The notes below the pieces were generated by a model that saw only the letters and a program-made list of their open reading frames with translations, had not been told where the DNA came from and searched no databases. Made by a program: the position numbers and the translations under genes. From Opitutales bacterium (GTDB lineage: Bacteria > Verrucomicrobiota > Verrucomicrobiia > Opitutales > PNEW01), in NCBI GenBank assembly GCA_965197745.1, contig CBDANS010000007.1, positions 1,280,001 through 1,344,000 on the forward strand: a stretch of DNA of 64,000 bases, in the 5' to 3' direction. Below are positions 1 to 64,000 of this stretch, one piece after another (positions within the stretch are counted from its first letter, which is position 1; each line of letters starts with the position of its first letter).

Positions 1-154
1 TTGACCACTTCTTCTAATATCTCACTTCGGTTTCCACTTACGACAAATTGGATTTCATTAAATCCTCGTTCAATCGCCTGGGTGAAAATTTTTTCCCGGC
101 ACCAGTCCCTGGTAACAATAACTTTTTTTACTTCATTCATAATTATAACAAAAA

Positions 155-1339
155 TTATTCACTGCAAAGTGATTCTAATTCGGCAACCCCATCAGGAATG
201 AAATTGCCCAGTCCCAGACCGGGTTTATCAGGTAATTTCAAATAACCATCATCATAGATTAAGGGGTGTTCAATCAATTTATGGTGCATGATTTTTAACT
301 TTGGCAATCGTTCACCCTCATCGACAAAACTGGAAAAGGCAGGGAATTCGATCATGACCCCGTTACTTAATGTTGATAAAATCTGCAGGTGACCCGCTAC
401 CGCGATAGCCGACCAGGGACAATGGGGAATACAGAGAATACCGGCTTCCTCCGCCCGACGGGCAACTTCAACAAAAGTGCTTATTCCAATCTGTTGGACA
501 TCGGGTTGAATAATGTCACAGGCCCGATTGTCGATAAAAGTTAAAAAGTCACGTAGTGTCGTGAGGCTTTCCCCTGTCGCAATTTTAATATCGGTCTCTG
601 CAGTGAGGGTTTTAAACCCTTTTAGGTCATAGGGATTTAATGCTTCTTCAAGAAAGTAGATATCGAACTGCTCTAAAGTCTTAGCTATTTTTATGGCATC
701 TTTAAGCGTGTACCCTTCTTCGAGGTAACCCATCCATGCGGAATCAAGCATTAAGTATATATCCGGACCGATGGCTTCACGAATGGCCGACAATGTCTCT
801 AAGTCTTCCTGCTTATAAAAGTTTCCCCATCCAAACTTAATAGCCTTAAACCCTTGTTTCACAAAGTTCCTGCTCTCCTGCACTAATTCTTTTTCAGGCT
901 TATGTTTGTAGATTCCTTCACTGAATTCCTTATCCGCGTAAGCGCCAGCGCTGGCATAAACCATGACCTTGGATTGAATCGCGTCGCCAAGCAGTTTAAA
1001 TATAGGAACCCCATGCACCTTTCCCGCTATGTCCCACAGGGCAATATCAATAGCGCTCATCGCATTTACGGCTAATCCACCTTCTCCACCGCGCCCGAAA
1101 TTGCGCGCCTGCCAGGTCTCAAATAATAGTTTCCACAATCGGTTAGTGTCGGAGGGGTCCTCACCAATAAGAAAGGAGCGCATGCTCATTACTCCCTCTT
1201 CGATGAGAGGAGCAATGACATAGGGGGGTGCGGCGGTTGCGCCAATACCGGTAATCCCTTCGTCGGTCTGAACCTCGACAAGGGTGGGGTGGGGTGCTTT
1301 TATCCCTCTAGCTACTACCCTGACTTCTGTAATTTTCAC
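155..1339 (-). CDS. Mandelate racemase/muconate lactonizing enzyme family (enolase superfamily) protein
   Basis: N-terminal TDEGITGIG and SAIDIALWDIAGK motifs; KxK (KAIK); metal-ligand D/E/E pattern (LMLD, FLEE, TGES). Confidence 0.9.
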   Translation of the reverse strand: MKITEVRVVARGIKAPHPTLVEVQTDEGITGIGATAAPPYVIAPLIEEGVMSMRSFLIGEDPSDTNRLWKLLFETWQARNFGRGGEGGLAVNAMSAIDIALWDIAGKVHGVPIFKLLGDAIQSKVMVYASAGAYADKEFSEGIYKHKPEKELVQESRNFVKQGFKAIKFGWGNFYKQEDLETLSAIREAIGPDIYLMLDSAWMGYLEEGYTLKDAIKIAKTLEQFDIYFLEEALNPYDLKGFKTLTAETDIKIATGESLTTLRDFLTFIDNRACDIIQPDVQQIGISTFVEVARRAEEAGILCIPHCPWSAIAVAGHLQILSTLSNGVMIEFPAFSSFVDEGERLPKLKIMHHKLIEHPLIYDDGYLKLPDKPGLGLGNFIPDGVAELESLCSE

Positions 1340-1352
1340 TTCGAAGGTATGT

Positions 1353-2528
1353 TTATTGAGGAATATGCGCTTCCAGTAATTGTTGAAAATCTTCTTCTGT
1401 GCACGAGCGAGGATTAGTTTTATGACAGTGATCAGCCATGCACATCGGAAGCATTGCCGGGATATGATCGCGTTTAGCTCCGTATACGGAAAGGTCTTCG
1501 GGGATCTTCAGTTTTTGATTGAGATCGCGAATGAACGCTAAAACCGACTGACCGCACTCATCATCAGTGAGTGAGTGGGTGTCCACACCAAGAGCGTCGG
1601 CCAAAGCGCGGAATCGATCAAGTGAATAACTGAAGTTGAATTCGAGCGCGGCGGGTAATAATATCGCGTTGGTTGTTCCATGATGCCCGCCGATCACGGA
1701 ACCGATAGGATGGGAGAGTGAATGGACGACACCGAGACCTTTACTGAATCCGATACCTCCGATCATCGCCGCGATCATCATCTCTCCGCGAGCTTCGAGA
1801 TCGCTGCCATTTTCATATGCCCGAACGATACACTCCCTTCCTCTTCGAAGTCCTTCCAGTACCATTCCATCGACGAGCGGGTTATATTTCGGTGACAGGT
1901 ACTCTTCAATGCAATGGGTCAGTGCATCCATCCCTGTGCCCGCGGTAAGGAAAGGCGGTAGGTTTACCGTCAACTCGGGATCGCATAGCGAAAAAGTGGG
2001 AAAAAGGTTTTCGCCCGCGATGGCGACTTTAGCGCCGTTGAGCTTTACGATGATCAACGCGCCACGACCCACTTCACTGCCGGTCCCGGCAGTGGTCGGC
2101 ACGGCAGCCATCGGTGGCATCGGATTGACGACTTTGTCCCAACCCCCTGCACCGATAGCGTAATCTGCAAGAGGCAGGGGATGATTCGACTTCAGGCGAA
2201 TTCCTTTAGCGGTGTCGAGGGAACTCCCTCCGCCGAAACCTACAATCCCGTCACATTTATCTTTTTCATATATTTCAAAACCTTCGAGAACGTTTTCTTC
2301 CGTGGGATTTTCATCCGTGCCGTCATAGATCGGACCGTCCAATCCCTCTTCTTTTAGTTCCTGATGAACATTGGAAGCCAGACCGTTTTTGGTTAGGCCG
2401 GCATCGGTGACAAAGAGAGGGCGACTTACCTTAAGTTTATTTAACTGATCTGCCAGTTCATGAATTGAGCCTCGACCATATAATACTTTATTGGGGAAAA
2501 CGAAAAGATCGGGCTCTAATTTTGACAT
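1353..2528 (-). CDS. Iron-containing alcohol dehydrogenase
   Basis: GGGSSLD, PTTAGTGSE, GMDALTHCIE, HSLSH and HG metal-binding motifs. Confidence 0.92.
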   Translation of the reverse strand: MSKLEPDLFVFPNKVLYGRGSIHELADQLNKLKVSRPLFVTDAGLTKNGLASNVHQELKEEGLDGPIYDGTDENPTEENVLEGFEIYEKDKCDGIVGFGGGSSLDTAKGIRLKSNHPLPLADYAIGAGGWDKVVNPMPPMAAVPTTAGTGSEVGRGALIIVKLNGAKVAIAGENLFPTFSLCDPELTVNLPPFLTAGTGMDALTHCIEEYLSPKYNPLVDGMVLEGLRRGRECIVRAYENGSDLEARGEMMIAAMIGGIGFSKGLGVVHSLSHPIGSVIGGHHGTTNAILLPAALEFNFSYSLDRFRALADALGVDTHSLTDDECGQSVLAFIRDLNQKLKIPEDLSVYGAKRDHIPAMLPMCMADHCHKTNPRSCTEEDFQQLLEAHIPQ

Positions 2529-3493
2529 TGGTTTCTAGGATTTACTGGTTCATTCAGTGCGTTCTGTGGTGAATCACCCCGGAGCACTGTGAGAACATTT
2601 TCACAACATATATGATGGGCTTTCAAGCGTGTTTCTCTTGCTCCACCACCGAGATGGGGTGTCAGAACAACGTTTTCCATTTCTAATAGGGCAGAATGAA
2701 CGAGTGGTTCATTCTCAAAGACATCAATTGCGGCACCCGCGATCTGTCCCTCTTTTAACGCGTTTACCAATGCGTTTTCATCGACAACCGGACCGCGCGA
2801 TGTATTTATGAGGTAGGAGCCCTTTTTCATCTGAACGAGACGTTCTGCGTTAATCAGTTTTTGCGTATCTCTTGTCAGAGGAGTATGAAGGGAGACAAAG
2901 TCAGACTCATCGAGAAGGTCAGGGAGTGTACGGTACCCAGGGTCGTCCGTTTTATGTAAGCGGTGATGAATGACCTGCATATTAAAAGCGCGTGCCTGTT
3001 GGGCGACAACTTGACCGATTCTTCCATAGCCAATGATTCCCAATGTTTTTCCGGAAAGAAGAAAGCCATTATGATTTCCGGGAACCGCCATTTTCCAGGA
3101 TCCCCTGCGAACATAACGATCAAATTCAGGTAGGCGTCGTGCCAGGCATAGGATTAAACCAAAAGTGCATTCGGCGGTGGCGAGGGCGAAAGGTTCAGCG
3201 GCATTAGTGGCCCAGACACCATATTTTGCCATTAAACCCGTATTAAGATTATCGAAACCAGCAGCTGGGTTGGCGACAATTTTCAAATTGGGCGCGCTAT
3301 CCAGTATCTCCTGGTCAACCTGTAATTCTATTTGATTAATGATCGCCTCTATATCAGGAAGTAAAACCATCACCTCTTCCCTCGGCATGAGACTTGTTTC
3401 AGTCCCCCCCACAATTAATTCGACCCTCTCTTTTATCGGCTCCACATAATCTTCAGGAACATTTTTAGTAATTAATACTTTTGGTTTACTCAT
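2516..3493 (-). CDS. D-isomer-specific 2-hydroxyacid dehydrogenase (glyoxylate reductase/D-glycerate dehydrogenase-like)
   Basis: GIIGYGRIG Rossmann motif, INTSRG, DVFENEP, TPHLG; start placed at MSKPKV (inferred). Confidence 0.9.
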   Translation of the reverse strand: MSKPKVLITKNVPEDYVEPIKERVELIVGGTETSLMPREEVMVLLPDIEAIINQIELQVDQEILDSAPNLKIVANPAAGFDNLNTGLMAKYGVWATNAAEPFALATAECTFGLILCLARRLPEFDRYVRRGSWKMAVPGNHNGFLLSGKTLGIIGYGRIGQVVAQQARAFNMQVIHHRLHKTDDPGYRTLPDLLDESDFVSLHTPLTRDTQKLINAERLVQMKKGSYLINTSRGPVVDENALVNALKEGQIAGAAIDVFENEPLVHSALLEMENVVLTPHLGGGARETRLKAHHICCENVLTVLRGDSPQNALNEPVNPRNQCQN

Positions 3494-3505
3494 CGATGGC
3501 ACTAT

Positions 3506-3545
3506 CGATTGCCAATTGCCGATTGTCGATTGCCGATTGGCAATC
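3506..3545. repeat. Degenerate heptamer array (ATTGCCG-type) with inverted terminal unit
   Basis: cgattgccaattgccgattgtcgattgccgattggcaatc. Confidence 0.6.
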
Positions 3546-3639
3546 CAGGCGAATCGTCATAGTGCTTACGAATACCAGGGCACCAATCAAATCTATAATC
3601 CTGGCGTTCTCCGCGCCTCTGCGGCGGAACTGCCGCGCA

Positions 3640-4482
3640 TTAAACGCGATCCCAACGGCTGGGGTTGATTCCCTCTGCTTCACTGGGCATATCAGGGTGG
3701 ACATTGCCGGCAACTGGTTTCCAGATACGCGTATTCAAGTCGCCCATGTAGGTTTGTATTTCCGGGGCTAGGGTTGCGACTTTTTCCGGGTCTCTCCCTT
3801 CGATTTCATCAATCGGACCAGCCCACGATGGGCGGTAACTGAGTAAAAGTACTTCCCGTGGTCGATCCCCAACGTTGGGGAAATTTCCGTGAAAACAATA
3901 CATATTAAATACGACCGCAGACCCAGCCTTACAGGTAACCATGACTTGTTCAGGATGTTCTTTATAACGCAAATAGGGGTTCGCCTGATTATGAAAGCTC
4001 AGATGCGTGCGGGGGATAATGCGGAATGGTGATATTTCCGGTGTAAGATCGTCCAGATAGTAGAGGACACGAACCATTTTCGGACAACTGAGGGCGTGAC
4101 CAAAATGACGCGATCCGTAGTTCATGGCGTCACTATGAAAATTGATTCCGGGGTGGCCCGGCTCGGACCGAGAATAAGAGTATGACATCAGGATGATTTC
4201 ATCACCACAAAGTTCTTTCAGGAAGGCGATGGTGGGAGGGTGGATAATGAGATCGGTGAGCACGCCTCCTTTATATTCCAGGTCTCTTTCTTTTAATACT
4301 TGCTGTTTCTCGCTGTAATCGACTTGTCTAGTTTGAAGTTTTTCTGTTTCAACCTTCAGTTTATTGACATGCTCGGGGTTGAGGATATCCGGCATAACGA
4401 CGTAACCTTCGATTTCGAGGTGTTTTATTCTTTCCCCTAAAGACAAATTCGCCCAGTCGGTATCGGGTATAGTATATTTCAT
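3640..4482 (-). CDS. Phytanoyl-CoA dioxygenase (PhyH) family Fe(II)/2OG dioxygenase
   Basis: EGYVVMPDIL start, HxD (FHSD), IIPRTH, distal His (CFHG). Confidence 0.85.
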   Translation of the reverse strand: MKYTIPDTDWANLSLGERIKHLEIEGYVVMPDILNPEHVNKLKVETEKLQTRQVDYSEKQQVLKERDLEYKGGVLTDLIIHPPTIAFLKELCGDEIILMSYSYSRSEPGHPGINFHSDAMNYGSRHFGHALSCPKMVRVLYYLDDLTPEISPFRIIPRTHLSFHNQANPYLRYKEHPEQVMVTCKAGSAVVFNMYCFHGNFPNVGDRPREVLLLSYRPSWAGPIDEIEGRDPEKVATLAPEIQTYMGDLNTRIWKPVAGNVHPDMPSEAEGINPSRWDRV

Positions 4483-4634
4483 GGGTGGACCTATTACAAA
4501 AATGCCCGCATTGATGTCAAGTTACGGAGCCTAGGTGAAAATACCATCACGACAACTGCGGGACGATGCAGAGCTCTGTCACCATGATTTTTATACACTC
4601 ATACTAGAGAACTTCAGACTCGCAAGCTAAACAC

Positions 4635-5429
4635 TCACATGGGAACGTTTATCCTGACTGGTTGTGCAAGTCTGAATTCCAGCAAAGTATTCGGTGGTAA
4701 CTGAACAGGTTTACCGGGAGTAATAAGCGCGACACCGGTTCCAATAGCGGCTCCTTTTAATGCACCCCCACCTCTATCATTCTTATCGATAAGAGCGCCG
4801 AGAAGAGCACCGGCGCCTACTGCGTGCAGTGTTCCTTTAGTAGCGTCTTTACCACGTTCAATATGATCAGTTGTAAAGATAGGATATAATTTTTCATTAA
4901 TTTCCATCTCAGACAGGCCAATATCAACTGAAGAAGTACCTGCGATCCTTCCCGCTTGTTTGGACCGTTGTAATATGCCGTATACTAGTGAACCCTCATT
5001 TGCAATAAGGGTATCACCGACATATAGATCTGCCGCCAATCGGGTTCTAAACTTTTGTCCTGCTTTGTCTGTCCTCGTGTCTATGCTGTCAACCAGGGTT
5101 ACCAGAATGCTTGTCCCTGCCGGTATGGTTACACTCTTAACTTTTGTCACCCTTGATGAATAGGAAGGATTAGATTCATAAGAGGGACGCGAATAATTGC
5201 TGCTACTCCCTGCTGAGGTGTTCACTAAACCGGAAAAGGTTAAAGCCAGTGCTTCATCTTTAGGTATAACTTCTACCCCATCACCTACCTGGAATCGTAT
5301 GGATTGTTGTGTTCCACCAAGGTAAGTGCCGTTAAGCACCTTGCCGTTTTTCAGTTCAAGAACATCTGCTTGTGCCGACAGAACTAATGTCAAACAAACC
5401 GCAATAATTATAGATATTTTTATTTTCAT
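4635..5429 (-). CDS. Secreted hypothetical protein with glycine-zipper segment
   Basis: Signal peptide ending AQA-D; TIPAGT beta domain; GAGALLGA...GAAIGTG zipper. Confidence 0.7.
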   Translation of the reverse strand: MKIKISIIIAVCLTLVLSAQADVLELKNGKVLNGTYLGGTQQSIRFQVGDGVEVIPKDEALALTFSGLVNTSAGSSSNYSRPSYESNPSYSSRVTKVKSVTIPAGTSILVTLVDSIDTRTDKAGQKFRTRLAADLYVGDTLIANEGSLVYGILQRSKQAGRIAGTSSVDIGLSEMEINEKLYPIFTTDHIERGKDATKGTLHAVGAGALLGALIDKNDRGGGALKGAAIGTGVALITPGKPVQLPPNTLLEFRLAQPVRINVPM

Positions 5430-5542
5430 GGTAATAGCTAAAATGAAAACACATAGCCTTATTGGGCTTAGAGCTAAAAATAGCTTAATATCGATGGGAT
5501 ATCAAGGAGATCAGGAAAATATGCGCTAAGAGCTATCCGTTA

Positions 5543-7096
5543 CTAAAAAGTAACTTCTTCCGTGGTTACGGTTATTACTGTTCCATCGGCGTTTATGAAT
5601 ATTGCTCCGATACTCTGTGTCGGCTGAGGGGTGTTGTCCGACTTGAAATTGTTTTGCGCGATTAAGGTCTCGAATCCCGGGGTCGTCGATCCACTCGGCG
5701 CGACGACAACCGATGCTCCATTGCTTTGCAGAAGATCACCGCCTGTAATTCTCATCCCCGGGTTTCCTGCCGGTACCGTGAACGAACCTGTTGCAAAAAG
5801 CAGGTGCGGCACCGCGTCTCCACTGGCATCGATATCACCCATCGTCAACCGTACCGCGATGGGGACACCCTCGGCAACCAATCCGGTTCTCCCCGTAATC
5901 GCAGAAAACACAGAGTTTGATAACTGCATCCCTCCCATTCCCGTGGAATTAATGACTTCTACCAGGGTAACATCCGCCTGGGCGTCATAGACCTGTCCCT
6001 CGGGGAACAGCGCCTGGTTCACGGCGTTGATTGATCCTACGGTAAAGATACTGAAGAAGGTATTGGAATCTGCTCCTTCGATGACTACGCTGGGTTTGCC
6101 GGTTACGTACTCTACTGCCTGGTTGTAGCGCGGGGGGATGGCCGGTGGCAGAAAAGTTGCCGGGTCAAGATTGACGGTAAAGGTCCCAATACCGGAAAAT
6201 TCGACCTGCACAATGTCCTCATTTTCGTCCATGAATGAAACCCTTGTAATCTGGTTTTCCTTGGCGCGCAGTTTTACACTCTGGCCGGTGAGCAGAACCT
6301 GATCAAAAATGTTACCGCTGGGATGTTGGATATTTTCCCCTACGACATCGCCCGATCCTTCGAGAACGAGATCGGATGCGACTGGTGGTTCACCACCGGT
6401 GGAAAAGTCGATGGTCAGCTTTGGGCGACTTCCTGTACTGCTATTTTCCCGACTACCAAAAATAGTCGCAGCCCCGGAAGCTGATTCATCAACGAGAATA
6501 ATCCAACCAAAATTCTGTCCGGGATCATCGACCCAACTTTGAACATCCGAAATAAGGGTTGGCGAATTCCAGGTTATGGGACCCGATGATGACAAGGGTT
6601 GTGTTGCTGAGGGTGCCGTAACAAAATTGCCGCCTACGATTTGCCAATCCTCAGTATTGAAAAAGGAGAAATTCCAAGTGGCGTCTCCTGTGGTAGCAGT
6701 CGCGCCAGTACCTGTTCCCAGCGAGGTTCCCTCTCCCCAGTCCTGATTCATGCGATGCAAAAAAGCATCGACAGTACTGCCAACGGATGCTGGCCCCCGT
6801 CTGCTTACATTCAAGGTAATAGACACGTTTTCAATAGTCGTACCACTGGGGACGCTACCCGTCAGATCAAATTGCATTAAGGCGCGTCGTGTTCCGGCGC
6901 CCTGTCTCCCCTGTGTTCTCCCTGAAAAAAGATCGCCGTCACCATTGCTGTTATTATTTTCTGAATAAATAGAATTATCCTTTGCCGGTTCGAGAGTAAC
7001 GGTATCAGCCCATGATCGGGGCAGCAAACCTAAGGTCAAAAGTAAGGACAATAGGATTGGACCACTGATAGATAATAAATTCTTTTTAGGATACAT
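5543..7096 (-). CDS. Secreted DNRLRE/CBM96-like domain protein with conserved C-terminal module (paralog 1)
   Basis: Signal peptide (SWA-D); DNSIY..RRALMQFDL..NFGW..SRE..RPKLTI; start at MYPKKN inferred. Confidence 0.75.
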   Translation of the reverse strand: MYPKKNLLSISGPILLSLLLTLGLLPRSWADTVTLEPAKDNSIYSENNNSNGDGDLFSGRTQGRQGAGTRRALMQFDLTGSVPSGTTIENVSITLNVSRRGPASVGSTVDAFLHRMNQDWGEGTSLGTGTGATATTGDATWNFSFFNTEDWQIVGGNFVTAPSATQPLSSSGPITWNSPTLISDVQSWVDDPGQNFGWIILVDESASGAATIFGSRENSSTGSRPKLTIDFSTGGEPPVASDLVLEGSGDVVGENIQHPSGNIFDQVLLTGQSVKLRAKENQITRVSFMDENEDIVQVEFSGIGTFTVNLDPATFLPPAIPPRYNQAVEYVTGKPSVVIEGADSNTFFSIFTVGSINAVNQALFPEGQVYDAQADVTLVEVINSTGMGGMQLSNSVFSAITGRTGLVAEGVPIAVRLTMGDIDASGDAVPHLLFATGSFTVPAGNPGMRITGGDLLQSNGASVVVAPSGSTTPGFETLIAQNNFKSDNTPQPTQSIGAIFINADGTVITVTTEEVTF

Positions 7097-7273
7097 ATTC
7101 GAATTGGATTTAAGGGGTATAATGGGATGTTTAACGATAGCTGAGATAAGATATAGGGCAACTGAAATTAAGAAAAGTTCCAAAATCGTTAGTGGTCAGC
7201 TAAACAAATGCCACAAATAGAGGGCCACGCTCCGTCGTAGCTGCTTAAATATGAGAATTAATTATTATCGTAT

Positions 7274-7357
7274 TTTAAATGAGGGTTACGGTCGGGACCT
7301 GCCATCGTCCCCGCATTTGCGGGGCTATGGCTGTCGGACATCAGTGCGTCCCTCCAG
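7274..7357. repeat. Palindromic REP-like element containing a GCCATAG-hairpin-CGAYGGC insert
   Basis: Minus strand reads GGAGGGACGCAC..GCCATAG CCCCGC AAAT GCGGGG ACGATGGC..GTCCCGACC. Confidence 0.55.
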
Positions 7358-7373
7358 TTTTCGACTCTTCCAA

Positions 7374-8951
7374 CTACAATGTAACTGCTTCAGTGCTTAC
7401 CGTTATTAAGGTACCATCGGCATTCACGAATGTAGCCATAATAATCTGTGTGGGTTGAGGTGTATTGTCTGACTTGAAGTTATTCTGTGAGATCAATGTT
7501 TCGAATCCCGGGGTTGTCGATCCACTTGGTGCGATGACGATGGCTGCTCCATTGCTCTGCAGAAGATCCCCTCCTGTTATTCTCAATCCCGGGTTGCCAG
7601 CCGGCACCGTGAATGATCCTGTTCCGAAAAGCAGGTAGGGCACCGTGTCTCCACTGGCATCGATGTCGCCCACCGTCAACCTTACCGCAATCGGGACTCC
7701 CTCGGCGGTGACACCTGTTCTCCCCGTGGTCGCAGAAAACACGGTGTTCGATAACTGCATCCCTCCGATCCCTGTCGAATTGATCACTTCTACCAGTGTC
7801 ACGTCCGCCTGGGCATCGTAAACTTCTCCTTCCGGGAATAACCCCTGGTTCACGGCGTTGATGCTACCGACGGTAAAGATGCTGAAAAAAGTGTTCGCGT
7901 CGGCACCTTCGATCACGACGCTGGGTCGTCCCGTTACATACTCTACTTGCTGGTTGTATTTCGCGGGTAGGGCTGGTGGGAGAAAAGTAGCAGGGTCGAG
8001 GTTGACGGTAAAAGTACCATTGCCGGAAAATTCAACCTGGACGATATCCTCCGATTCGTCGAGAAATGAGACCCGGGTGATCTGGTTTTCCCTGGCGCGC
8101 AGCTTTACGCTCTGGCCAGTGAGCAGAATCTGGTTAAAAATGTTTCCACTTGGGTGCATGATGTTTTCACCCACAACATCTCCTGATCCTTCAAGAACGA
8201 GATCGGATCCGACTGGAGTTTCACCGTCTGTTGAAAATTCAATTGTCAGTTTCGGTCGATTGTCGGCCATGTTGCTTTCACGGCTTAAAAATCTAATGGC
8301 CCCTCCAAATACTGATTCATCGACGATAAAAATCCATCCGAAGTTCTGTTCGGGGTTGAGCAACCAAGCTTGAACATCTGATACGAGGGTAGGGGAATTC
8401 CAAGTCAACAAAGCGGGAGCGACTTCTGTTATCGTCTGTATCGCGGAAGGGGTGGTTACATAATCACCGCCTGGAAAGTTCCAATCATCCGTATCGAAAA
8501 AATTATAATTCCAAGTGGCGTCACCCGGTTCGGGCAACTCACCCATACCTAATTCTACTTCAGAATTACCTGATTCTCCCCAGTCCTGATTTAAGCGATG
8601 TAATAAAGTATCTATGTCCGTCCCGTCTGATATTGGCCCGCGCCTGTCAAAAAATACAGATAGAGAAACATTTTCTATTACTGCTTCAGCAGGAACACTC
8701 CCCGCGAGATCAAATTGAATTAAAGCGCGACGCTTACCAAATGTGGTACCATCAATCGTTCTGCTTTGGGTGCTGCCAGAAAAGAGAAACCCTCGGCCAT
8801 TGCTGTTGTCGTTCTCTGAGAACAGGGTGTTATCTTTAGCGGGTTCCAGGGTTACAGTATCAGCCCATGATACAGGCATATACCCCAGGGTAAAAAACAA
8901 GGACAGAATACAATATAAGAGGTTGTAAATGGTAATTTTATGCGAATACAT
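7374..8951 (-). CDS. Secreted DNRLRE/CBM96-like domain protein with conserved C-terminal module (paralog 2)
   Basis: Same architecture as 5543..7096; C-terminal ~275 aa nearly identical; start at MYSHK inferred. Confidence 0.75.
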   Translation of the reverse strand: MYSHKITIYNLLYCILSLFFTLGYMPVSWADTVTLEPAKDNTLFSENDNSNGRGFLFSGSTQSRTIDGTTFGKRRALIQFDLAGSVPAEAVIENVSLSVFFDRRGPISDGTDIDTLLHRLNQDWGESGNSEVELGMGELPEPGDATWNYNFFDTDDWNFPGGDYVTTPSAIQTITEVAPALLTWNSPTLVSDVQAWLLNPEQNFGWIFIVDESVFGGAIRFLSRESNMADNRPKLTIEFSTDGETPVGSDLVLEGSGDVVGENIMHPSGNIFNQILLTGQSVKLRARENQITRVSFLDESEDIVQVEFSGNGTFTVNLDPATFLPPALPAKYNQQVEYVTGRPSVVIEGADANTFFSIFTVGSINAVNQGLFPEGEVYDAQADVTLVEVINSTGIGGMQLSNTVFSATTGRTGVTAEGVPIAVRLTVGDIDASGDTVPYLLFGTGSFTVPAGNPGLRITGGDLLQSNGAAIVIAPSGSTTPGFETLISQNNFKSDNTPQPTQIIMATFVNADGTLITVSTEAVTL

Positions 8952-9080
8952 CGCTATAGCCTTTTTATCAAATAGAAAGAGTGACTGTTGATACAGGTAT
9001 TTAAAATACATGGAGTAACCGGAATGACAAAAAATTCCCCCATTCGTTAGGGTTATGAAAATAATTAAAAAACCTGTTGA

Positions 9081-10643
9081 TCAATCCTGAGGGTATAAAC
9101 CCCGGTCTTTAAGAATTTCATGAGCGGCATTATGGCCTGGGATTCCACTTACTTCTCCACCGGGATGCTGTCCGGCACCACACAAATACAACCCCTTTAT
9201 CGGTGCCCGGTAATGAGAGAGTTCGGGAAGGGGACGATTCCAAAACAAATGTTCACCGATATGCTGAATGTGCCAAATGCACCCATCGGTCAGGTTATTT
9301 TCTCTTTCTAAATCAAGCGGTGTTCGCAATACACAATTTTGAAGTGATCGTCGAAAATTAGGAGCGTGTTCATTTATGGTGTCGATTAAACTTTCTGTTA
9401 TTTCGTCACGGACATCATCCCACGAGCCCTCTTTTAATTTTGCCGGAGCGGGAAAAATCCAGATCGAGGCTGTCTCGTATCCCGGTTGAGTGAGACTTCT
9501 GTCCCCGTAGGATGGAAGATTAAAACTGATGACAGGACTTCGAGGAGGTCGCCCAGATTCCAGATCATCATAGGCAGCGTTAACGCAGTGACGCGACGAA
9601 TTAAGGCGCACCGCTCCTTGATGCAGGCGTTCTGTGTCGCCGTCCCAAACTTTCCACTGAGGTAATTCGTCGATCACCGCAAGCAGCTTCATGCAGCTTA
9701 CATGGGTGACGAGTTTTTCCAATCGACCACGCAAATTATTATCGATGCAGTCGGGCTTAATAAGGCGTAAAAAAGTTCTCTTGGGATCGAGGTTTGATAC
9801 TACTGTCGAGGTAACGATCTCTGTTCCATCAGAGAGGGTAACGCCTTCTACGGTTTGATTATTAATCAATATGTTTTCTACTTCGGAATTCAGATGAAGC
9901 ACGACACCCGCCTCCTGGGCTTGTTTGGCCAACAATCGACTTACTTCACCCATGCCCCCCTCGACATATCCCTTGGGTGGACTTTCAGCGGATTCCTCAT
10001 CCCTATCATCGATCGAATTATAAGCAAAATGGAGGGACAGCGGATTACGCCCGACATCAGCGCCTTCATGGGCGTGACTATCATGCTGAAATTTAGAAGG
10101 AAGGAATTCCTCCTGTAATTCCCAGGTGCGGGTGGTAAGTGCTTTCCGCAATACTCCTTCATCTTTGCGACCATTTATTCGAGCCATTACTTCATCATGG
10201 GTGGGAGGTGGTTGTAAGCGATAGGGAGCAAATATACTTCTCAGGTTTGTTTTAAAAGCACCGTATGCTTCTTCTCCTTTAATCTCATCTTTAGTAAGTC
10301 GCCTGGTTGCCAGTCGATTGTTCGGCGTGTCGAGATCGCCGGGGCCGAAATAAGTGCCGTCATTTTGCGGAAAAATTGTGGGTAATACCTCAACTAAATT
10401 CAACCCATCCTCTCGCAACCGGAAGTCGTGTATAATTTTTGGGTGAACCCCATGCATCAAATGAGCACAAGTTGAAAAACGATGCCCGGGCCATAATTCC
10501 TGGGTAATCGCTGCTCCACCGAAAAACGATCGACGCTCCAGAACATGGACATTTAATCCCGCTTTAGCTAAATAAGTTGCGGCGACCAAACCATTATGCC
10601 CCGCCCCGATTATAATGACATCACTGTTGTTTATTTTACTCAA
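9081..10643 (-). CDS. Phytoene desaturase-like NAD(P)/FAD-dependent oxidoreductase
   Basis: IIIGAGHNGL dinucleotide-binding motif; C-terminal GLYLCGAGQHPGGEVSGIPGHNAA. Confidence 0.88.
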   Translation of the reverse strand: MSKINNSDVIIIGAGHNGLVAATYLAKAGLNVHVLERRSFFGGAAITQELWPGHRFSTCAHLMHGVHPKIIHDFRLREDGLNLVEVLPTIFPQNDGTYFGPGDLDTPNNRLATRRLTKDEIKGEEAYGAFKTNLRSIFAPYRLQPPPTHDEVMARINGRKDEGVLRKALTTRTWELQEEFLPSKFQHDSHAHEGADVGRNPLSLHFAYNSIDDRDEESAESPPKGYVEGGMGEVSRLLAKQAQEAGVVLHLNSEVENILINNQTVEGVTLSDGTEIVTSTVVSNLDPKRTFLRLIKPDCIDNNLRGRLEKLVTHVSCMKLLAVIDELPQWKVWDGDTERLHQGAVRLNSSRHCVNAAYDDLESGRPPRSPVISFNLPSYGDRSLTQPGYETASIWIFPAPAKLKEGSWDDVRDEITESLIDTINEHAPNFRRSLQNCVLRTPLDLERENNLTDGCIWHIQHIGEHLFWNRPLPELSHYRAPIKGLYLCGAGQHPGGEVSGIPGHNAAHEILKDRGLYPQD

Positions 10644-10797
10644 CCGGGTTTAAGTCAGGGATGGATGGATGATTTGAACACGCTTATCTTGGTTTTCGAC
10701 AATGAATGGGGTAAAATTATATAAAAAGTATATTAGGACGAAGAGGCAGACAAAGACGAGGACGAAGATTGGTTGTCTATATACCATTCATCACTGT

Positions 10798-11538
10798 TCA
10801 CTGACCTTGAATTTTGTTAATCAGTCCGGCTAAATGATCATAATGTGAACCTTGCCAGTAAATATTCTCACAGCTTTCACAGCGTGCGAATGAATCGTAA
10901 TATTGCCTGGTTAATGGTTCCAGTTGGTTCAGGATCTCTGATTTATCAACGGGTTGCAGTAGCCCATTACAATTCAGACAATGGGAAAAGGGATTAATGG
11001 CGTTATCCAATCCAAATCGTTGAATAACTTCGAGGAGCTGATCTATGGGTTGGTCAGAGCGTGGGCAATACCCGTGACGGACAACTTTATGCATAAGAAG
11101 ACGACGGTCGCGAGTAAGAAGGGCGCGCTCTTCAGCTTGCATAATGTTCAATATTGCGGAGTCATCAGCATTTGCGGAGTAGGCAACATCAAAGCCAAGC
11201 AAGCGAAGGTAACGCGTTAGTTTTCCGAGATGGCCATCAGCGATGAAACGGTGATCATCTAATGGTCTTTTCTGTAAGTGACACGCGTTTTCAAAAGAAT
11301 GATCAGGGAGCACGGGGTAGACTTCAATTCTGTCTTCTTCCAAAAGATGGTAATGAAAATCAACCCCCATACCATTTATTAGAATAACGTCTACTTCAGG
11401 GTGAGGGACACCACATGATTCAATTAAATCTTTAATTGAAGTCGTACCCTTTAGGTAATAAGAGAATCGCTTATTATGATGATCGCGATTCAGAAAAACA
11501 TTCAACCCTTCATAAAATCTGAGCGTTACCTTCATCAT
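10798..11538 (-). CDS. Mut7-C RNase (PIN fold) with N-terminal ubiquitin-like domain and Zn ribbon
   Basis: SIKDLIESCGVPHPEV (Ub-Mut7C), FIADGHLGKLTRYLRLLGFD, LLTRDR, CxxC..CxxC, YWQGSH; start at MMKVTL. Confidence 0.9.
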   Translation of the reverse strand: MMKVTLRFYEGLNVFLNRDHHNKRFSYYLKGTTSIKDLIESCGVPHPEVDVILINGMGVDFHYHLLEEDRIEVYPVLPDHSFENACHLQKRPLDDHRFIADGHLGKLTRYLRLLGFDVAYSANADDSAILNIMQAEERALLTRDRRLLMHKVVRHGYCPRSDQPIDQLLEVIQRFGLDNAINPFSHCLNCNGLLQPVDKSEILNQLEPLTRQYYDSFARCESCENIYWQGSHYDHLAGLINKIQGQ

Positions 11539-11567
11539 CTTATGCGCACTGATCATTCCTTGCGAAA
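11521..11567. repeat. 47-bp direct repeat, copy 1 (partner at 15433..15479)
   Basis: gagcgttaccttcatcatcttatgcgcactgatcattccttgcgaaa; 2 mismatches to copy 2. Confidence 0.9.
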
Positions 11568-11730
11568 TCCTCAAAAGCTTTCATCTCCAAGGGAATCTAT
11601 CTTGCTGGCACCTTTGGGATGAATACAGTTGCAATAGTTTAAGCTGCAAGCAGTTATAATCCAAGCAAGTGACAAAAATATTTGCGATTACAAGTCCCGG
11701 ATAATTGTTAAAGAGACGGTAGGGTGAATA

Positions 11731-13692
11731 TTAAACGAGGGCAGCGTCGGCAATAATTTCTATTAATACTGGGCCAGACTTTTCAATAGCTTTTTCCAAT
11801 GCTCCATCAAGCTCTTCTTTTTTTGTTACCCTTATTCCCAGTGCTCCACATCCTTGAGCATACTCGGCGAATTTAGGATTCTGAAGATCCGTTTTCCATA
11901 CAGTGAACTGTCCGGCACGTTGTTCTTTTGATATTTTTCCCAATTCGAAGTTGTTTAATAAAACGATATTAATGTTCATATTGTATTTAACCGTTGTCAC
12001 TATTTCAGCGAGGTATTGACAAAGTCCTCCATCACCGCAGACCACCCAAACGGGGCGGTCGGGCGCTGCTGATATTGCCCCTAGCGCTGCGGGTAAACCA
12101 AATCCTATCGATCCGAGATAACCGCTCATGAGTATCGCTTGCTTGCCGCTCGCTTCGAAATAACGGCCGAAGGAGTAGGCATTATTTCCTACATCGACAG
12201 AAATGATGGCGTTGTCCTGGACATGGCGGTTTAGGGCATCAAAGATGGCCGCCGAACTAACTCCCTTCCCTCGGTCATCTTGCCAGCGGCGCTTCTTTTC
12301 CGTTCTCCAGATTTTCCAGCGCTCAGCCACTTCATCTTCAATCTTACCTTCAGGTTGGTAGTCCTTGAGCGCCTGTTTTAAAAGATTTACAGTGACACTG
12401 ATTTCACCCCATACAGGGATATCGATTTTATGGAATTTGGCCAATTGCATGGCTTCAAAATCAATTTGGATTAGTGGCGTTTTAGGCGTAATCCCTGTAT
12501 GCTTGGAGAATGAAGCTCCAATAACGACAAGCAGGTCACTTTCATTCATAAACCAGCTTGCTACAGGAGTCCCACTACGCCCAAGAACACCACCGGCAAG
12601 TGGATGTCGATCGGATATAATACCCTTACCCTTAAAAGTTGTGAGGACCGGTGCTTTCAGTTGATTAGCTAAATCAATAATGTCGGGCATATCAAAACGA
12701 GCACCATGTCCTACGATAATTACCGGTCGTTTACTATCACTGATTTTTTTAACTGCAGCGTCGAGTGACTCTTGAGGGGGTGCAATAGTCAGTGGAGTTA
12801 TCCGCCCTTCCGGATTCCCTGCCTCGGGTTCGATTCCGACTTCAATTTCCTGCACCTCATTGGGCAATATGATTGTGGCCACTTCACGTTTAAGGAGTGC
12901 GTTCTTTACAGCCAGATTGGTTAGTTCTGCATGCCGGCTTGTATGAAGCATTGTTTGTACCCAGGTGGAAACATCACTGAAAGCATTAGCGAGATCTATC
13001 TCCTGGAACGCGCCGGGGCCGAGAACCTGGGTATCCACCTGTCCCGTTAATGCGATTACCGGAGAGCGATCAACTTTCGCGTCGTAGAGACCGGTAAGGA
13101 GATTAGTGGCACCGGGTCCGGCAATCGTAAAACATGCTGCGGGTTTACCAGTAAGTTTTCCGTAGGCAGAACAGGCGAAAGCAGCGGCCCCTTCGTGACG
13201 AATGCCAATAAACTGAATATTACCTTTCTCTTCCTGACGGCGTAGCGCATCAGCCATGCCGAGATTAGAGTGTCCAACCATGCCGAATACGTGGCTGATG
13301 CCCCAATTGACTAAAGTTTCTGCGATCAAATCCGACACGGTGCGGACATTAGGCGCCTCTTCCTCGATTCCTACATAAATCCCATCTCTCCTCTCTTCAA
13401 TAGGGAATGCGTCAACCCCATCATCATAACCATCATCTGGAGATTTACCGGTTATAGGACAGTAATCCCAGCCGTGCCAGGGACAGCGGAGCAAACCATT
13501 TTCAATAGATCCTTCACCGAGAGGACCTCCCTGGTGAGGGCAGCGATTATCGAGAGCGCCATATTGCCCTTGGTAATGAGAGAGGGCGATACTGGTCTTG
13601 CCCGCCAATACTGTTGTCACGCGACCTTCGGGAAGGCCATCGGCATTCATCACCTTGTACCAGACTAACTGCTTGCCGTCACCTTATGCCAT
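11731..13692 (-). CDS. Rieske [2Fe-2S]-fused thiamine-pyrophosphate enzyme (pyruvate oxidase/acetolactate synthase family); in-frame TAA at codon 3 of the probable true start
   Basis: CPHQG..CPWH Rieske motif; RHEGAAAF; GDGG..NN TPP motif; upstream ATG GCA TAA GGT..TGG TAC AAG GTG is in frame. Confidence 0.85.
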
Positions 13693-13761
13693 CTTTGATT
13701 ATAATTAATTTGAGGATTGTTTCAAAGAGAAGCGAATGGGGGTGACTCTATTATCTCAGTT

Positions 13762-15387
13762 TCATCTTTCATGAGATAATGCCGTTACACCTGCATAGGG
13801 AATGCCTGTCAGGTAAGCCATGTCCCGATTAAAAGTGGAGAGATCGTCGATACATAACTGATTGAGATGATTGTGTCCGCAAGCGCGTGCCATCACTTTA
13901 AGTAGTTCGGTGCTCGCTTCAAAGAAGTTTTTTAGTTGAAGAGCGGATTTTTGAACATTGAGTCGTGCACGCAGATGATCTTTCTGTGTGGTTATACCAA
14001 CGGGACAATTATTGGTATGACAGGCACGCATCGCGATACAGCCAATGGCCTGAATAGCAGAATTTGCGAGCGCTATACCGTCAGCCCCTAATGCCATGGC
14101 TTTAATGAAGTCAGGTGCTGTGCGGAGGCCACCGGTAACAATGAGTGTAACTCCACGAGCTTCACGTTTATCCAGATGCCTGCGAGCACGAGCTAATGCC
14201 GGAATGGTTGGAACCGAGATATGATCGCGGAAGATAAGAGGAGCGGCACCGGTCGCGCCCCCACGACCATCGATAATAATGTAATCGGCATCGGCTGCGA
14301 GGGCGAAATCGATATCGTCTTCAATATGCTGCGCGCTCATTTTAAAACCGATGGGTATGCCATTTGAAATATCACGGACACGATTGCCGAATTTTCTGAA
14401 AGCTTCGACGGAATCGAGATCACGAAATCGCGGAGGTGAAATCGCCGGTGTCCCTTCAGGAAGGTCGCGAACCTGGGCAATACGGCTGCTGACTTTTCTA
14501 CCCGGTAGATGACCTCCTGTGCCGGTTTTTGCGCCTTGCCCACCTTTAAAGTGAAAAGCTTGGACCTTGCATAATAACTCATCTTTAAATCCAAACTTTG
14601 CGCTCGCTAATTCGTAAAGATAGCGGCTGTTTTCTTCCTGCTCCTCAGGTAGCATCCCTCCTTCCCCTGAGCATATTCCAACACCAGCCATTTCAGCACC
14701 TTTGGATAGTGAAATCTTAGCCTCTGCGGAGAGCGCACCAAAACTCATATCCGAGACAAACAGAGGGAGCTTCATAACAAGCGGTCGTTTAGCTCGTGGA
14801 CCTACCACAAGCTCGGTGCCCACTTCATCTTCATCAAAAAGAGGGAGGCATTTTAATTGTCCTGTTAATATCTGAATATCTTCCCATTTGGGTAGATCTG
14901 AACGAGGTACCCCCATTGCTGAAGTGGGACCGTGGTGTCCCGTCTTAGACAGGCCAAACTTGGCAAGTTCCTGGATTTCCTCAGTATAAGGTTCATAAGG
15001 TGTACCGTGAACATCGGCATAAAGGCCGAGGTAATCGTCGCGATTATAGGGTTGAGGATGCTCCTTTGCCCAGCTGGCAAGTTCATCAGCATCGACCAGC
15101 ACTTCATCATTTTCTATAAAAGTGGCAAACTTTTGTAGGGCTTCATCGTTATCGTATTCACTTACACCGGTGTCATAGCGATAGTCCCAATTGTGAACAG
15201 AGCAGACAAGATTCTGTCCATCGATATGTCCGTCTGAGAGTAACGCACCACGGTGGAGGCAGCGTCCGAAGAGGACCGAGACTTCATCACCATATTTGAT
15301 GAGCACAAGATCAACATTTTCTTCCAGGGCATAGGTAGGATTGAGTTCTTTAAGTTCAGAAAATATAGCAACTTTGGTCTTCCTCAT
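13762..15387 (-). CDS. Rieske-fused FMN-binding glutamate synthase domain protein
   Basis: CLHRG..CSVH Rieske motif; MSFGALS, SGEGG, GQGAK.G.GGHL, CxxxRxCHTNNCPVG. Confidence 0.9.
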   Translation of the reverse strand: MRKTKVAIFSELKELNPTYALEENVDLVLIKYGDEVSVLFGRCLHRGALLSDGHIDGQNLVCSVHNWDYRYDTGVSEYDNDEALQKFATFIENDEVLVDADELASWAKEHPQPYNRDDYLGLYADVHGTPYEPYTEEIQELAKFGLSKTGHHGPTSAMGVPRSDLPKWEDIQILTGQLKCLPLFDEDEVGTELVVGPRAKRPLVMKLPLFVSDMSFGALSAEAKISLSKGAEMAGVGICSGEGGMLPEEQEENSRYLYELASAKFGFKDELLCKVQAFHFKGGQGAKTGTGGHLPGRKVSSRIAQVRDLPEGTPAISPPRFRDLDSVEAFRKFGNRVRDISNGIPIGFKMSAQHIEDDIDFALAADADYIIIDGRGGATGAAPLIFRDHISVPTIPALARARRHLDKREARGVTLIVTGGLRTAPDFIKAMALGADGIALANSAIQAIGCIAMRACHTNNCPVGITTQKDHLRARLNVQKSALQLKNFFEASTELLKVMARACGHNHLNQLCIDDLSTFNRDMAYLTGIPYAGVTALSHER

Positions 15388-15432
15388 ATAAGTATATCCT
15401 GATAAACGTTAACGCATTTATGAACTTTAAGA

Positions 15433-15479
15433 GAGCGTTACCTTCATCATCTCATGCGCACTAATCATTCCTTGCGAAA
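15433..15479. repeat. 47-bp direct repeat, copy 2
   Basis: gagcgttaccttcatcatctcatgcgcactaatcattccttgcgaaa; covers the PAC2 stop codon and a copy of the Mut7-C start codons. Confidence 0.9.
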
Positions 15480-16394
15480 GAGGCTGAGGAAGCGGTCTTC
15501 GTAAAGGTCATAGAGATTCCAACGATCCAGTTCTTCCTTTAACTGGGACGCTTTTTCTTTTGAGCGTTTAATTTTTACTTCCCGAAAGAGGCGCTCGATT
15601 TTTTCCATCACGTATTGGGGGATTTTATCTTCTTCAATTTCTTCTTTGTCCTCGAACATTTCGCTGCTCGAAAAGGTCTTCTGAATTTTTTCTTCAATTT
15701 CAGTCATCGTCTGGCCCATCTGCTCGACGGCTTCATTGAGGTTAGTTAAATCGACGTGGATATTGAGGAGGGATTCTAATACGCGGATAATTTCCCGTGA
15801 GGCTTTAGGATTAGGAATATTTACGGCGTACTGGGGCATGGTAGCGAGAAAACAGGCAGCTTCGATGTCTCTGAGGCCGGCGAATCCGAGTAAAAGTCCG
15901 TTGAGCCCTGAGATCTGTCCCTGATCAAGAATTTCAACGTCATGGGGGATAAAGAGATCTTTTAAAGAATGCTTATTGGCTACTCCATAGACTTTGACCG
16001 GTTCTTTCTGGCTGATGGGCATGGCAAAAGCGGCCCCGGTATAAATTGTTTTCACTCCCAGTTCTTCAGCCAGGTCCAGCACCTGCTTCATTAAAACGAT
16101 TCCTCCTGCTCCTCCAATTTGAGCTTCACTTTCAAATATGATCAGGCTGGGGTCTGGTATATAATAAAAGGCATTGGATGGTATTTCAGGTAATTTAGCC
16201 AGACCCTCTTCTACGACTACGGATTCAGGAGTAAAATATTCACTCATATCCAATTCAGCAAAAGGCTTGGCCTTCAGTTTTCGACGAAGATAACTGATGG
16301 CCCCAGCGCCTACGCTTCCCATTCCCGGCCAACCTGCCAGGAGTACCGGGGATATGAGTTCATGCTTGATGCTCCGGAAGATCTTCAGATTCAT
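15465..16394 (-). CDS. PAC2 family (proteasome assembly chaperone-like) protein
   Basis: LLAGWPGMGSVG, ISGLNGLLLG, PNPKAS motifs. Confidence 0.85.
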   Translation of the reverse strand: MNLKIFRSIKHELISPVLLAGWPGMGSVGAGAISYLRRKLKAKPFAELDMSEYFTPESVVVEEGLAKLPEIPSNAFYYIPDPSLIIFESEAQIGGAGGIVLMKQVLDLAEELGVKTIYTGAAFAMPISQKEPVKVYGVANKHSLKDLFIPHDVEILDQGQISGLNGLLLGFAGLRDIEAACFLATMPQYAVNIPNPKASREIIRVLESLLNIHVDLTNLNEAVEQMGQTMTEIEEKIQKTFSSSEMFEDKEEIEEDKIPQYVMEKIERLFREVKIKRSKEKASQLKEELDRWNLYDLYEDRFLSLFRKE

Positions 16395-16524
16395 TGATGA
16401 TCACCTTTTCTTTTTTCGCAACGGAGTGTGTGATTATGCGTCATTGAAAGAGGGCGCCAATGGGACGAAAGCGGTTAATCTTTTAGCAATAAATCACCCA
16501 TCGTTATATGAATTTCGAATATTA

Positions 16525-16924
16525 CTAGTCCTTCCAGTTGGTATATTTTTTCTTGCGAATGGAGAGCAGCGTGGATTCTTCCGTTGTGTCGACCAGTTTT
16601 TGAGTGGTGCGTTCCAATCTTGTTGCCAGAGTCTTGATTATTTTTAAGCCGATATCCGGATTGGCACTAATCATTTCTTTCATATCATCCTCTTTGATAT
16701 GGATAATCTTGCTCGGCTTCTTTGCCACCACCAAGCAGGTCCGTGGTTTTCCCAGAAAGTCGCCCATCTCTCCAAAAAAAGTGCCCGGGTGTATAGATCA
16801 CACTGAGCAAAACTTCATCTTTGATGACTTCGACCGCTCCGGATTGGAGAATAAAGAATCCTTGGCCTAGTTCTCCCTGATTAATAATTTTTTGGCCTCT
16901 TTGAACTTCAATGATCTCTTCCAT
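16525..16924 (-). pseudogene. Cyclic-nucleotide-binding domain protein, frameshifted near 16788
   Basis: IINQGE..GFFILQSGAVEV continues as PGTFFGEM..KPRT in another frame; one extra base. Confidence 0.8.
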
Positions 16925-17104
16925 GTTTATTATGGTTCTTTAAGATTTTATTAGAAAAAGATATTGCAATCTCAGTTACGTTGACAACGAAATACCTTTT
17001 AGCAATCTGCAAAATGAGAATTTACCCAATTATTACTATAATTTAATTTTTTATTTGGAAAAAGATATCTGTATTTCTAATTATTATTTCGAAATATTCT
17101 AGGA

Positions 17105-17566
17105 ATGAAAAGGCATAGAATACGAGCATTCACGCTTGTGGAAATGATGGTCGTCGTCGTGATCGTGGGGATACTTGCTACGCTTGCCATACCTTATTTG
17201 CGGAGGGTTCGAGAGTCAGCCCAGAATAGTTATCTCATGAATAATTGGCGTATTTTTTCAGATGCATTTGAACAATATGCCCAGGCCGAAGGCGTTTATC
17301 CTCCCGATGCTAATCGAGGGGTAATTCCAAATGGCATGAATGATTCCCTGAGTAATACGGTTTGGACCGAAACGACCCCGGTAAATGGTAATTGGGATTG
17401 GGATGTTGGCGTCTTCGGATTCAACGCGGGAGTCAGTATCGTGGACACCAATTTGTCAACTATCCAAATGCAGCAAATTGATTCCACCATCGACGATGAT
17501 GACTTAAGCACAGGATTATTTCAACGAGTGGCAGCGACGCGCTATACATTAATATTGCAACCATAA
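17105..17566 (+). CDS. Type IV pilin/T2SS pseudopilin-like protein
   Basis: Prepilin cleavage/methylation motif RAFTLVEMMVVVVIVGILA. Confidence 0.88.
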   Translation: MKRHRIRAFTLVEMMVVVVIVGILATLAIPYLRRVRESAQNSYLMNNWRIFSDAFEQYAQAEGVYPPDANRGVIPNGMNDSLSNTVWTETTPVNGNWDWDVGVFGFNAGVSIVDTNLSTIQMQQIDSTIDDDDLSTGLFQRVAATRYTLILQP

Positions 17567-17733
17567 TGCAATGATAACAGCGGAGTCGCAGATGACGCTG
17601 CGGAAGAATAGCCACAAGATGCACTAAAGGCACAAATAGATTTAAAATAGGAAGATCGGGATGAATGGACAGCGTTCAATAATTAATTGTTCTCAAGTGG
17701 TGAAATTGATCTGATCAAGATTTCTCACTCTCT

Positions 17734-17800
17734 TGTCATTGCGAGAGAGGCTATCAGCCGACCGCGGTTACCGAGCGCAGCGACATCTTCCATTTCAGGC
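17734..17800 (+). repeat. TGTCATTGCGAG-family REP-like arm carrying a 23-bp micro-insert (17769..17791)
   Basis: Matches the uninterrupted arm at 25657 except for TACCGAGCGCAGCGACATCTTCC. Confidence 0.7.
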
Positions 17801-18064
17801 GAATTATCATTGTGCTTACGAAAACCAGCATCCACATACTCTGCGCACTCAACGCCTCTGCGGTGATACTAAAGAATTAACCCGAAGACGCGGTAACACA
17901 GGGGAAGAGGATTTATGTGGTAACAGTTCAATATGCCTTAAATCGGTTATATAATAAAATTGCTGGAGGTTGACTATTTTAGCTAGAATGTAATTTGTGC
18001 TAATGAAGTTTATTTTTCATTTATTTTATTAATTCATTTAGACGGAAGACAGATATAAAATTAA

Positions 18065-19432
18065 ATGAAAGTTTTATTCCCATTTATTGCGCTGATGCTT
18101 TTCATCGTCGCGGTGCATGCTGCTGAAGAAGAGGCGTTATCGGATTTGATAGCGCGAGCGGAAGGCGGAGAGGCCGAGGCTCAATTTCTTCTGGGGATAA
18201 AGTATGAAAAAGGTGATGGTGTTACCTTGAACTTAATCGAGGCCTTTCGGTGGTATCAGGAAGCGGCCGAAGCAGGGTACGCTGCCGCGCAAAACAACCT
18301 GGCATGGATGTACGCCAATGGAAAATTTGTAGCCCGTAATTATGATGAAGCTTTAAAGTGGTATCGTGAGGCAGCCGGACAGGGGGATGTCAGGGGGCAA
18401 ACTACTCTGGGCTGGATGTACGCCAAGGGTCATGGTGTTGTTCAGGATTATAGGGAGGCCTTTAAATGGTACAGTCTGGCCGCTGAACAGGGTTTTGCCG
18501 AAGCCCAGGCTACCCTTGGGCTGATGTATTCCAAGGGCTTTGGGGTCGAACGGGATTATCTTGTAGCGCTCTCGTGGTTTCGGAAGGCTGCGGATCAGGG
18601 ACACGCTCAGTCGCAAACGAACATAGGAGTATTCTATGACCTGGGGCAGGGAGTGGATCAGGATTATGCTGAAGCGGCCAGGTGGTTTCGCAAGGCAGCA
18701 GACCAGGGGCATGCTCAGGCCCAATTCAACCTCGGATTTAAGTACCTCGAAAGCCAGGGGGTCGAACTCAATTATGCCGAGGCGCTTGAGCTGTTTCGTA
18801 AAGCAGCCGCTCAGGAATTTGCCGATGCCCAATATCTTTATGGGTGGATGCATGAAATGGGTCATGGGGTAGATCAAAATTATAGTGAAGCTGTCAGGTG
18901 GTATGACCTCGCGGCCGAACAGGATCACGATCCGGCCCGGGCTGATCTTGAGCGCATTAATAACTGGTATCATCAGATGGCGGAAGAGGGACATACCCCC
19001 AGTCTCCATAATCTTGGTAGTCTGTATTACTATGGATATGGCGTGGAACAGGATTATGTTGAATCGTTTGCGTGGTATCGTAAAGCGGCTGTAGCGGGAC
19101 ATCCCCCCGCACAATATGCTCTTGGGTCAATGTTCAACAGGGGACAGGGTGTGCGCCAAAATTTTAAGAAGGCAGTAAAATGGTACCGCAAAGCAGCTGT
19201 TCAGGGATACTCCCAAGCGCAACAAAATCTCGGTAAATCTTATTCTTATGGCGAAGGTGTTGAGCAGAATTATGTCGAGGCATACACCTGGTTCACAATT
19301 GCGGAAACTTCCGGTGATTCTGTGAGTAGAAGTAAGTTAGTTAGCCTTAAAACATCGATGATAGAGGCGCAAATTTCCGAAGCCCAACGAAAGGCTGAGA
19401 TCTGGCTGACTGAACACGTGAATAGTGAATAG
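18065..19432 (+). CDS. Secreted Sel1-like repeat protein
   Basis: Signal peptide; about ten AQxxLGxMYxxGxGVxxDYxEAxxWYxxAAxQG repeats. Confidence 0.95.
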   Translation: MKVLFPFIALMLFIVAVHAAEEEALSDLIARAEGGEAEAQFLLGIKYEKGDGVTLNLIEAFRWYQEAAEAGYAAAQNNLAWMYANGKFVARNYDEALKWYREAAGQGDVRGQTTLGWMYAKGHGVVQDYREAFKWYSLAAEQGFAEAQATLGLMYSKGFGVERDYLVALSWFRKAADQGHAQSQTNIGVFYDLGQGVDQDYAEAARWFRKAADQGHAQAQFNLGFKYLESQGVELNYAEALELFRKAAAQEFADAQYLYGWMHEMGHGVDQNYSEAVRWYDLAAEQDHDPARADLERINNWYHQMAEEGHTPSLHNLGSLYYYGYGVEQDYVESFAWYRKAAVAGHPPAQYALGSMFNRGQGVRQNFKKAVKWYRKAAVQGYSQAQQNLGKSYSYGEGVEQNYVEAYTWFTIAETSGDSVSRSKLVSLKTSMIEAQISEAQRKAEIWLTEHVNSE

Positions 19433-19874
19433 GATACAAGCTGACATGACTTATCATAAAATACTGCATTCAGTTTTTATTCTATCTTTGTGCGCGATCT
19501 ATAACGCGTGCAGTCCCGGTCAAGTTGTCGACTTTGAACTATCTCAAAGGAGTCTCATCGATCGAATCACCTCCGCCAACGCGCCTTTAATTCTCGATGT
19601 TCGAACTCCTGAAGAATATAGGGCGGGCCACATTCCCGGAGCGATCAATATCCCGCACACAATTTTGGCTGATCGTATCGAGGAATTAAGAGAATATAAT
19701 AATAAAGAAATAGTGGTTCATTGTGAAAGTGGACGTAGGGCAGGTTTGGCAGAGAGTGTCCTTCGTGAGGCAGGTTTTAATAAGATTCTCCATCTACAGG
19801 GCGATATGTCTGCCTGGCGTGAAAGTAATCTCCCTCAGGCTGAGGGATCTCAGCCCGATAAATCTCCAAATTAA
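19425..19874 (+). CDS. Rhodanese-like domain lipoprotein
   Basis: LDVRTPEEYRAGHIPGAINIP, active-site CESGRR; possible lipobox YNAC. Confidence 0.88.
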   Translation: MNRIQADMTYHKILHSVFILSLCAIYNACSPGQVVDFELSQRSLIDRITSANAPLILDVRTPEEYRAGHIPGAINIPHTILADRIEELREYNNKEIVVHCESGRRAGLAESVLREAGFNKILHLQGDMSAWRESNLPQAEGSQPDKSPN

Positions 19875-20045
19875 AACGCTGTTATCGCTTTTTCAGTCCA
19901 ATCACTAATAATATAGGCTATATTACCTATATATAGGGTAAAATACATTTATTTTTGTCTAGATAATACCTCTATTTTTCCTAAAATTGCATAAATCCGT
20001 GGTTGAGAATGTGCATAGTACTATTCTTGCGAGGTATGCAATTGT

Positions 20046-20615
20046 GTGCCTCTTGCGCTGTTTAAAAGAGTGCTCCCTGAAAAGGTTCATTGTGGATGGG
20101 GAGGGTTTGATTGGCGCATGTTAAGAGAAGTGCATAGATTGACATTAGTTGTTAATGTCTGCCTCGTAAGCATTGCCGTTTTTCTAACGGCATGTTCAAC
20201 CGTTACAGTTTCAGAGTCACCTATTCCAACGGCGCCTTTATCGAAAGCACAGGCTAAACTGATGGCCACTGTAATCAGTCAGACTTTTCCGGGTGGCATT
20301 ATAGCACAAGGAAATGGAGAGTCGATGAAACCGATCATGGGTGATAATACGATAGTCATTATTAAACCGGTGCCGGTTAAAGATTTAAAAGAGGGAATGA
20401 TCGTAGCCTACAAAGATAATGAATCCAATCATGTCATCCACCAACTGATTATCAAAATGAATGACAGTGGGGTGGTAAAAGGGTGGAATAATAAAATTGT
20501 AGATGAAGGCTTTGTCACCGAGGACAATTTGGTTGGGGTTATTTTAGGCATGTTATATTACGACCTTGGGACCGAAGCGGTTTCAGATGAACCTGCATAT
20601 TTGCTTAGGAAATAA
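20046..20615 (+). CDS. S24/S26-family peptidase (signal peptidase I-like), probable lipoprotein; start uncertain
   Basis: GESMKP serine motif, VIHQL, KGWNN; LTAC lipobox. Confidence 0.7.
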   Translation: MPLALFKRVLPEKVHCGWGGFDWRMLREVHRLTLVVNVCLVSIAVFLTACSTVTVSESPIPTAPLSKAQAKLMATVISQTFPGGIIAQGNGESMKPIMGDNTIVIIKPVPVKDLKEGMIVAYKDNESNHVIHQLIIKMNDSGVVKGWNNKIVDEGFVTEDNLVGVILGMLYYDLGTEAVSDEPAYLLRK

Positions 20616-20965
20616 AGAAATAGTAACCACGGATGTTGATTTAGAATAGTCGAATGTCAACGGGCTGAAATTGCGATCAAGTACCGTGTATCACCGGATC
20701 TTTTTTCCAACCTGTAATATTTTTAAATATCTATTCTTTTCCTGATTTCCTGAATTCTAAACACCTCAAATGTTTCCTTATATTGTTTCCGCGTCGATCA
20801 GTGCTATCCGCGGTTTATTCTCTCCTAATCCGCAATCTGCATTTGATATATATTAATAAATATTCTCTGCGACCTCAGCGTCTCAGCGGTTACTTTTAAT
20901 ATTCTCTTGTGCCTTTTGTGCTTTTTGTGGCTATCTTTCTTTTTAATTAGATTGAATAGATAGCC

Positions 20966-23167
20966 ATGCCATGTTCAGACGCAGAACAATCAGAAGCCGG
21001 TAGGGCGGAAATATCGCCGAGCGACCCCGTGCAAGCGGGCAGTTGGGGAACTTGGACGATAAGCTACAAGGTGCCGTCCGAGGGCATTGATGATGGGGGA
21101 TCCATTCGTATCGCTTTTCGATTTGCCAGTGATTGGGCGATCCCTCAATTGGAAAATCCAGCAGGTGACCATTACTTAAAAGTGACCGCTTCACGAAGTG
21201 AGACAAAGCTGATATGCAGTTGGAGAGCACGGGCTCATATCCGGCCGTATCAGCCCCATCTTTTCATAGAAATTCTCGACGCTCCTCTCGAATCGGGAGA
21301 TGAAATTACAATTATATACGGCGACACTTCCGGTGGGGGTAAGGGGACAAGAGCCCAGACCTTCGTTCAAGATGTGTTCGATTTTCAGATCGTTGTGGAC
21401 TGTCTGGGAACGGGTATCTATGAAAGCGTTAAAGATAACCCCGCACTGGAAATAGTTCCGGGAGATTCCCACCGCCTGGTCGTTCTTGCTACCGGTGATG
21501 GGTCAGCTGTTCACCCCGCAAAAGTTCTGGTCCGGGGTGAAGATATTTGGGGTAATGCGGTAAAAAATGATATTCCCGGTTCCGTTACCTTAAATCACTC
21601 AGGACCGGAAAATAATTTACCGGATGAGATTATACTGAATGGAGGATCGCATCGCTTCCCCGTTGTGGAATGCAAGGAGGATGGCATTCTGAGGATAGAG
21701 GCGGCGCATCCTCTACTGGGGGTAGCCGAATCGGGACCATTGATCATTGACCGAAAAAGGGAACTTCACAATTTCTGGGGTGACCTTCATGGGCAGAGCG
21801 GTGAAACGGTAGGGACGAATACTGCCGAGCAGTATTTTAAATACGCCAGGGACGCATCACTCTGTGATTTCGCAGGTCACCAGGGAAATGATTTTCAAAT
21901 TACGGATGAATTCTGGAATGAGATCAACCGGCTTGCGCGAGACCTGACTGATGAAGGAAAATTTATTGTTTTTCCGGGGTATGAATGGTCGGGGCTGACT
22001 CCTGTCGGGGGAGACCGCAATGTCCTGTTTCTCGATGAGGACCAGGTTATCCGTAGGTCTTCGACCGTTCTTGTAAAAGGGCAAAGCGAACAATTGGACG
22101 GGACTCCACTGCCGGATGTATACAAGGCTCTCAAAGAATCAGGGAGTGAATGCATCCTTATTCCTCACATCGGTGGCCGACGGGCGAACCTGAATTATTT
22201 TGACCCTGAGTTCGAACCGATAGTCGAAGTTCACTCCTGCTGGGGCAGCTTTGATTGGTTTTATCACGATGCTCTCCGACGCGGATATCGCGTAGGAGTA
22301 ATTGCCAACAGTGATGGGCACAAAGGACGCCCCGGGGCCGAGCATGCCGGAGCCGGTAAGTTCGGTGTATTCGGTGGCCTGACTTGTATCCTCGCGGAGA
22401 AATTCAACCGACCATCACTCTTTTCTGCTCTTAAATCCCGAAGATGTTACGGGACATCGGGACTACGGATTGTGGTTAATGCGAAACTGATGGGTCAGGC
22501 GATTGGAAGTGATTTGTCATCAGGCGTTGGGGCGTTGCCCCTTTCCGTTGAGGTGATCGGTACTGCTGCGATTGAAAAAATTGAGCTTCTCGCTGCCGGG
22601 CACAAAGTTAATTCCTGGGAGGGGAGTCCTTATGAGGATCGGCCCCAAAATATGATTCGTATACGTTGGACGGGTGCGCGCATCCTGAACCGGAACCGGG
22701 CGACTGACTGGAACGGCTCGTTAATAATTGAGGATAACAGGATAGCAGGAATTGAAGGCTTCGCATTTGATTCTCCCTCGGAAGGAATCCAGGATTGGAG
22801 CGGGAAGGGGGTGACATGGAAAAGTATTACTACCGGAGACGAAGATGGTCTTGTCCTTACCCTGGAAAAAGAAAGCGCAGGGCTCATTCATTTCGATTCG
22901 GGTCCGGTCAAGTGTCAGGTATCCTTTGATGAATTATTAAACGGACCCTGTGTGAAAGAAGCGGGAGGTGTAGGACAGAAAGTAATTTTTGAGTTAGCGC
23001 CAGCAAAGGATCAAATGGCCAGTGAAGTAACCTGGCAGGATAATATTACTCCTCATGAATTAGATGCTGTGGATGGCGTAGTCCCATTGCACCTGCGTGT
23101 TATTCAAGTAGATGGTCATCGCGCCTGGACCAGTCCCTGGTTCGTTCGATTGCGAAATGCGGAATGA
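20966..23167 (+). CDS. DUF3604-like PHP-type metallohydrolase
   Basis: WGDLHGQS, PGYEWS, IPHIGG, NSDGHKGRPG. Confidence 0.75.
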   Translation: MPCSDAEQSEAGRAEISPSDPVQAGSWGTWTISYKVPSEGIDDGGSIRIAFRFASDWAIPQLENPAGDHYLKVTASRSETKLICSWRARAHIRPYQPHLFIEILDAPLESGDEITIIYGDTSGGGKGTRAQTFVQDVFDFQIVVDCLGTGIYESVKDNPALEIVPGDSHRLVVLATGDGSAVHPAKVLVRGEDIWGNAVKNDIPGSVTLNHSGPENNLPDEIILNGGSHRFPVVECKEDGILRIEAAHPLLGVAESGPLIIDRKRELHNFWGDLHGQSGETVGTNTAEQYFKYARDASLCDFAGHQGNDFQITDEFWNEINRLARDLTDEGKFIVFPGYEWSGLTPVGGDRNVLFLDEDQVIRRSSTVLVKGQSEQLDGTPLPDVYKALKESGSECILIPHIGGRRANLNYFDPEFEPIVEVHSCWGSFDWFYHDALRRGYRVGVIANSDGHKGRPGAEHAGAGKFGVFGGLTCILAEKFNRPSLFSALKSRRCYGTSGLRIVVNAKLMGQAIGSDLSSGVGALPLSVEVIGTAAIEKIELLAAGHKVNSWEGSPYEDRPQNMIRIRWTGARILNRNRATDWNGSLIIEDNRIAGIEGFAFDSPSEGIQDWSGKGVTWKSITTGDEDGLVLTLEKESAGLIHFDSGPVKCQVSFDELLNGPCVKEAGGVGQKVIFELAPAKDQMASEVTWQDNITPHELDAVDGVVPLHLRVIQVDGHRAWTSPWFVRLRNAE

Positions 23168-23241
23168 CCGATAGCGGATTTGATTCAACCGCTGTCTCTC
23201 CGCTATGACATAGCAGAATTAACAGTGAATAATAATCATTT

Positions 23242-23750
23242 CACCGCAGAGACGCGGAGGACGCCAAGTTATAGAATAATAAAATAAGATTATTGTCGGG
23301 TAATAATACTTCTCTGCGATCTCAGCACCTCAGCGGTTGCTATCAATCTTCCTGTTGTCATCGCGAGGCTGCTTGTCAGCCGTGGCGATCCAGGCGTCTA
23401 TCAATACGTGGTCGGCATATGCCTGGTATGGAAGATGTCGATACGCTATGGTATACCAGAGGTAACAGTGAATAATAATCAGTTCACCGCAGAGGCGCGG
23501 ATGAATCAGTGAACAGTAAACAGTGAACCGTGAACAGTAGAGAAATTAAATATGATCGCTATTGTATCCTCTATTGTCATTGCGAGGAGCAACGCAATGA
23601 CTAAAGAATGAATAAGCTGTATATGCTTAATATCCAATTCCAGGTTGCACACCTATTGTAAGTGCTAATCACGTTCGGTAAATAGGTGGAGAAATAAGGT
23701 CAATATGCTTTAACTAGAAACATTTGTATTCTCAGCGTCTCTGCGGTTAC
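23242..23750. repeat. Intergenic mosaic of CACCGCAGAGACGC-type palindromes, TGTCAT(T/C)GCGAG arms and CAGTGAA heptamers
   Basis: Arms near 23242/23312, 23355, 23485, 23575 and 23730; heptamers at 23507-23540. Confidence 0.65.
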
Positions 23751-23776
23751 TATTAATAATTAAACAGCTCGACAGT

Positions 23777-25450
23777 TTATTCACTATAAAAAAACTGGAA
23801 GGCATATAAACTGGCTTCCAACAAATGGAAACAAAGCCGGACTGGTTTGTTCCACAATGCGCTTACATCCGTCTTGCCCCGCCAGGTGACTTTGTGCCAG
23901 ATCTGCCCTTTGGGAGCGTGAACAGGATCGCAGTTCTTTGCGGAAAAACCTGCGTAGGGCTCGAACTTGGAGTCTAAAATTTCCACGCGAATGAAGCCAT
24001 AGTCACAGTCGGCATTAATCATCAGTGAGTCCCCTTCGAAGACGAACTGTTTTGTATAAACCTTCCCCTGTTCATAGGTCGGTTTGAGTTTTGCCCAGCC
24101 GTCTTCGCGCAGGATCAAACCGCCAATCGCTCGCTGAAGCTGGAGTTCGGGTCGCACCTGATTCATCATCGGATTGCCGATACCGTGTTGAGTGAGTGCT
24201 TCCACGTGTTCTCTGGATGCTTGGGCTGATGCTGCCGGGACATGATCGGCCGTGCCAGCCGGTCGGGTATCGCGTTGTTTGTAGGGGAAAGCGGAGTAGG
24301 GGATAACTATCTGACCGTTGTGTAAAAGATTGCCGGCGACCGAATGACAACAGTAGCCGTAGTCCTGGCTTCCGGGGTCACCGTTATCACCCCAGGGCTG
24401 GTACCCATCGGCGCGTACGAAATTCGTGCCGTCACGGCTGACGTAAAGGGCAGCCTTGGTGTGAAACTGGTCATGCTGATTGCTCCCATCGCGATTGAGC
24501 AGCCACTGATGTTCCCCATGTGCCTCGTCGACTATACCGATGTAGAGACTGCCTTCTTTGCGTATCGACATGGTGTGGAGTTCGACGTTTGGCCCCAGAT
24601 TGGGATCCCACTCACTCGAAAGGATCACCTTTTTAGGCGACCATTTGATAAAGTCCTCGCTCTCTTGAAGACCGATCGTTCGCAGATGATTATGGCTCCA
24701 GGCGTGTGAGTGTTGAGAATAACCCAGCCACATCTGTTGCGACTCATCCCAGATCACTCGCATTTGATGGTGATGTCGAAAGGAAGTGGAGTCGCTGATC
24801 ACCTGCCAGTGGATACCGTCGGGTGAAGCAGAAACGCGTGACATCACCCGTTCACTACGCTTGAAAGCTTCCGCTCCGGGATTGTAGACGGCAAGAAATT
24901 TCTTGCTGGGATCGCTGCGGTCTGGATTGAGGACTAGGGTCCCATTATCAAAATCAGTTGCGACGATATTCGTCTTGGTCTCATTTTCGAAGGGCTGACA
25001 ATCAGACGACAGCGGTTTCGTCCAATGAATGGCATCCTCAGATTCGGCATAGCAGAGGACGACGCGGGTACCATCGGCAAAATTGGTGTTGCCGCTGACC
25101 AGCGTCTTGTACCACATTTTGAATAGTCCATCATCGGGGTCTTTTAAGGCTGCAGCACATACGCAGGTCCAGTGATAGCGCTCCCAGGGCAGGTCGGTGT
25201 ATTCGATCAGGGGCTCAGATTTTTGGGGTCGGACGACGACGCGTTCTACGCCATCGAAATCAGCGAGAATAAAATTATCGAGAAGGAGCTGTTTATCGGT
25301 CCCGATGTGGGTAAAAGGCAGTTCGTAAGGTGGATTAAAATAGGGGTAGGTCGCCTTTTCGACCGGACGCTTCTGGGACCAGGTTTCATCCATACAACGT
25401 TTCAGATCGAGGGTTTCGGTGGGGCTTTTAGGTTCAGGCAGACGGGTCAT
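23777..25450 (-). CDS. Beta-propeller glycoside-hydrolase-like hypothetical protein (GH32/43/130-like fold)
   Basis: FKMWY, YAESEDAIHWTKP, SPDGIHW repeats, LREDGW and C-terminal beta-sandwich. Confidence 0.65.
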   Translation of the reverse strand: MTRLPEPKSPTETLDLKRCMDETWSQKRPVEKATYPYFNPPYELPFTHIGTDKQLLLDNFILADFDGVERVVVRPQKSEPLIEYTDLPWERYHWTCVCAAALKDPDDGLFKMWYKTLVSGNTNFADGTRVVLCYAESEDAIHWTKPLSSDCQPFENETKTNIVATDFDNGTLVLNPDRSDPSKKFLAVYNPGAEAFKRSERVMSRVSASPDGIHWQVISDSTSFRHHHQMRVIWDESQQMWLGYSQHSHAWSHNHLRTIGLQESEDFIKWSPKKVILSSEWDPNLGPNVELHTMSIRKEGSLYIGIVDEAHGEHQWLLNRDGSNQHDQFHTKAALYVSRDGTNFVRADGYQPWGDNGDPGSQDYGYCCHSVAGNLLHNGQIVIPYSAFPYKQRDTRPAGTADHVPAASAQASREHVEALTQHGIGNPMMNQVRPELQLQRAIGGLILREDGWAKLKPTYEQGKVYTKQFVFEGDSLMINADCDYGFIRVEILDSKFEPYAGFSAKNCDPVHAPKGQIWHKVTWRGKTDVSALWNKPVRLCFHLLEASLYAFQFFYSE

Positions 25451-25656
25451 GGATATCCTTTGGGTTATTGTTGGATCAAGTTATTGTTAGCCGGATCTGA
25501 CTAAAATCGTCTTTGAGAGAAATCAACAACATTTGTCTTTGATTCGTTGCTCTGGTAAGCTTCCCATTGTTGAAGGTGAGCATCACTGGCTTTATTATGA
25601 CACAGCTTGTGTCTTTGGTGTATTAGTTTTATGTCGAATAGCTACAACCTTCTATT

Positions 25657-25927
25657 TGTCATTGCGAGAGAGGTTATTAGCCGAACGCGGCAATCCAGGG
25701 AGATGTCAAAACGCGTCCGATATTCCCCTGGAGTGATAGATGTCCATCTGTCGTACGAGAATAATGACGACAGAATAAATTAATGACAAAAAGAATAAAT
25801 CGATAATCGATAAGAGCAAAGTAAACACTTACATTCAGGGTCCAATATCAAGCAACCGACTATTCGCCTGGAATGTAAGATGTCGCTGCGCTCGGTAGTC
25901 GCGTCGCGTTGCTCCTCGCAATGACAA
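25657..25927. repeat. TGTCATTGCGAG-family REP-like palindromes; the right arm carries a 23-bp micro-insert (25875..25897)
   Basis: TGTCATTGCGAG at 25657 and CTCGCAATGACA ending at 25926. Confidence 0.7.
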
Positions 25928-26097
25928 TGGGTGGAGGAGCTACTTGTCCGATATAATACCGCACTCAAGACTACACAGGGATATCTGACGACGAAGATTA
26001 TTGCTAAACCTGGTTATACTGGTAACTAAGCATTGGCTTATAATTTTATAAAACCGAAGACCACCAGCTTCAAAAAACCCCCGGTCGGTAAAAAGTC

Positions 26098-28134
26098 ATG
26101 GAACTAATCAGATTCAGCAGCTACCGGATTCATATTATTATGGTGATGGCAATCACCGCTGTTTTTTTTGGCTGCAGCAGGAACCATGACGCTCAGTCAA
26201 CAGGCGAACCGGGCAAACCTGGTGGAGCCGTGGTCAGCACCGAAGGGTTCAGTTTTATTTATAAAGGTTCACTTCCCACCTCATTCAGCGAAGCGCCAGA
26301 ATTGGCAAAGCGTGTTGCCGCGGGGGAGTTGCCGCCGGTTGAAGATCGCATACCGGAAGAACCGTTGATTATTCCCCCTATCGAACGCATCGGCCAGTAC
26401 GGTGGCATCTGGCGACGTGGTTTCACGGGTCGAGCTGATCGCAACAACTTCGACCGTATAGTCCATGACCATTTAATTTACTTTGACTTCGACGGCTACA
26501 CCCTGGTCCCCCATATCGCTAAATCTTGGGAGATCAGTGAAGACGGGACTACTTTCACTTTCCACTTACGCGAGGGCATGAAGTGGTCTGATGGGGCCCC
26601 GTTCACGGCTGACGACTTTGTCTTCGCCTTCGAAGATGTGACCTTGAATGATAATATCAACCCGGTAAAACACATCTACTTTAAGACAGATGGAAAACTG
26701 TTCAAAGTGGAAAAGTTAAATGAGAACACGGTTCGTTATACCTTTCAAATACCGAACTATATGTTCACCGAGAATGTTGCTGGATTAGCTATTGGGGGCC
26801 AGTTCATTCGCCAATGGGGTAGCCCACTGTTTGCCCCCCGCCATTACCTGATGCAGTTTCTTCCGAAGTATACCTCCACAAGTGAACTGAATAATAAAGT
26901 GAAGGCCTCTGGAGATAAAAGCTGGGTGCAACTCTTTATGCGTATGGCTTCCCCTCACGAGAACCGTGATTTGCCGGTGGTCGCGCCCTGGAAGATGGTA
27001 ACACCGATAACCACTGATGTTTACTCTTTGGAGCGTAACCCCTATTACTTTGCGGTGGATCCCCAGGGAAATCAACTCCCCTATATCGATAAGATTGTCA
27101 GCCACCTGAGTGAGGACTTGGAGGTATTCAATGCGCGCGTGATGACCGGTGAAGTGGACATGCAGCACCGACATGTCATGTTGGATAAGGTTCCTGTGCT
27201 AAAGCGCGAAGCAGCAAGAAATAATTACCGCGTGCTCATCTGGCCTAATTCAGGAGGATCAGACGCCGCGATCATTATTAATCAAACCTGGGAGGGGGAC
27301 CTGGAAATAGAAAAACGGCTTCGAGACCGTGATTTTCGGATTGCCCTTTCTCTTGCCATCGATCGGGAGGAAATAAATGAATCAATATTTCTGGGCATGG
27401 GTAATCCAAGAGCCTACGTGGCCACTCCGAATAATGAGTATTATCCCGGCCCTGAATATGAAAAAAAATACGCGGTGCGCGATCTGCATAAAGCCAATGA
27501 GATCCTCGATAAATCAGGCCTCGAGAGAAGAGACCGCGAGGAGTACCGCCTGCGGACTGACAATAATGAACGGCTTATTATCACCCTCTCAGTTTTGAGG
27601 CAGGCGATGGTAAATTTTGAAGGTGTAGCTGAATTACTCGTGAACCACTGGAAGGATATCGGCATAAATATTCATTTAAGTGTTGAAGAGCGAAGTTACT
27701 ATAGCAGACGCGGATCGACCAATAAACATCAGCTTAGCATGTGGGTATCAGGTGGAACGGCAAATCCCTGGACTTCCGGGTCGCTGACCTGTCCCATTGG
27801 TAATGGTGGTTTCGCCCCACTCATCGGCACCTGGTATTTAAATGACGGTCAAAAGGGTGTAGCCCCTGCCGGCGATCTTAAACGATTACTGGAAATATTT
27901 GAGGAAGGCAACAGGATCCCCAGAAATTTGCGAATGGAACTGGGTAAAGAATTATGGAGAATTCATACTGATAACCTTTTTATGATTGGGACCGTTGGGC
28001 AATCTCCGGCCATGAACGGCGTTGTCGTGGTGAAAAATAATTTCCGCAATGTACCGGATGTCGCTCCTAACAGCTCACGAATACAAAACCCTGGCATCGC
28101 CCGACCCGAACAATTCTTTTTTGAGCGAGAGTGA
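26098..28134 (+). CDS. ABC transporter substrate-binding lipoprotein, family 5 (paralog 1)
   Basis: Lipobox FFGC; ELPPVEDRIPEEP, YGG, LREGMKWSDGAPFTADD, GNQLPYID. Confidence 0.92.
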   Translation: MELIRFSSYRIHIIMVMAITAVFFGCSRNHDAQSTGEPGKPGGAVVSTEGFSFIYKGSLPTSFSEAPELAKRVAAGELPPVEDRIPEEPLIIPPIERIGQYGGIWRRGFTGRADRNNFDRIVHDHLIYFDFDGYTLVPHIAKSWEISEDGTTFTFHLREGMKWSDGAPFTADDFVFAFEDVTLNDNINPVKHIYFKTDGKLFKVEKLNENTVRYTFQIPNYMFTENVAGLAIGGQFIRQWGSPLFAPRHYLMQFLPKYTSTSELNNKVKASGDKSWVQLFMRMASPHENRDLPVVAPWKMVTPITTDVYSLERNPYYFAVDPQGNQLPYIDKIVSHLSEDLEVFNARVMTGEVDMQHRHVMLDKVPVLKREAARNNYRVLIWPNSGGSDAAIIINQTWEGDLEIEKRLRDRDFRIALSLAIDREEINESIFLGMGNPRAYVATPNNEYYPGPEYEKKYAVRDLHKANEILDKSGLERRDREEYRLRTDNNERLIITLSVLRQAMVNFEGVAELLVNHWKDIGINIHLSVEERSYYSRRGSTNKHQLSMWVSGGTANPWTSGSLTCPIGNGGFAPLIGTWYLNDGQKGVAPAGDLKRLLEIFEEGNRIPRNLRMELGKELWRIHTDNLFMIGTVGQSPAMNGVVVVKNNFRNVPDVAPNSSRIQNPGIARPEQFFFERE

Positions 28135-28141
28135 TCGGTGG

Positions 28142-28273
28142 CGAGTGTCGAGTGTCGAGTGTCGAGTGTCGAGTGTCGAGTGTCGAGTGTCGAGTGTCGA
28201 GTGTCGAGTGTCGAGTGTCGAGTGTCGAGTGTCGAGTGTCGAGTGTCGAGTGTCGAGTGTCGAGTGTCGAGTG
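28142..28273 (+). repeat. Perfect heptamer tandem repeat (CGAGTGT)x18 plus partial unit
   Basis: Directly visible; starts 8 bp after the SBP stop codon. Confidence 0.98.
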
Positions 28274-28312
28274 AACAGTCGTTTTCTTTCTAACATATTT
28301 CAGAGATTATTA

Positions 28313-28404
28313 CATCATATATTATGCCAATGGTGGAGCGGGCTGCCTGACGGCCATAGTCCCGCCACCGCGGGACGACGGCTGTTCCCAAGCACGCTTC
28401 TTCA
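28313..28404 (+). repeat. About 90-bp post-SBP repeat, copy 1 (copy 2 near 31420..31510), with nested hairpin insert
   Basis: catatattatgccaatggtggagcgggctgcctgacggccatagtcccgcc..gcgggacgacggctgttccc.agcacgcttcttca occurs twice. Confidence 0.9.
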
Positions 28405-28494
28405 TGATTACTTATTATAAACGCCGCGTTCCACCTATATATTATAGTAAATATCTGTCTGGCCGAATATGAAGATTTAATAATAAATGCTATC

Positions 28495-28697
28495 AACCCC
28501 GGAGGGGTGTGATAAATGTAACCCACAGCGCGAGCTGTGGGAGATTTAAACGTTAAAATAATAAAGCCCCAGCGGGGTGACACAAAATATCTTCCGACTG
28601 TAATTGTGTCGCCCCTCTGGGGCTCTGGGTTAAATAATATCTCTCAACCACACAGCTTACGCTGTGGGCTAAGCATTTACCGCCCCTCTGGGGCTGT
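28495..28697. repeat. REPIN-like large palindrome built from CCCC-N-GGGG hairpins
   Basis: ccccggagggg / cccacagc..gctgtggg / gccccagcggggtgacacaa mirrored by ttgtgtcgcccctctggggc. Confidence 0.7.
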
Positions 28698-29038
28698 GAG
28701 ATTTATGTGTATATTTATATGGGAGAATAAATGGATGATTCTAAGTTTATTGATTATCTTAATTATACTGATAACTAACAATGACGAAACATTTACATTA
28801 TAACCTGCCCATATGTGTTTTTTTTTCTTCTTTCAAATTATACACCTATTATCATCGCGAGGCTGTTTATCAGCCGTGGCGATCCAGGGGAATAGTCATT
28901 ATGCTTACACATACTGGACTTCAGTGAACAGATCACCGCAGAGACGCTGAGTAAATGGATCCATTATGCAAGGTGCAGGATTCAAGGACAGTGATCAGTT
29001 ATCAGTAATACCTCAGTGGTTACAATCAATTCACCTAT

Positions 29039-29172
29039 TGTCATCGCGAGGTTGCTGGGCAACCGTGGCGATCCAGGGGAATGTCAATACGTGACCGGCA
29101 TTCCCTTGGAATGAAAGCTGTCGGGCTTCGCCCTCGATAACCGCAGTCGGCTACGCCTCCTTCGCAATGACA
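29039..29172. repeat. Complete TGTCAT(C/T)GCGA palindromic element with a 27-bp micro-insert in the right arm (29113..29139)
   Basis: TGTCATCGCGAGG ... CCTTCGCAATGACA termini. Confidence 0.75.
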
Positions 29173-29318
29173 AGTAGAAGACTGAGAATATGAAAATGAC
29201 ATTGTAGTGAATAGTTGAATATACATATACGAAGATTATTGCCAATCGAATATATACTGATAACTAACAATAGTTCTAATATTCATTATACGATGTCACG
29301 TCAGGTCTATTAAGCGAT

Positions 29319-31352
29319 ATGGTGATAAACAATTTCAGCAGCAGTCGGATGCCGGGCACACTAATGATGATGGCAATCATAATTGCCGTATTGGGCTGCA
29401 GCGGAAATAGTAATACCCCACCAGCAAATGAATCGGATATGGTAGAACGGACCGCGGTCAGTACCGAAGACTTCAGCTTTATCTATAAGGGGCCGCCACC
29501 GACCACCTTCAGTGAAGCGCCGGAACTGGCGGAGCGCGTGGCAGCGGGGGAATTGCCGCCTGTTGAAGAGCGGCTACCCGAAGAGCCGTTAATTATTCCG
29601 CCCATCGAGCGCATTGGACAATACGGTGGAACCTGGCGACGAGGATTCACGGGGTATGACACTAACAACGTCGACCGAATAATTCATGACCACGTGATTT
29701 ACTTCGACATCGATGGTTACACTCTCATGCCTCACATCGCTAAAGGATGGGAAATCAGTGAAGACGGGACAACATTCACTTTCCATCTGCGCCGGGGCAT
29801 GAAGTGGTCTGATGGAGCCCCGTTCACAGCCGATGACTTTGTCTTCGCTTTCGAAGAAGTGATTTTGAATGATGATATCAACCTGGCAAAACCCAGTTAC
29901 GCAAAAGCGGATGGGCAACTGTGCAAAGTAGAAAAGTTGGATGAGACCACCGTTCGTTATACCTTTCATAAACCCAACTATGTGTTCATCGAGAATGCTG
30001 GTGGTTTAAAAATAGGTGGCCAGTTCGTTCAAGGTGGGAATCATCCACCCTACGCACCCCGGCATTATTTAAGGCAGTTTCTCCCGAAGTATACCCCCTT
30101 AAGTGATCTGAAAAGTAAAACAAAAGTGAAAGGGTTGAGAAGCTGGGTGGAACTATTCAAACACATGGCTTCACCCCACAGAAACCCTGACTTACCGGTA
30201 GTCGGTGCCTGGAAATTGGTCACTTCGATAACGAGTGAAATATACTCTTTGGAACGCAACCCCTATTACTTTGCCGTCGATCCCGATGGGAATCAGCTTC
30301 CTTACATCGACAAGATTCTATTGCGCCGGTTTGAGGACGTGGAGGTGTTCAATGCACGCGTCATGGCCGGTGAGGTGGATATGCAACATCGTCATGTTCT
30401 TTTAGACAAAGTCCCTGTTCTCAAGCGTGAAGAAGACAAGGGTGATTACCGCTTACTTTTATGGCCTAATTTAGGAGGTTCCGACGGTTTCATCTATGTT
30501 AACCAAACCTGGAAGGGAGACCCGGAAATAGAAAAATGGCTGAGAAGCCGCGATTTTCGGATGGCCCTTTCGCTTGCCATTGATCGGGAGGAGATAAACG
30601 AATTGATTTTTCTGGGCATGGGTAGGCCGAGAGCTTTCCTTCCATTCCCCGATAACCCGTATTATCCCGGTCCTGAATATGAGAATAGGCATGCGGTTCG
30701 CGACTTGAAACAATCCAGCGCGATTCTCGACGCTGTCGGATTGAATAAGAAAGACAGTGAAGGATACCGCTTGCGTACTGACAATCAGGAACGTCTGGTC
30801 ATTAACATATCAGTACCTAGTCAGTCTTTGATTGATTTTGAAGGGATCGCTGAACTTTTCGTTAATCACTGGAAAGATGTCGGTCTTAAATTACATTTAA
30901 GCGTTGAAGGGGAAAGTTACCATGGCATACGCGCGGCAAACAATGAACTTCATCTTAGGATGTGGGTTTCCGGCGGTTCTGAAAATCCGTGGACTTACCC
31001 TAATATGACCATACCCATCTTTCGCGGTACCTTCGCGTCACTCATCGGATTATGGTATGAATCTAACGGTCGAAAGGGCGTAGCCCCTTACGGTGATCTT
31101 AAACGTTTGATAGAAATATTTGATGAAGGTAATGGCCTACCCAAAGCGATGCGAACGGAACTGGGTAAAGAAATATGGAGAATCCATTCAGACAATCTCT
31201 ATGTTATTGGCACCGTCGGCCAATCCCCGGCCATGAACGGCGTTGTCGTCGTAAAAAATAATTTTCGCAATGTTCCCGATGTCGCGCCTAACAGCGCAGC
31301 ATTGCAAACCCCGGGAATTGCCCGGCCCGAACAGTTCTTTTTTGAAAACTGA
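29319..31352 (+). CDS. ABC transporter substrate-binding lipoprotein, family 5 (paralog 2)
   Basis: Lipobox VLGC; colinear with and highly similar to 26098..28134. Confidence 0.92.
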   Translation: MVINNFSSSRMPGTLMMMAIIIAVLGCSGNSNTPPANESDMVERTAVSTEDFSFIYKGPPPTTFSEAPELAERVAAGELPPVEERLPEEPLIIPPIERIGQYGGTWRRGFTGYDTNNVDRIIHDHVIYFDIDGYTLMPHIAKGWEISEDGTTFTFHLRRGMKWSDGAPFTADDFVFAFEEVILNDDINLAKPSYAKADGQLCKVEKLDETTVRYTFHKPNYVFIENAGGLKIGGQFVQGGNHPPYAPRHYLRQFLPKYTPLSDLKSKTKVKGLRSWVELFKHMASPHRNPDLPVVGAWKLVTSITSEIYSLERNPYYFAVDPDGNQLPYIDKILLRRFEDVEVFNARVMAGEVDMQHRHVLLDKVPVLKREEDKGDYRLLLWPNLGGSDGFIYVNQTWKGDPEIEKWLRSRDFRMALSLAIDREEINELIFLGMGRPRAFLPFPDNPYYPGPEYENRHAVRDLKQSSAILDAVGLNKKDSEGYRLRTDNQERLVINISVPSQSLIDFEGIAELFVNHWKDVGLKLHLSVEGESYHGIRAANNELHLRMWVSGGSENPWTYPNMTIPIFRGTFASLIGLWYESNGRKGVAPYGDLKRLIEIFDEGNGLPKAMRTELGKEIWRIHSDNLYVIGTVGQSPAMNGVVVVKNNFRNVPDVAPNSAALQTPGIARPEQFFFEN

Positions 31353-31536
31353 CTTTATAATTATATACAATTAATCTTCGTCTTCGTCTTCTTCCCAACA
31401 AATATCAGACAATATTAACTTCATATATTATGCCAATGGTGGAGCGGGCTGCCTGACGGCCATAGTCCCGCCATCGCGGGACGACGGCTGTTCCCTAGCA
31501 CGCTTCTTCAATTACAATAATCTAATACACACCTAT

Positions 31537-31682
31537 TGTCATCGCGAGGTTGCTGGTCAACCGTGGCTACCGAGTCCCGCGACTGCGGGCCGACATCTTA
31601 CATTCTAGGGGGCTGTCAATACGTGACCGGCATTCCCCTGGATTGCTTCGGCTCCCGCGGTTGCGGAATCCTCGCAATGACA
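31537..31682. repeat. Complete TGTCATCGCGAG palindromic element with a 34-bp micro-insert in the left arm (31568..31601)
   Basis: Homologous to the 29039 element (shared tgtcaatacgtgaccggcattccc core). Confidence 0.78.
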
Positions 31683-31774
31683 AAGGGAATCATAACCGCA
31701 ATCCGATATCCGAAATCCGCAATTGTACCACAGAGTTGACTAAAATTAATTAGCTTAAATGATGTTGCGATCTT

Positions 31775-33181
31775 TTGGAGGTCTTAATGGATAACCGATA
31801 TCTCGTTCTTGATTCACGTATAATCGAAAATACAGACAACGCGAAGCTGGCAGTTACGGCAGCGGAGAAGGACCTGAGAAACCCGCTGTTTGGCGAAGAT
31901 AATCCGTGGGAGAAACGTTATGACAATCTTTACGCGAATGTCCTGTATGACGAAGAGGACAAACTATTCAAATGCTGGTATAACCCATTTATTGTCGATC
32001 AATCTTCACACGGCATGAAGATTGAAGAGCGCCAGAAAAAAAAGTATAAGCCTCAGAAAGGCAGGGAGATGGGAGTTTGTTATGCCACCTCAGAGGACGG
32101 TATTGTTTGGAAAAGACCTGATTTAGGCCTGGTTGAATATGAGGGGAGCAGTAAGAACAATATTGTTTACCGCGGCCCTCACGGTTCAGGAGTGATCAAA
32201 GATCTCCGTGAAAAAGATGCGGCGAAGCGGTACAAAATATTTACCGCTTCAGGTCAAGCGAAGATGGCAGTGTCCTTTTCACCGGACGGCATTAAGTGGG
32301 GCCCGCTATCTCTATGTCCCGAGATCAATCCCTATCGCGTTGACGGCACGCATTACAATACCCTGTGGGTTGATGAGCTCGGTGAGTGGGTGGGTTATAC
32401 GCGTATGCGTGACAAGCAGGAAATCGGATCGGATCCAATGAAAAAACGGCATGGAGCCTGGCCGCCCCGCCAGGTTGGAAGAACCACTTCTAAAGATTAC
32501 CTCAATTGGACACAAGCGGTCCCGGTTATGGAGGGCTTGGACGAAAACCTGCAGATATACTCGATGCCGGTTTTCCGTCATGGAAACGTATTTCTCGGCC
32601 TTCCAGTTATCCACAACCAGAGAAGTGATCGGGCCTGGACCGAACTGGCGTGGAGTGCCGATACCGTTGACTGGCATCGTGTATGCCCCGGTTCTCCTCT
32701 GATTTCCAACAGCGATCCTGTCGGCAGCTATGACTGGGGCTGTTCCTATTCATCTGCTTACCCCATTCTTCTCGAAAATGAAATCCGTCTTTACTATGGC
32801 GCGAGCAACGGTCTGCATTTTGGATGGCGTGATGGATTTTTCTGCTTGGCGACTCTACGTCCCGATGGTTTTGCCGGTTACGAACAAAAATCCGCTAAGA
32901 AGCCGGCCGCGGTCACCTCCACTTCAGTTGAGTGTAGGGGAGGAGAGCTTCAGCTCAGTGCGGATGTTCAGAGCGTGGGGTCGGTGAAAGTGAAGTTATT
33001 CGATAGATCGAATGAGCAACTGCTCGCCGAGGGTGAACCCGTAGAAGAGTCGGTCACGGACGGCGTTGTGAAGTGGCAAAACGGGTTTTCAATAATTTCG
33101 GTCAAAGGTAGACCGGTGCGCGTGCAATTTATTATCAACGCAGCGAAACTCTATTCATTTGGTTTTGACCTTACAGTGTAA
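31775..33181 (+). CDS. Beta-propeller glycoside-hydrolase-like hypothetical protein
   Basis: CYATSEDGIVWKRP, SPDGIKW, LRPDGF, LYSF C-terminus. Confidence 0.65.
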   Translation: MEVLMDNRYLVLDSRIIENTDNAKLAVTAAEKDLRNPLFGEDNPWEKRYDNLYANVLYDEEDKLFKCWYNPFIVDQSSHGMKIEERQKKKYKPQKGREMGVCYATSEDGIVWKRPDLGLVEYEGSSKNNIVYRGPHGSGVIKDLREKDAAKRYKIFTASGQAKMAVSFSPDGIKWGPLSLCPEINPYRVDGTHYNTLWVDELGEWVGYTRMRDKQEIGSDPMKKRHGAWPPRQVGRTTSKDYLNWTQAVPVMEGLDENLQIYSMPVFRHGNVFLGLPVIHNQRSDRAWTELAWSADTVDWHRVCPGSPLISNSDPVGSYDWGCSYSSAYPILLENEIRLYYGASNGLHFGWRDGFFCLATLRPDGFAGYEQKSAKKPAAVTSTSVECRGGELQLSADVQSVGSVKVKLFDRSNEQLLAEGEPVEESVTDGVVKWQNGFSIISVKGRPVRVQFIINAAKLYSFGFDLTV

Positions 33182-33282
33182 AAAAATAATTGATTCTGGA
33201 TGTATGATCTCTGATGGCGCGATGGAAATTTTTTTTGATCAAGAAGTGTGAATGACATGGTTGTCAGCGCAATAAATTTAAA

Positions 33283-34665
33283 ATGGATCGTCCCAATATA
33301 ATATTCATATTCAGCGACCAGCAGCGATACAGGGCCATGGGCTGTAATGGTAACAGCGTAATTAAAACGCCACATCTCGACGCGCTTGCGGATAAGGGGA
33401 TAGTTTTGGATAATGCATTTTCCTCATGCCCCCTTTGCGCTCCCTATCGCGGCCAGTTAATGACCGGAAAATACTCCCATGCCAATGGGTGTATCGATAA
33501 TGAATACGAATTATTTCAAAACCAGGAAACACTTCCCATAGTTTTGGGGCGTGCCGGTTACCATACCGCTTACGTTGGAAAATGGCACCTGGGATATGGG
33601 CCCTATCCGCAAAGTAAAAGACATGGTTTTGATTACATGGCCGCAAACAATTGTGATCACAGACACAATGAAATTACCTACTATGAAAATGAATCAGGTC
33701 CGATTCTGATAGAAACCTGGGGGCCAATTGGGGAAACAGATCTGGCCTTAAAATTCATTGAGGATCATCAGAATAATTCAAGCAAAAACCCTTTCTGTCT
33801 CGTGCTCTCTTGGGGTCCGCCGCATTGGAGCGGCGGTGGCTATGATGAATATCCAGAGCAATTTGATATTTATAACCCTGAGAACGTTGACCTGCCGCCC
33901 AATGTTCCCGTGCAGATGGAAGCATTCGCGAGGAAAGAGATCGCGCATTACTATGGCAATATTACCGGACTTGACCACGAAGTGGGCAGGATAGGGGATT
34001 TTTTAAAAGAGAATGGCTTAGAGGAAAATACCATACTCTGTTTTAGCTCTGACCATGGAGATCATCTCAGCAGCCATGGCTACGGGAAACCGAGAGACAT
34101 GTGGCTCCACCCTTCAAAACGAGCGTCAAAGGCGACGCCCTTCGAGGAGTCTATTCACATTCCTTTTATTTTGCGCTATCCGGCGAAAGTAGGACCGGGT
34201 CAGCGATCACAGACCTTTTTCAGCAGTGTCGATATCATGCCCACGCTACTTGGCCTTGCCGGAGTTGCGCTGCCAGACGGAATACAGGGAACCGATCTTT
34301 CTCACACTGTGCTCGGTGAAGAAGGTTCGGAACCGGATTCGGTATATTTACAGATCCTGGGACCCGGATGGCCCCATCGAGGTGATTGGGTCGGGTTTTG
34401 GCGTGGGTTGCGCAACCAGCGCTGGGTCTACGCGCGGTGGTTGGGAAGTGAGGCTATATGGCTCTTTGATCGGGAAAACGATCCTTATGAATTGAAAAAT
34501 CTGGCCGGCGACCCGGAATACGCTGAGATACAGAAGCAGTTGGAGCAGCGCCTGCAACAGTGGATGAGAGAAACGGATGATCCATTTGAAATCGGTGGCC
34601 GCGATCCGGATACGGGAATACTTCAATTGGGGCAGTGCTTCACTCATGATAAGTACAAATACTAA
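33283..34665 (+). CDS. Sulfatase (S1, Cys-type formylglycine motif)
   Basis: PNIIFIFSDQ, CAPYR (CxPxR), GKWHLG, SDHG. Confidence 0.93.
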   Translation: MDRPNIIFIFSDQQRYRAMGCNGNSVIKTPHLDALADKGIVLDNAFSSCPLCAPYRGQLMTGKYSHANGCIDNEYELFQNQETLPIVLGRAGYHTAYVGKWHLGYGPYPQSKRHGFDYMAANNCDHRHNEITYYENESGPILIETWGPIGETDLALKFIEDHQNNSSKNPFCLVLSWGPPHWSGGGYDEYPEQFDIYNPENVDLPPNVPVQMEAFARKEIAHYYGNITGLDHEVGRIGDFLKENGLEENTILCFSSDHGDHLSSHGYGKPRDMWLHPSKRASKATPFEESIHIPFILRYPAKVGPGQRSQTFFSSVDIMPTLLGLAGVALPDGIQGTDLSHTVLGEEGSEPDSVYLQILGPGWPHRGDWVGFWRGLRNQRWVYARWLGSEAIWLFDRENDPYELKNLAGDPEYAEIQKQLEQRLQQWMRETDDPFEIGGRDPDTGILQLGQCFTHDKYKY

Positions 34666-34751
34666 ACAGGCAGTGCTGACATACCATTACCGCGAATTTC
34701 TATTCATTTGGCTTTGACCTCACTGATTAAATCTTAAAATAAATTAAACAC

Positions 34752-35663
34752 ATGATGCTTAACCAGGAAGAAATGGACCGCTATGACCGGGATGGTTATC
34801 TGGTTTTACGTAATGTCCTTGACCGTGCAGTGCTCGAACCCTTGCGCCAGTCGATCAACGATTTTGTCGAAGAACAAATCATGGAGTTGCATGCGGTTGG
34901 AAAAATAAGCGACCCACACAGTGATGCTCCTTTTGAGACGCGCTGGGCGATAGTATGCCGGGAGAATTCGCTGCAGGAGGGCGAAAACAGCGTTCAACAA
35001 TGGGGAGCTGGTAGCGGCCTTCTCAACGAGACTATCTACTCCCTGCTAGTCGAGCGACGACTGACCGACATCATTGCTTCAATCCTCGGTCCTGAAGTCT
35101 GGGCACATGGTGACTACTGGATCCGACCCAAGGTTCCCACTGACCCGATTACCACGCTCGCGTGGCATCAGGACAGCAACTATTACCTCGGCAAGGGGGA
35201 CAGTGACGACTATGAAGGTGATATAACAGCGACTCAGGGGAAAGTGCTTACGGCTTGGGTCCCGTTTGTCGACGTCAATGAGCACAACGGTTGTCTCAAG
35301 CTCGTTCGCGGCAGTCATCGCCATGGATCCGTTGCAGCCCGAAGAAACGCGCTGAAGCAATGGACCCCCATTAAAAACATTACGGAATATGGGACCGTGG
35401 CCAGCGAAGCGATGAAAGTCGGTGATATACTCATATTTAACAATTTGACTCTGCACGCGTCGGGTAACAATGACTCCGGCCATATCCGCTGGAACATTGA
35501 TTTACGTTATTCGACGACTGGCCAAGCCGTTGATTGGCATAAATTGGGAGATGAACTGGATGCAAGATTTCCAGGTTTCGTTGCTCGCAGCGACGACCCC
35601 GCAAAAGTCATGGGTTGGGAACAATGGCAAGACAAGTGGAACATCAGGCTTGCTGCTAAGTAA
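34752..35663 (+). CDS. Phytanoyl-CoA dioxygenase family protein
   Basis: DGYLVLRNV, WHQDS, NGCL..GSH, TLHAS. Confidence 0.9.
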   Translation: MMLNQEEMDRYDRDGYLVLRNVLDRAVLEPLRQSINDFVEEQIMELHAVGKISDPHSDAPFETRWAIVCRENSLQEGENSVQQWGAGSGLLNETIYSLLVERRLTDIIASILGPEVWAHGDYWIRPKVPTDPITTLAWHQDSNYYLGKGDSDDYEGDITATQGKVLTAWVPFVDVNEHNGCLKLVRGSHRHGSVAARRNALKQWTPIKNITEYGTVASEAMKVGDILIFNNLTLHASGNNDSGHIRWNIDLRYSTTGQAVDWHKLGDELDARFPGFVARSDDPAKVMGWEQWQDKWNIRLAAK

Positions 35664-35670
35664 TTGTTTT

Positions 35671-36516
35671 ATGTCAGACAAATCGCGCTGGAGGCTTCGC
35701 ATCGAAAACAATTGCCTCTTTGTCGATGACGTATCAAACGGCAAGGTGACGCTGCAGCACAATGCGCGTCCCGGTCTTCGACCTTACATTCACCCGCTGC
35801 GTATGCGGGGAGGTGGCGCCTGTTTGACCGAGGACAGCCCGGGGCACCATCCCTGGCAGCATGGCATCCAGACCGGTTTTCACGGTGTCAACGGCTGTGA
35901 CTTCTGGTTCGATCCCGGACAGCGACCCGAAGAGGTGACCGGTACGATTGAACCCAACGCACCTCTGGTCACGAGCGCGGAACCGCCATCTTGGAATATC
36001 GAAGCGATATGGCGGCATGCGGATGGCAGTGACCTCCTGGCAGAGCGGCAGAGTTGGTCCCTGCTCGAGGGTGACGCACTACTGATTTTAGATCTGGACT
36101 GGACGCTTCAAGCTATCCCCGACGTAGAAATTGAACAACACGCCTACGGAGGCCTCTTTATCCGGATGCCATTCCAGCAGAGCAGCGGGGGTGATGTTAT
36201 CAACGCTGTCGGCCTGTGAGACGACGATACTGAACAGCAGGCAGCAGCCTGGGTCGACCTGCACATGCCTCTAGAGAATAGCGAGAATGGCGCCGGCATC
36301 ACGGTCTGTGATCATCCCGAGAATCCCAATCACCCCGCGCACTGGCGCGTGGACTTTCAGCGTGGGATCAACCCTGCACCCTGCATCCCGGGCGCCATCG
36401 AGCTGCCAGCCGGAGCTGCGTTGCAGCTCCGCTACCGTCTGATCCTGCACAACGAGCTACTTTCACCTGAACATATAAACAAACTATGGACTACCTATGC
36501 GGCTATCAGGTTTTAA
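35671..36516 (+). pseudogene. DUF6807/PmoA-like family protein interrupted by an in-frame TGA at 36217..36219
   Basis: RPYIHPL, HPWQHG, YGGLFIRMP, DHPENP motifs; frame continues GL*DDDTEQQAAAWVDL into ORF 36265. Confidence 0.75.
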
Positions 36517-36670
36517 GTTTTATGTGTTAGGTTTTAAGTTTTATGTGTTAGGTTTTAGGTTGGGAAGTTTCCGTTTTGGAAGATGTCGTTCGGCGAATGC
36601 GGAACTCGGAACCGGCTTTTCGAGCCTCTCTTCCTTTTTGACATTTTGACCTTTTGACCTTTTGACTTTC
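36508..36670. repeat. Short tandem 7-mer and 8-mer arrays
   Basis: (ggttttaagttttatgtgtta)x2 and (cttttgac)-type units. Confidence 0.7.
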
Positions 36671-36689
36671 CTGAAAGGAAAATAATACC

Positions 36690-37712
36690 ATGAGATCTGT
36701 TATCTGTGTTAACGAACGATTTGATGCCATATGGCCTTTCGCTGCTGATTACTGGAACGAGCGCTGGCAGGAGAATGGAGGTTGCGAATTTTATCGCACT
36801 GAAGATCCGGATGCGCGCGCACCTCAACTCGTGTCGGACCCCGCTTCAGTGCAGCGATTAGTGCTTCTCGGTCTTTCTTCGGATCCCGAGGATCTCGATC
36901 CTTTTGCCGCACTCAAGGAGTGTTACCATGAATCCCAATCCTACCCTGAATCCCAATTTAAATTATCTGCCAGGGGAATTAAAGAGGCAACTGCTCGCGG
37001 GGTGAGCTTTATTCCCCATCGGGTCGATGTTTATTGGGGACAATCGGTCTCCGAATTTGCCCTCGCATTGACCCTCTGCGCGCTTCGCCGGATACCCCAG
37101 ACTTACGCGGCGATGAAAGAAAGTCTTGAACCCTGGGACTACATGCCGGCGGTGGGAAAACCAGGGCAGCGCGGCGCACAATTTGGAGATGACATCCGGT
37201 TTACCAATGGGACACTTGCTGGAAAACGTGTGCGCGTAGTTGGTGCGGGAAACATCGGAGCACGTTATTCATCCTTTTGCACGGCGCTGGGTGCCCAAGT
37301 GGCAATATGGGATCCATTCGCGCCCGATGCCTCTTTCGTTGTCTCCGGTGCCGAACGCTGCTTCCATTTATCCGAGTTGGTGAAAGACTCAGAAATCTTT
37401 GTGACTATGGTTCCGCTCAAAGATGATACTCGCGGGTTGGTCACCGCCGAGTTGATTGATGCGTTGCCCCACGGGAGTCTGGTTGTGCAGGCAACACGGG
37501 CTGCGGTCTGCGATACCGACGCGCTCTATCGACGTGTTTTGAACAATGAGCTTTCTCTTGCTGCCGATGTTTTTAAACCCGAACCCGTGGCTCTCGATTC
37601 CCCTTTGCTCGGTCGGGACAACGTGGTGCACACACCGCATAATGCCGGGCGAACAATCGATGCGAATCATGCCTGGGTGGACGACTTAATCTCACGATTC
37701 AGACCCCGTTAA
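36690..37712 (+). CDS. D-isomer 2-hydroxyacid dehydrogenase family protein
   Basis: VVGAGNIG, ADVFKPEP, TPHNAG. Confidence 0.85.
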   Translation: MRSVICVNERFDAIWPFAADYWNERWQENGGCEFYRTEDPDARAPQLVSDPASVQRLVLLGLSSDPEDLDPFAALKECYHESQSYPESQFKLSARGIKEATARGVSFIPHRVDVYWGQSVSEFALALTLCALRRIPQTYAAMKESLEPWDYMPAVGKPGQRGAQFGDDIRFTNGTLAGKRVRVVGAGNIGARYSSFCTALGAQVAIWDPFAPDASFVVSGAERCFHLSELVKDSEIFVTMVPLKDDTRGLVTAELIDALPHGSLVVQATRAAVCDTDALYRRVLNNELSLAADVFKPEPVALDSPLLGRDNVVHTPHNAGRTIDANHAWVDDLISRFRPR

Positions 37713-37722
37713 TGAGAGGAAA

Positions 37723-38583
37723 TTGATTATGTCAATTTTAAGTCCTGAGGAAGCATTGTGCAAACGTGATGAACTGGTAGACCTGGGGTTCACCATAGTG
37801 CCGGGTATGATGCCTGAAGCTTTGCTCAAAGAATTAAGCGACTGGTCAGATGTTCATTTACCGAAGATTAAGATTGATGATAGGATTCGCTATCAGGGTA
37901 GCGATATTTTTGTATTTACAGAGCGCCATTGGGAAAAAACAAATGGTAAACCCATGAAGGGTGATCATCCTCACTTCAAAGATCCGATTGCCGAAAAGGT
38001 GATTGATATGCCCTCCCAACTGGAAGTCTGCAATCAGCTTGGCTTGGAAGATCTTAAATCCGACGATTCTCTCATTATTTTATCCAAGCCCGGTCATGGC
38101 CCGCCGCTTTATTGGCATCAGGATTTTATGAACTGGAATAGCGCGGAAGCGGCCACCCCCTGGCCCACGAAAATATTTTTATCCTATTACCTCACGGATA
38201 CGAATCGGGAAAATGGATGCCTGCGGGTTATTCCCGGCAGTCATCGCAAGCGACATCAATTACACGACATTTTACCCGATGCCCATGATGCCGAACTCCA
38301 GGCTATCGATGATCTCTCCCATCCTGCCTTTGCCAACTATCCCGATTCCATCGATGTACCGCTGAAGGCGGGAGATCTTATTATCGCTGACGCGCGTCTC
38401 ATGCACTCTGCTTGGGCTAATCAAACTTCAGAGCGCCGAACTTTGCTCTTGGCCTGGCACGATGTTTTTCGCTTTCCCAAACCCCCAAGTTGGTGGACGC
38501 GCGCTGTCTCGGATAGTGTAAAAAACGCTGATCCCAACGCCCAGTATGAGCGCTCCCGAACGCCGACTCACTATATTGAATAA
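37723..38583 (+). CDS. Phytanoyl-CoA dioxygenase family protein
   Basis: WHQD, ENGCLRVIPGSH, LMHSA. Confidence 0.9.
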   Translation: MIMSILSPEEALCKRDELVDLGFTIVPGMMPEALLKELSDWSDVHLPKIKIDDRIRYQGSDIFVFTERHWEKTNGKPMKGDHPHFKDPIAEKVIDMPSQLEVCNQLGLEDLKSDDSLIILSKPGHGPPLYWHQDFMNWNSAEAATPWPTKIFLSYYLTDTNRENGCLRVIPGSHRKRHQLHDILPDAHDAELQAIDDLSHPAFANYPDSIDVPLKAGDLIIADARLMHSAWANQTSERRTLLLAWHDVFRFPKPPSWWTRAVSDSVKNADPNAQYERSRTPTHYIE

Positions 38584-38616
38584 TGTATACTCCCGAAATA
38601 CTTCGAAGTTAAGCCC

Positions 38617-39411
38617 ATGTCGAAAGCAGGATTACGCCAATTAACTGAAGATCAGTTGTTTTCATTTATTATAAACGGCTTTCTTATCGTCGAGGATGTC
38701 CTATCGAAGGACGAAGTTAATGTGCTGTCAGAACGATGCGATATGATTGCCGCCGGTGAAGCAGATCATATCCCCGAAACCAGTCTTCAGCTTGAGCCGG
38801 TATTTCGCGAGGGTGAAAAGCCAGTTGAAAATCAAGTTCTCTCAACACGTAAATTGTTCAACATAGCAGTTTACGACCCAGTGATGTGGCAACATGTAGT
38901 GCATCCTAAAATTGTCGCCATTATTTCTGATCTGCTGAGCAGTGATGATATAAAATTGTACGGGGATCAATTATTTATGAAACCGCCGGAAGTGGGAACC
39001 GAAGTGCCCTGGCACCAGGATTCGGCATCGTGGCGCGATATTTTCCCCATGGAGTTGGTCAGTGCCTGGACCGCTATTGATGAAGCGACCGAAGAAAACG
39101 GCTGTCTCAGTTATATACCGGGCACACATCGCTGGGGAATGATGCATAAGGATAAAGTGAAATGGTTTTCATCGGATTTTGGCAGTGATCAATGGCCCGT
39201 CATCGCAGCAACCCTGAAACCGGGTAGTATTAGTTTTCACCATAGTTTAACGCTTCATCACACCAGTGCTAATCTCTCGGGCAAACGACGGCGTGGGTAC
39301 TCGGTTCATTATATGCGCGCCACCTCGAGAAAGGATGAAACGGTCACCGACGCGCCGAAGATGCCGCCGTTTAAGCAGGTGTGTGGCCGATCTTTCGAAG
39401 ATTGCGTGTAA
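38617..39411 (+). CDS. Phytanoyl-CoA dioxygenase family protein
   Basis: FMKPP, WHQDS, ENGCL..PGTH, TLHH..N. Confidence 0.92.
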   Translation: MSKAGLRQLTEDQLFSFIINGFLIVEDVLSKDEVNVLSERCDMIAAGEADHIPETSLQLEPVFREGEKPVENQVLSTRKLFNIAVYDPVMWQHVVHPKIVAIISDLLSSDDIKLYGDQLFMKPPEVGTEVPWHQDSASWRDIFPMELVSAWTAIDEATEENGCLSYIPGTHRWGMMHKDKVKWFSSDFGSDQWPVIAATLKPGSISFHHSLTLHHTSANLSGKRRRGYSVHYMRATSRKDETVTDAPKMPPFKQVCGRSFEDCV

Positions 39412-39447
39412 TGGGTTGTTCTATTTAGCAGACAAATGAATAACTGA

Positions 39448-40995
39448 GTGAACAGTTCTCATAAGTTCTATGTTGACGAGAGTGTCTTGCTCCTTGATGA
39501 GACATTGATCGAGGAGGAGAGCGGTATCAAAAGGGAAGTCCAGCCGGGACGGACGATTCCTTTTATCATGGAACCTGACAAAGATAAAGCCTGGGAGTAT
39601 TGCGGTCCGGGGATGAGCAAGCGAATCCACCTTTACGGCACAACACTTTACGACGACCTGGTGGGAAAATACCGGATGTGGTACTTCGGTCGTATGGGCC
39701 CTCACTGGCGCGCGCCCGCTTGCAACTATCAGATACCTGAACTCTTTGTTCCCCGCACCGACGAAAAACCCTATAACTGCAACGGGGTGACAGAGGACAA
39801 GTACGGGAGATCCTTTGTCGACAACGACCGGGGCGATCTGACCTTGTATGCCGAGAGTGATGATGGCATCAACTGGGTAAAACCCAAACTGGGTATCTTC
39901 ACTTTCAATGGAAACGCAGACAATAATATCATTTGGGATTTTCACGGCGCTTCGGTGTTTATTGACCGGAAGGAAAAGGACCCTGACAAAAGGTACAAAG
40001 CGATCGGTTTTTGCCGGCGCTACCGCAATATATTTTTGATCACTTCTCCCGATGGTATTCATTGGGATGACAAGGAAAATGTCGAACCCGTGTCACGGCG
40101 CGGCAATGAGGGGTCCTTCAATGTGATCTATGATTCGAGGGGTCATGTCTTCCGGGCCTATTCGATCGTGCGGTTTAATGATAAAGATAAAAGAAGGGTG
40201 ATCTGTTACACCGAGAGTCCTTCCCTGGAAGGTCCCTGGAAGGAGCCGCAACCGATGCTCGAACCGAACAGCTGGGACGATGAAATCGCGCGCAGGAATT
40301 ACAAGGCTCTGCGCGCTGAGTTTCACAACATGTCTGCCTTTCTCTACAATAATATTTATTTTGGATTACTGGGTGTTCTGTATGTGACCGCAGAGCAGAT
40401 ACCCAACGAGGAAAACCAGATGCCCTGTGACGGTCCCATTGATTCGCAGATAGTCTACAGCCGCGACGGCATCAGTTGGGAGCGCGCCGATAGAAATGGG
40501 ACGGCGGCAATACCTCGAGGTGGCGAAGATGCATTTGACCAGGGGATGATCCTCGGAGTAGCCAAAGAGCCGATTAGCGAGGGAGACGAGATTCACTGGT
40601 ATTACACCGGCTGTGAGCACACGCATGGCGAAGCCAACATGGAAAAGCGCGTTAAAAGGTTGGGGCGCGCGACCTGGCAGAGAGATCGATTTGTCGCGTT
40701 GTGTGCAAAAGAAGACGGTATGATTGCGACCAAGACTTTGTTCCCCCCAGAGGGTACCAATAGTCTGGAGGTAAACGCCGATGCCTCAGGCGGTCAATTG
40801 TCAGTTGAACTTTGCGACGCGGAGGGTAGGGTCTTGGACGACTTTTCAAAGGATGATTGTGTGCCGTTGAACAGCGATGAGTTGCGATGGCTGCTTAAAT
40901 GGAATAAAGGTGATCTTGCGGCTGTCAAAGGCGCGGTGAAATTACGGTTTATCCTCAATGGAGCAAAAGTTTACAGTTTTACATTCTGTAAATAG
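39448..40995 (+). CDS. Beta-propeller glycoside-hydrolase-like hypothetical protein
   Basis: YRMWY, YAESDDGINWVKP, SRDGISW, RDRFV, YSF. Confidence 0.65.
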   Translation: MNSSHKFYVDESVLLLDETLIEEESGIKREVQPGRTIPFIMEPDKDKAWEYCGPGMSKRIHLYGTTLYDDLVGKYRMWYFGRMGPHWRAPACNYQIPELFVPRTDEKPYNCNGVTEDKYGRSFVDNDRGDLTLYAESDDGINWVKPKLGIFTFNGNADNNIIWDFHGASVFIDRKEKDPDKRYKAIGFCRRYRNIFLITSPDGIHWDDKENVEPVSRRGNEGSFNVIYDSRGHVFRAYSIVRFNDKDKRRVICYTESPSLEGPWKEPQPMLEPNSWDDEIARRNYKALRAEFHNMSAFLYNNIYFGLLGVLYVTAEQIPNEENQMPCDGPIDSQIVYSRDGISWERADRNGTAAIPRGGEDAFDQGMILGVAKEPISEGDEIHWYYTGCEHTHGEANMEKRVKRLGRATWQRDRFVALCAKEDGMIATKTLFPPEGTNSLEVNADASGGQLSVELCDAEGRVLDDFSKDDCVPLNSDELRWLLKWNKGDLAAVKGAVKLRFILNGAKVYSFTFCK

Positions 40996-41064
40996 AAAAT
41001 AGAAAATGAAGGGAGACTCAGAAACCGTGCGCAGAGATATACATTTCGGTATCCGATATATTAA

Positions 41065-41979
41065 GTGGACATCATGGCACCACTAAACCAATCACAAGTA
41101 GACGCCTACCGGGACCAGGGCTTTCTAATTATGCGGCAGTGTATTAATCCTGATGATTTGTCATCCGCTCGCGTGCTAATTGACGAGCTCGTGGACAGGC
41201 ACGCTAGCGAACTCTACCGCGCAGGAAAAATTTCCTCCCTACATGAAGGAGAGTCGTTTGAGCGTCGCATGGTTGTCATTAATGAGGAAGCTGGGTTCAA
41301 AACTAGAAATTGGGATGTAACAGAGGTGTCCGATTCCCCGGAACTGTACCCTCTCATCCTTCACCCGGTGATCCTTGACACAGTCGAGTCACTGCTTGGA
41401 TCCGAAATTGCATGGACGGGTAGCTATGCCGCCAGACCAAAGATACCACAACATGAGTTGACTGCTTTCCCATGGCATCAGGATAGCCAATATTACGGCG
41501 CGCCGACTCAACAACTGCATGTGGTGAGTGTATGGATACCGCTGGTTGATGCGGATGAGCACAATGGTTGTCTTTACCTCATACCGGGCAGCCATAAATG
41601 GGGTTTACTCAATGGCGAACGCGGTGCGGATAGGAATATACGCACTTTCGAGGATGTGGAAAAAAAGGGGGAGCCGATAGCTTTGCCTATGAGAGTGGGT
41701 GATATTCTCTTCTTTACCAATCTAACTTGCCATACGAGCAAGCTCAATTCCTCTGACAAGGTGCGTTGGAGTGTGGACTTGCGTTATATCGTGCCTCCCG
41801 AGGCAGAAGCGCTGACCGAACACGAGCAGAAAGGTTATGACACGCTCAATGATCACTATATGATGTCAACCATCACCGTTCGCAGTCGTCAGCGGGAGAA
41901 GATCGCGAGCATACAGCAACTGAAGGAATACGTTACCCGGCGCATTGAGCTGTTGACAGAATCCAGGAGAAAATCATGA
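41065..41979 (+). CDS. Phytanoyl-CoA dioxygenase family protein
   Basis: WHQDS, NGCLYLIPGSH, TCH, RWSVDLRY. Confidence 0.9.
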   Translation: MDIMAPLNQSQVDAYRDQGFLIMRQCINPDDLSSARVLIDELVDRHASELYRAGKISSLHEGESFERRMVVINEEAGFKTRNWDVTEVSDSPELYPLILHPVILDTVESLLGSEIAWTGSYAARPKIPQHELTAFPWHQDSQYYGAPTQQLHVVSVWIPLVDADEHNGCLYLIPGSHKWGLLNGERGADRNIRTFEDVEKKGEPIALPMRVGDILFFTNLTCHTSKLNSSDKVRWSVDLRYIVPPEAEALTEHEQKGYDTLNDHYMMSTITVRSRQREKIASIQQLKEYVTRRIELLTESRRKS

Positions 41980-42045
41980 AACGGGTGTCGAGTGTCCGTG
42001 AGATGTAATAAAGCGGGCCCTCAGGTAGGAAATACTACTTATTAA

Positions 42046-43440
42046 ATGCCACATCATTATAAAACAATTTCAGAAGTCGCAGGACAAATAGAGTCGAAAC
42101 ATATTTCACCCGTGGAGTTGACGACTGAATTGCTGGTGCGTATAGACCAACTGGATGGTCAATTGAAAAGTTACGTCACGGTCATGGGTGACCGTGCAAT
42201 GACTGTCGCGAGGAAGTTAGAAGAAGAAATAACAGCTAGCAGATACCGCGGCCCACTCCACGGAATCCCAATCGCAGTTAAAGATCTATACTATACGAAG
42301 AGCATCCGAACGATGGGTGGGAGCAATGTGCTGTCATATCACATTCCAGACTTTGATTCCACGGTGGTTGAGAGACTGGAATTGGCCGGGGCCGTCTTGC
42401 TGGGAAAACTCAACCTTAATGAGGGAGCGATGGGCGGTTACCACACTGAATACGGCATGCCTCTCAATCCCTGGAATACGGAAAGAACGACGGGCGGTTC
42501 ATCCAGCGGTTCAGGAGTGGCAACCGCGGCATGTCTATGTTTTGGATCGCTTGGTAGCGATACCGGCGGCTCCATTCGCTTTCCATCTGCCCTTTGCGGA
42601 ACGGTTGGTCTAAAACCCACTTGGGGAAGAGTAAGTCGCTATGGGGTGTTGGCTCTCGCAGAATCGCTGGACCATGTGGGTCCCCTCACGAGAAGCACTG
42701 CCGACGCCGGTATCATGCTTCAGGCCATCGCTGGATATGACCCGAATGATCCCACCTCCCTGACCGCTCCAGTACCAGACATGCTCGAAAATTTAGACCA
42801 AGGCGTAAAGGGTGTCGTTATCGGTTTTGATGAAGAATATGCAAGCAGAGACGTTGATCCCGAGACCGCTGAGGCAGTGTCAAATGGGGTTAAGATCCTG
42901 GAAGATCTTGGCGCTGAAATTGTCAATGTACACATGCCTGACATGGATCAGTATGTGGAAGCGTGGTCTATATTATGTTCAGCAGAGGCGGTTGCGGCCC
43001 ACGATGCGACCTACCCCTCCCAAAGAAAAGATTATGGTCCAAAGTTTTTAAGTTGGCTCGACAGAGGCGCAAAAGTCACGGGAGCGGAGTACGCCAAAGC
43101 AAATAATTTACGCGCAACCTGCACGGGCTATCTCCGATATGTCTTTGAGCAAATTGATGTCCTGGCCTGTCCTTCGGTGATGAATCCGGCACAGCCGTTT
43201 GATTTAGAAGAATCCAGTAAACCAGTGCCAGAAAAATTTGATCCTGTGAGACAACGATTCACGGTGCCGTTCAACTTCAACGGCGCACCCACTCTATCTC
43301 TGCCCTGTGGCATGGACAGTGAAGGGTTACCGTTGAGTCTTCAGTTCGTAGCCAAGCACTTATCAGAACCATTACTCTGTCAAGTTGGTCACGCATATGA
43401 ACAGGCGACCGAATGGCATAGGTTACATCCCAATATTTGA
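42046..43440 (+). CDS. Amidase signature family protein (GatA-like)
   Basis: IAVKD, GGSSSGS, GSDTGGSIRFP (Lys-Ser-Ser triad). Confidence 0.93.
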   Translation: MPHHYKTISEVAGQIESKHISPVELTTELLVRIDQLDGQLKSYVTVMGDRAMTVARKLEEEITASRYRGPLHGIPIAVKDLYYTKSIRTMGGSNVLSYHIPDFDSTVVERLELAGAVLLGKLNLNEGAMGGYHTEYGMPLNPWNTERTTGGSSSGSGVATAACLCFGSLGSDTGGSIRFPSALCGTVGLKPTWGRVSRYGVLALAESLDHVGPLTRSTADAGIMLQAIAGYDPNDPTSLTAPVPDMLENLDQGVKGVVIGFDEEYASRDVDPETAEAVSNGVKILEDLGAEIVNVHMPDMDQYVEAWSILCSAEAVAAHDATYPSQRKDYGPKFLSWLDRGAKVTGAEYAKANNLRATCTGYLRYVFEQIDVLACPSVMNPAQPFDLEESSKPVPEKFDPVRQRFTVPFNFNGAPTLSLPCGMDSEGLPLSLQFVAKHLSEPLLCQVGHAYEQATEWHRLHPNI

Positions 43441-43583
43441 AATTTCGTTATTTGATAATTTATACTATTGCATAGCAGTGTATTCAAGTCGCTAACCCTA
43501 ACCTATAATATCACTATTAATGAATAGCGCTCAGAACTAAAACTGACCCCTCCCTGGATTATAGCTGACTGGATACGATTCAA

Positions 43584-43756
43584 TTAAGCCAGTTCAATGC
43601 GTTTAATCACATGCTTTAAAACCCATTCACCGACAATGGTGTCTCTCTGAGCGAAAAAAAATTTCGGATCGGTGGGATGAGCGTGTCCAGATCGGGATCT
43701 CGAGTCAGCGTTGTTTCGTATCGCGAGGGTGTAGCTGTCTGAACATCCTTCCAGCG
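43584..43756 (-). pseudogene. C-terminal remnant of a paralog of the 44742 sulfatase
   Basis: Translates RDPDLDTLIPPIR/(shift)FAQRDTIVGEWVLKHVIKRIELA* versus RDPDLDTLIPPIRSNFISQKDTIVGERVLKRAIRRIDLA*. Confidence 0.85.
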
Positions 43757-44512
43757 CTACAGCCGGTGGCTGTCAGCAGCGTGTTTTGCTCCGAGCCCAT
43801 TCTTCATACGCATGAGCTGCCTTTGGCGTTCGGTCAGTTGGTCGAACCATTCTTCCGGGAATTCGTCGTGCGGATCGACCTGGAAAACGAGCATCCTTTT
43901 CCTGTAGTGGCCGAAGAGTGCGTGACGATTCTTGTCTCCGGTATTCCAGCCCCCACCGTGCCAGGTCTGGCCATTGAATACGAGCACACTTCCAATCGGC
44001 GCGATCGCCTCGGCGACGTGTTTCAGCTCCAGTCCTTCTGGCGGCGCGGCAAGGCCGCTCTTGTGTGAGCCGGGTACTGCACGGGTCGCACCAATCTCCG
44101 AAGTAAATTCATCCAGCATCCATACCGTGTTCATCATCACGGGTGACGCCATGTTCAGCATTTCGGCCGAGATATCGCTGTGCAGTTCCTGGTAGCCGTC
44201 GCCGGGTCGTACGATTCTCGCATTCAGGCTTCCCAGGATCATGGATTCACCCAGGTAGTGTTCCAGGACCGGTAGTATTTTGGGATGGTCGATTGTTTTG
44301 AAGAAGACAGGATCGAGCGTTGGGAGGTTTGAGACATGTCGTGCCGATCCCCGATGGCTGTGTTCAGTTCCGACTTCCTTGTCGCAGCGAATCAAAGCTT
44401 CGCGCATTTCGACCGCCTGATCTTTCGTCAGAACGCGTTCGAGGATAGTGAAACCGTAAAGGTCGATTTCGAGTAATGCTTTTTCTGTTTCTGTCATGGG
44501 TCTCAAGCTCAA
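43757..44512 (-). CDS. Phytanoyl-CoA dioxygenase family protein
   Basis: YGFTILE, LHSD, GATRAVPGSH, TWHGGG. Confidence 0.9.
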   Translation of the reverse strand: MSLRPMTETEKALLEIDLYGFTILERVLTKDQAVEMREALIRCDKEVGTEHSHRGSARHVSNLPTLDPVFFKTIDHPKILPVLEHYLGESMILGSLNARIVRPGDGYQELHSDISAEMLNMASPVMMNTVWMLDEFTSEIGATRAVPGSHKSGLAAPPEGLELKHVAEAIAPIGSVLVFNGQTWHGGGWNTGDKNRHALFGHYRKRMLVFQVDPHDEFPEEWFDQLTERQRQLMRMKNGLGAKHAADSHRL

Positions 44513-44741
44513 ATTGAAAGCGTTAACACGATCAAAAAAGAATTCGCTCTTGGGCCGGTTGAGACATGCGCCCGTTGAGGCAGATCTGAACTGGTGGTTT
44601 CATAGTGATTCATTGCGAGACTATGGTGATTCAGAAAGGGGTCATGTCGATCTTTTTGTAATTACTTGGCATCGACTGTGTTTGATCGAAACAATGCCTT
44701 ATATTTTATAAAGAGTAAGGCCGAATAGCTAAGGTTCACAA

Positions 44742-46688
44742 TCAAGCGAGATCGATTCTTCTGATCGCCCGCTTCAGAACCCTTTCACCGACGATGGTGT
44801 CTTTCTGGGAGATGAAATTACTACGGATGGGTGGGATGAGCGTGTCCAGGTCCGGATCGCGGTCGCCATAGCATGAAGGGTTCTTGATTGCTGCCTCCAA
44901 GGCGGGTATCAAGGTCCTCATTTTTGACAATGTCTCCCGACCATAGAAGGTGAGATTGGCACCGGCTCGACACCGCACCCAGAGAAGATCACTTTCTAAC
45001 GCTCGGGTGAAGGCCACGATAGCTTTCTCGGGATGTTCGAATCGACAGAGTGCGTCTCCTGCGGCGAGGCTCACACCGAGTGATTCGTCATTAACGAGAG
45101 AGGTGAGCTTGTGAATGGTCGCGTCGTCCCCATCGAATGACATCAGCCCGGTCACAGCCCAGTAACGGACCGCATTGTCGGGGTCATCCAGGCGTTCGAT
45201 CAGGATAACCCTGCCTTCCTCACCCAAACGGGAGAGATCGGCGGTCTCCAGTATGCGTTCAAAATTCTGACAGCGAGCGCCCACTTCGTAGTTCACGCCA
45301 CCGTATTCTGCGGCTCTGACGATCATTTCTGTTTCATCAAATAGGCCCAGATCCCGTGTTTCGATCATCCAGGTAAATAAAATATTCCTCATCCGATCAC
45401 TGACCTCCTGGAATTCTGGATTGCCAGCGAGGTTGTTAACTGCTTCCGGGTCCTTCTTGAGATCATACAATTCCTCGAACGGTTTAGAATCCTGCCAGAT
45501 GAGATACTCGGAGTAGGGTTCGGGAATAGGCATCAAAAACACGCCATCGGGATCATGTATCTTATGCTCCCCCGGATAACAGGAGGTATCCCAGAAAGCG
45601 TACTCGGGCGTACCCTCGGTTGGAATCTCCCTGAAGAATCCGCCGTCTGGAAAGATTGATCCGTAGGGACGGTGCGGAAGGAAGTTGCGAATGTAGCGAT
45701 ATCGTCGGTCTCTCACCGTGCGGATCATCTCATTGCAGTTGTCCAAGCGGTCACGCGCACCACAGACAAATTCGCGTGGCTGTATTTTTTCAGGTCCGAG
45801 AAATGCTTTGCCCTGGAAATGATCGGGAATCGGCACACCGGCCATGCTGAGAACCGTGGGTCCCATATCCATTGTCATTGTTAAGTCTTCTATGACCGTC
45901 CCTGGAGCGCCGGGCGCGTAATGCTGATACGCTTTGGGTAATCTGACAATCAGAGGAACGCGCAAACCATCATCATAGGCGTGGGTCTTCCCGCGGGGAT
46001 AACCCGTTCCATGATCTGTCCAGAAAAAGACAATAGTGTTCTCGGACAGGTTGCATTCATCGAGCTTCGACAACACTTCACCGACATGGTAATCGACCTG
46101 GGTGAGGGTGTCGTAGAAGAGAGCGGTCCTCTCACGCGCGAGCGGTGTGTCGGGCACAAAACTCGGAATCGGGGCACTTTTGGGTTCGTGCAGTTCATCG
46201 GTTCTCAAGAGGTTTGACCGTTCGTTTCGAACCTGTTCAGGGGTCATCTTGTAGGTACTGGCGTGCGATTCCTTAAAACTGTAGATAGCAAAAAACGGTT
46301 TACCATTCGCTCCTTCTTCGAGCAGGGCATCGTTGTCCAGGTACTGCTCCCATTCGGTCGGGTCAATCGGGGTGTTGAGATCGGTGTTGATGAGCGAGCT
46401 GCGATAGCCCGCATCTCCCAGGTAGTGAGTCAGCATTTTGATGAAGTCGGGTCGGATCGCGAAACTGCGATGATGATGGGTGCCGACCGTCGTCTGATGC
46501 ATCGCCGTAAAGATGCTTGTGCGGGCAGGGGAGCAGATCGGTCCGGACGCGAACGCGTTGCTGTATCGAATCCCTTCCTCCGCGAGTGTGTCGATGTAAG
46601 GCGTAGTCGCGTATGTATTCCCGTAGCAACCAAGACTGTTGGCGCTCACGTCATGGGTGTTGATCCAAAGAAAATTCGGGTGTGCCAT
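44742..46688 (-). CDS. Sulfatase with C-terminal HEAT-like repeats
   Basis: Start MAHPNFLWI; CSPAR motif; TDHG; DPDNAVRYWAV HEAT-like repeats. Confidence 0.9.
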   Translation of the reverse strand: MAHPNFLWINTHDVSANSLGCYGNTYATTPYIDTLAEEGIRYSNAFASGPICSPARTSIFTAMHQTTVGTHHHRSFAIRPDFIKMLTHYLGDAGYRSSLINTDLNTPIDPTEWEQYLDNDALLEEGANGKPFFAIYSFKESHASTYKMTPEQVRNERSNLLRTDELHEPKSAPIPSFVPDTPLARERTALFYDTLTQVDYHVGEVLSKLDECNLSENTIVFFWTDHGTGYPRGKTHAYDDGLRVPLIVRLPKAYQHYAPGAPGTVIEDLTMTMDMGPTVLSMAGVPIPDHFQGKAFLGPEKIQPREFVCGARDRLDNCNEMIRTVRDRRYRYIRNFLPHRPYGSIFPDGGFFREIPTEGTPEYAFWDTSCYPGEHKIHDPDGVFLMPIPEPYSEYLIWQDSKPFEELYDLKKDPEAVNNLAGNPEFQEVSDRMRNILFTWMIETRDLGLFDETEMIVRAAEYGGVNYEVGARCQNFERILETADLSRLGEEGRVILIERLDDPDNAVRYWAVTGLMSFDGDDATIHKLTSLVNDESLGVSLAAGDALCRFEHPEKAIVAFTRALESDLLWVRCRAGANLTFYGRETLSKMRTLIPALEAAIKNPSCYGDRDPDLDTLIPPIRSNFISQKDTIVGERVLKRAIRRIDLA

Positions 46689-46776
46689 TCGAGACCTTAA
46701 CATTATAATAGAATACGCAGGGGGTGAAGTTTGATGGAATACCGACAACCGGGTGATTCAACTTCGTTATTAATAA

Positions 46777-46800
46777 GGGAATTATATACTTATTGCCCCA
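46777..46800 (-). mobile_element. Possible IS1595-family terminal inverted repeat (AGTATATAATTCCC)
   Basis: Resembles IS1595-type ends as I recall them; coincides with a drop in GC; partner end not seen. Confidence 0.4.
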
Positions 46801-46810
46801 AAAGGAGGTA

Positions 46811-46948
46811 TTACCTGCTTATTTTCCATTTCCTTTTAAGCTCTTTGATTGGAGGTGTTTGCTTTGGTTGCTTAGGCAGTGCCGTTGGTTTGTAGGCTCC
46901 GATGGCTTTGACTGCTCCGGCTAGGGTTTTCTCTTGTTTTGTTTTCAT
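46811..46948 (-). CDS. Small basic hypothetical protein (45 aa), not in the ORF track
   Basis: MKTKQEKTLAGAVKAIGAYKPTALPKQPKQTPPIKELKRKWKISR; starts 20 bp after the RM gene stop. Confidence 0.45.
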   Translation of the reverse strand: MKTKQEKTLAGAVKAIGAYKPTALPKQPKQTPPIKELKRKWKISR

Positions 46949-46967
46949 TGTAGTATCGGGATTTTAT

Positions 46968-49363
46968 TTATTTGGGTGGTTTTGCCCCTAAAAACCGTTT
47001 TTGTGAACTTAGAGACTCAACATCAAATTTGTTGTGCAGTTCTCTTGAGATCGCGCTTATTCCATCCTTCGCCCTTTTTTCTGCTTCCCAATGCTCCATT
47101 ACTCTCTGTCCGATAGCTTCTCTTTGACTTGGATGCAATAATGGAACTTGGACTGTGCAAATCTTATCCCATTTTACTGTTTGCCTACCCATCCCGATTG
47201 CAGAGGTAAGAAATTCTGCACGAATTTCTGTTGTTCTTAGAATAGACCATAAATAAAGGGAATCTTCTATATTATTCGCACGTGTAACGATGTAACTATT
47301 TGATGCTACCGCGCCATCAATTTCCTCTGTTGCATAACCCATTGCACCTTGAAAAGTATTATAACTCGAAAATATCAGGTCCCCAGTATGTACTACCGTC
47401 ATTTTTTTATAGTTAATATTTCGTCCAGCTCGCTTTTCTTTTATATAACACCTGCCCGAGTACGTGATTTCGAGTATTCTGAATTCCTTGTTTGGATTAT
47501 CTTTTGGCATTACAGTATCATTTTGGGGTGTCAACAGCTCGCCGAGCGAACTAACCTCGTAACTTCCCTTTTCCCAGCGTTCAATCATCCGGCCTCTCAT
47601 ATCCACACATGACTTAACGTCCAAGCGATCGTTCAGGTTTGCTGTTTGGACGAACCACTCACCCTTTTCGCCCTTTCTGTATCTTTTATAGAGCTCCAGA
47701 ATTGTTTTGATTTCTTCCCTTGCCAATTCACGAGCACTTTTCACCTTTTCTGGATTAGTTGTGATTGGCATATCATCTACACCTAATCTAATAGAAGAGT
47801 ACATAAATGCAGCTGGTTGGTCATCATCCGGATATTTTTTCTTTTGTAAATATACTAAAGCAGTTTTGACCCTGGCTTTCGCCATCTGAAATGCATCACC
47901 ATGCAATGAGATCACAGCTCGAATGATAAACTTTTCTCGGATGAAATCTCTCAGGTAAGAATATTGTCCTGAAGATAATACAGTTTCATCCAAAACAGTG
48001 ATCAGTTTGCCCCCTGGTCGTAGTAAATCGCAATATCGTTCGATAAAAAGTGCACTTCCTCTTAGTCGTGTTCTCGGGGGTTTTGTTTTATATTGGGTTA
48101 GGTTGTATTGCTCAAGTATATGTTTTTGAGACTCATTCTTTTCCTCGTACCACATTGAGAAAGGGGGATTGGTTAAAACAACATCAAAAGAACTGGGACC
48201 AAACTCATGCTTCATTTCCTCAATTTCCCGTTGTAGTTCCCGCGGATCAGTTTTATCGACCTGAATATTTTTTATCAAACCGTCCGCAAAATAGATATGG
48301 CTGCCTCCATCCCCATGCAGATACATATTTATCCTTGATATCTTTGCCAGATTTGGCTCGGATGCCGCATCTATTCCAAATATCTTTTCATTGCAAATTA
48401 CCTCTATTAATTTCTTTTTTTCTTGAATCGAGTAAGAATCATTCTCACGAATATTGTTTCTCATAATTGACATGGCTTCTATCAAGAATCCACCTGTCCC
48501 ACAGCTACCATCTAAAACCTTTTCAATATAATTTGAATCTGTCCTCAATTCAGCCAATTCGGTAGCAAGTAAAACAATGCTTCGTGGTGTAAAATATTGC
48601 CCCAATGCCTGACCTCGCATTGTCGCATTCAAAAAGGTCTCAAACAACCTCCCATTTAAATCTTCATCGATTCCGTAAAGATCTATTTTTTCAAGTTTTT
48701 TTACAATTCCTTTAATTGTTGTAGGCTTCAACTCAATCTGTTCATTCTGATCAAAAATTCTCTTTTTATTCCGTTTGTCTATATCGTCTTCAATATGTGT
48801 TATCAGGTTCTTGAAAGAGATATCGTTTACCGGGGAGCCGTGGTCTTTCTCTCTGGATTCTATCCACAAAATTGAGAAAGTATTAGCAGATTGCGGGACA
48901 AGTAACTTACCTGAATAATCGGGACGAAAATTCTCGTGCAAAATTCTATCGTTCCACAATTTAAGGAATATCAACTTTACGAACTCTGTAAATGCCGATA
49001 GTGGGCCCCTTTTCTCGGTATTCCAAATATACTTGTGACAGTTTATAAAGACTTTTTGTGCTTCTTCTTTATGAATCTTACGTAATAGAATATTTCTACC
49101 TGGATCAGGTGCCCCCAGTCCTTTTTTAAACGTATCAACACAGATAATATTCCTAAGTTTCTCATAGAGTTCACCTCCTAAATAGAAATCCTCAAAACCA
49201 AGCTCAAGTATTGCATTTGCTTGATCCCATACAAACAGTCCTGTTTTGAGACCATTTGATAATAAAAAATAGTGTACTGTTTTATTTTTCTGATTCAATT
49301 TGAGGCAATAATGAGCGCACTGATCAATCCAATCGTAGATATTTTCAGAAGGAGACTTTGCAT
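46968..49363 (-). pseudogene. Fused restriction-modification enzyme (nuclease remnant + N6-adenine MTase + specificity domain; type IIG-like), 5'-truncated by IS3
   Basis: GQYFTPR, LDGSCGTGGFL, NPPF; frame stays open up to the IS end as (D)AKSPSENIYDWIDQC. Confidence 0.85.
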
Positions 49364-50714
49364 TGGAGTGACCCCCAAAAATGGTATCATTAACAGAGAG
49401 AGGTTATCGGGATAAACAGATAACCTCAATGAAAAGAAAAAGATATACAACAGAACAGATCATAGCAATACTGCGGCAGCCCGATACGGGCAAAACCGTG
49501 CAGGAAGTCTGCCACGGCAACAACCTAAGTGAACAGACCTTCTATCGCTGGGGCAAAAAGTATGGCAACTTGGAGCTGGCTGATGCGAAGCGATTTAAAG
49601 AGCTGGAAAAGGAGAATACGGAGCTGAAGAAGATGCTCGCTGATCAAATGCTCAAGCTTCGGGTGTTGGAGGAAACGCTCTCAAAAAAATGGTGAGCCCA
49701 AAGCAGAAGAAGCGAGCAGTAAAAGATGCGGCTGAGAAGGGGCTGTGCTCGTTTTAGAGGGCTTGTGCTTATCTCAGCCTCAGTTGGTCAACGTACAGCT
49801 ACCGACCCAAGCAGGCCAGTAAGAAGGCTCAGCAATTGGCCGAGCGGATTTTGACCTTGTCCTGGGAACATCCCCGTTACGGTTACCGGCGCATTCGTGC
49901 CTTGCTGGTGAAAGAAGGTTGGGCGGCAAGCAGGAAATTTGTACAGGCAGTGCGACGTTCTTCGGGCTTACAGGTAAAGCCCCCGAAAAAGCGTAGACAC
50001 CGTCAGGGGATCTCTACTGGGCTCCCTACTAAAGCAACCGGTCGCAATCACGTCTGGTCCTGGGACTTTGTCCATGATCGTACAGACAATGGCGGTATGC
50101 TAAAGATGATGACCTTGATCGATGTACCGAGGAGCTGAAAGCGACGACACTCAAGCGAAGCGAAGACATATACGCGTAAATGTTTACGCATCCGGGTAGC
50201 TCGACAGCTCACCTCAACCGATGTTCTCTCGGTACTCAGCGAAACCATCGATGAAGAGGGAGTTCCTAGCTATATCCGCAGTGACAACGGCAGTGTTCCG
50301 AGGAGCGAAGCGACGACATGCGAAGCCATTCATTGCTCATCAGGTGCAGCAGTGGTTGTCCGACAAAAAGATCAAGGCGATATATATCGATCCGGGCAGT
50401 CCCTGGCAAAACGGTTTCATCGAGTCGTTTCACAACCGCTTACGCGATGAGTGTTTGAACCGTGAAGTGTTGCTCAGCGTGGCTGAAGCGCAAGTGCTAA
50501 TAGAACAATGGCGTCAGACCTATAACAATGAACATCCCCACAGTCGATTAGGCTTTAAAAGCCCACAAGAGTTTGTCACATTCCTTTCCGCTCTTGGCCG
50601 CGTTCGGGCTACGCCCTCACTGCGCCAAGATCTCTCATATACATCAATCCTAAAACCATTAATACCCGGTAACTCTCTCACATAATAATTGGTACGAAAA
50701 ACGGGGTCCAATCA
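49364..50714 (+). mobile_element. IS3-family element (orfA 49429..49695; orfB disrupted by two micro-inserts)
   Basis: TG..CA ends with imperfect IRs (TGGAGTGACCCC / TGATTGGACCCC); A7 slippery site; WSWDF, SDNG, PGSPWQNGFIESF. Confidence 0.93.
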
Positions 50715-51535
50715 CAAGGAGTCATGAAGTTGGTGTTTCCGCTGTTTGTGAGAAATACAAAGCCGACGGCGCTATTGTCTCCGAGCCTACTGCGGCTCAA
50801 ATGCCTTTGGCGGTCATGCCCGTTACCTCGGGGCTGATTTGGTTTACGATAACGTGCCGGGGGAAAGCCAGTCATGCTTCGATGAGAAATGAAATGGTTC
50901 GAGCCGGGGGAAAGGGTTCAGAAATTGCTGTCAGCGCCATTGAGAAAGGTGTTTTCATTATGAATACCCTGTGCCGGCTTGAAGAGCAGTGGGGCCAAAG
51001 CAAGAAGCATCCGCTTTTCCGGCCAGGACACTTTACTCTTCATCCGGGCGTGATTACGGGGTGTCCGAACGGGGTCTTGATTCCCTTCCTCATATCTGAA
51101 TTTTGCACCATTGAATACGCTGTCTGGTACCCGCCTCAAGAAAATGAGGAAGACATCCAGAAAGAGATAGCGGAATACATAACCAAAGCCTGTCAAGTGG
51201 ATCCCTGGCTATGTGAAAACCCTCCTGAAATCAGTTTCAATCTCCATTGGCCACCGTCTGAGGTTCCATCAAACCACCCGATCGTCCAGGCTTGTGTCGA
51301 TGCGCACAACGAGGCTATAAGCCCAAAGGCAGTGGATGAAAGAGATTTAATTCAAGGGTTTGCGGCGGTTTGCGATGCCGCGTTTCTCAATATATCGGGA
51401 ACCCCATCGGTCATTTACGGCCCTGGCAATTTGCTGCAAGCTCACGCCGTTGATGAATATGTTCATATCGAGGAATTAATAACCGCCACCAAAACCTTTG
51501 CCCTTGCCGCCATGGACTGGTGTGGTTATGAATAA
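50715..51535 (+). pseudogene. M20/ArgE-family deacylase, N-terminal half missing
   Basis: Frame open from the IS end: SHEVG..ADGAIVSEPT..GKASHAS..YGPG..AHAVDE. Confidence 0.85.
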
Positions 51536-51571
51536 TTTGTCCAAATATAACTCTATTCGGGGACTTAATTT

Positions 51572-52315
51572 TTGACCATACAAATGGATAAGATCGGGGC
51601 GATTCCGGCCTTTTCACCTTATTACCCTAGGCCACCTGCACGCTATCGATACAACAGATCGCAGTCAGTTTATTTCCGTGCAGATGCATCGGCAATCGAT
51701 CGGGTGTTACCTGCCTGTTTTGAGCTTACCGATAGCGGTTTATGCATCGCTCACGGCATATCTGTTGAGTGGTCGGCCCATTATGGAAAGTTTGAAGCCT
51801 GTAACCTGTATATTGAATGCGAATTCCAAGGTAAAGTTGGCTATTTCCGTGTTGTCTCATTTCTCAATACGAAATGCAGTATACCGGCGGGACGAGAAAT
51901 TTATGGAACGCCAAAAGTTTACGCTGATGTAAATGTTGGCATGGAGGAACGTGTGATGCATACCAAAGCCAATTTGAGCGGTACTGCGGTGATGAGCATT
52001 CGCTCAACCATGCACAAGGAATCGAACGTAAGTGAAATCCGTGCCCTGCAACCGATTTGGACGCTGAAGGTGATCCCGCGAGCCGACGGAAAGGGAGCCG
52101 ATGTTATGCAGCTTATCGATAGCACCAACGTGCAAGGCGACATAACCGTCCATATTTGCATGGCAGGGGATGGCGTCGTGCAGTTCAATCCATCACCCAC
52201 ATACAATCTCTTCGATTTTACACCCCTTGAGTATTATGGAACCTACTACCCGGAAAGAGACCACACCGATGGATTTGGCGAAATCGTCCACGACTTTAAA
52301 AATGAATCCTTGTAA
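51572..52315 (+). CDS. Acetoacetate decarboxylase family protein
   Basis: GREIYGTPK Schiff-base lysine motif; LKVIP. Confidence 0.85.
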   Translation: MTIQMDKIGAIPAFSPYYPRPPARYRYNRSQSVYFRADASAIDRVLPACFELTDSGLCIAHGISVEWSAHYGKFEACNLYIECEFQGKVGYFRVVSFLNTKCSIPAGREIYGTPKVYADVNVGMEERVMHTKANLSGTAVMSIRSTMHKESNVSEIRALQPIWTLKVIPRADGKGADVMQLIDSTNVQGDITVHICMAGDGVVQFNPSPTYNLFDFTPLEYYGTYYPERDHTDGFGEIVHDFKNESL

Positions 52316-54301
52316 ATCCGGAAAATCTTATCGGGTGATGGGAATATTGTTTTCGTTCGTGGCGCTTAACACAGCTTTATTGGGAACGAGGTTGGTTTCC
52401 CATCCGATGGATCCTTTGACTTCCGATGAGTACGTTGCGATTATAACGATTTTAAAAGCGGAGGAATTAGTCGATGATTCCAGCCGCTATTCTCTGATAT
52501 CTTTGCAGGAGCCCGATAAGGCCTCCGTGTTGCGCTGGAAACCGGGTTCCACCCCCTGCCGAGGGTTGCGTTTGCCATCGTTAAAAAAGGCGCTGACACC
52601 TTCGAGGTGATTGTTGAGATTGACCGGCACAAGGTGGTTTCCTGGAAACAGATTCCCGGTGTGCAGCCCGGCGTGCTGATCGAGGAATGGACTCTTGCCC
52701 AGAAAATCGTACAATCGAATCCTGAATGGCAGGCTGCCGTGAAGAAAAGAGGAATCACCGAATTTGAGAAGGTCGTGTGCATTCCCCTTACCGCCGGCTA
52801 TTTCGGCCTGGCTGAAGAGGAGGGAAGGCGGCTTTTCAAGGTTGTCAGTTTCGATGGACGGAACACAAATAATTTTTGGGGAAGGCCGATTGAGGGGATA
52901 ACGGCCGTTGTAGATGTCGAAAAGGGTGAAGTCATTAAGTTGATCGACACCGGTATGGTTCCATTACCGGATACGCCCATCGATCTCGATGAGGGTTCTG
53001 TAGGTCCATTACGCAAGGCGGCAAACCCCATCTCGATTACTCAGCCAAAAGGCGCGAACTTTACTCTCGATGGTCATCAAGTGAGCTGGCAGAACTGGGG
53101 GTTTCATTTCCGCATCGATCCACGGCTTGGTCCTGTGATTTCGACAGTGAGTTACGATGACAACGGTAAAACGCGCTCGATCCTCTATCAGGGCTCCTTA
53201 TCGGAAATGTTTGTTCCGTATATGGATCCCGATATTGGATGGTATTTCCGTACCTATCTAGACGCAGGTGAGTATGGCGTGGGCAAGCTGGCAGCGCCGT
53301 TGCAAAAAGGTCTGGATGCCCCTGAGAACGCGATTTATTTTGACGCCGTTTTTGCAGACGACCGGGGGCAACCCTACGACCAGCAAAATGTGGCCTGCCT
53401 CTTTGAGCGTTACGCAGGTGATATGGAATGGCGTCACTACGAGGGCAACAATGGCCAAAGCGATGTCCGTAAAAGAACAGAACTTGTATTACGTTTCATT
53501 TCGGCGATCGGCAACTACGACTACATCATCGATATTGCGTTCGGCTTAACCGGGTCTATTAAAATGGCTCTTGGCGCAAGTGGCGTCGATCAAGTCGCGG
53601 CGGTACAAAACCGTACCGTCGCAGACACAACTAAGGACCATAATATAGCCTACGGCCGCATGGTAGCAGAACACACGGTGGCCATCAACCACGACCACTT
53701 CTTTTCATTCCGGCTCGATTTCGATGTCGATGGCACTGAAAACAGTCTTCTCCTCGATCGACTCAAACCGGTGAGTTTGGACGCTGATACTCCACGGAAA
53801 AGTATTTGGGTGATCGATCCGCACATTGCCGAGACCGAACAAGCGGCTAAGTTGCGGATTAATATTGAAAAGCCCGCCCTCTGGCGCGTCATCAACCCTA
53901 ATGTCAGTGGGCCGCTTGGCTATCCAGTCAGTTACCAACTCAAGTTCAAAGCCAATGCCATTTCGTTAATGACTCCCAATGATTTTCCACAGAAACGAGC
54001 CGGATTCACAGACTACCATCTTTGGGTGACTCCCTACAATACTGATGAGCGCTATGCGGGTGGGACTTACCCAAACCAAAGCAAGGGCCACGATGGGTTA
54101 CCCGCATGGACACAGACCAATCGCCCCATCGAAAATACCGATATCGTACTTTGGTACACGCTTGGATTTCATCATGTTGTGCGAGCGGAAGATTGGCCGG
54201 TGCTACCAACAGTCTGGCATGAGTTCGAAATTCGGCCCTTCGATTTTTTTGAACGCAATCCGGCTATTGATCTACCCACCACTGTGGAAAATCCGAACTA
54301 A
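52302..54301 (+). pseudogene. tynA: Copper-containing primary amine oxidase (TynA-like), frameshift near 52555
   Basis: HPMDPLT N-terminus in ORF 52170; NYDY topaquinone motif, HDH and GFHH copper ligands; frames join at a C5 run. Confidence 0.85.
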
Positions 54302-54603
54302 TGATTGAACTGAACCATTCCGACATCGTCTTCGCCCTGTGAGCTTCAGTCGTTGTCCTGTCTCACATTTTAACACGCCAAAGTTTTACGACGGCGGGTA
54401 GCGAGAGGACTATGCCTTGACAAAACAATCTTCAGCAGCTGTCACATAATGACAGTATTCATCTAATGCTACACCATATTCAAGTTGCTGTAATGTCATA
54501 TAAATATTAGTTATATACGTATAAAAACTATTGCTTTGAATAATAAAAAATATTTTTGTCAGCTATATGGTGTATTGAATTAAAAAAATGAAAAATTCTA
54601 TAA

Positions 54604-56820
<2,217 letters not shown>

Positions 56821-56899
56821 TCTTTGTGACCTCACTACACAAGTGAATAAGCTCGGTGGCCAGTCCACCAGCCTGTAGGTTTACTCGGCGAGACCATCG

Positions 56900-56952
56900 A
56901 TGGTGTTGATCCAAATAAAATTCGGGCGTGCCATTCGAGACCTTAATATTCA
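56900..56952 (-). pseudogene. N-terminal remnant (with upstream region) of a paralog of the 44742 sulfatase
   Basis: ggtgttgatccaaataaaattcgggcgtgccattcgagaccttaa matches 46656..46700; MARPNFIWINT. Confidence 0.8.
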
Positions 56953-57114
56953 ATCTGATTACGAATTACTCGAAAGCCACTATGTATTCTGTTCCTTATA
57001 TCCCTTAACTCCATAATCACTTATCCGCTTGAAATTATACTTCACTTGAGTGATATTATCACTGGATTATCTGATCTTTGAGAGTTTAGTAACTCTTAAC
57101 TTATAATTGAATTT

Positions 57115-57477
<363 letters not shown>

Positions 57478-57527
57478 TCGACATTTTGCCAAAATTTGCT
57501 AATCCTAATTAGCAATTTTTAATTTAC

Positions 57528-58152
57528 ATGGCAAAACAGAGATTTAAAATCACCAAGTTTACCAACCCGGGTGGGTCAGAAGCCTGGCGCTTATCCGGCA
57601 CCCTAAACGGTAAGCAGATCCGGAAAAATTTCAAGTCCCGCAACGATGCCGTCGCCGAGCGTCAACGGTTATCGATCCGCTATTTAAACGAACAATCAGA
57701 AGGGCAGACGGTTTGGACCACCCTGACCCACGGGCAGAACAAAGAGGCTATTGCAGCTATTAATCTTCTTAAGCAAGCCAACTCCAGTAAGCCTCTCACC
57801 TTCGTGGTTAACTATTTTTTAGAGCATTATAAAGAAGCCGCTGAGACCATGACAGTCGAAGAGGCTATCCGGGAGTATTGCGATCATAAATCCAAGGAAA
57901 TGGAGCGTGGGATCATCTCCTATCGGCAGGAACGCGCCATTGCCTTGGAGATGAGAAAATTAAAGTGCTATTTCGCGGGGCGGATGGTGAATGAAATTCA
58001 ACCGGAAGAGCTTAATACATACCTCGACACACGACACGCTTGCTCAAGGGCAGTGCCTTCCCTTAAAACTTGGAATAACCGCCGTGGATACCTAAGCACC
58101 TTTTTCAAGTACTGTGTAGCGAAAAAATATGTGGGAGAAAATCCGATTCTGT
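57528..58152 (+). pseudogene. Tyrosine integrase N-terminal part; catalytic domain removed by IS3
   Basis: Arm-binding-like N-terminus, core-binding helix SLKTWNNRRGYLSTFFKYC..ENP; directly downstream of tmRNA. Confidence 0.8.
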
Positions 58153-59470
58153 TGGTCGTGACCACGAAAACTGGTACACTTGAAAAGTTAGTCTGGGTAA
58201 CCTAGAAAGGACTCAGACAATGAAAGGCAAAAGATACACAACTGAAGAGAAAATACGGATGCTGCGGCAGGCGGACAAAGGGAAAACGATCCTGGAAGCA
58301 TGCCGCGAGAACAACATTAGCGAACAGACCTTCCACCGCTGGAAACGTGAGTTTGGGATGATTGATGTCAACCAGGCCAAGCGGATGAAGGAGCTCGAGA
58401 AGGAGAACGCGCGGTTAAAACGGATGCTGGCGGACAAGATGCTGGGGATAGAGATCCTGCAGGAGACCCTCGAAAAAAAACTGTAAGCCCTGGGCACAAG
58501 CGGCAAGTGGCAGAGAGACTTGTGACTCGGGGCCAGTGTTCGATGCGAGCGGGGTGCCGGTACTTTCGGCTGCACCGTTCCACCTATGCGTATAGGGCCA
58601 AGCATCCGGATGCCTGGCTAACGGAAACTAAAAGCGGCAGTAAGGCGGTTATCACGGCAATACGCGAGGTGGGGCTATCCCAAGATCACGAAGCTGTTGA
58701 AGGACGAAGGCTGGCAGGTGGGTAAACGTCTCGTGCAAGGTCTGCGACGTGAACTGGGTCTGGCGATCCCCCCACGCAAGCCAAGACGCCGGCGCAGGGG
58801 TGTCTGCACCGGGCTACCGACAAAGGCCGAACATCCCGACCATGTTTGGACCTGGGATTTTATCCACGATAAGACGGTCCGCGGTGGCAGTTTAAAAATG
58901 TTGACCGTGCTCGATGAGTACACCCGCGAGTGCCGGGTGATCCATGTTGATCGCCATATCAATGCGGAAACGGTGCGCGGTATCATGCAAAAACTGCTCG
59001 ACCGGCATGGGCCGCCAAAATATATTCGCAGTGACAACGGTTCCGTTCCGAGGAGCGAAGCGACGACATGCAAAGCCATTCATTGAAAAGGAATTGAGAG
59101 CCTGGCTAACTGCGATGAAAATCAAAACCCTCTATATCGAACCAGGAAGCCCTTGGCAGAACGGATACATCGAATCGTTGCATGCCCGTTTTCGCGAGGA
59201 GTGTTTAAACCGTGAACAGCTATGGACTTTGACCGAAGCCCGCGTGGTGATCGAGGACTGGCGCTGGCTTTACAATAATGTCCGACCCCACCGCAGCCTC
59301 GGCAATATCACCCCACGGTGCTTCGCTGAAGACATTAATACCGAAGGCTTGGGCTCCATTCGGGCTACGCCCTCATTGCGCCCAAGCCTTGACTTCCTCT
59401 ACCAACTTAACTTCAACATTAACCTCTCCAGACTAACTCTCTCGGTGGACCAGTTTACGTAACCCGATCA
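58153..59470 (+). mobile_element. IS3-family element (orfA 58220..58486; orfB with a frameshift near 58625 and a 32-bp micro-insert)
   Basis: IRs TGGTCGTGACCACGAAAACTGGTACAC / TGATCGGGTTACGTAAACTGGTCCAC; A8 slippery site; WTWDF, SDNG, PGSPWQNGYIES. Confidence 0.93.
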
Positions 59471-60417
59471 CAGGTTTAGGCACCCAGTTGACAGATTGGC
59501 TCTTGTTTTCTGGTCTTGTTGAAATAGAGAAAGAATATAAGAAAAACAATTTCAGCAACGGTTTAGAGAGGACCGAGGATGGCGACATTATTCCTACCGT
59601 CCAGATTGGATTAGATTTCACCTTCACTGATTGGCTGGAAGCTGAATTTATTTATGAAGCTGAATACGACAGACGATTTAGAGATCAAATTGATGAAGGC
59701 CTGATCGCTTTGAATTTGGGGAAGTGGGGTGTGAATTTTGGCCGACAATTCCCCGCTTTTGGTGAATATTACAGTCACTTTGTCACAGGACCGTTACTGG
59801 AATTTGGCGAGATCCGTAAAACTTCTGTCATTGTCGATTATTCATTCAATGATCAGGTCGAAGTATCCGGCTTTATCTTTGAAGGGGATATTGATAAAGT
59901 TGGAAACTATAAAGAAAATGATTGGGGACTGAGCTTTGAATATGTTTCAGAGAATGAAGCTATTAGATTCGGTGCCAGTTATCTTTCTGACCTTGCGGAA
60001 ACCGATCAGAAGTTACTTGAAGAGGCCTTTAGCTATGAGCGACGGGTTTCGGGTTGGAGTGCTTATGCCCTGATGGGGATGAATGAATTTGAAGTGACCG
60101 CGGAAATTGTCCAGGCAACCGGTACCTTTGCGGAGTTTGATTCGAATGTTGATAAACCCTCTTCTTACAACATCGAGTTCGCTTATTTCCCAACCCAATC
60201 GATGCAAATCGCGATGCGCTTGGAAAATAGTGATGAACTGGAAGATGAGCCCGAGTGGCAGTATGGAGCTGCACTGACCTGGCGAATTGCCAACCTTTTC
60301 AATCTTACCGTGGATTACTTATATGGAGATTATAAAGATGGGTTTGTTCTTGATGATGATGACAACGAGTTGGATCACAGGCACCTGATTGCTGCCCAGT
60401 TTGCATTGGAATTTTAG
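59471..60417 (+). pseudogene. LbtU-like outer-membrane porin, 5'-truncated (no signal peptide)
   Basis: SGLVEIE, FGEYYSHFVTGPLLEFGE, GASYLSDLAE, C-terminal QFALEF; frame starts at the IS end. Confidence 0.7.
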
Positions 60418-60482
60418 AGGGATGACGATCCACGCTTTTACTATGTGCTCTTATTTAAATTTGAGGAAAGGGTTTTAAGCAG

Positions 60483-61982
60483 ATGATTAAGATGGACAAT
60501 AAACAGAAGCGGGATTTTTCTGTCCCCTTTTTGGCTTCCATTCGATTTCGTATTTTCACCTTAGTTATTCTGATTACAATTATAACGATCACGCTCTTAG
60601 AGATCTATACGCTTCAACAATTTGAAAAAGCCACGACTATTGAACTGGAGCATGAGGGACTTTTATTATCAGATACCCTGGAATCGATTATCAATCCATT
60701 GATTGAGGCTGAAAAGTTCACCGAGATTCAAGCCCACATCGATCAACTCGTTGCCGCTCGCGAAGTAAATGACATCGAAATGAATGTCATAATGATTGAA
60801 GAAGACAATTCAACTATTGTGGCCAGTAATATCGCTGACAATATTGAGGCTGCGGATGAAGAAGGGCACCTCAATCTTTTAAATGCCTTGAACAATGCCC
60901 AACCTATAATAATTATCGACCGTGATGATGATCCAGATGACTTAGTTGACGTTCATCTTCCCTCTCACCCCGATTACTATTTTTCTGGCGGGCAGCGATT
61001 TCTCAGCATCACAACCCCATTAAAGGTTCAAAATAAGCAGGGGGGAATTAACCTGAAATTATCATTGGGCCGCCTCGATGAAAAACTGAACACAATTCGT
61101 TGGGCGATGATTATTGCTGGAGCCATAGGGACAGTTATCATCATTGTCATTGCCGGCGTATTGTTAAATCGCCATGTCTTCTTCCCTTTGCAAAACGTAA
61201 GAAATAATATGTCTTATATTGCGAACGGTGAACTGAATCGACAGGTTCCCATCGACCGTCCTGATGAAATTGGGGTTTTAACTCGTGACTTTAACAGTAT
61301 GGCACAGCAATTAGAGCGAACGCAGTCACAACTCCACCAATATTTGAATCCCATGGCCATAGCTGAAGCCTATCGACGCGCCAGTGACAGAGAGGCGCAG
61401 CCTTTAGCAGAGGAAAAATCAATTACCGTATTATTTGTCGATATTGTTTCCTTCACCTCAATGTCAGAAAAATTAGGGCCCAATCAGACCGTAGCTTTCT
61501 TGAATCGTTATTATGACATCGTGACCGTTGCCCTCGTTGATTCGGGGGGCTATATTGATAAATTTGTCGCGGATGAGATTGTTTGTATCTTTGACAATAA
61601 TAATCATCCGGATCGGGCGGTAGAAGCCGCTCGTGAAATCCTTGATCTATTGAATACCCCGGATGAAAATGGCAGTCAGACGCAAGCGCGTATCGGAATC
61701 AACACTGGGGTATGTATTGTCGCTGACGTGGGCAGCAAGTTAGTGGGAAAACTGGATCGGACAATTATCGGAGACACCGTCAATATTGCTCAACGAATTA
61801 TGAGTAAGGCGGAACCTAATACTGCACTGATTTCCGAGACAACCTATGCTGCGTTGAAACAGGATACGCATGATATTTCTTTATTGGGTATGCAAGAGCT
61901 GAAAGGGAAGAGTAAACCTGTAATGGCTTATCAGTTATCTGCCTCTGATAAGCCCATAGATACCGCTTCCGCATTATCATAA
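60483..61982 (+). CDS. Membrane adenylate/guanylate cyclase with HAMP domain
   Basis: Two TM segments; DEIGVLTRDFNSM; VLFVDIVSFT, DKFVAD, IGDTVNIAQR. Confidence 0.92.
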   Translation: MIKMDNKQKRDFSVPFLASIRFRIFTLVILITIITITLLEIYTLQQFEKATTIELEHEGLLLSDTLESIINPLIEAEKFTEIQAHIDQLVAAREVNDIEMNVIMIEEDNSTIVASNIADNIEAADEEGHLNLLNALNNAQPIIIIDRDDDPDDLVDVHLPSHPDYYFSGGQRFLSITTPLKVQNKQGGINLKLSLGRLDEKLNTIRWAMIIAGAIGTVIIIVIAGVLLNRHVFFPLQNVRNNMSYIANGELNRQVPIDRPDEIGVLTRDFNSMAQQLERTQSQLHQYLNPMAIAEAYRRASDREAQPLAEEKSITVLFVDIVSFTSMSEKLGPNQTVAFLNRYYDIVTVALVDSGGYIDKFVADEIVCIFDNNNHPDRAVEAAREILDLLNTPDENGSQTQARIGINTGVCIVADVGSKLVGKLDRTIIGDTVNIAQRIMSKAEPNTALISETTYAALKQDTHDISLLGMQELKGKSKPVMAYQLSASDKPIDTASALS

Positions 61983-62068
61983 TCGGGCAGGCTCACCTAT
62001 GGCAGAACCCTCAATTAACACAGAATAGAAGATGCTTGGGCGCTGCCTGGTATGCTCGATAAAACGAG

Positions 62069-62329
62069 ATGAATGATTCCGAGGCACGCAAAAAAGCGGC
62101 TGAATACCTCGCGGCCAATCCCTTAGAAAACCCCGATTACTCGTGGGTGCTAAGCGATTCCGTGGATGTGGGGGACAGCTGGTATTTTGATTACAGTTAT
62201 GAGCACAACAGCGATCTGCCTCAGGATCAATGGGATGCTTTTGGGGGTGCGCCCGGGTTCTTTATCGACAAGGTGAACGGAGCTATCCGCGACGTGTCCT
62301 GGGAGGAGCATAGTGACCGTGGTTTATGA
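62069..62329 (+). CDS. Small acidic hypothetical protein (YrhB/immunity-protein-like)
   Basis: EARKKAAEYL..WYFDY..GGAPGFFIDKVNG pattern. Confidence 0.5.
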   Translation: MNDSEARKKAAEYLAANPLENPDYSWVLSDSVDVGDSWYFDYSYEHNSDLPQDQWDAFGGAPGFFIDKVNGAIRDVSWEEHSDRGL

Positions 62330-62419
62330 CGGTGATATCAAGACTTTCGACCGGATATCGCTCTTGCGGTGTCGATTAACTTAGAGTTATACCGGGAGAA
62401 AGAAAACATCCTGATAAAA

Positions 62420-62445
62420 TGGTCGGGCCGGAGAGATTCGAACTC
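62420..62445 (-). other. Isolated tRNA 3'-end fragment (tRNA-Pro-like), probable att site
   Basis: Minus strand GAGTTCGAATCTCTCCGGCCCGACCA; no 5' half or anticodon arm. Confidence 0.8.
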
Positions 62446-62610
62446 GAAAAAGCTATTTCACGTAAATTGTTGATATTCAACTAAAGAGTTTTATTACAAC
62501 AGGTTATACATTTCAGTCTGTAGCTGATCATTGCCGATTATCGCAGGTTTAGCACGTTATTGAGCAACCTTTTGATTTGAGTTCACCGATTATCTAACTT
62601 ACTTTGCAGA

Positions 62611-62748
62611 ATGAGCAAAACACCAAAGATAGTTAAAGTTGGAAAAAAGGATATTTCAAAGAAGGCAAAAACAGTAAAAGTTCGTATCACTGATGTAAGC
62701 CGCAAAAATAAGACTAGACCAGTAACGGTACGGGGACGAGGTCACTAA
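62611..62748 (+). CDS. Small highly basic hypothetical protein (45 aa), not in the ORF track
   Basis: MSKTPKIVKVGKKDISKKAKTVKVRITDVSRKNKTRPVTVRGRGH. Confidence 0.4.
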   Translation: MSKTPKIVKVGKKDISKKAKTVKVRITDVSRKNKTRPVTVRGRGH

Positions 62749-62819
62749 ATCTTGATTTTTAATTTTAACCCCCATTCCGTTAACGCGTGCCGAGCATCCG
62801 TATACAACACGGCCAAGTT

Positions 62820-62888
62820 AAAAGGGGTCAGGCCTCGCATCGAAGCATTTTTTCATTTTTTGCTAGTATGCGAAGCCTGACCCCTTTT
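62820..62888. repeat. REP-like inverted repeat
   Basis: AAAAGGGGTCAGGCCTCGCAT..ATGCGAAGCCTGACCCCTTTT. Confidence 0.75.
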
Positions 62889-62992
62889 GTATTCCATCTT
62901 TCTATTAATAGCAGACTGTCGACTGATTACCTTGCTTCATGCACTGATCAATTAAAACGCACCCGATAGGCAATAGCCTTGCTATAAACCTG

Positions 62993-63685
62993 TTGGCTAA
63001 TAAAATGTCAGGCGTGATAGAGACAAAGGACATTTGCTGCATCGATAAGACTGGCGCTGTCGACCAGCTGGGTGAGCGCCAAACGGCAACTCTTCGTATA
63101 GTCTTAGTAGTGAATGCTGCGATGTTTGTGGTGGAGTTTGTGTCGGGAGTGCTCGCTGGGTCCGTGGCTCTGCTCGCTGATTCCCTCGACATGCTCGGTG
63201 ACGTCTTTGTTTACGGTTTCAGTCTCTACGTTGTCTCGAGAGGCCCAGTGTGGAAAACACGGGCTGCTGTGGCGAAAGCGGCTGTGATGGGACTATTCGG
63301 TTTGTTTGTCTTAGGACAGCTCGTCTACAAGCTCTTTTTTCCTCAAGTTCCAACCGTCGAGACAATGGGTATGGTTGGTGCTCTTGTGCTTTCGGCGAAT
63401 GCCGTTTGCTTTGCCTTGCTTTGGCACCACCGCGCCGAGGATATTAATATGAGGTCGGTGTGGCTTTGCTCGCGAAACGATCTCATCGCGAACGTCTCGG
63501 TGTTGTTTGCGGCGTTGGCCGTGTGGATGACGCATTCGCCTTGGCCGGATATTATAGTCGGCGGGCTCATCTGTACCTTGTTCTTTCGTTCGGCATTCTT
63601 TGTTGCTCAAGAAGCGCGCACCGAGCTGGGGGTGAATCACACCCAACCAACCGCTGCCCCCTCTTTCCCCTCAATTGAAAATTAA
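62993..63685 (+). CDS. Cation diffusion facilitator (CzcD-like, short form)
   Basis: SVALLADSLDMLGD, INMRSVWLCSRND, WPD. Confidence 0.9.
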   Translation: MANKMSGVIETKDICCIDKTGAVDQLGERQTATLRIVLVVNAAMFVVEFVSGVLAGSVALLADSLDMLGDVFVYGFSLYVVSRGPVWKTRAAVAKAAVMGLFGLFVLGQLVYKLFFPQVPTVETMGMVGALVLSANAVCFALLWHHRAEDINMRSVWLCSRNDLIANVSVLFAALAVWMTHSPWPDIIVGGLICTLFFRSAFFVAQEARTELGVNHTQPTAAPSFPSIEN

Positions 63686-63740
63686 TCGACAAAGTGAAGC
63701 AGGGCGCACAAGCGCCTTGAGAGTCGTGATTTTTAAAACT

Positions 63741-64000
63741 TTAATCTACATCGAGTATCCAGCGGAGCGTACTTGAAAGCCGGTTAACCGTTTCCGGTCT
63801 CATGTACTCGCGTTGATTGGTCTGTTGCTCATCTTCACGCTGGCAAAAGTAGCAGTGCATGGCGTGTCTCGACGTGTTGCTTTTATTCTTAGAACCCCCG
63901 TGCCAGAGTTGGGAGTTAAAAACGACAACCGTTCCCGCAGGCGCGATCAATTGTATCTGCTCGGGGTGCATCGCATAGGTATCTTCCATTTCGTCTCGAG
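63741..64000 (-). CDS. Phytanoyl-CoA dioxygenase family protein, C-terminal part (runs off the window)
   Basis: APAGTVVVFNSQLWHGGSKN. Confidence 0.8.
   Translation of the reverse strand, partial: RDEMEDTYAMHPEQIQLIAPAGTVVVFNSQLWHGGSKNKSNTSRHAMHCYFCQREDEQQTNQREYMRPETVNRLSSTLRWILDVD

Follow-up and report, generated by a model that had tools for sequence, protein, structure and literature searches.

The module described here has its closest known parallel in the small dispersed repeats (SDR1-8) that occur in Nostoc punctiforme and its relatives. Elhai and co-workers reportedly found in 2008 that SDRs are nested in heptamer arrays and in small transposons, and that SDR4-6 have a hairpin in common. 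SDR5 is 21 nt long (PMC13756078) and sits between the third and fourth base of GCGATCGC; in the available text of the three papers concerned, SDRs are reported only in Nostocaceae (PMC5861425, PMC4390886, PMC13756078). The repeats that host the module recall a second group of systems. CGTC REPs are described as having a TGTC or CGTC tag, a stem opening with AT, a CCA tail and head-to-head dimers (Di Nocera et al. 2013, PMC3733652), and in the NTS-ssnA-NTS architecture, Ssn-related motifs accompany SsnA nucleases (Chenal et al. 2025, PMC11893778). Smaller modules nested in such repeats are described neither at the words "nested" and "inserted" in the full text of PMC3733652 nor in the available sections of PMC11893778.

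The window, the whole 64,000-nt stretch of Opitutales DNA that was analysed, had been given a first-pass annotation, in which four members of one micro-element family were placed inside REP-like palindromes. The four copies were found at those positions with the letters as quoted, and the empty arms were confirmed to within 1 nt (25657 and 29039 as given, 23356 for 23355, and 28850 for 28851); a fifth empty arm, at 31682 on the minus strand, had been overlooked. The features are listed in Table 1. The module, here called X, is TACCGAG-hairpin-CGACATCTTCC, with a length of 23-34 nt and three main classes of 23, 27 or 34 nt. Its shell, TACCGA and GACATCTTCC, surrounds a G..C-closed hairpin with a stem of 2-7 bp and free sequence, and the AT opening and CCA tail are absent. 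X belongs to a family of dispersed 23-34-nt modules with a lineage-restricted occurrence, and is one of a rare class of oligonucleotide-sized dispersed DNA.

Table 1. Arms, X copies and related features located in the window.
Feature	Position	Strand	Remarks
Host repeat arm, TGTC-tagged, solo	17734..17768	+	~40 nt like the GIY-YIG element's 3' flank follow the insert
X, mini-hairpin class, core GCGCAGC	17769..17791	+	Junction GGT/X/ATTTCAGG
Empty arm, C-type	23356..23393	+	TGTCATCGCGA...GTGGC/GATCCAGG
Empty arm, T-type	25657..25699	+	..GCGGC/AATCCAGG
X, mini-hairpin class	25875..25897	-	In arm starting at 25926 (-); junction GAC/X/ATTCCAGG
Empty arm, C-type	28850..28887	+	Tag degenerate (TATCAT)
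Head-to-head arm dimer	29039..29172	.	Left empty; right (29172, -) filled
X, 21-nt-core class	29113..29139	-	Stem GGGC/GCCC, loop GAA; variant shell TATCGAG..CGACAGCTTTC
Head-to-head arm dimer	31537..31683	.	Left filled; right (31682, -) empty
X, 28-nt-core class	31568..31601	+	Stem CCCGC/GCGGG, loop GACT
Further member, TTCCGAG-TTCCGC..GCCGAA-CGACATCTTCC	36584..36617	-	Not in a palindrome arm; beyond the span first noted
Related insert in IS3-type transposase gene	50296..50318	+	Sisters 50125-50149 and 59046-59068

The family was evaluated by counting matches in the genome and in a reversed-sequence control. The proposed pattern T(A/T)YCGAG-hairpin-CGACA proved real, with 294 matches against 44 in the control. 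When a closing G..C was required of X, the counts were 280 and 34; with at least three nested pairs they were 62 and 3, and with at least four pairs 49 and 1. The copies form a single family, as had been claimed: the modules are tiny, their flanks are conserved, and the base-paired stem between these is interchangeable. A shuffle test of stem covariation bore this out for the 21-nt class (25 distinct cores; 89% of cells paired against 78% shuffled, reached by 0 of 1000 shuffles) and the 28-nt class (85% against 80%, 2 of 1000), but not for the 17-nt class (352 of 1000, not significant). Hairpin covariation can also come from intra-strand templated repair without selection (quasi-palindrome mutagenesis). 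Lone X copies folded no better than shuffles (z -0.2 to -0.6), and the dimer at 29039..29172 folds as a single long ssDNA hairpin (z -3.1). On its opposite strand, X is a TGTC-tagged mini-hairpin (TGTC-stem-loop-stem-TCGG), and this form recurs in the inner module of the arm itself, CGTC-hairpin-CTCG. Terminal inverted repeats and target site duplication, by which MITEs are defined, were not found in X, and the ends of its shell are not mutually inverted.

The host palindromes are TGTC-tagged REP-type arms of the CGTC superfamily, and are the inverted ends of an element of ~460 bp encoding a predicted 97-aa single-domain GIY-YIG nuclease. Pfam gave GIY-YIG only (E 3e-13), the best solved relative was the 107-aa UPF0213 BH0048 (E 1.5e-5), and the weak NCBIfam match to a group I intron endonuclease was below the cut-off. 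Arms lie ~120 nt either side of the gene at four loci, two intact twins and two decayed. Gene-less head-to-head dimers are numerous, and 61 head-to-head pairs are present in the genome. Of its ~125 arms, the 124 classified carry TGTC-AT..AT-CCAGG, that is, the tag, the AT stem opening and the CCA tail. The arm stem is real, since position 7 and the junction base covary in 84/84 empty arms (T-A 66/66, C-G 18/18). Instead of the REP stem of 8-9 bp with a loop of 4-5 nt, the arms have nested modules of 9-27 nt between the stem halves. The published degenerate SRM pattern misses them (16 genome matches against 19 in the reversed control, none of them arms). Close homologues of the nuclease (at least 65% identity) were found in 4/5 X-bearing genomes, which amount to three lineages with kin that are not independent, and in 0/36 others searched. 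The exception, G040, has six exact-shell X copies, yet a homologue was absent at E ≤1e-5. As read from the sequence, the architecture of the GIY-YIG element is that of Ssn nucleases and their motifs, a context newly recognised here.

Within the arms, X lies between ..GGC and the stem-closing (A/G)AT and is forward in 44/44 X-carrying arms; the lone reverse match belongs to a partner arm. Filled and empty arms, which had been called alleles, are paralogous repeat arms, so that this word was wrong. Their alignment agreed with the first-pass annotation that a clean target duplication is absent and that the junction is ambiguous by 1-2 nt. The difference between filled and empty arms is not a simple insertion, because a base change is linked to X: in G000, the next-but-one base is changed (AAT/GAT to ATT) in 36/40 filled arms. 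The sister genus shows the link; ATT or ACT was present in 32/34 filled arms of G001 and 35/40 of G002. Four arms of G000 hold X with the AAT junction intact. None of the 84 classified empty arms has the sequence required by a fresh insertion, and one of about 85 insert-free arms (the 84 plus this single ATT arm) equals a filled arm minus its insert. The distribution is reticulate. Empty members and several classes of insert are found in every class of arm, and among homologous nuclease elements of three species, the up arm is filled in G000, the down arm in G001 and neither in G002. In the arm pair 29039/31537, 30/31 positions are identical 5' of X, and 3' of X the first 12 nt contain 5 mismatches and the next 24 nt contain 0, a conversion-like tract that we count for arm-to-arm conversion. 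Given the linked ATT change and its presence in the sister genus, most filled arms seem to represent a composite lineage of some age that was probably distributed by recombination; they do not look like four fresh insertions. Presence/absence polymorphism was not seen in contigs of four public runs bridging 25875 and of one bridging 17769, all of which were filled; hence we infer the mobility of X only from paralogues and species-level comparisons.

Outside the arms, X was found as a unit in unrelated hosts, namely three kinds of tandem array, other repeats, IS3 genes and 5' leaders. In GCCAC/GCACAAAA arrays, X occupies fixed points (11 filled, 10 empty, 1 other); heptamer arrays of AACCCTG and of CAATCG and two other repeats are hosts as well. 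The junction rule depends on the host: GCCAC and AACCCTG arrays have one A fewer, whereas arms have none fewer and show the base change instead. An identical 18-nt shell with different stems occurs in three families of the order. The preference for mobile DNA stood, nearly all copies being within other repeated or mobile DNA. The statement that none is in ordinary genes was given a rough check: 8/87 good copies are within open frames of at least 200 aa, a count that rests on open frames rather than gene calls. In the five longest of these frames, all copies are 24-110 nt from the frame start. The first ATG after X is ~20-30 nt downstream in 4/5, and 2 of these 4 also have an in-frame TTG/GTG just before X. 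One of these cases, C6:562593, is ambiguous.

Compared with SDRs as far as these are described in the available text, X is alike in oligonucleotide size and high copy number (23-34 nt against 21 nt for SDR5) and in precise nesting at a fixed point of another short repeat, GGC/(A/G)ATCC for X, with no target duplication. It differs in phylum (Opitutales against Nostocaceae) and in its hosts, which are GIY-YIG-associated arms and IS3 genes, and the likeness concerns these described features. HIP1 was not enriched in the X genome (100 copies against ~68 expected), so the cyanobacterial HIP1 context was not found. Fungal mitochondria have mobile G+C clusters and double-hairpin elements that are likewise very small hairpin inserts with preferred short targets, often nested in other repeats; their context is organellar and AT-rich, and short target duplications are reported. 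X resembles them in these described features of size, hairpin, targets and nesting, but is not organellar and lacks a target duplication. The arms share with CGTC REPs and Ssn motifs the TGTC tag, the AT stem, the CCA(GG) tail and head-to-head dimers (available text of PMC3733652), and with Ssn the inverted repeats flanking a ~95-aa single-domain GIY-YIG gene (available sections of PMC11893778). The opposite strand of X shares the TGTC tag directly 5' of a hairpin. Unlike the repeats described in the available parts of these papers, the arms have stems interrupted by nested modules, and the short stem of X has neither AT opening nor CCA tail. X resembles REP/REPIN-RAYT and IS200/IS605 elements in being centred on a hairpin, in lacking a target duplication and in its proposed ssDNA substrate, but it has no GTAG, X-flanked transposase or strand bias, and consists of a single hairpin with a minimum of 7 nt.

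We favour, with a probability of roughly 0.55, the reading that X is an SDR-like family in which entry into an arm would be rare. Filled arms would then multiply chiefly through the copying of patches, by gene conversion or template switching, among the ~125 arms, and arm propagation would provide a second route for their spread. New hosts would be gained by hairpin-dependent, nuclease-initiated copy-in on single-stranded DNA, for which the most specific candidate is the Ssn-like GIY-YIG nuclease that the element itself encodes. Copy-in mobility, conversion between arms and any role of a nuclease are thus what we infer beyond the anatomy and distribution of X. Both the nuclease and a Y1 transposase-like gene co-occur with X imperfectly. 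To our knowledge, GIY-YIG enzymes only cut, and we know of no demonstrated mobility of Ssn elements. The SsnA of Neisseria is described as cleaving 3 nt 5' of its motif (PMC11893778), a cut that would fall outside the arm and away from the X site. A bolder version is doubtful: X and the arm's inner module may be the smallest units of a system in which the ~97-aa, ssDNA-specific GIY-YIG enzyme recognises TGTC/CGTC mini-hairpins and its cuts seed templated copy-in. If true, the targets of copy-in would be fixed points in the element's own repeat arms, in IS3 transposase codons and in tandem arrays; DNA would then have a new, transposase-free way of spreading, by which other mobile elements are disabled or remodelled.

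The main alternative within the arms is that X is immobile there, the filled arm being an old repeat subfamily with a duplicated and diverged inner module, scattered by ordinary recombination, and with its hairpin variety produced by templated repair. The linked junction base in three genomes, the lack of suitable empty targets with a single insert-free ATT arm, the CGAG-hairpin-GAC form shared by the inner module and X, and the uniform state of the four runs all argue for it. The first-pass annotation had itself named a fixed filled subfamily as the finding that would tell against its idea, and the ATT linkage comes close to this, but the scattered filled state and X outside the arms do not fit. 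Hosts that have no relation to the arms contain the 18-nt shell as a bounded unit, and matching empty sites exist for it there; it also occurs in IS genes; it is identical across three families with different stems; and the four G000 arms with an intact AAT junction also speak against immobility. We therefore consider this alternative unlikely. Quite unlikely, too, is the first-pass proposal, in which X is an ssDNA element recognised by its structure and moved by the cut-and-paste action of an HUH transposase (Y1, IS200/IS605 or RAYT-like). The absence of target duplication, the free-stem hairpin and the conserved shell suit it, Y1_Tnp-domain homologues are present in 5/5 X-bearing genomes (G000 1, G001 6, G002 3, G015 2, G040 64), and G040 bears X without a GIY-YIG candidate. 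However, the Y1 protein family also occurs in 6/36 X-free genomes at E ≤1e-20, and nothing specific emerged in its favour: the sole G000 copy is apparently split (198 aa plus a separate 171-aa ORF, against open frames of 300-350 aa in relatives) and is flanked neither by hairpins nor by X, and the ends of six G040 Y1 repeat copies lack an X-like motif. The sequence 5' of X varies (GGC, CAC, CTG, TCG, TAC, CAG), so that there is no fixed target word, and leading-strand orientation bias was absent (arms 20/19, other good copies 28/19, IS-borne 55/63; all non-significant). X is also one hairpin rather than two ends, and has no GTAG tag.

It is very improbable that X is a selected functional motif, such as a protein-binding site or an RNA hairpin in leaders or 3' ends, or that it spread via an RNA intermediate. 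The conserved shell across families and the five copies that lie some tens of nt upstream of probable start codons and point the same way as the gene would accord with a function. Most copies, however, are in transposase genes, repeat arms and arrays, in both orientations, and the only Rfam match in the window was tmRNA. The insert at 50296..50318 has the 5' shell of X and CGACA in common with the family, but a different tail.

Each of the four copies of the micro-module in the window was found, on re-reading the sequence, at exactly the positions and with exactly the letters reported by the first-pass annotation. Every copy lies inside an arm, a REP-type palindrome beginning TGTCAT(T/C)GCGA, with ..GG(C/T) or ..GAC directly 5' and ATT(C/T)(C/T)A directly 3' of the module. 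The arms described as empty, i.e. without the module, were also recovered, together with a fifth one (see table). Module copies were counted by regular-expression and pattern scans with controls in the assembly that holds the window (4.45 Mb, 45% G+C), where the window spans C7:1280001-1344000. The shared pattern proposed earlier occurred above chance, with 294 genome matches versus 44 in the reversed sequence. When G..C closure was demanded, the counts were 280 versus 34; at least three nested pairs were present in 62 versus 3 matches, and at least four in 49 versus 1. The module consensus is TACCGA-G[stem-loop-stem]C-GACATCTTCC. Three main size classes are distinguished by the hairpin core: a 7-nt mini-hairpin (G-C-[GNA]-G-C), an 11-nt form (G-NNN-loop3-NNN-C), and an 18-nt form (G-N6-loop4-N6-C). 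On the opposite strand, the module reads TGTC-G[stem]C-TCGG, i.e. a TGTC-tagged mini-hairpin, and the inner module of the arm reads CGTC-[hairpin]-CTCG; units of similar build are thus stacked in the arm.

Covariation in the module stem, on which the first-pass annotation had staked its proposal, emerged from a shuffle test in the 11-nt and 18-nt classes and not in the 7-nt class. In the 11-nt class (25 distinct cores), standard pairs occupied 89% of pair cells versus 78% with shuffled partners, a value reached by none of 1000 shuffles; the pairs included GC/CG/AT at the second position, GC/GT/AT/TA at the third, and CG/TA/TG at the fourth. The 18-nt class (17 distinct cores) was 85% versus 80% paired (reached by 2 of 1000 shuffles), and the pairing excess of the 7-nt class was not significant (352 of 1000). 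Stems from different classes and genomes pair although their sequences are unrelated (e.g. GGGC/GCCC, GGAC/GTCC, GAGC/GCTC, GCGT/ACGC, GTT/AAC, and TCCCGC/GCGGGA). In thermodynamic folding, single copies folded no better than shuffles. A stem is supported by sequence comparison; selection on it is not proven because hairpin-templated repair could mimic compensatory change.

The host arms carry a TGTC tag, a stem opening AT, and a CCA(GG) tail, and occur as head-to-head dimers. They fit the published description of CGTC-tagged REPs, which have a TGTC-type tag, the same stem opening and tail, and head-to-head dimers; that study found no transposase for the superfamily (Di Nocera 2013, PMC3733652). 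The Neisseria dRS3 repeat is placed in this superfamily. A 2025 study redefined dRS3 as NTS, the motif recognised by SsnA. This GIY-YIG nuclease of 94 aa is reported to bind the hairpin in single-stranded form only and to cut 3 nt upstream, and its gene typically lies between flanking NTS-type motifs (Chenal 2025, PMC11893778). A family search located GIY-YIG sequences at eight places in the genome of the window. At four of the eight, a small ORF lies between inverted TGTCATTGCGA arms, each side about 120 nt off. Two of these four loci (L005 and L004) are intact twin copies encoding a 97-aa protein; a stop interrupts the third, and the fourth is a pseudogene. The sole Pfam family of the 97-aa protein is GIY-YIG, and the best relative among solved structures is a UPF0213 protein of 107 aa. 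The twin elements, outside the window, are about 460 bp long, 99% identical, and in opposite orientation with 3.6 kb between them; each is laid out as arm, nuclease gene, arm. The window's palindromes appear to have their autonomous form in these two elements. As judged from sequence, the arm stem is real, because the base at position 7 covaries without exception with the junction base in 84 empty arms (T-A 66, C-G 18). The published degenerate pattern for the Ssn-related motif (SRM) did not detect the arms (16 matches in the genome versus 19 in the control) because the arm stems are interrupted by nested modules. At L023, in another family of the order, a homologue of the nuclease gene lies among more than 20 densely packed tandem arms, which have the tail GATCCAT, not CCAGG, and none of which carries the module. 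L009 is a tRNA-linked nuclease element: a 78-aa GIY-YIG ORF adjoins a tRNA gene and is followed by a duplicated tRNA fragment, the 5' part of which is replaced by a CCCGC..GCGGG hairpin.

Coordinates of the module copies, arms, arrays and genes (window positions unless a contig is named; G000, genome of the window)
Feature	Position	Strand
Module copy	17769-17791	+
Module copy	25875-25897	-
Module copy	29113-29139	-
Module copy	31568-31601	+
Empty arms (starts)	25657; 29039; 23356; 28850	
Empty arm (fifth)	31682	-
Empty TAGCCAC + (GCACAAAA)n array	17609-17633	
Empty TAGCCAC + (GCACAAAA)n array	about 20909-20933	-
Solute-binding-protein paralogues	26098-28134; 29319-31352	
GAGTGTC tandem array	28129-28273	
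tmRNA gene	57115-57470	
Twin nuclease element (L005)	G000:C7:1541877-1542338	
Twin nuclease element (L004)	G000:C7:1545543-1546004	
tRNA-linked nuclease element (L009)	G000:C7:1844703-1847846, about 1250-1840 of the locus	
Nuclease homologue in arm field (L023)	G015:C1:6584-9868	
Sole Y1_Tnp gene of G000 (L001)	G000:C6:161880-165206	
Modules in CAATCG-type arrays before ORFs	G000 C6:304148; C7:944132; C7:2056900; C7:1599729	
Module between heptamer array and arm part	G000 C6:1377397	-

Within the arm, the module sits between ..GGC and the stem-closing (A/G)AT, and its orientation with respect to the arm was identical in 44 of 44 cases. Genome-wide, 84 arms were classified as empty and 40 as filled (41 with a looser parse). 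Such pairs among paralogous repeats have to be read with caution, since they can come from inter-repeat conversion and not from insertion. A further reading, named in the first-pass annotation, is that the filled arms are a fixed ancestral subfamily. The junction agrees with it: the module is followed by ATT in 36 of 40 filled arms and by AAT in only 4, ATT also follows it in all three C-type filled arms, where GAT is expected, and ATT after a retained A or G was seen in no empty arm of the genome. A single arm has the sequence expected of a filled arm from which the module is removed. Filling and a change in a neighbouring base go together. In the sister genus, the triplet after exact CGACATCTTCC was ATT 26, ACT 6, AAT 1, and GTT 1 in G001 (n = 34) and ATT 30, ACT 5, AAT 1, and four others in G002 (n = 40). 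The scatter of the filled state pulls in the opposite direction. Every arm class has empty members and several module classes, and each module class is present in at least three arm classes. In homologous nuclease-bearing elements, the filled arm is the upstream one in G000, the downstream one in G001, and neither in G002 (alignments A1 and A2). In these alignments and classes, the filled state is not one clean subfamily.

The window's best pair, the arms at 29039 and 31537, has one difference in the 31 nt 5' of the module, five in the first 12 nt 3' of it, and none in the next 24 nt, which looks like a replaced patch longer than the module. We propose that the module would have entered arms rarely, and that filled arms would since have spread via patch-wise copying between arms. 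The window also holds tandem family-5 solute-binding-protein paralogues (69% identical as proteins). After each of them comes a head-to-head arm dimer, and the two dimers differ in which arm is filled. The left arms of the two dimers are identical at 30 of 31 positions, versus 69% for the paralogues; hence, the repeats either postdate the gene duplication or have been homogenised. Just past the first of these genes lies a 7-mer tandem array (GAGTGTC, 20.7 copies, 96% matches) without the module. The 32 classified dimers comprised 13 with both arms empty, 18 with one arm filled, and 1 with both filled (about 3 expected); an excess of one-arm-filled dimers was not accepted on such small numbers. 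Most Logan contigs break at the repeats, and the few bridging ones carry the window's state, which says nothing about mobility either way.

The module also occurs outside the arms. In GCCAC/GCACAAAA arrays it forms a bounded unit; of 22 such sites, 11 are filled, 10 are empty, and 1 has another insert, filled sites being one A short versus empty ones; two empty arrays of this second host type lie in the window. AACCCTG arrays carry it, again with one A fewer. A rule of one adenine replaced fits these two array types and was rejected for the arms (TCTTCCATCCAGG, 0 occurrences); the junction rule therefore differs by host. Further hosts are CAATCG-type heptamer arrays, two other repeats, and fixed codons of IS3-type genes. 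Some copies lie a few tens of nucleotides upstream of likely start codons. Four copies in CAATCG-type arrays precede long ORFs, with the first ATG about 20-30 nt downstream of the module in gene orientation, and the module in such arrays may affect gene leaders. One copy has a heptamer array 5' and the inner part of an arm 3', a composition that suggests recombination at the module.

The exact 18-nt shell was present in 42 copies in G000, in 66 and 84 copies in two sister-genus genomes, and in 6 copies each in two other families of the order. None of 36 further relatives contained it, and no genome matched the backwards control. Sampling 400 genomes evenly over the phylum yielded three single matches only. 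A scan of all species genomes gave at least 103 loci, where we estimate that chance alone would give about 300 matches to the pattern in 596 Gb. Among the matches listed, 12 of 102 had at least three nested pairs, the multi-hit records were Opitutales, and those outside Opitutales look like chance or a conserved coding stretch, so that the loci do not amount to a distribution count. That one shell surrounds different paired stems in three families points to a trans-acting reader that has been conserved, or to recent transfer.

Close homologues of the 97-aa nuclease (at least 65% identity) were found only in G000, G001, G002, and G015, i.e. in 4 of 5 module bearers and 0 of 36 non-bearers; the fifth bearer, G040, had none. 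Homologues of a Y1_Tnp-domain protein were found in all five bearers (64 matches in G040) and also in 6 non-bearers. Neither association is decisive because the bearers represent only three independent lineages. The sole Y1_Tnp gene of G000 (198 aa, followed by a 171-aa ORF) may be frameshifted, the relatives' genes being open frames of 300-350 aa; no hairpins flank it, and the ends of six G040 Y1 copies carried no module-like motif. A second small GIY-YIG type (82 aa, L002) was discarded as not specific, being present in 12 of 41 genomes and absent from G040. The module showed no orientation bias with respect to the replication strand and no fixed target word 5' of it. Among the candidate enzymes, we place the GIY-YIG nuclease at the top, given its physical tie to the host repeat and the presence of its type of tag in the module. 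A cut by this nuclease could lead to copying-in of the module.

The nearest known kind of element is the small dispersed repeat (SDR) of Nostoc, with which the module shares its very small size and its nesting in other repeats. In papers that discuss them, SDRs are very small nested dispersed repeats of unexplained mechanism and function (PMC5861425, PMC4390886, PMC13756078), and are said to be absent outside Nostocaceae. The literature searched held no such repeats for Verrucomicrobiota and no modules nested in CGTC/SRM repeats. The kind of element was thus already known; the present analysis adds to it by identifying the host arms, linking the filled state to the junction change, comparing filled and empty arms across species, and testing enzyme co-occurrence. 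Since 2008, repeats of 20-35 nt that land at exact points with no duplicated target have stood as a curiosity without explanation, and in the papers searched all reports of them come from Nostocaceae. The hundreds of copies in a second, unrelated lineage provide concrete material for this problem: three types of host that also offer matching empty sites, a shell kept across families, and a physical link to repeats belonging to a small GIY-YIG nuclease. Cutting of ssDNA beside such hairpins by this nuclease family was shown in 2025 (Chenal 2025, PMC11893778), and the link therefore gives a testable enzyme candidate.

The sole Rfam match of the window was a tmRNA gene (RF00023, 137 bits).
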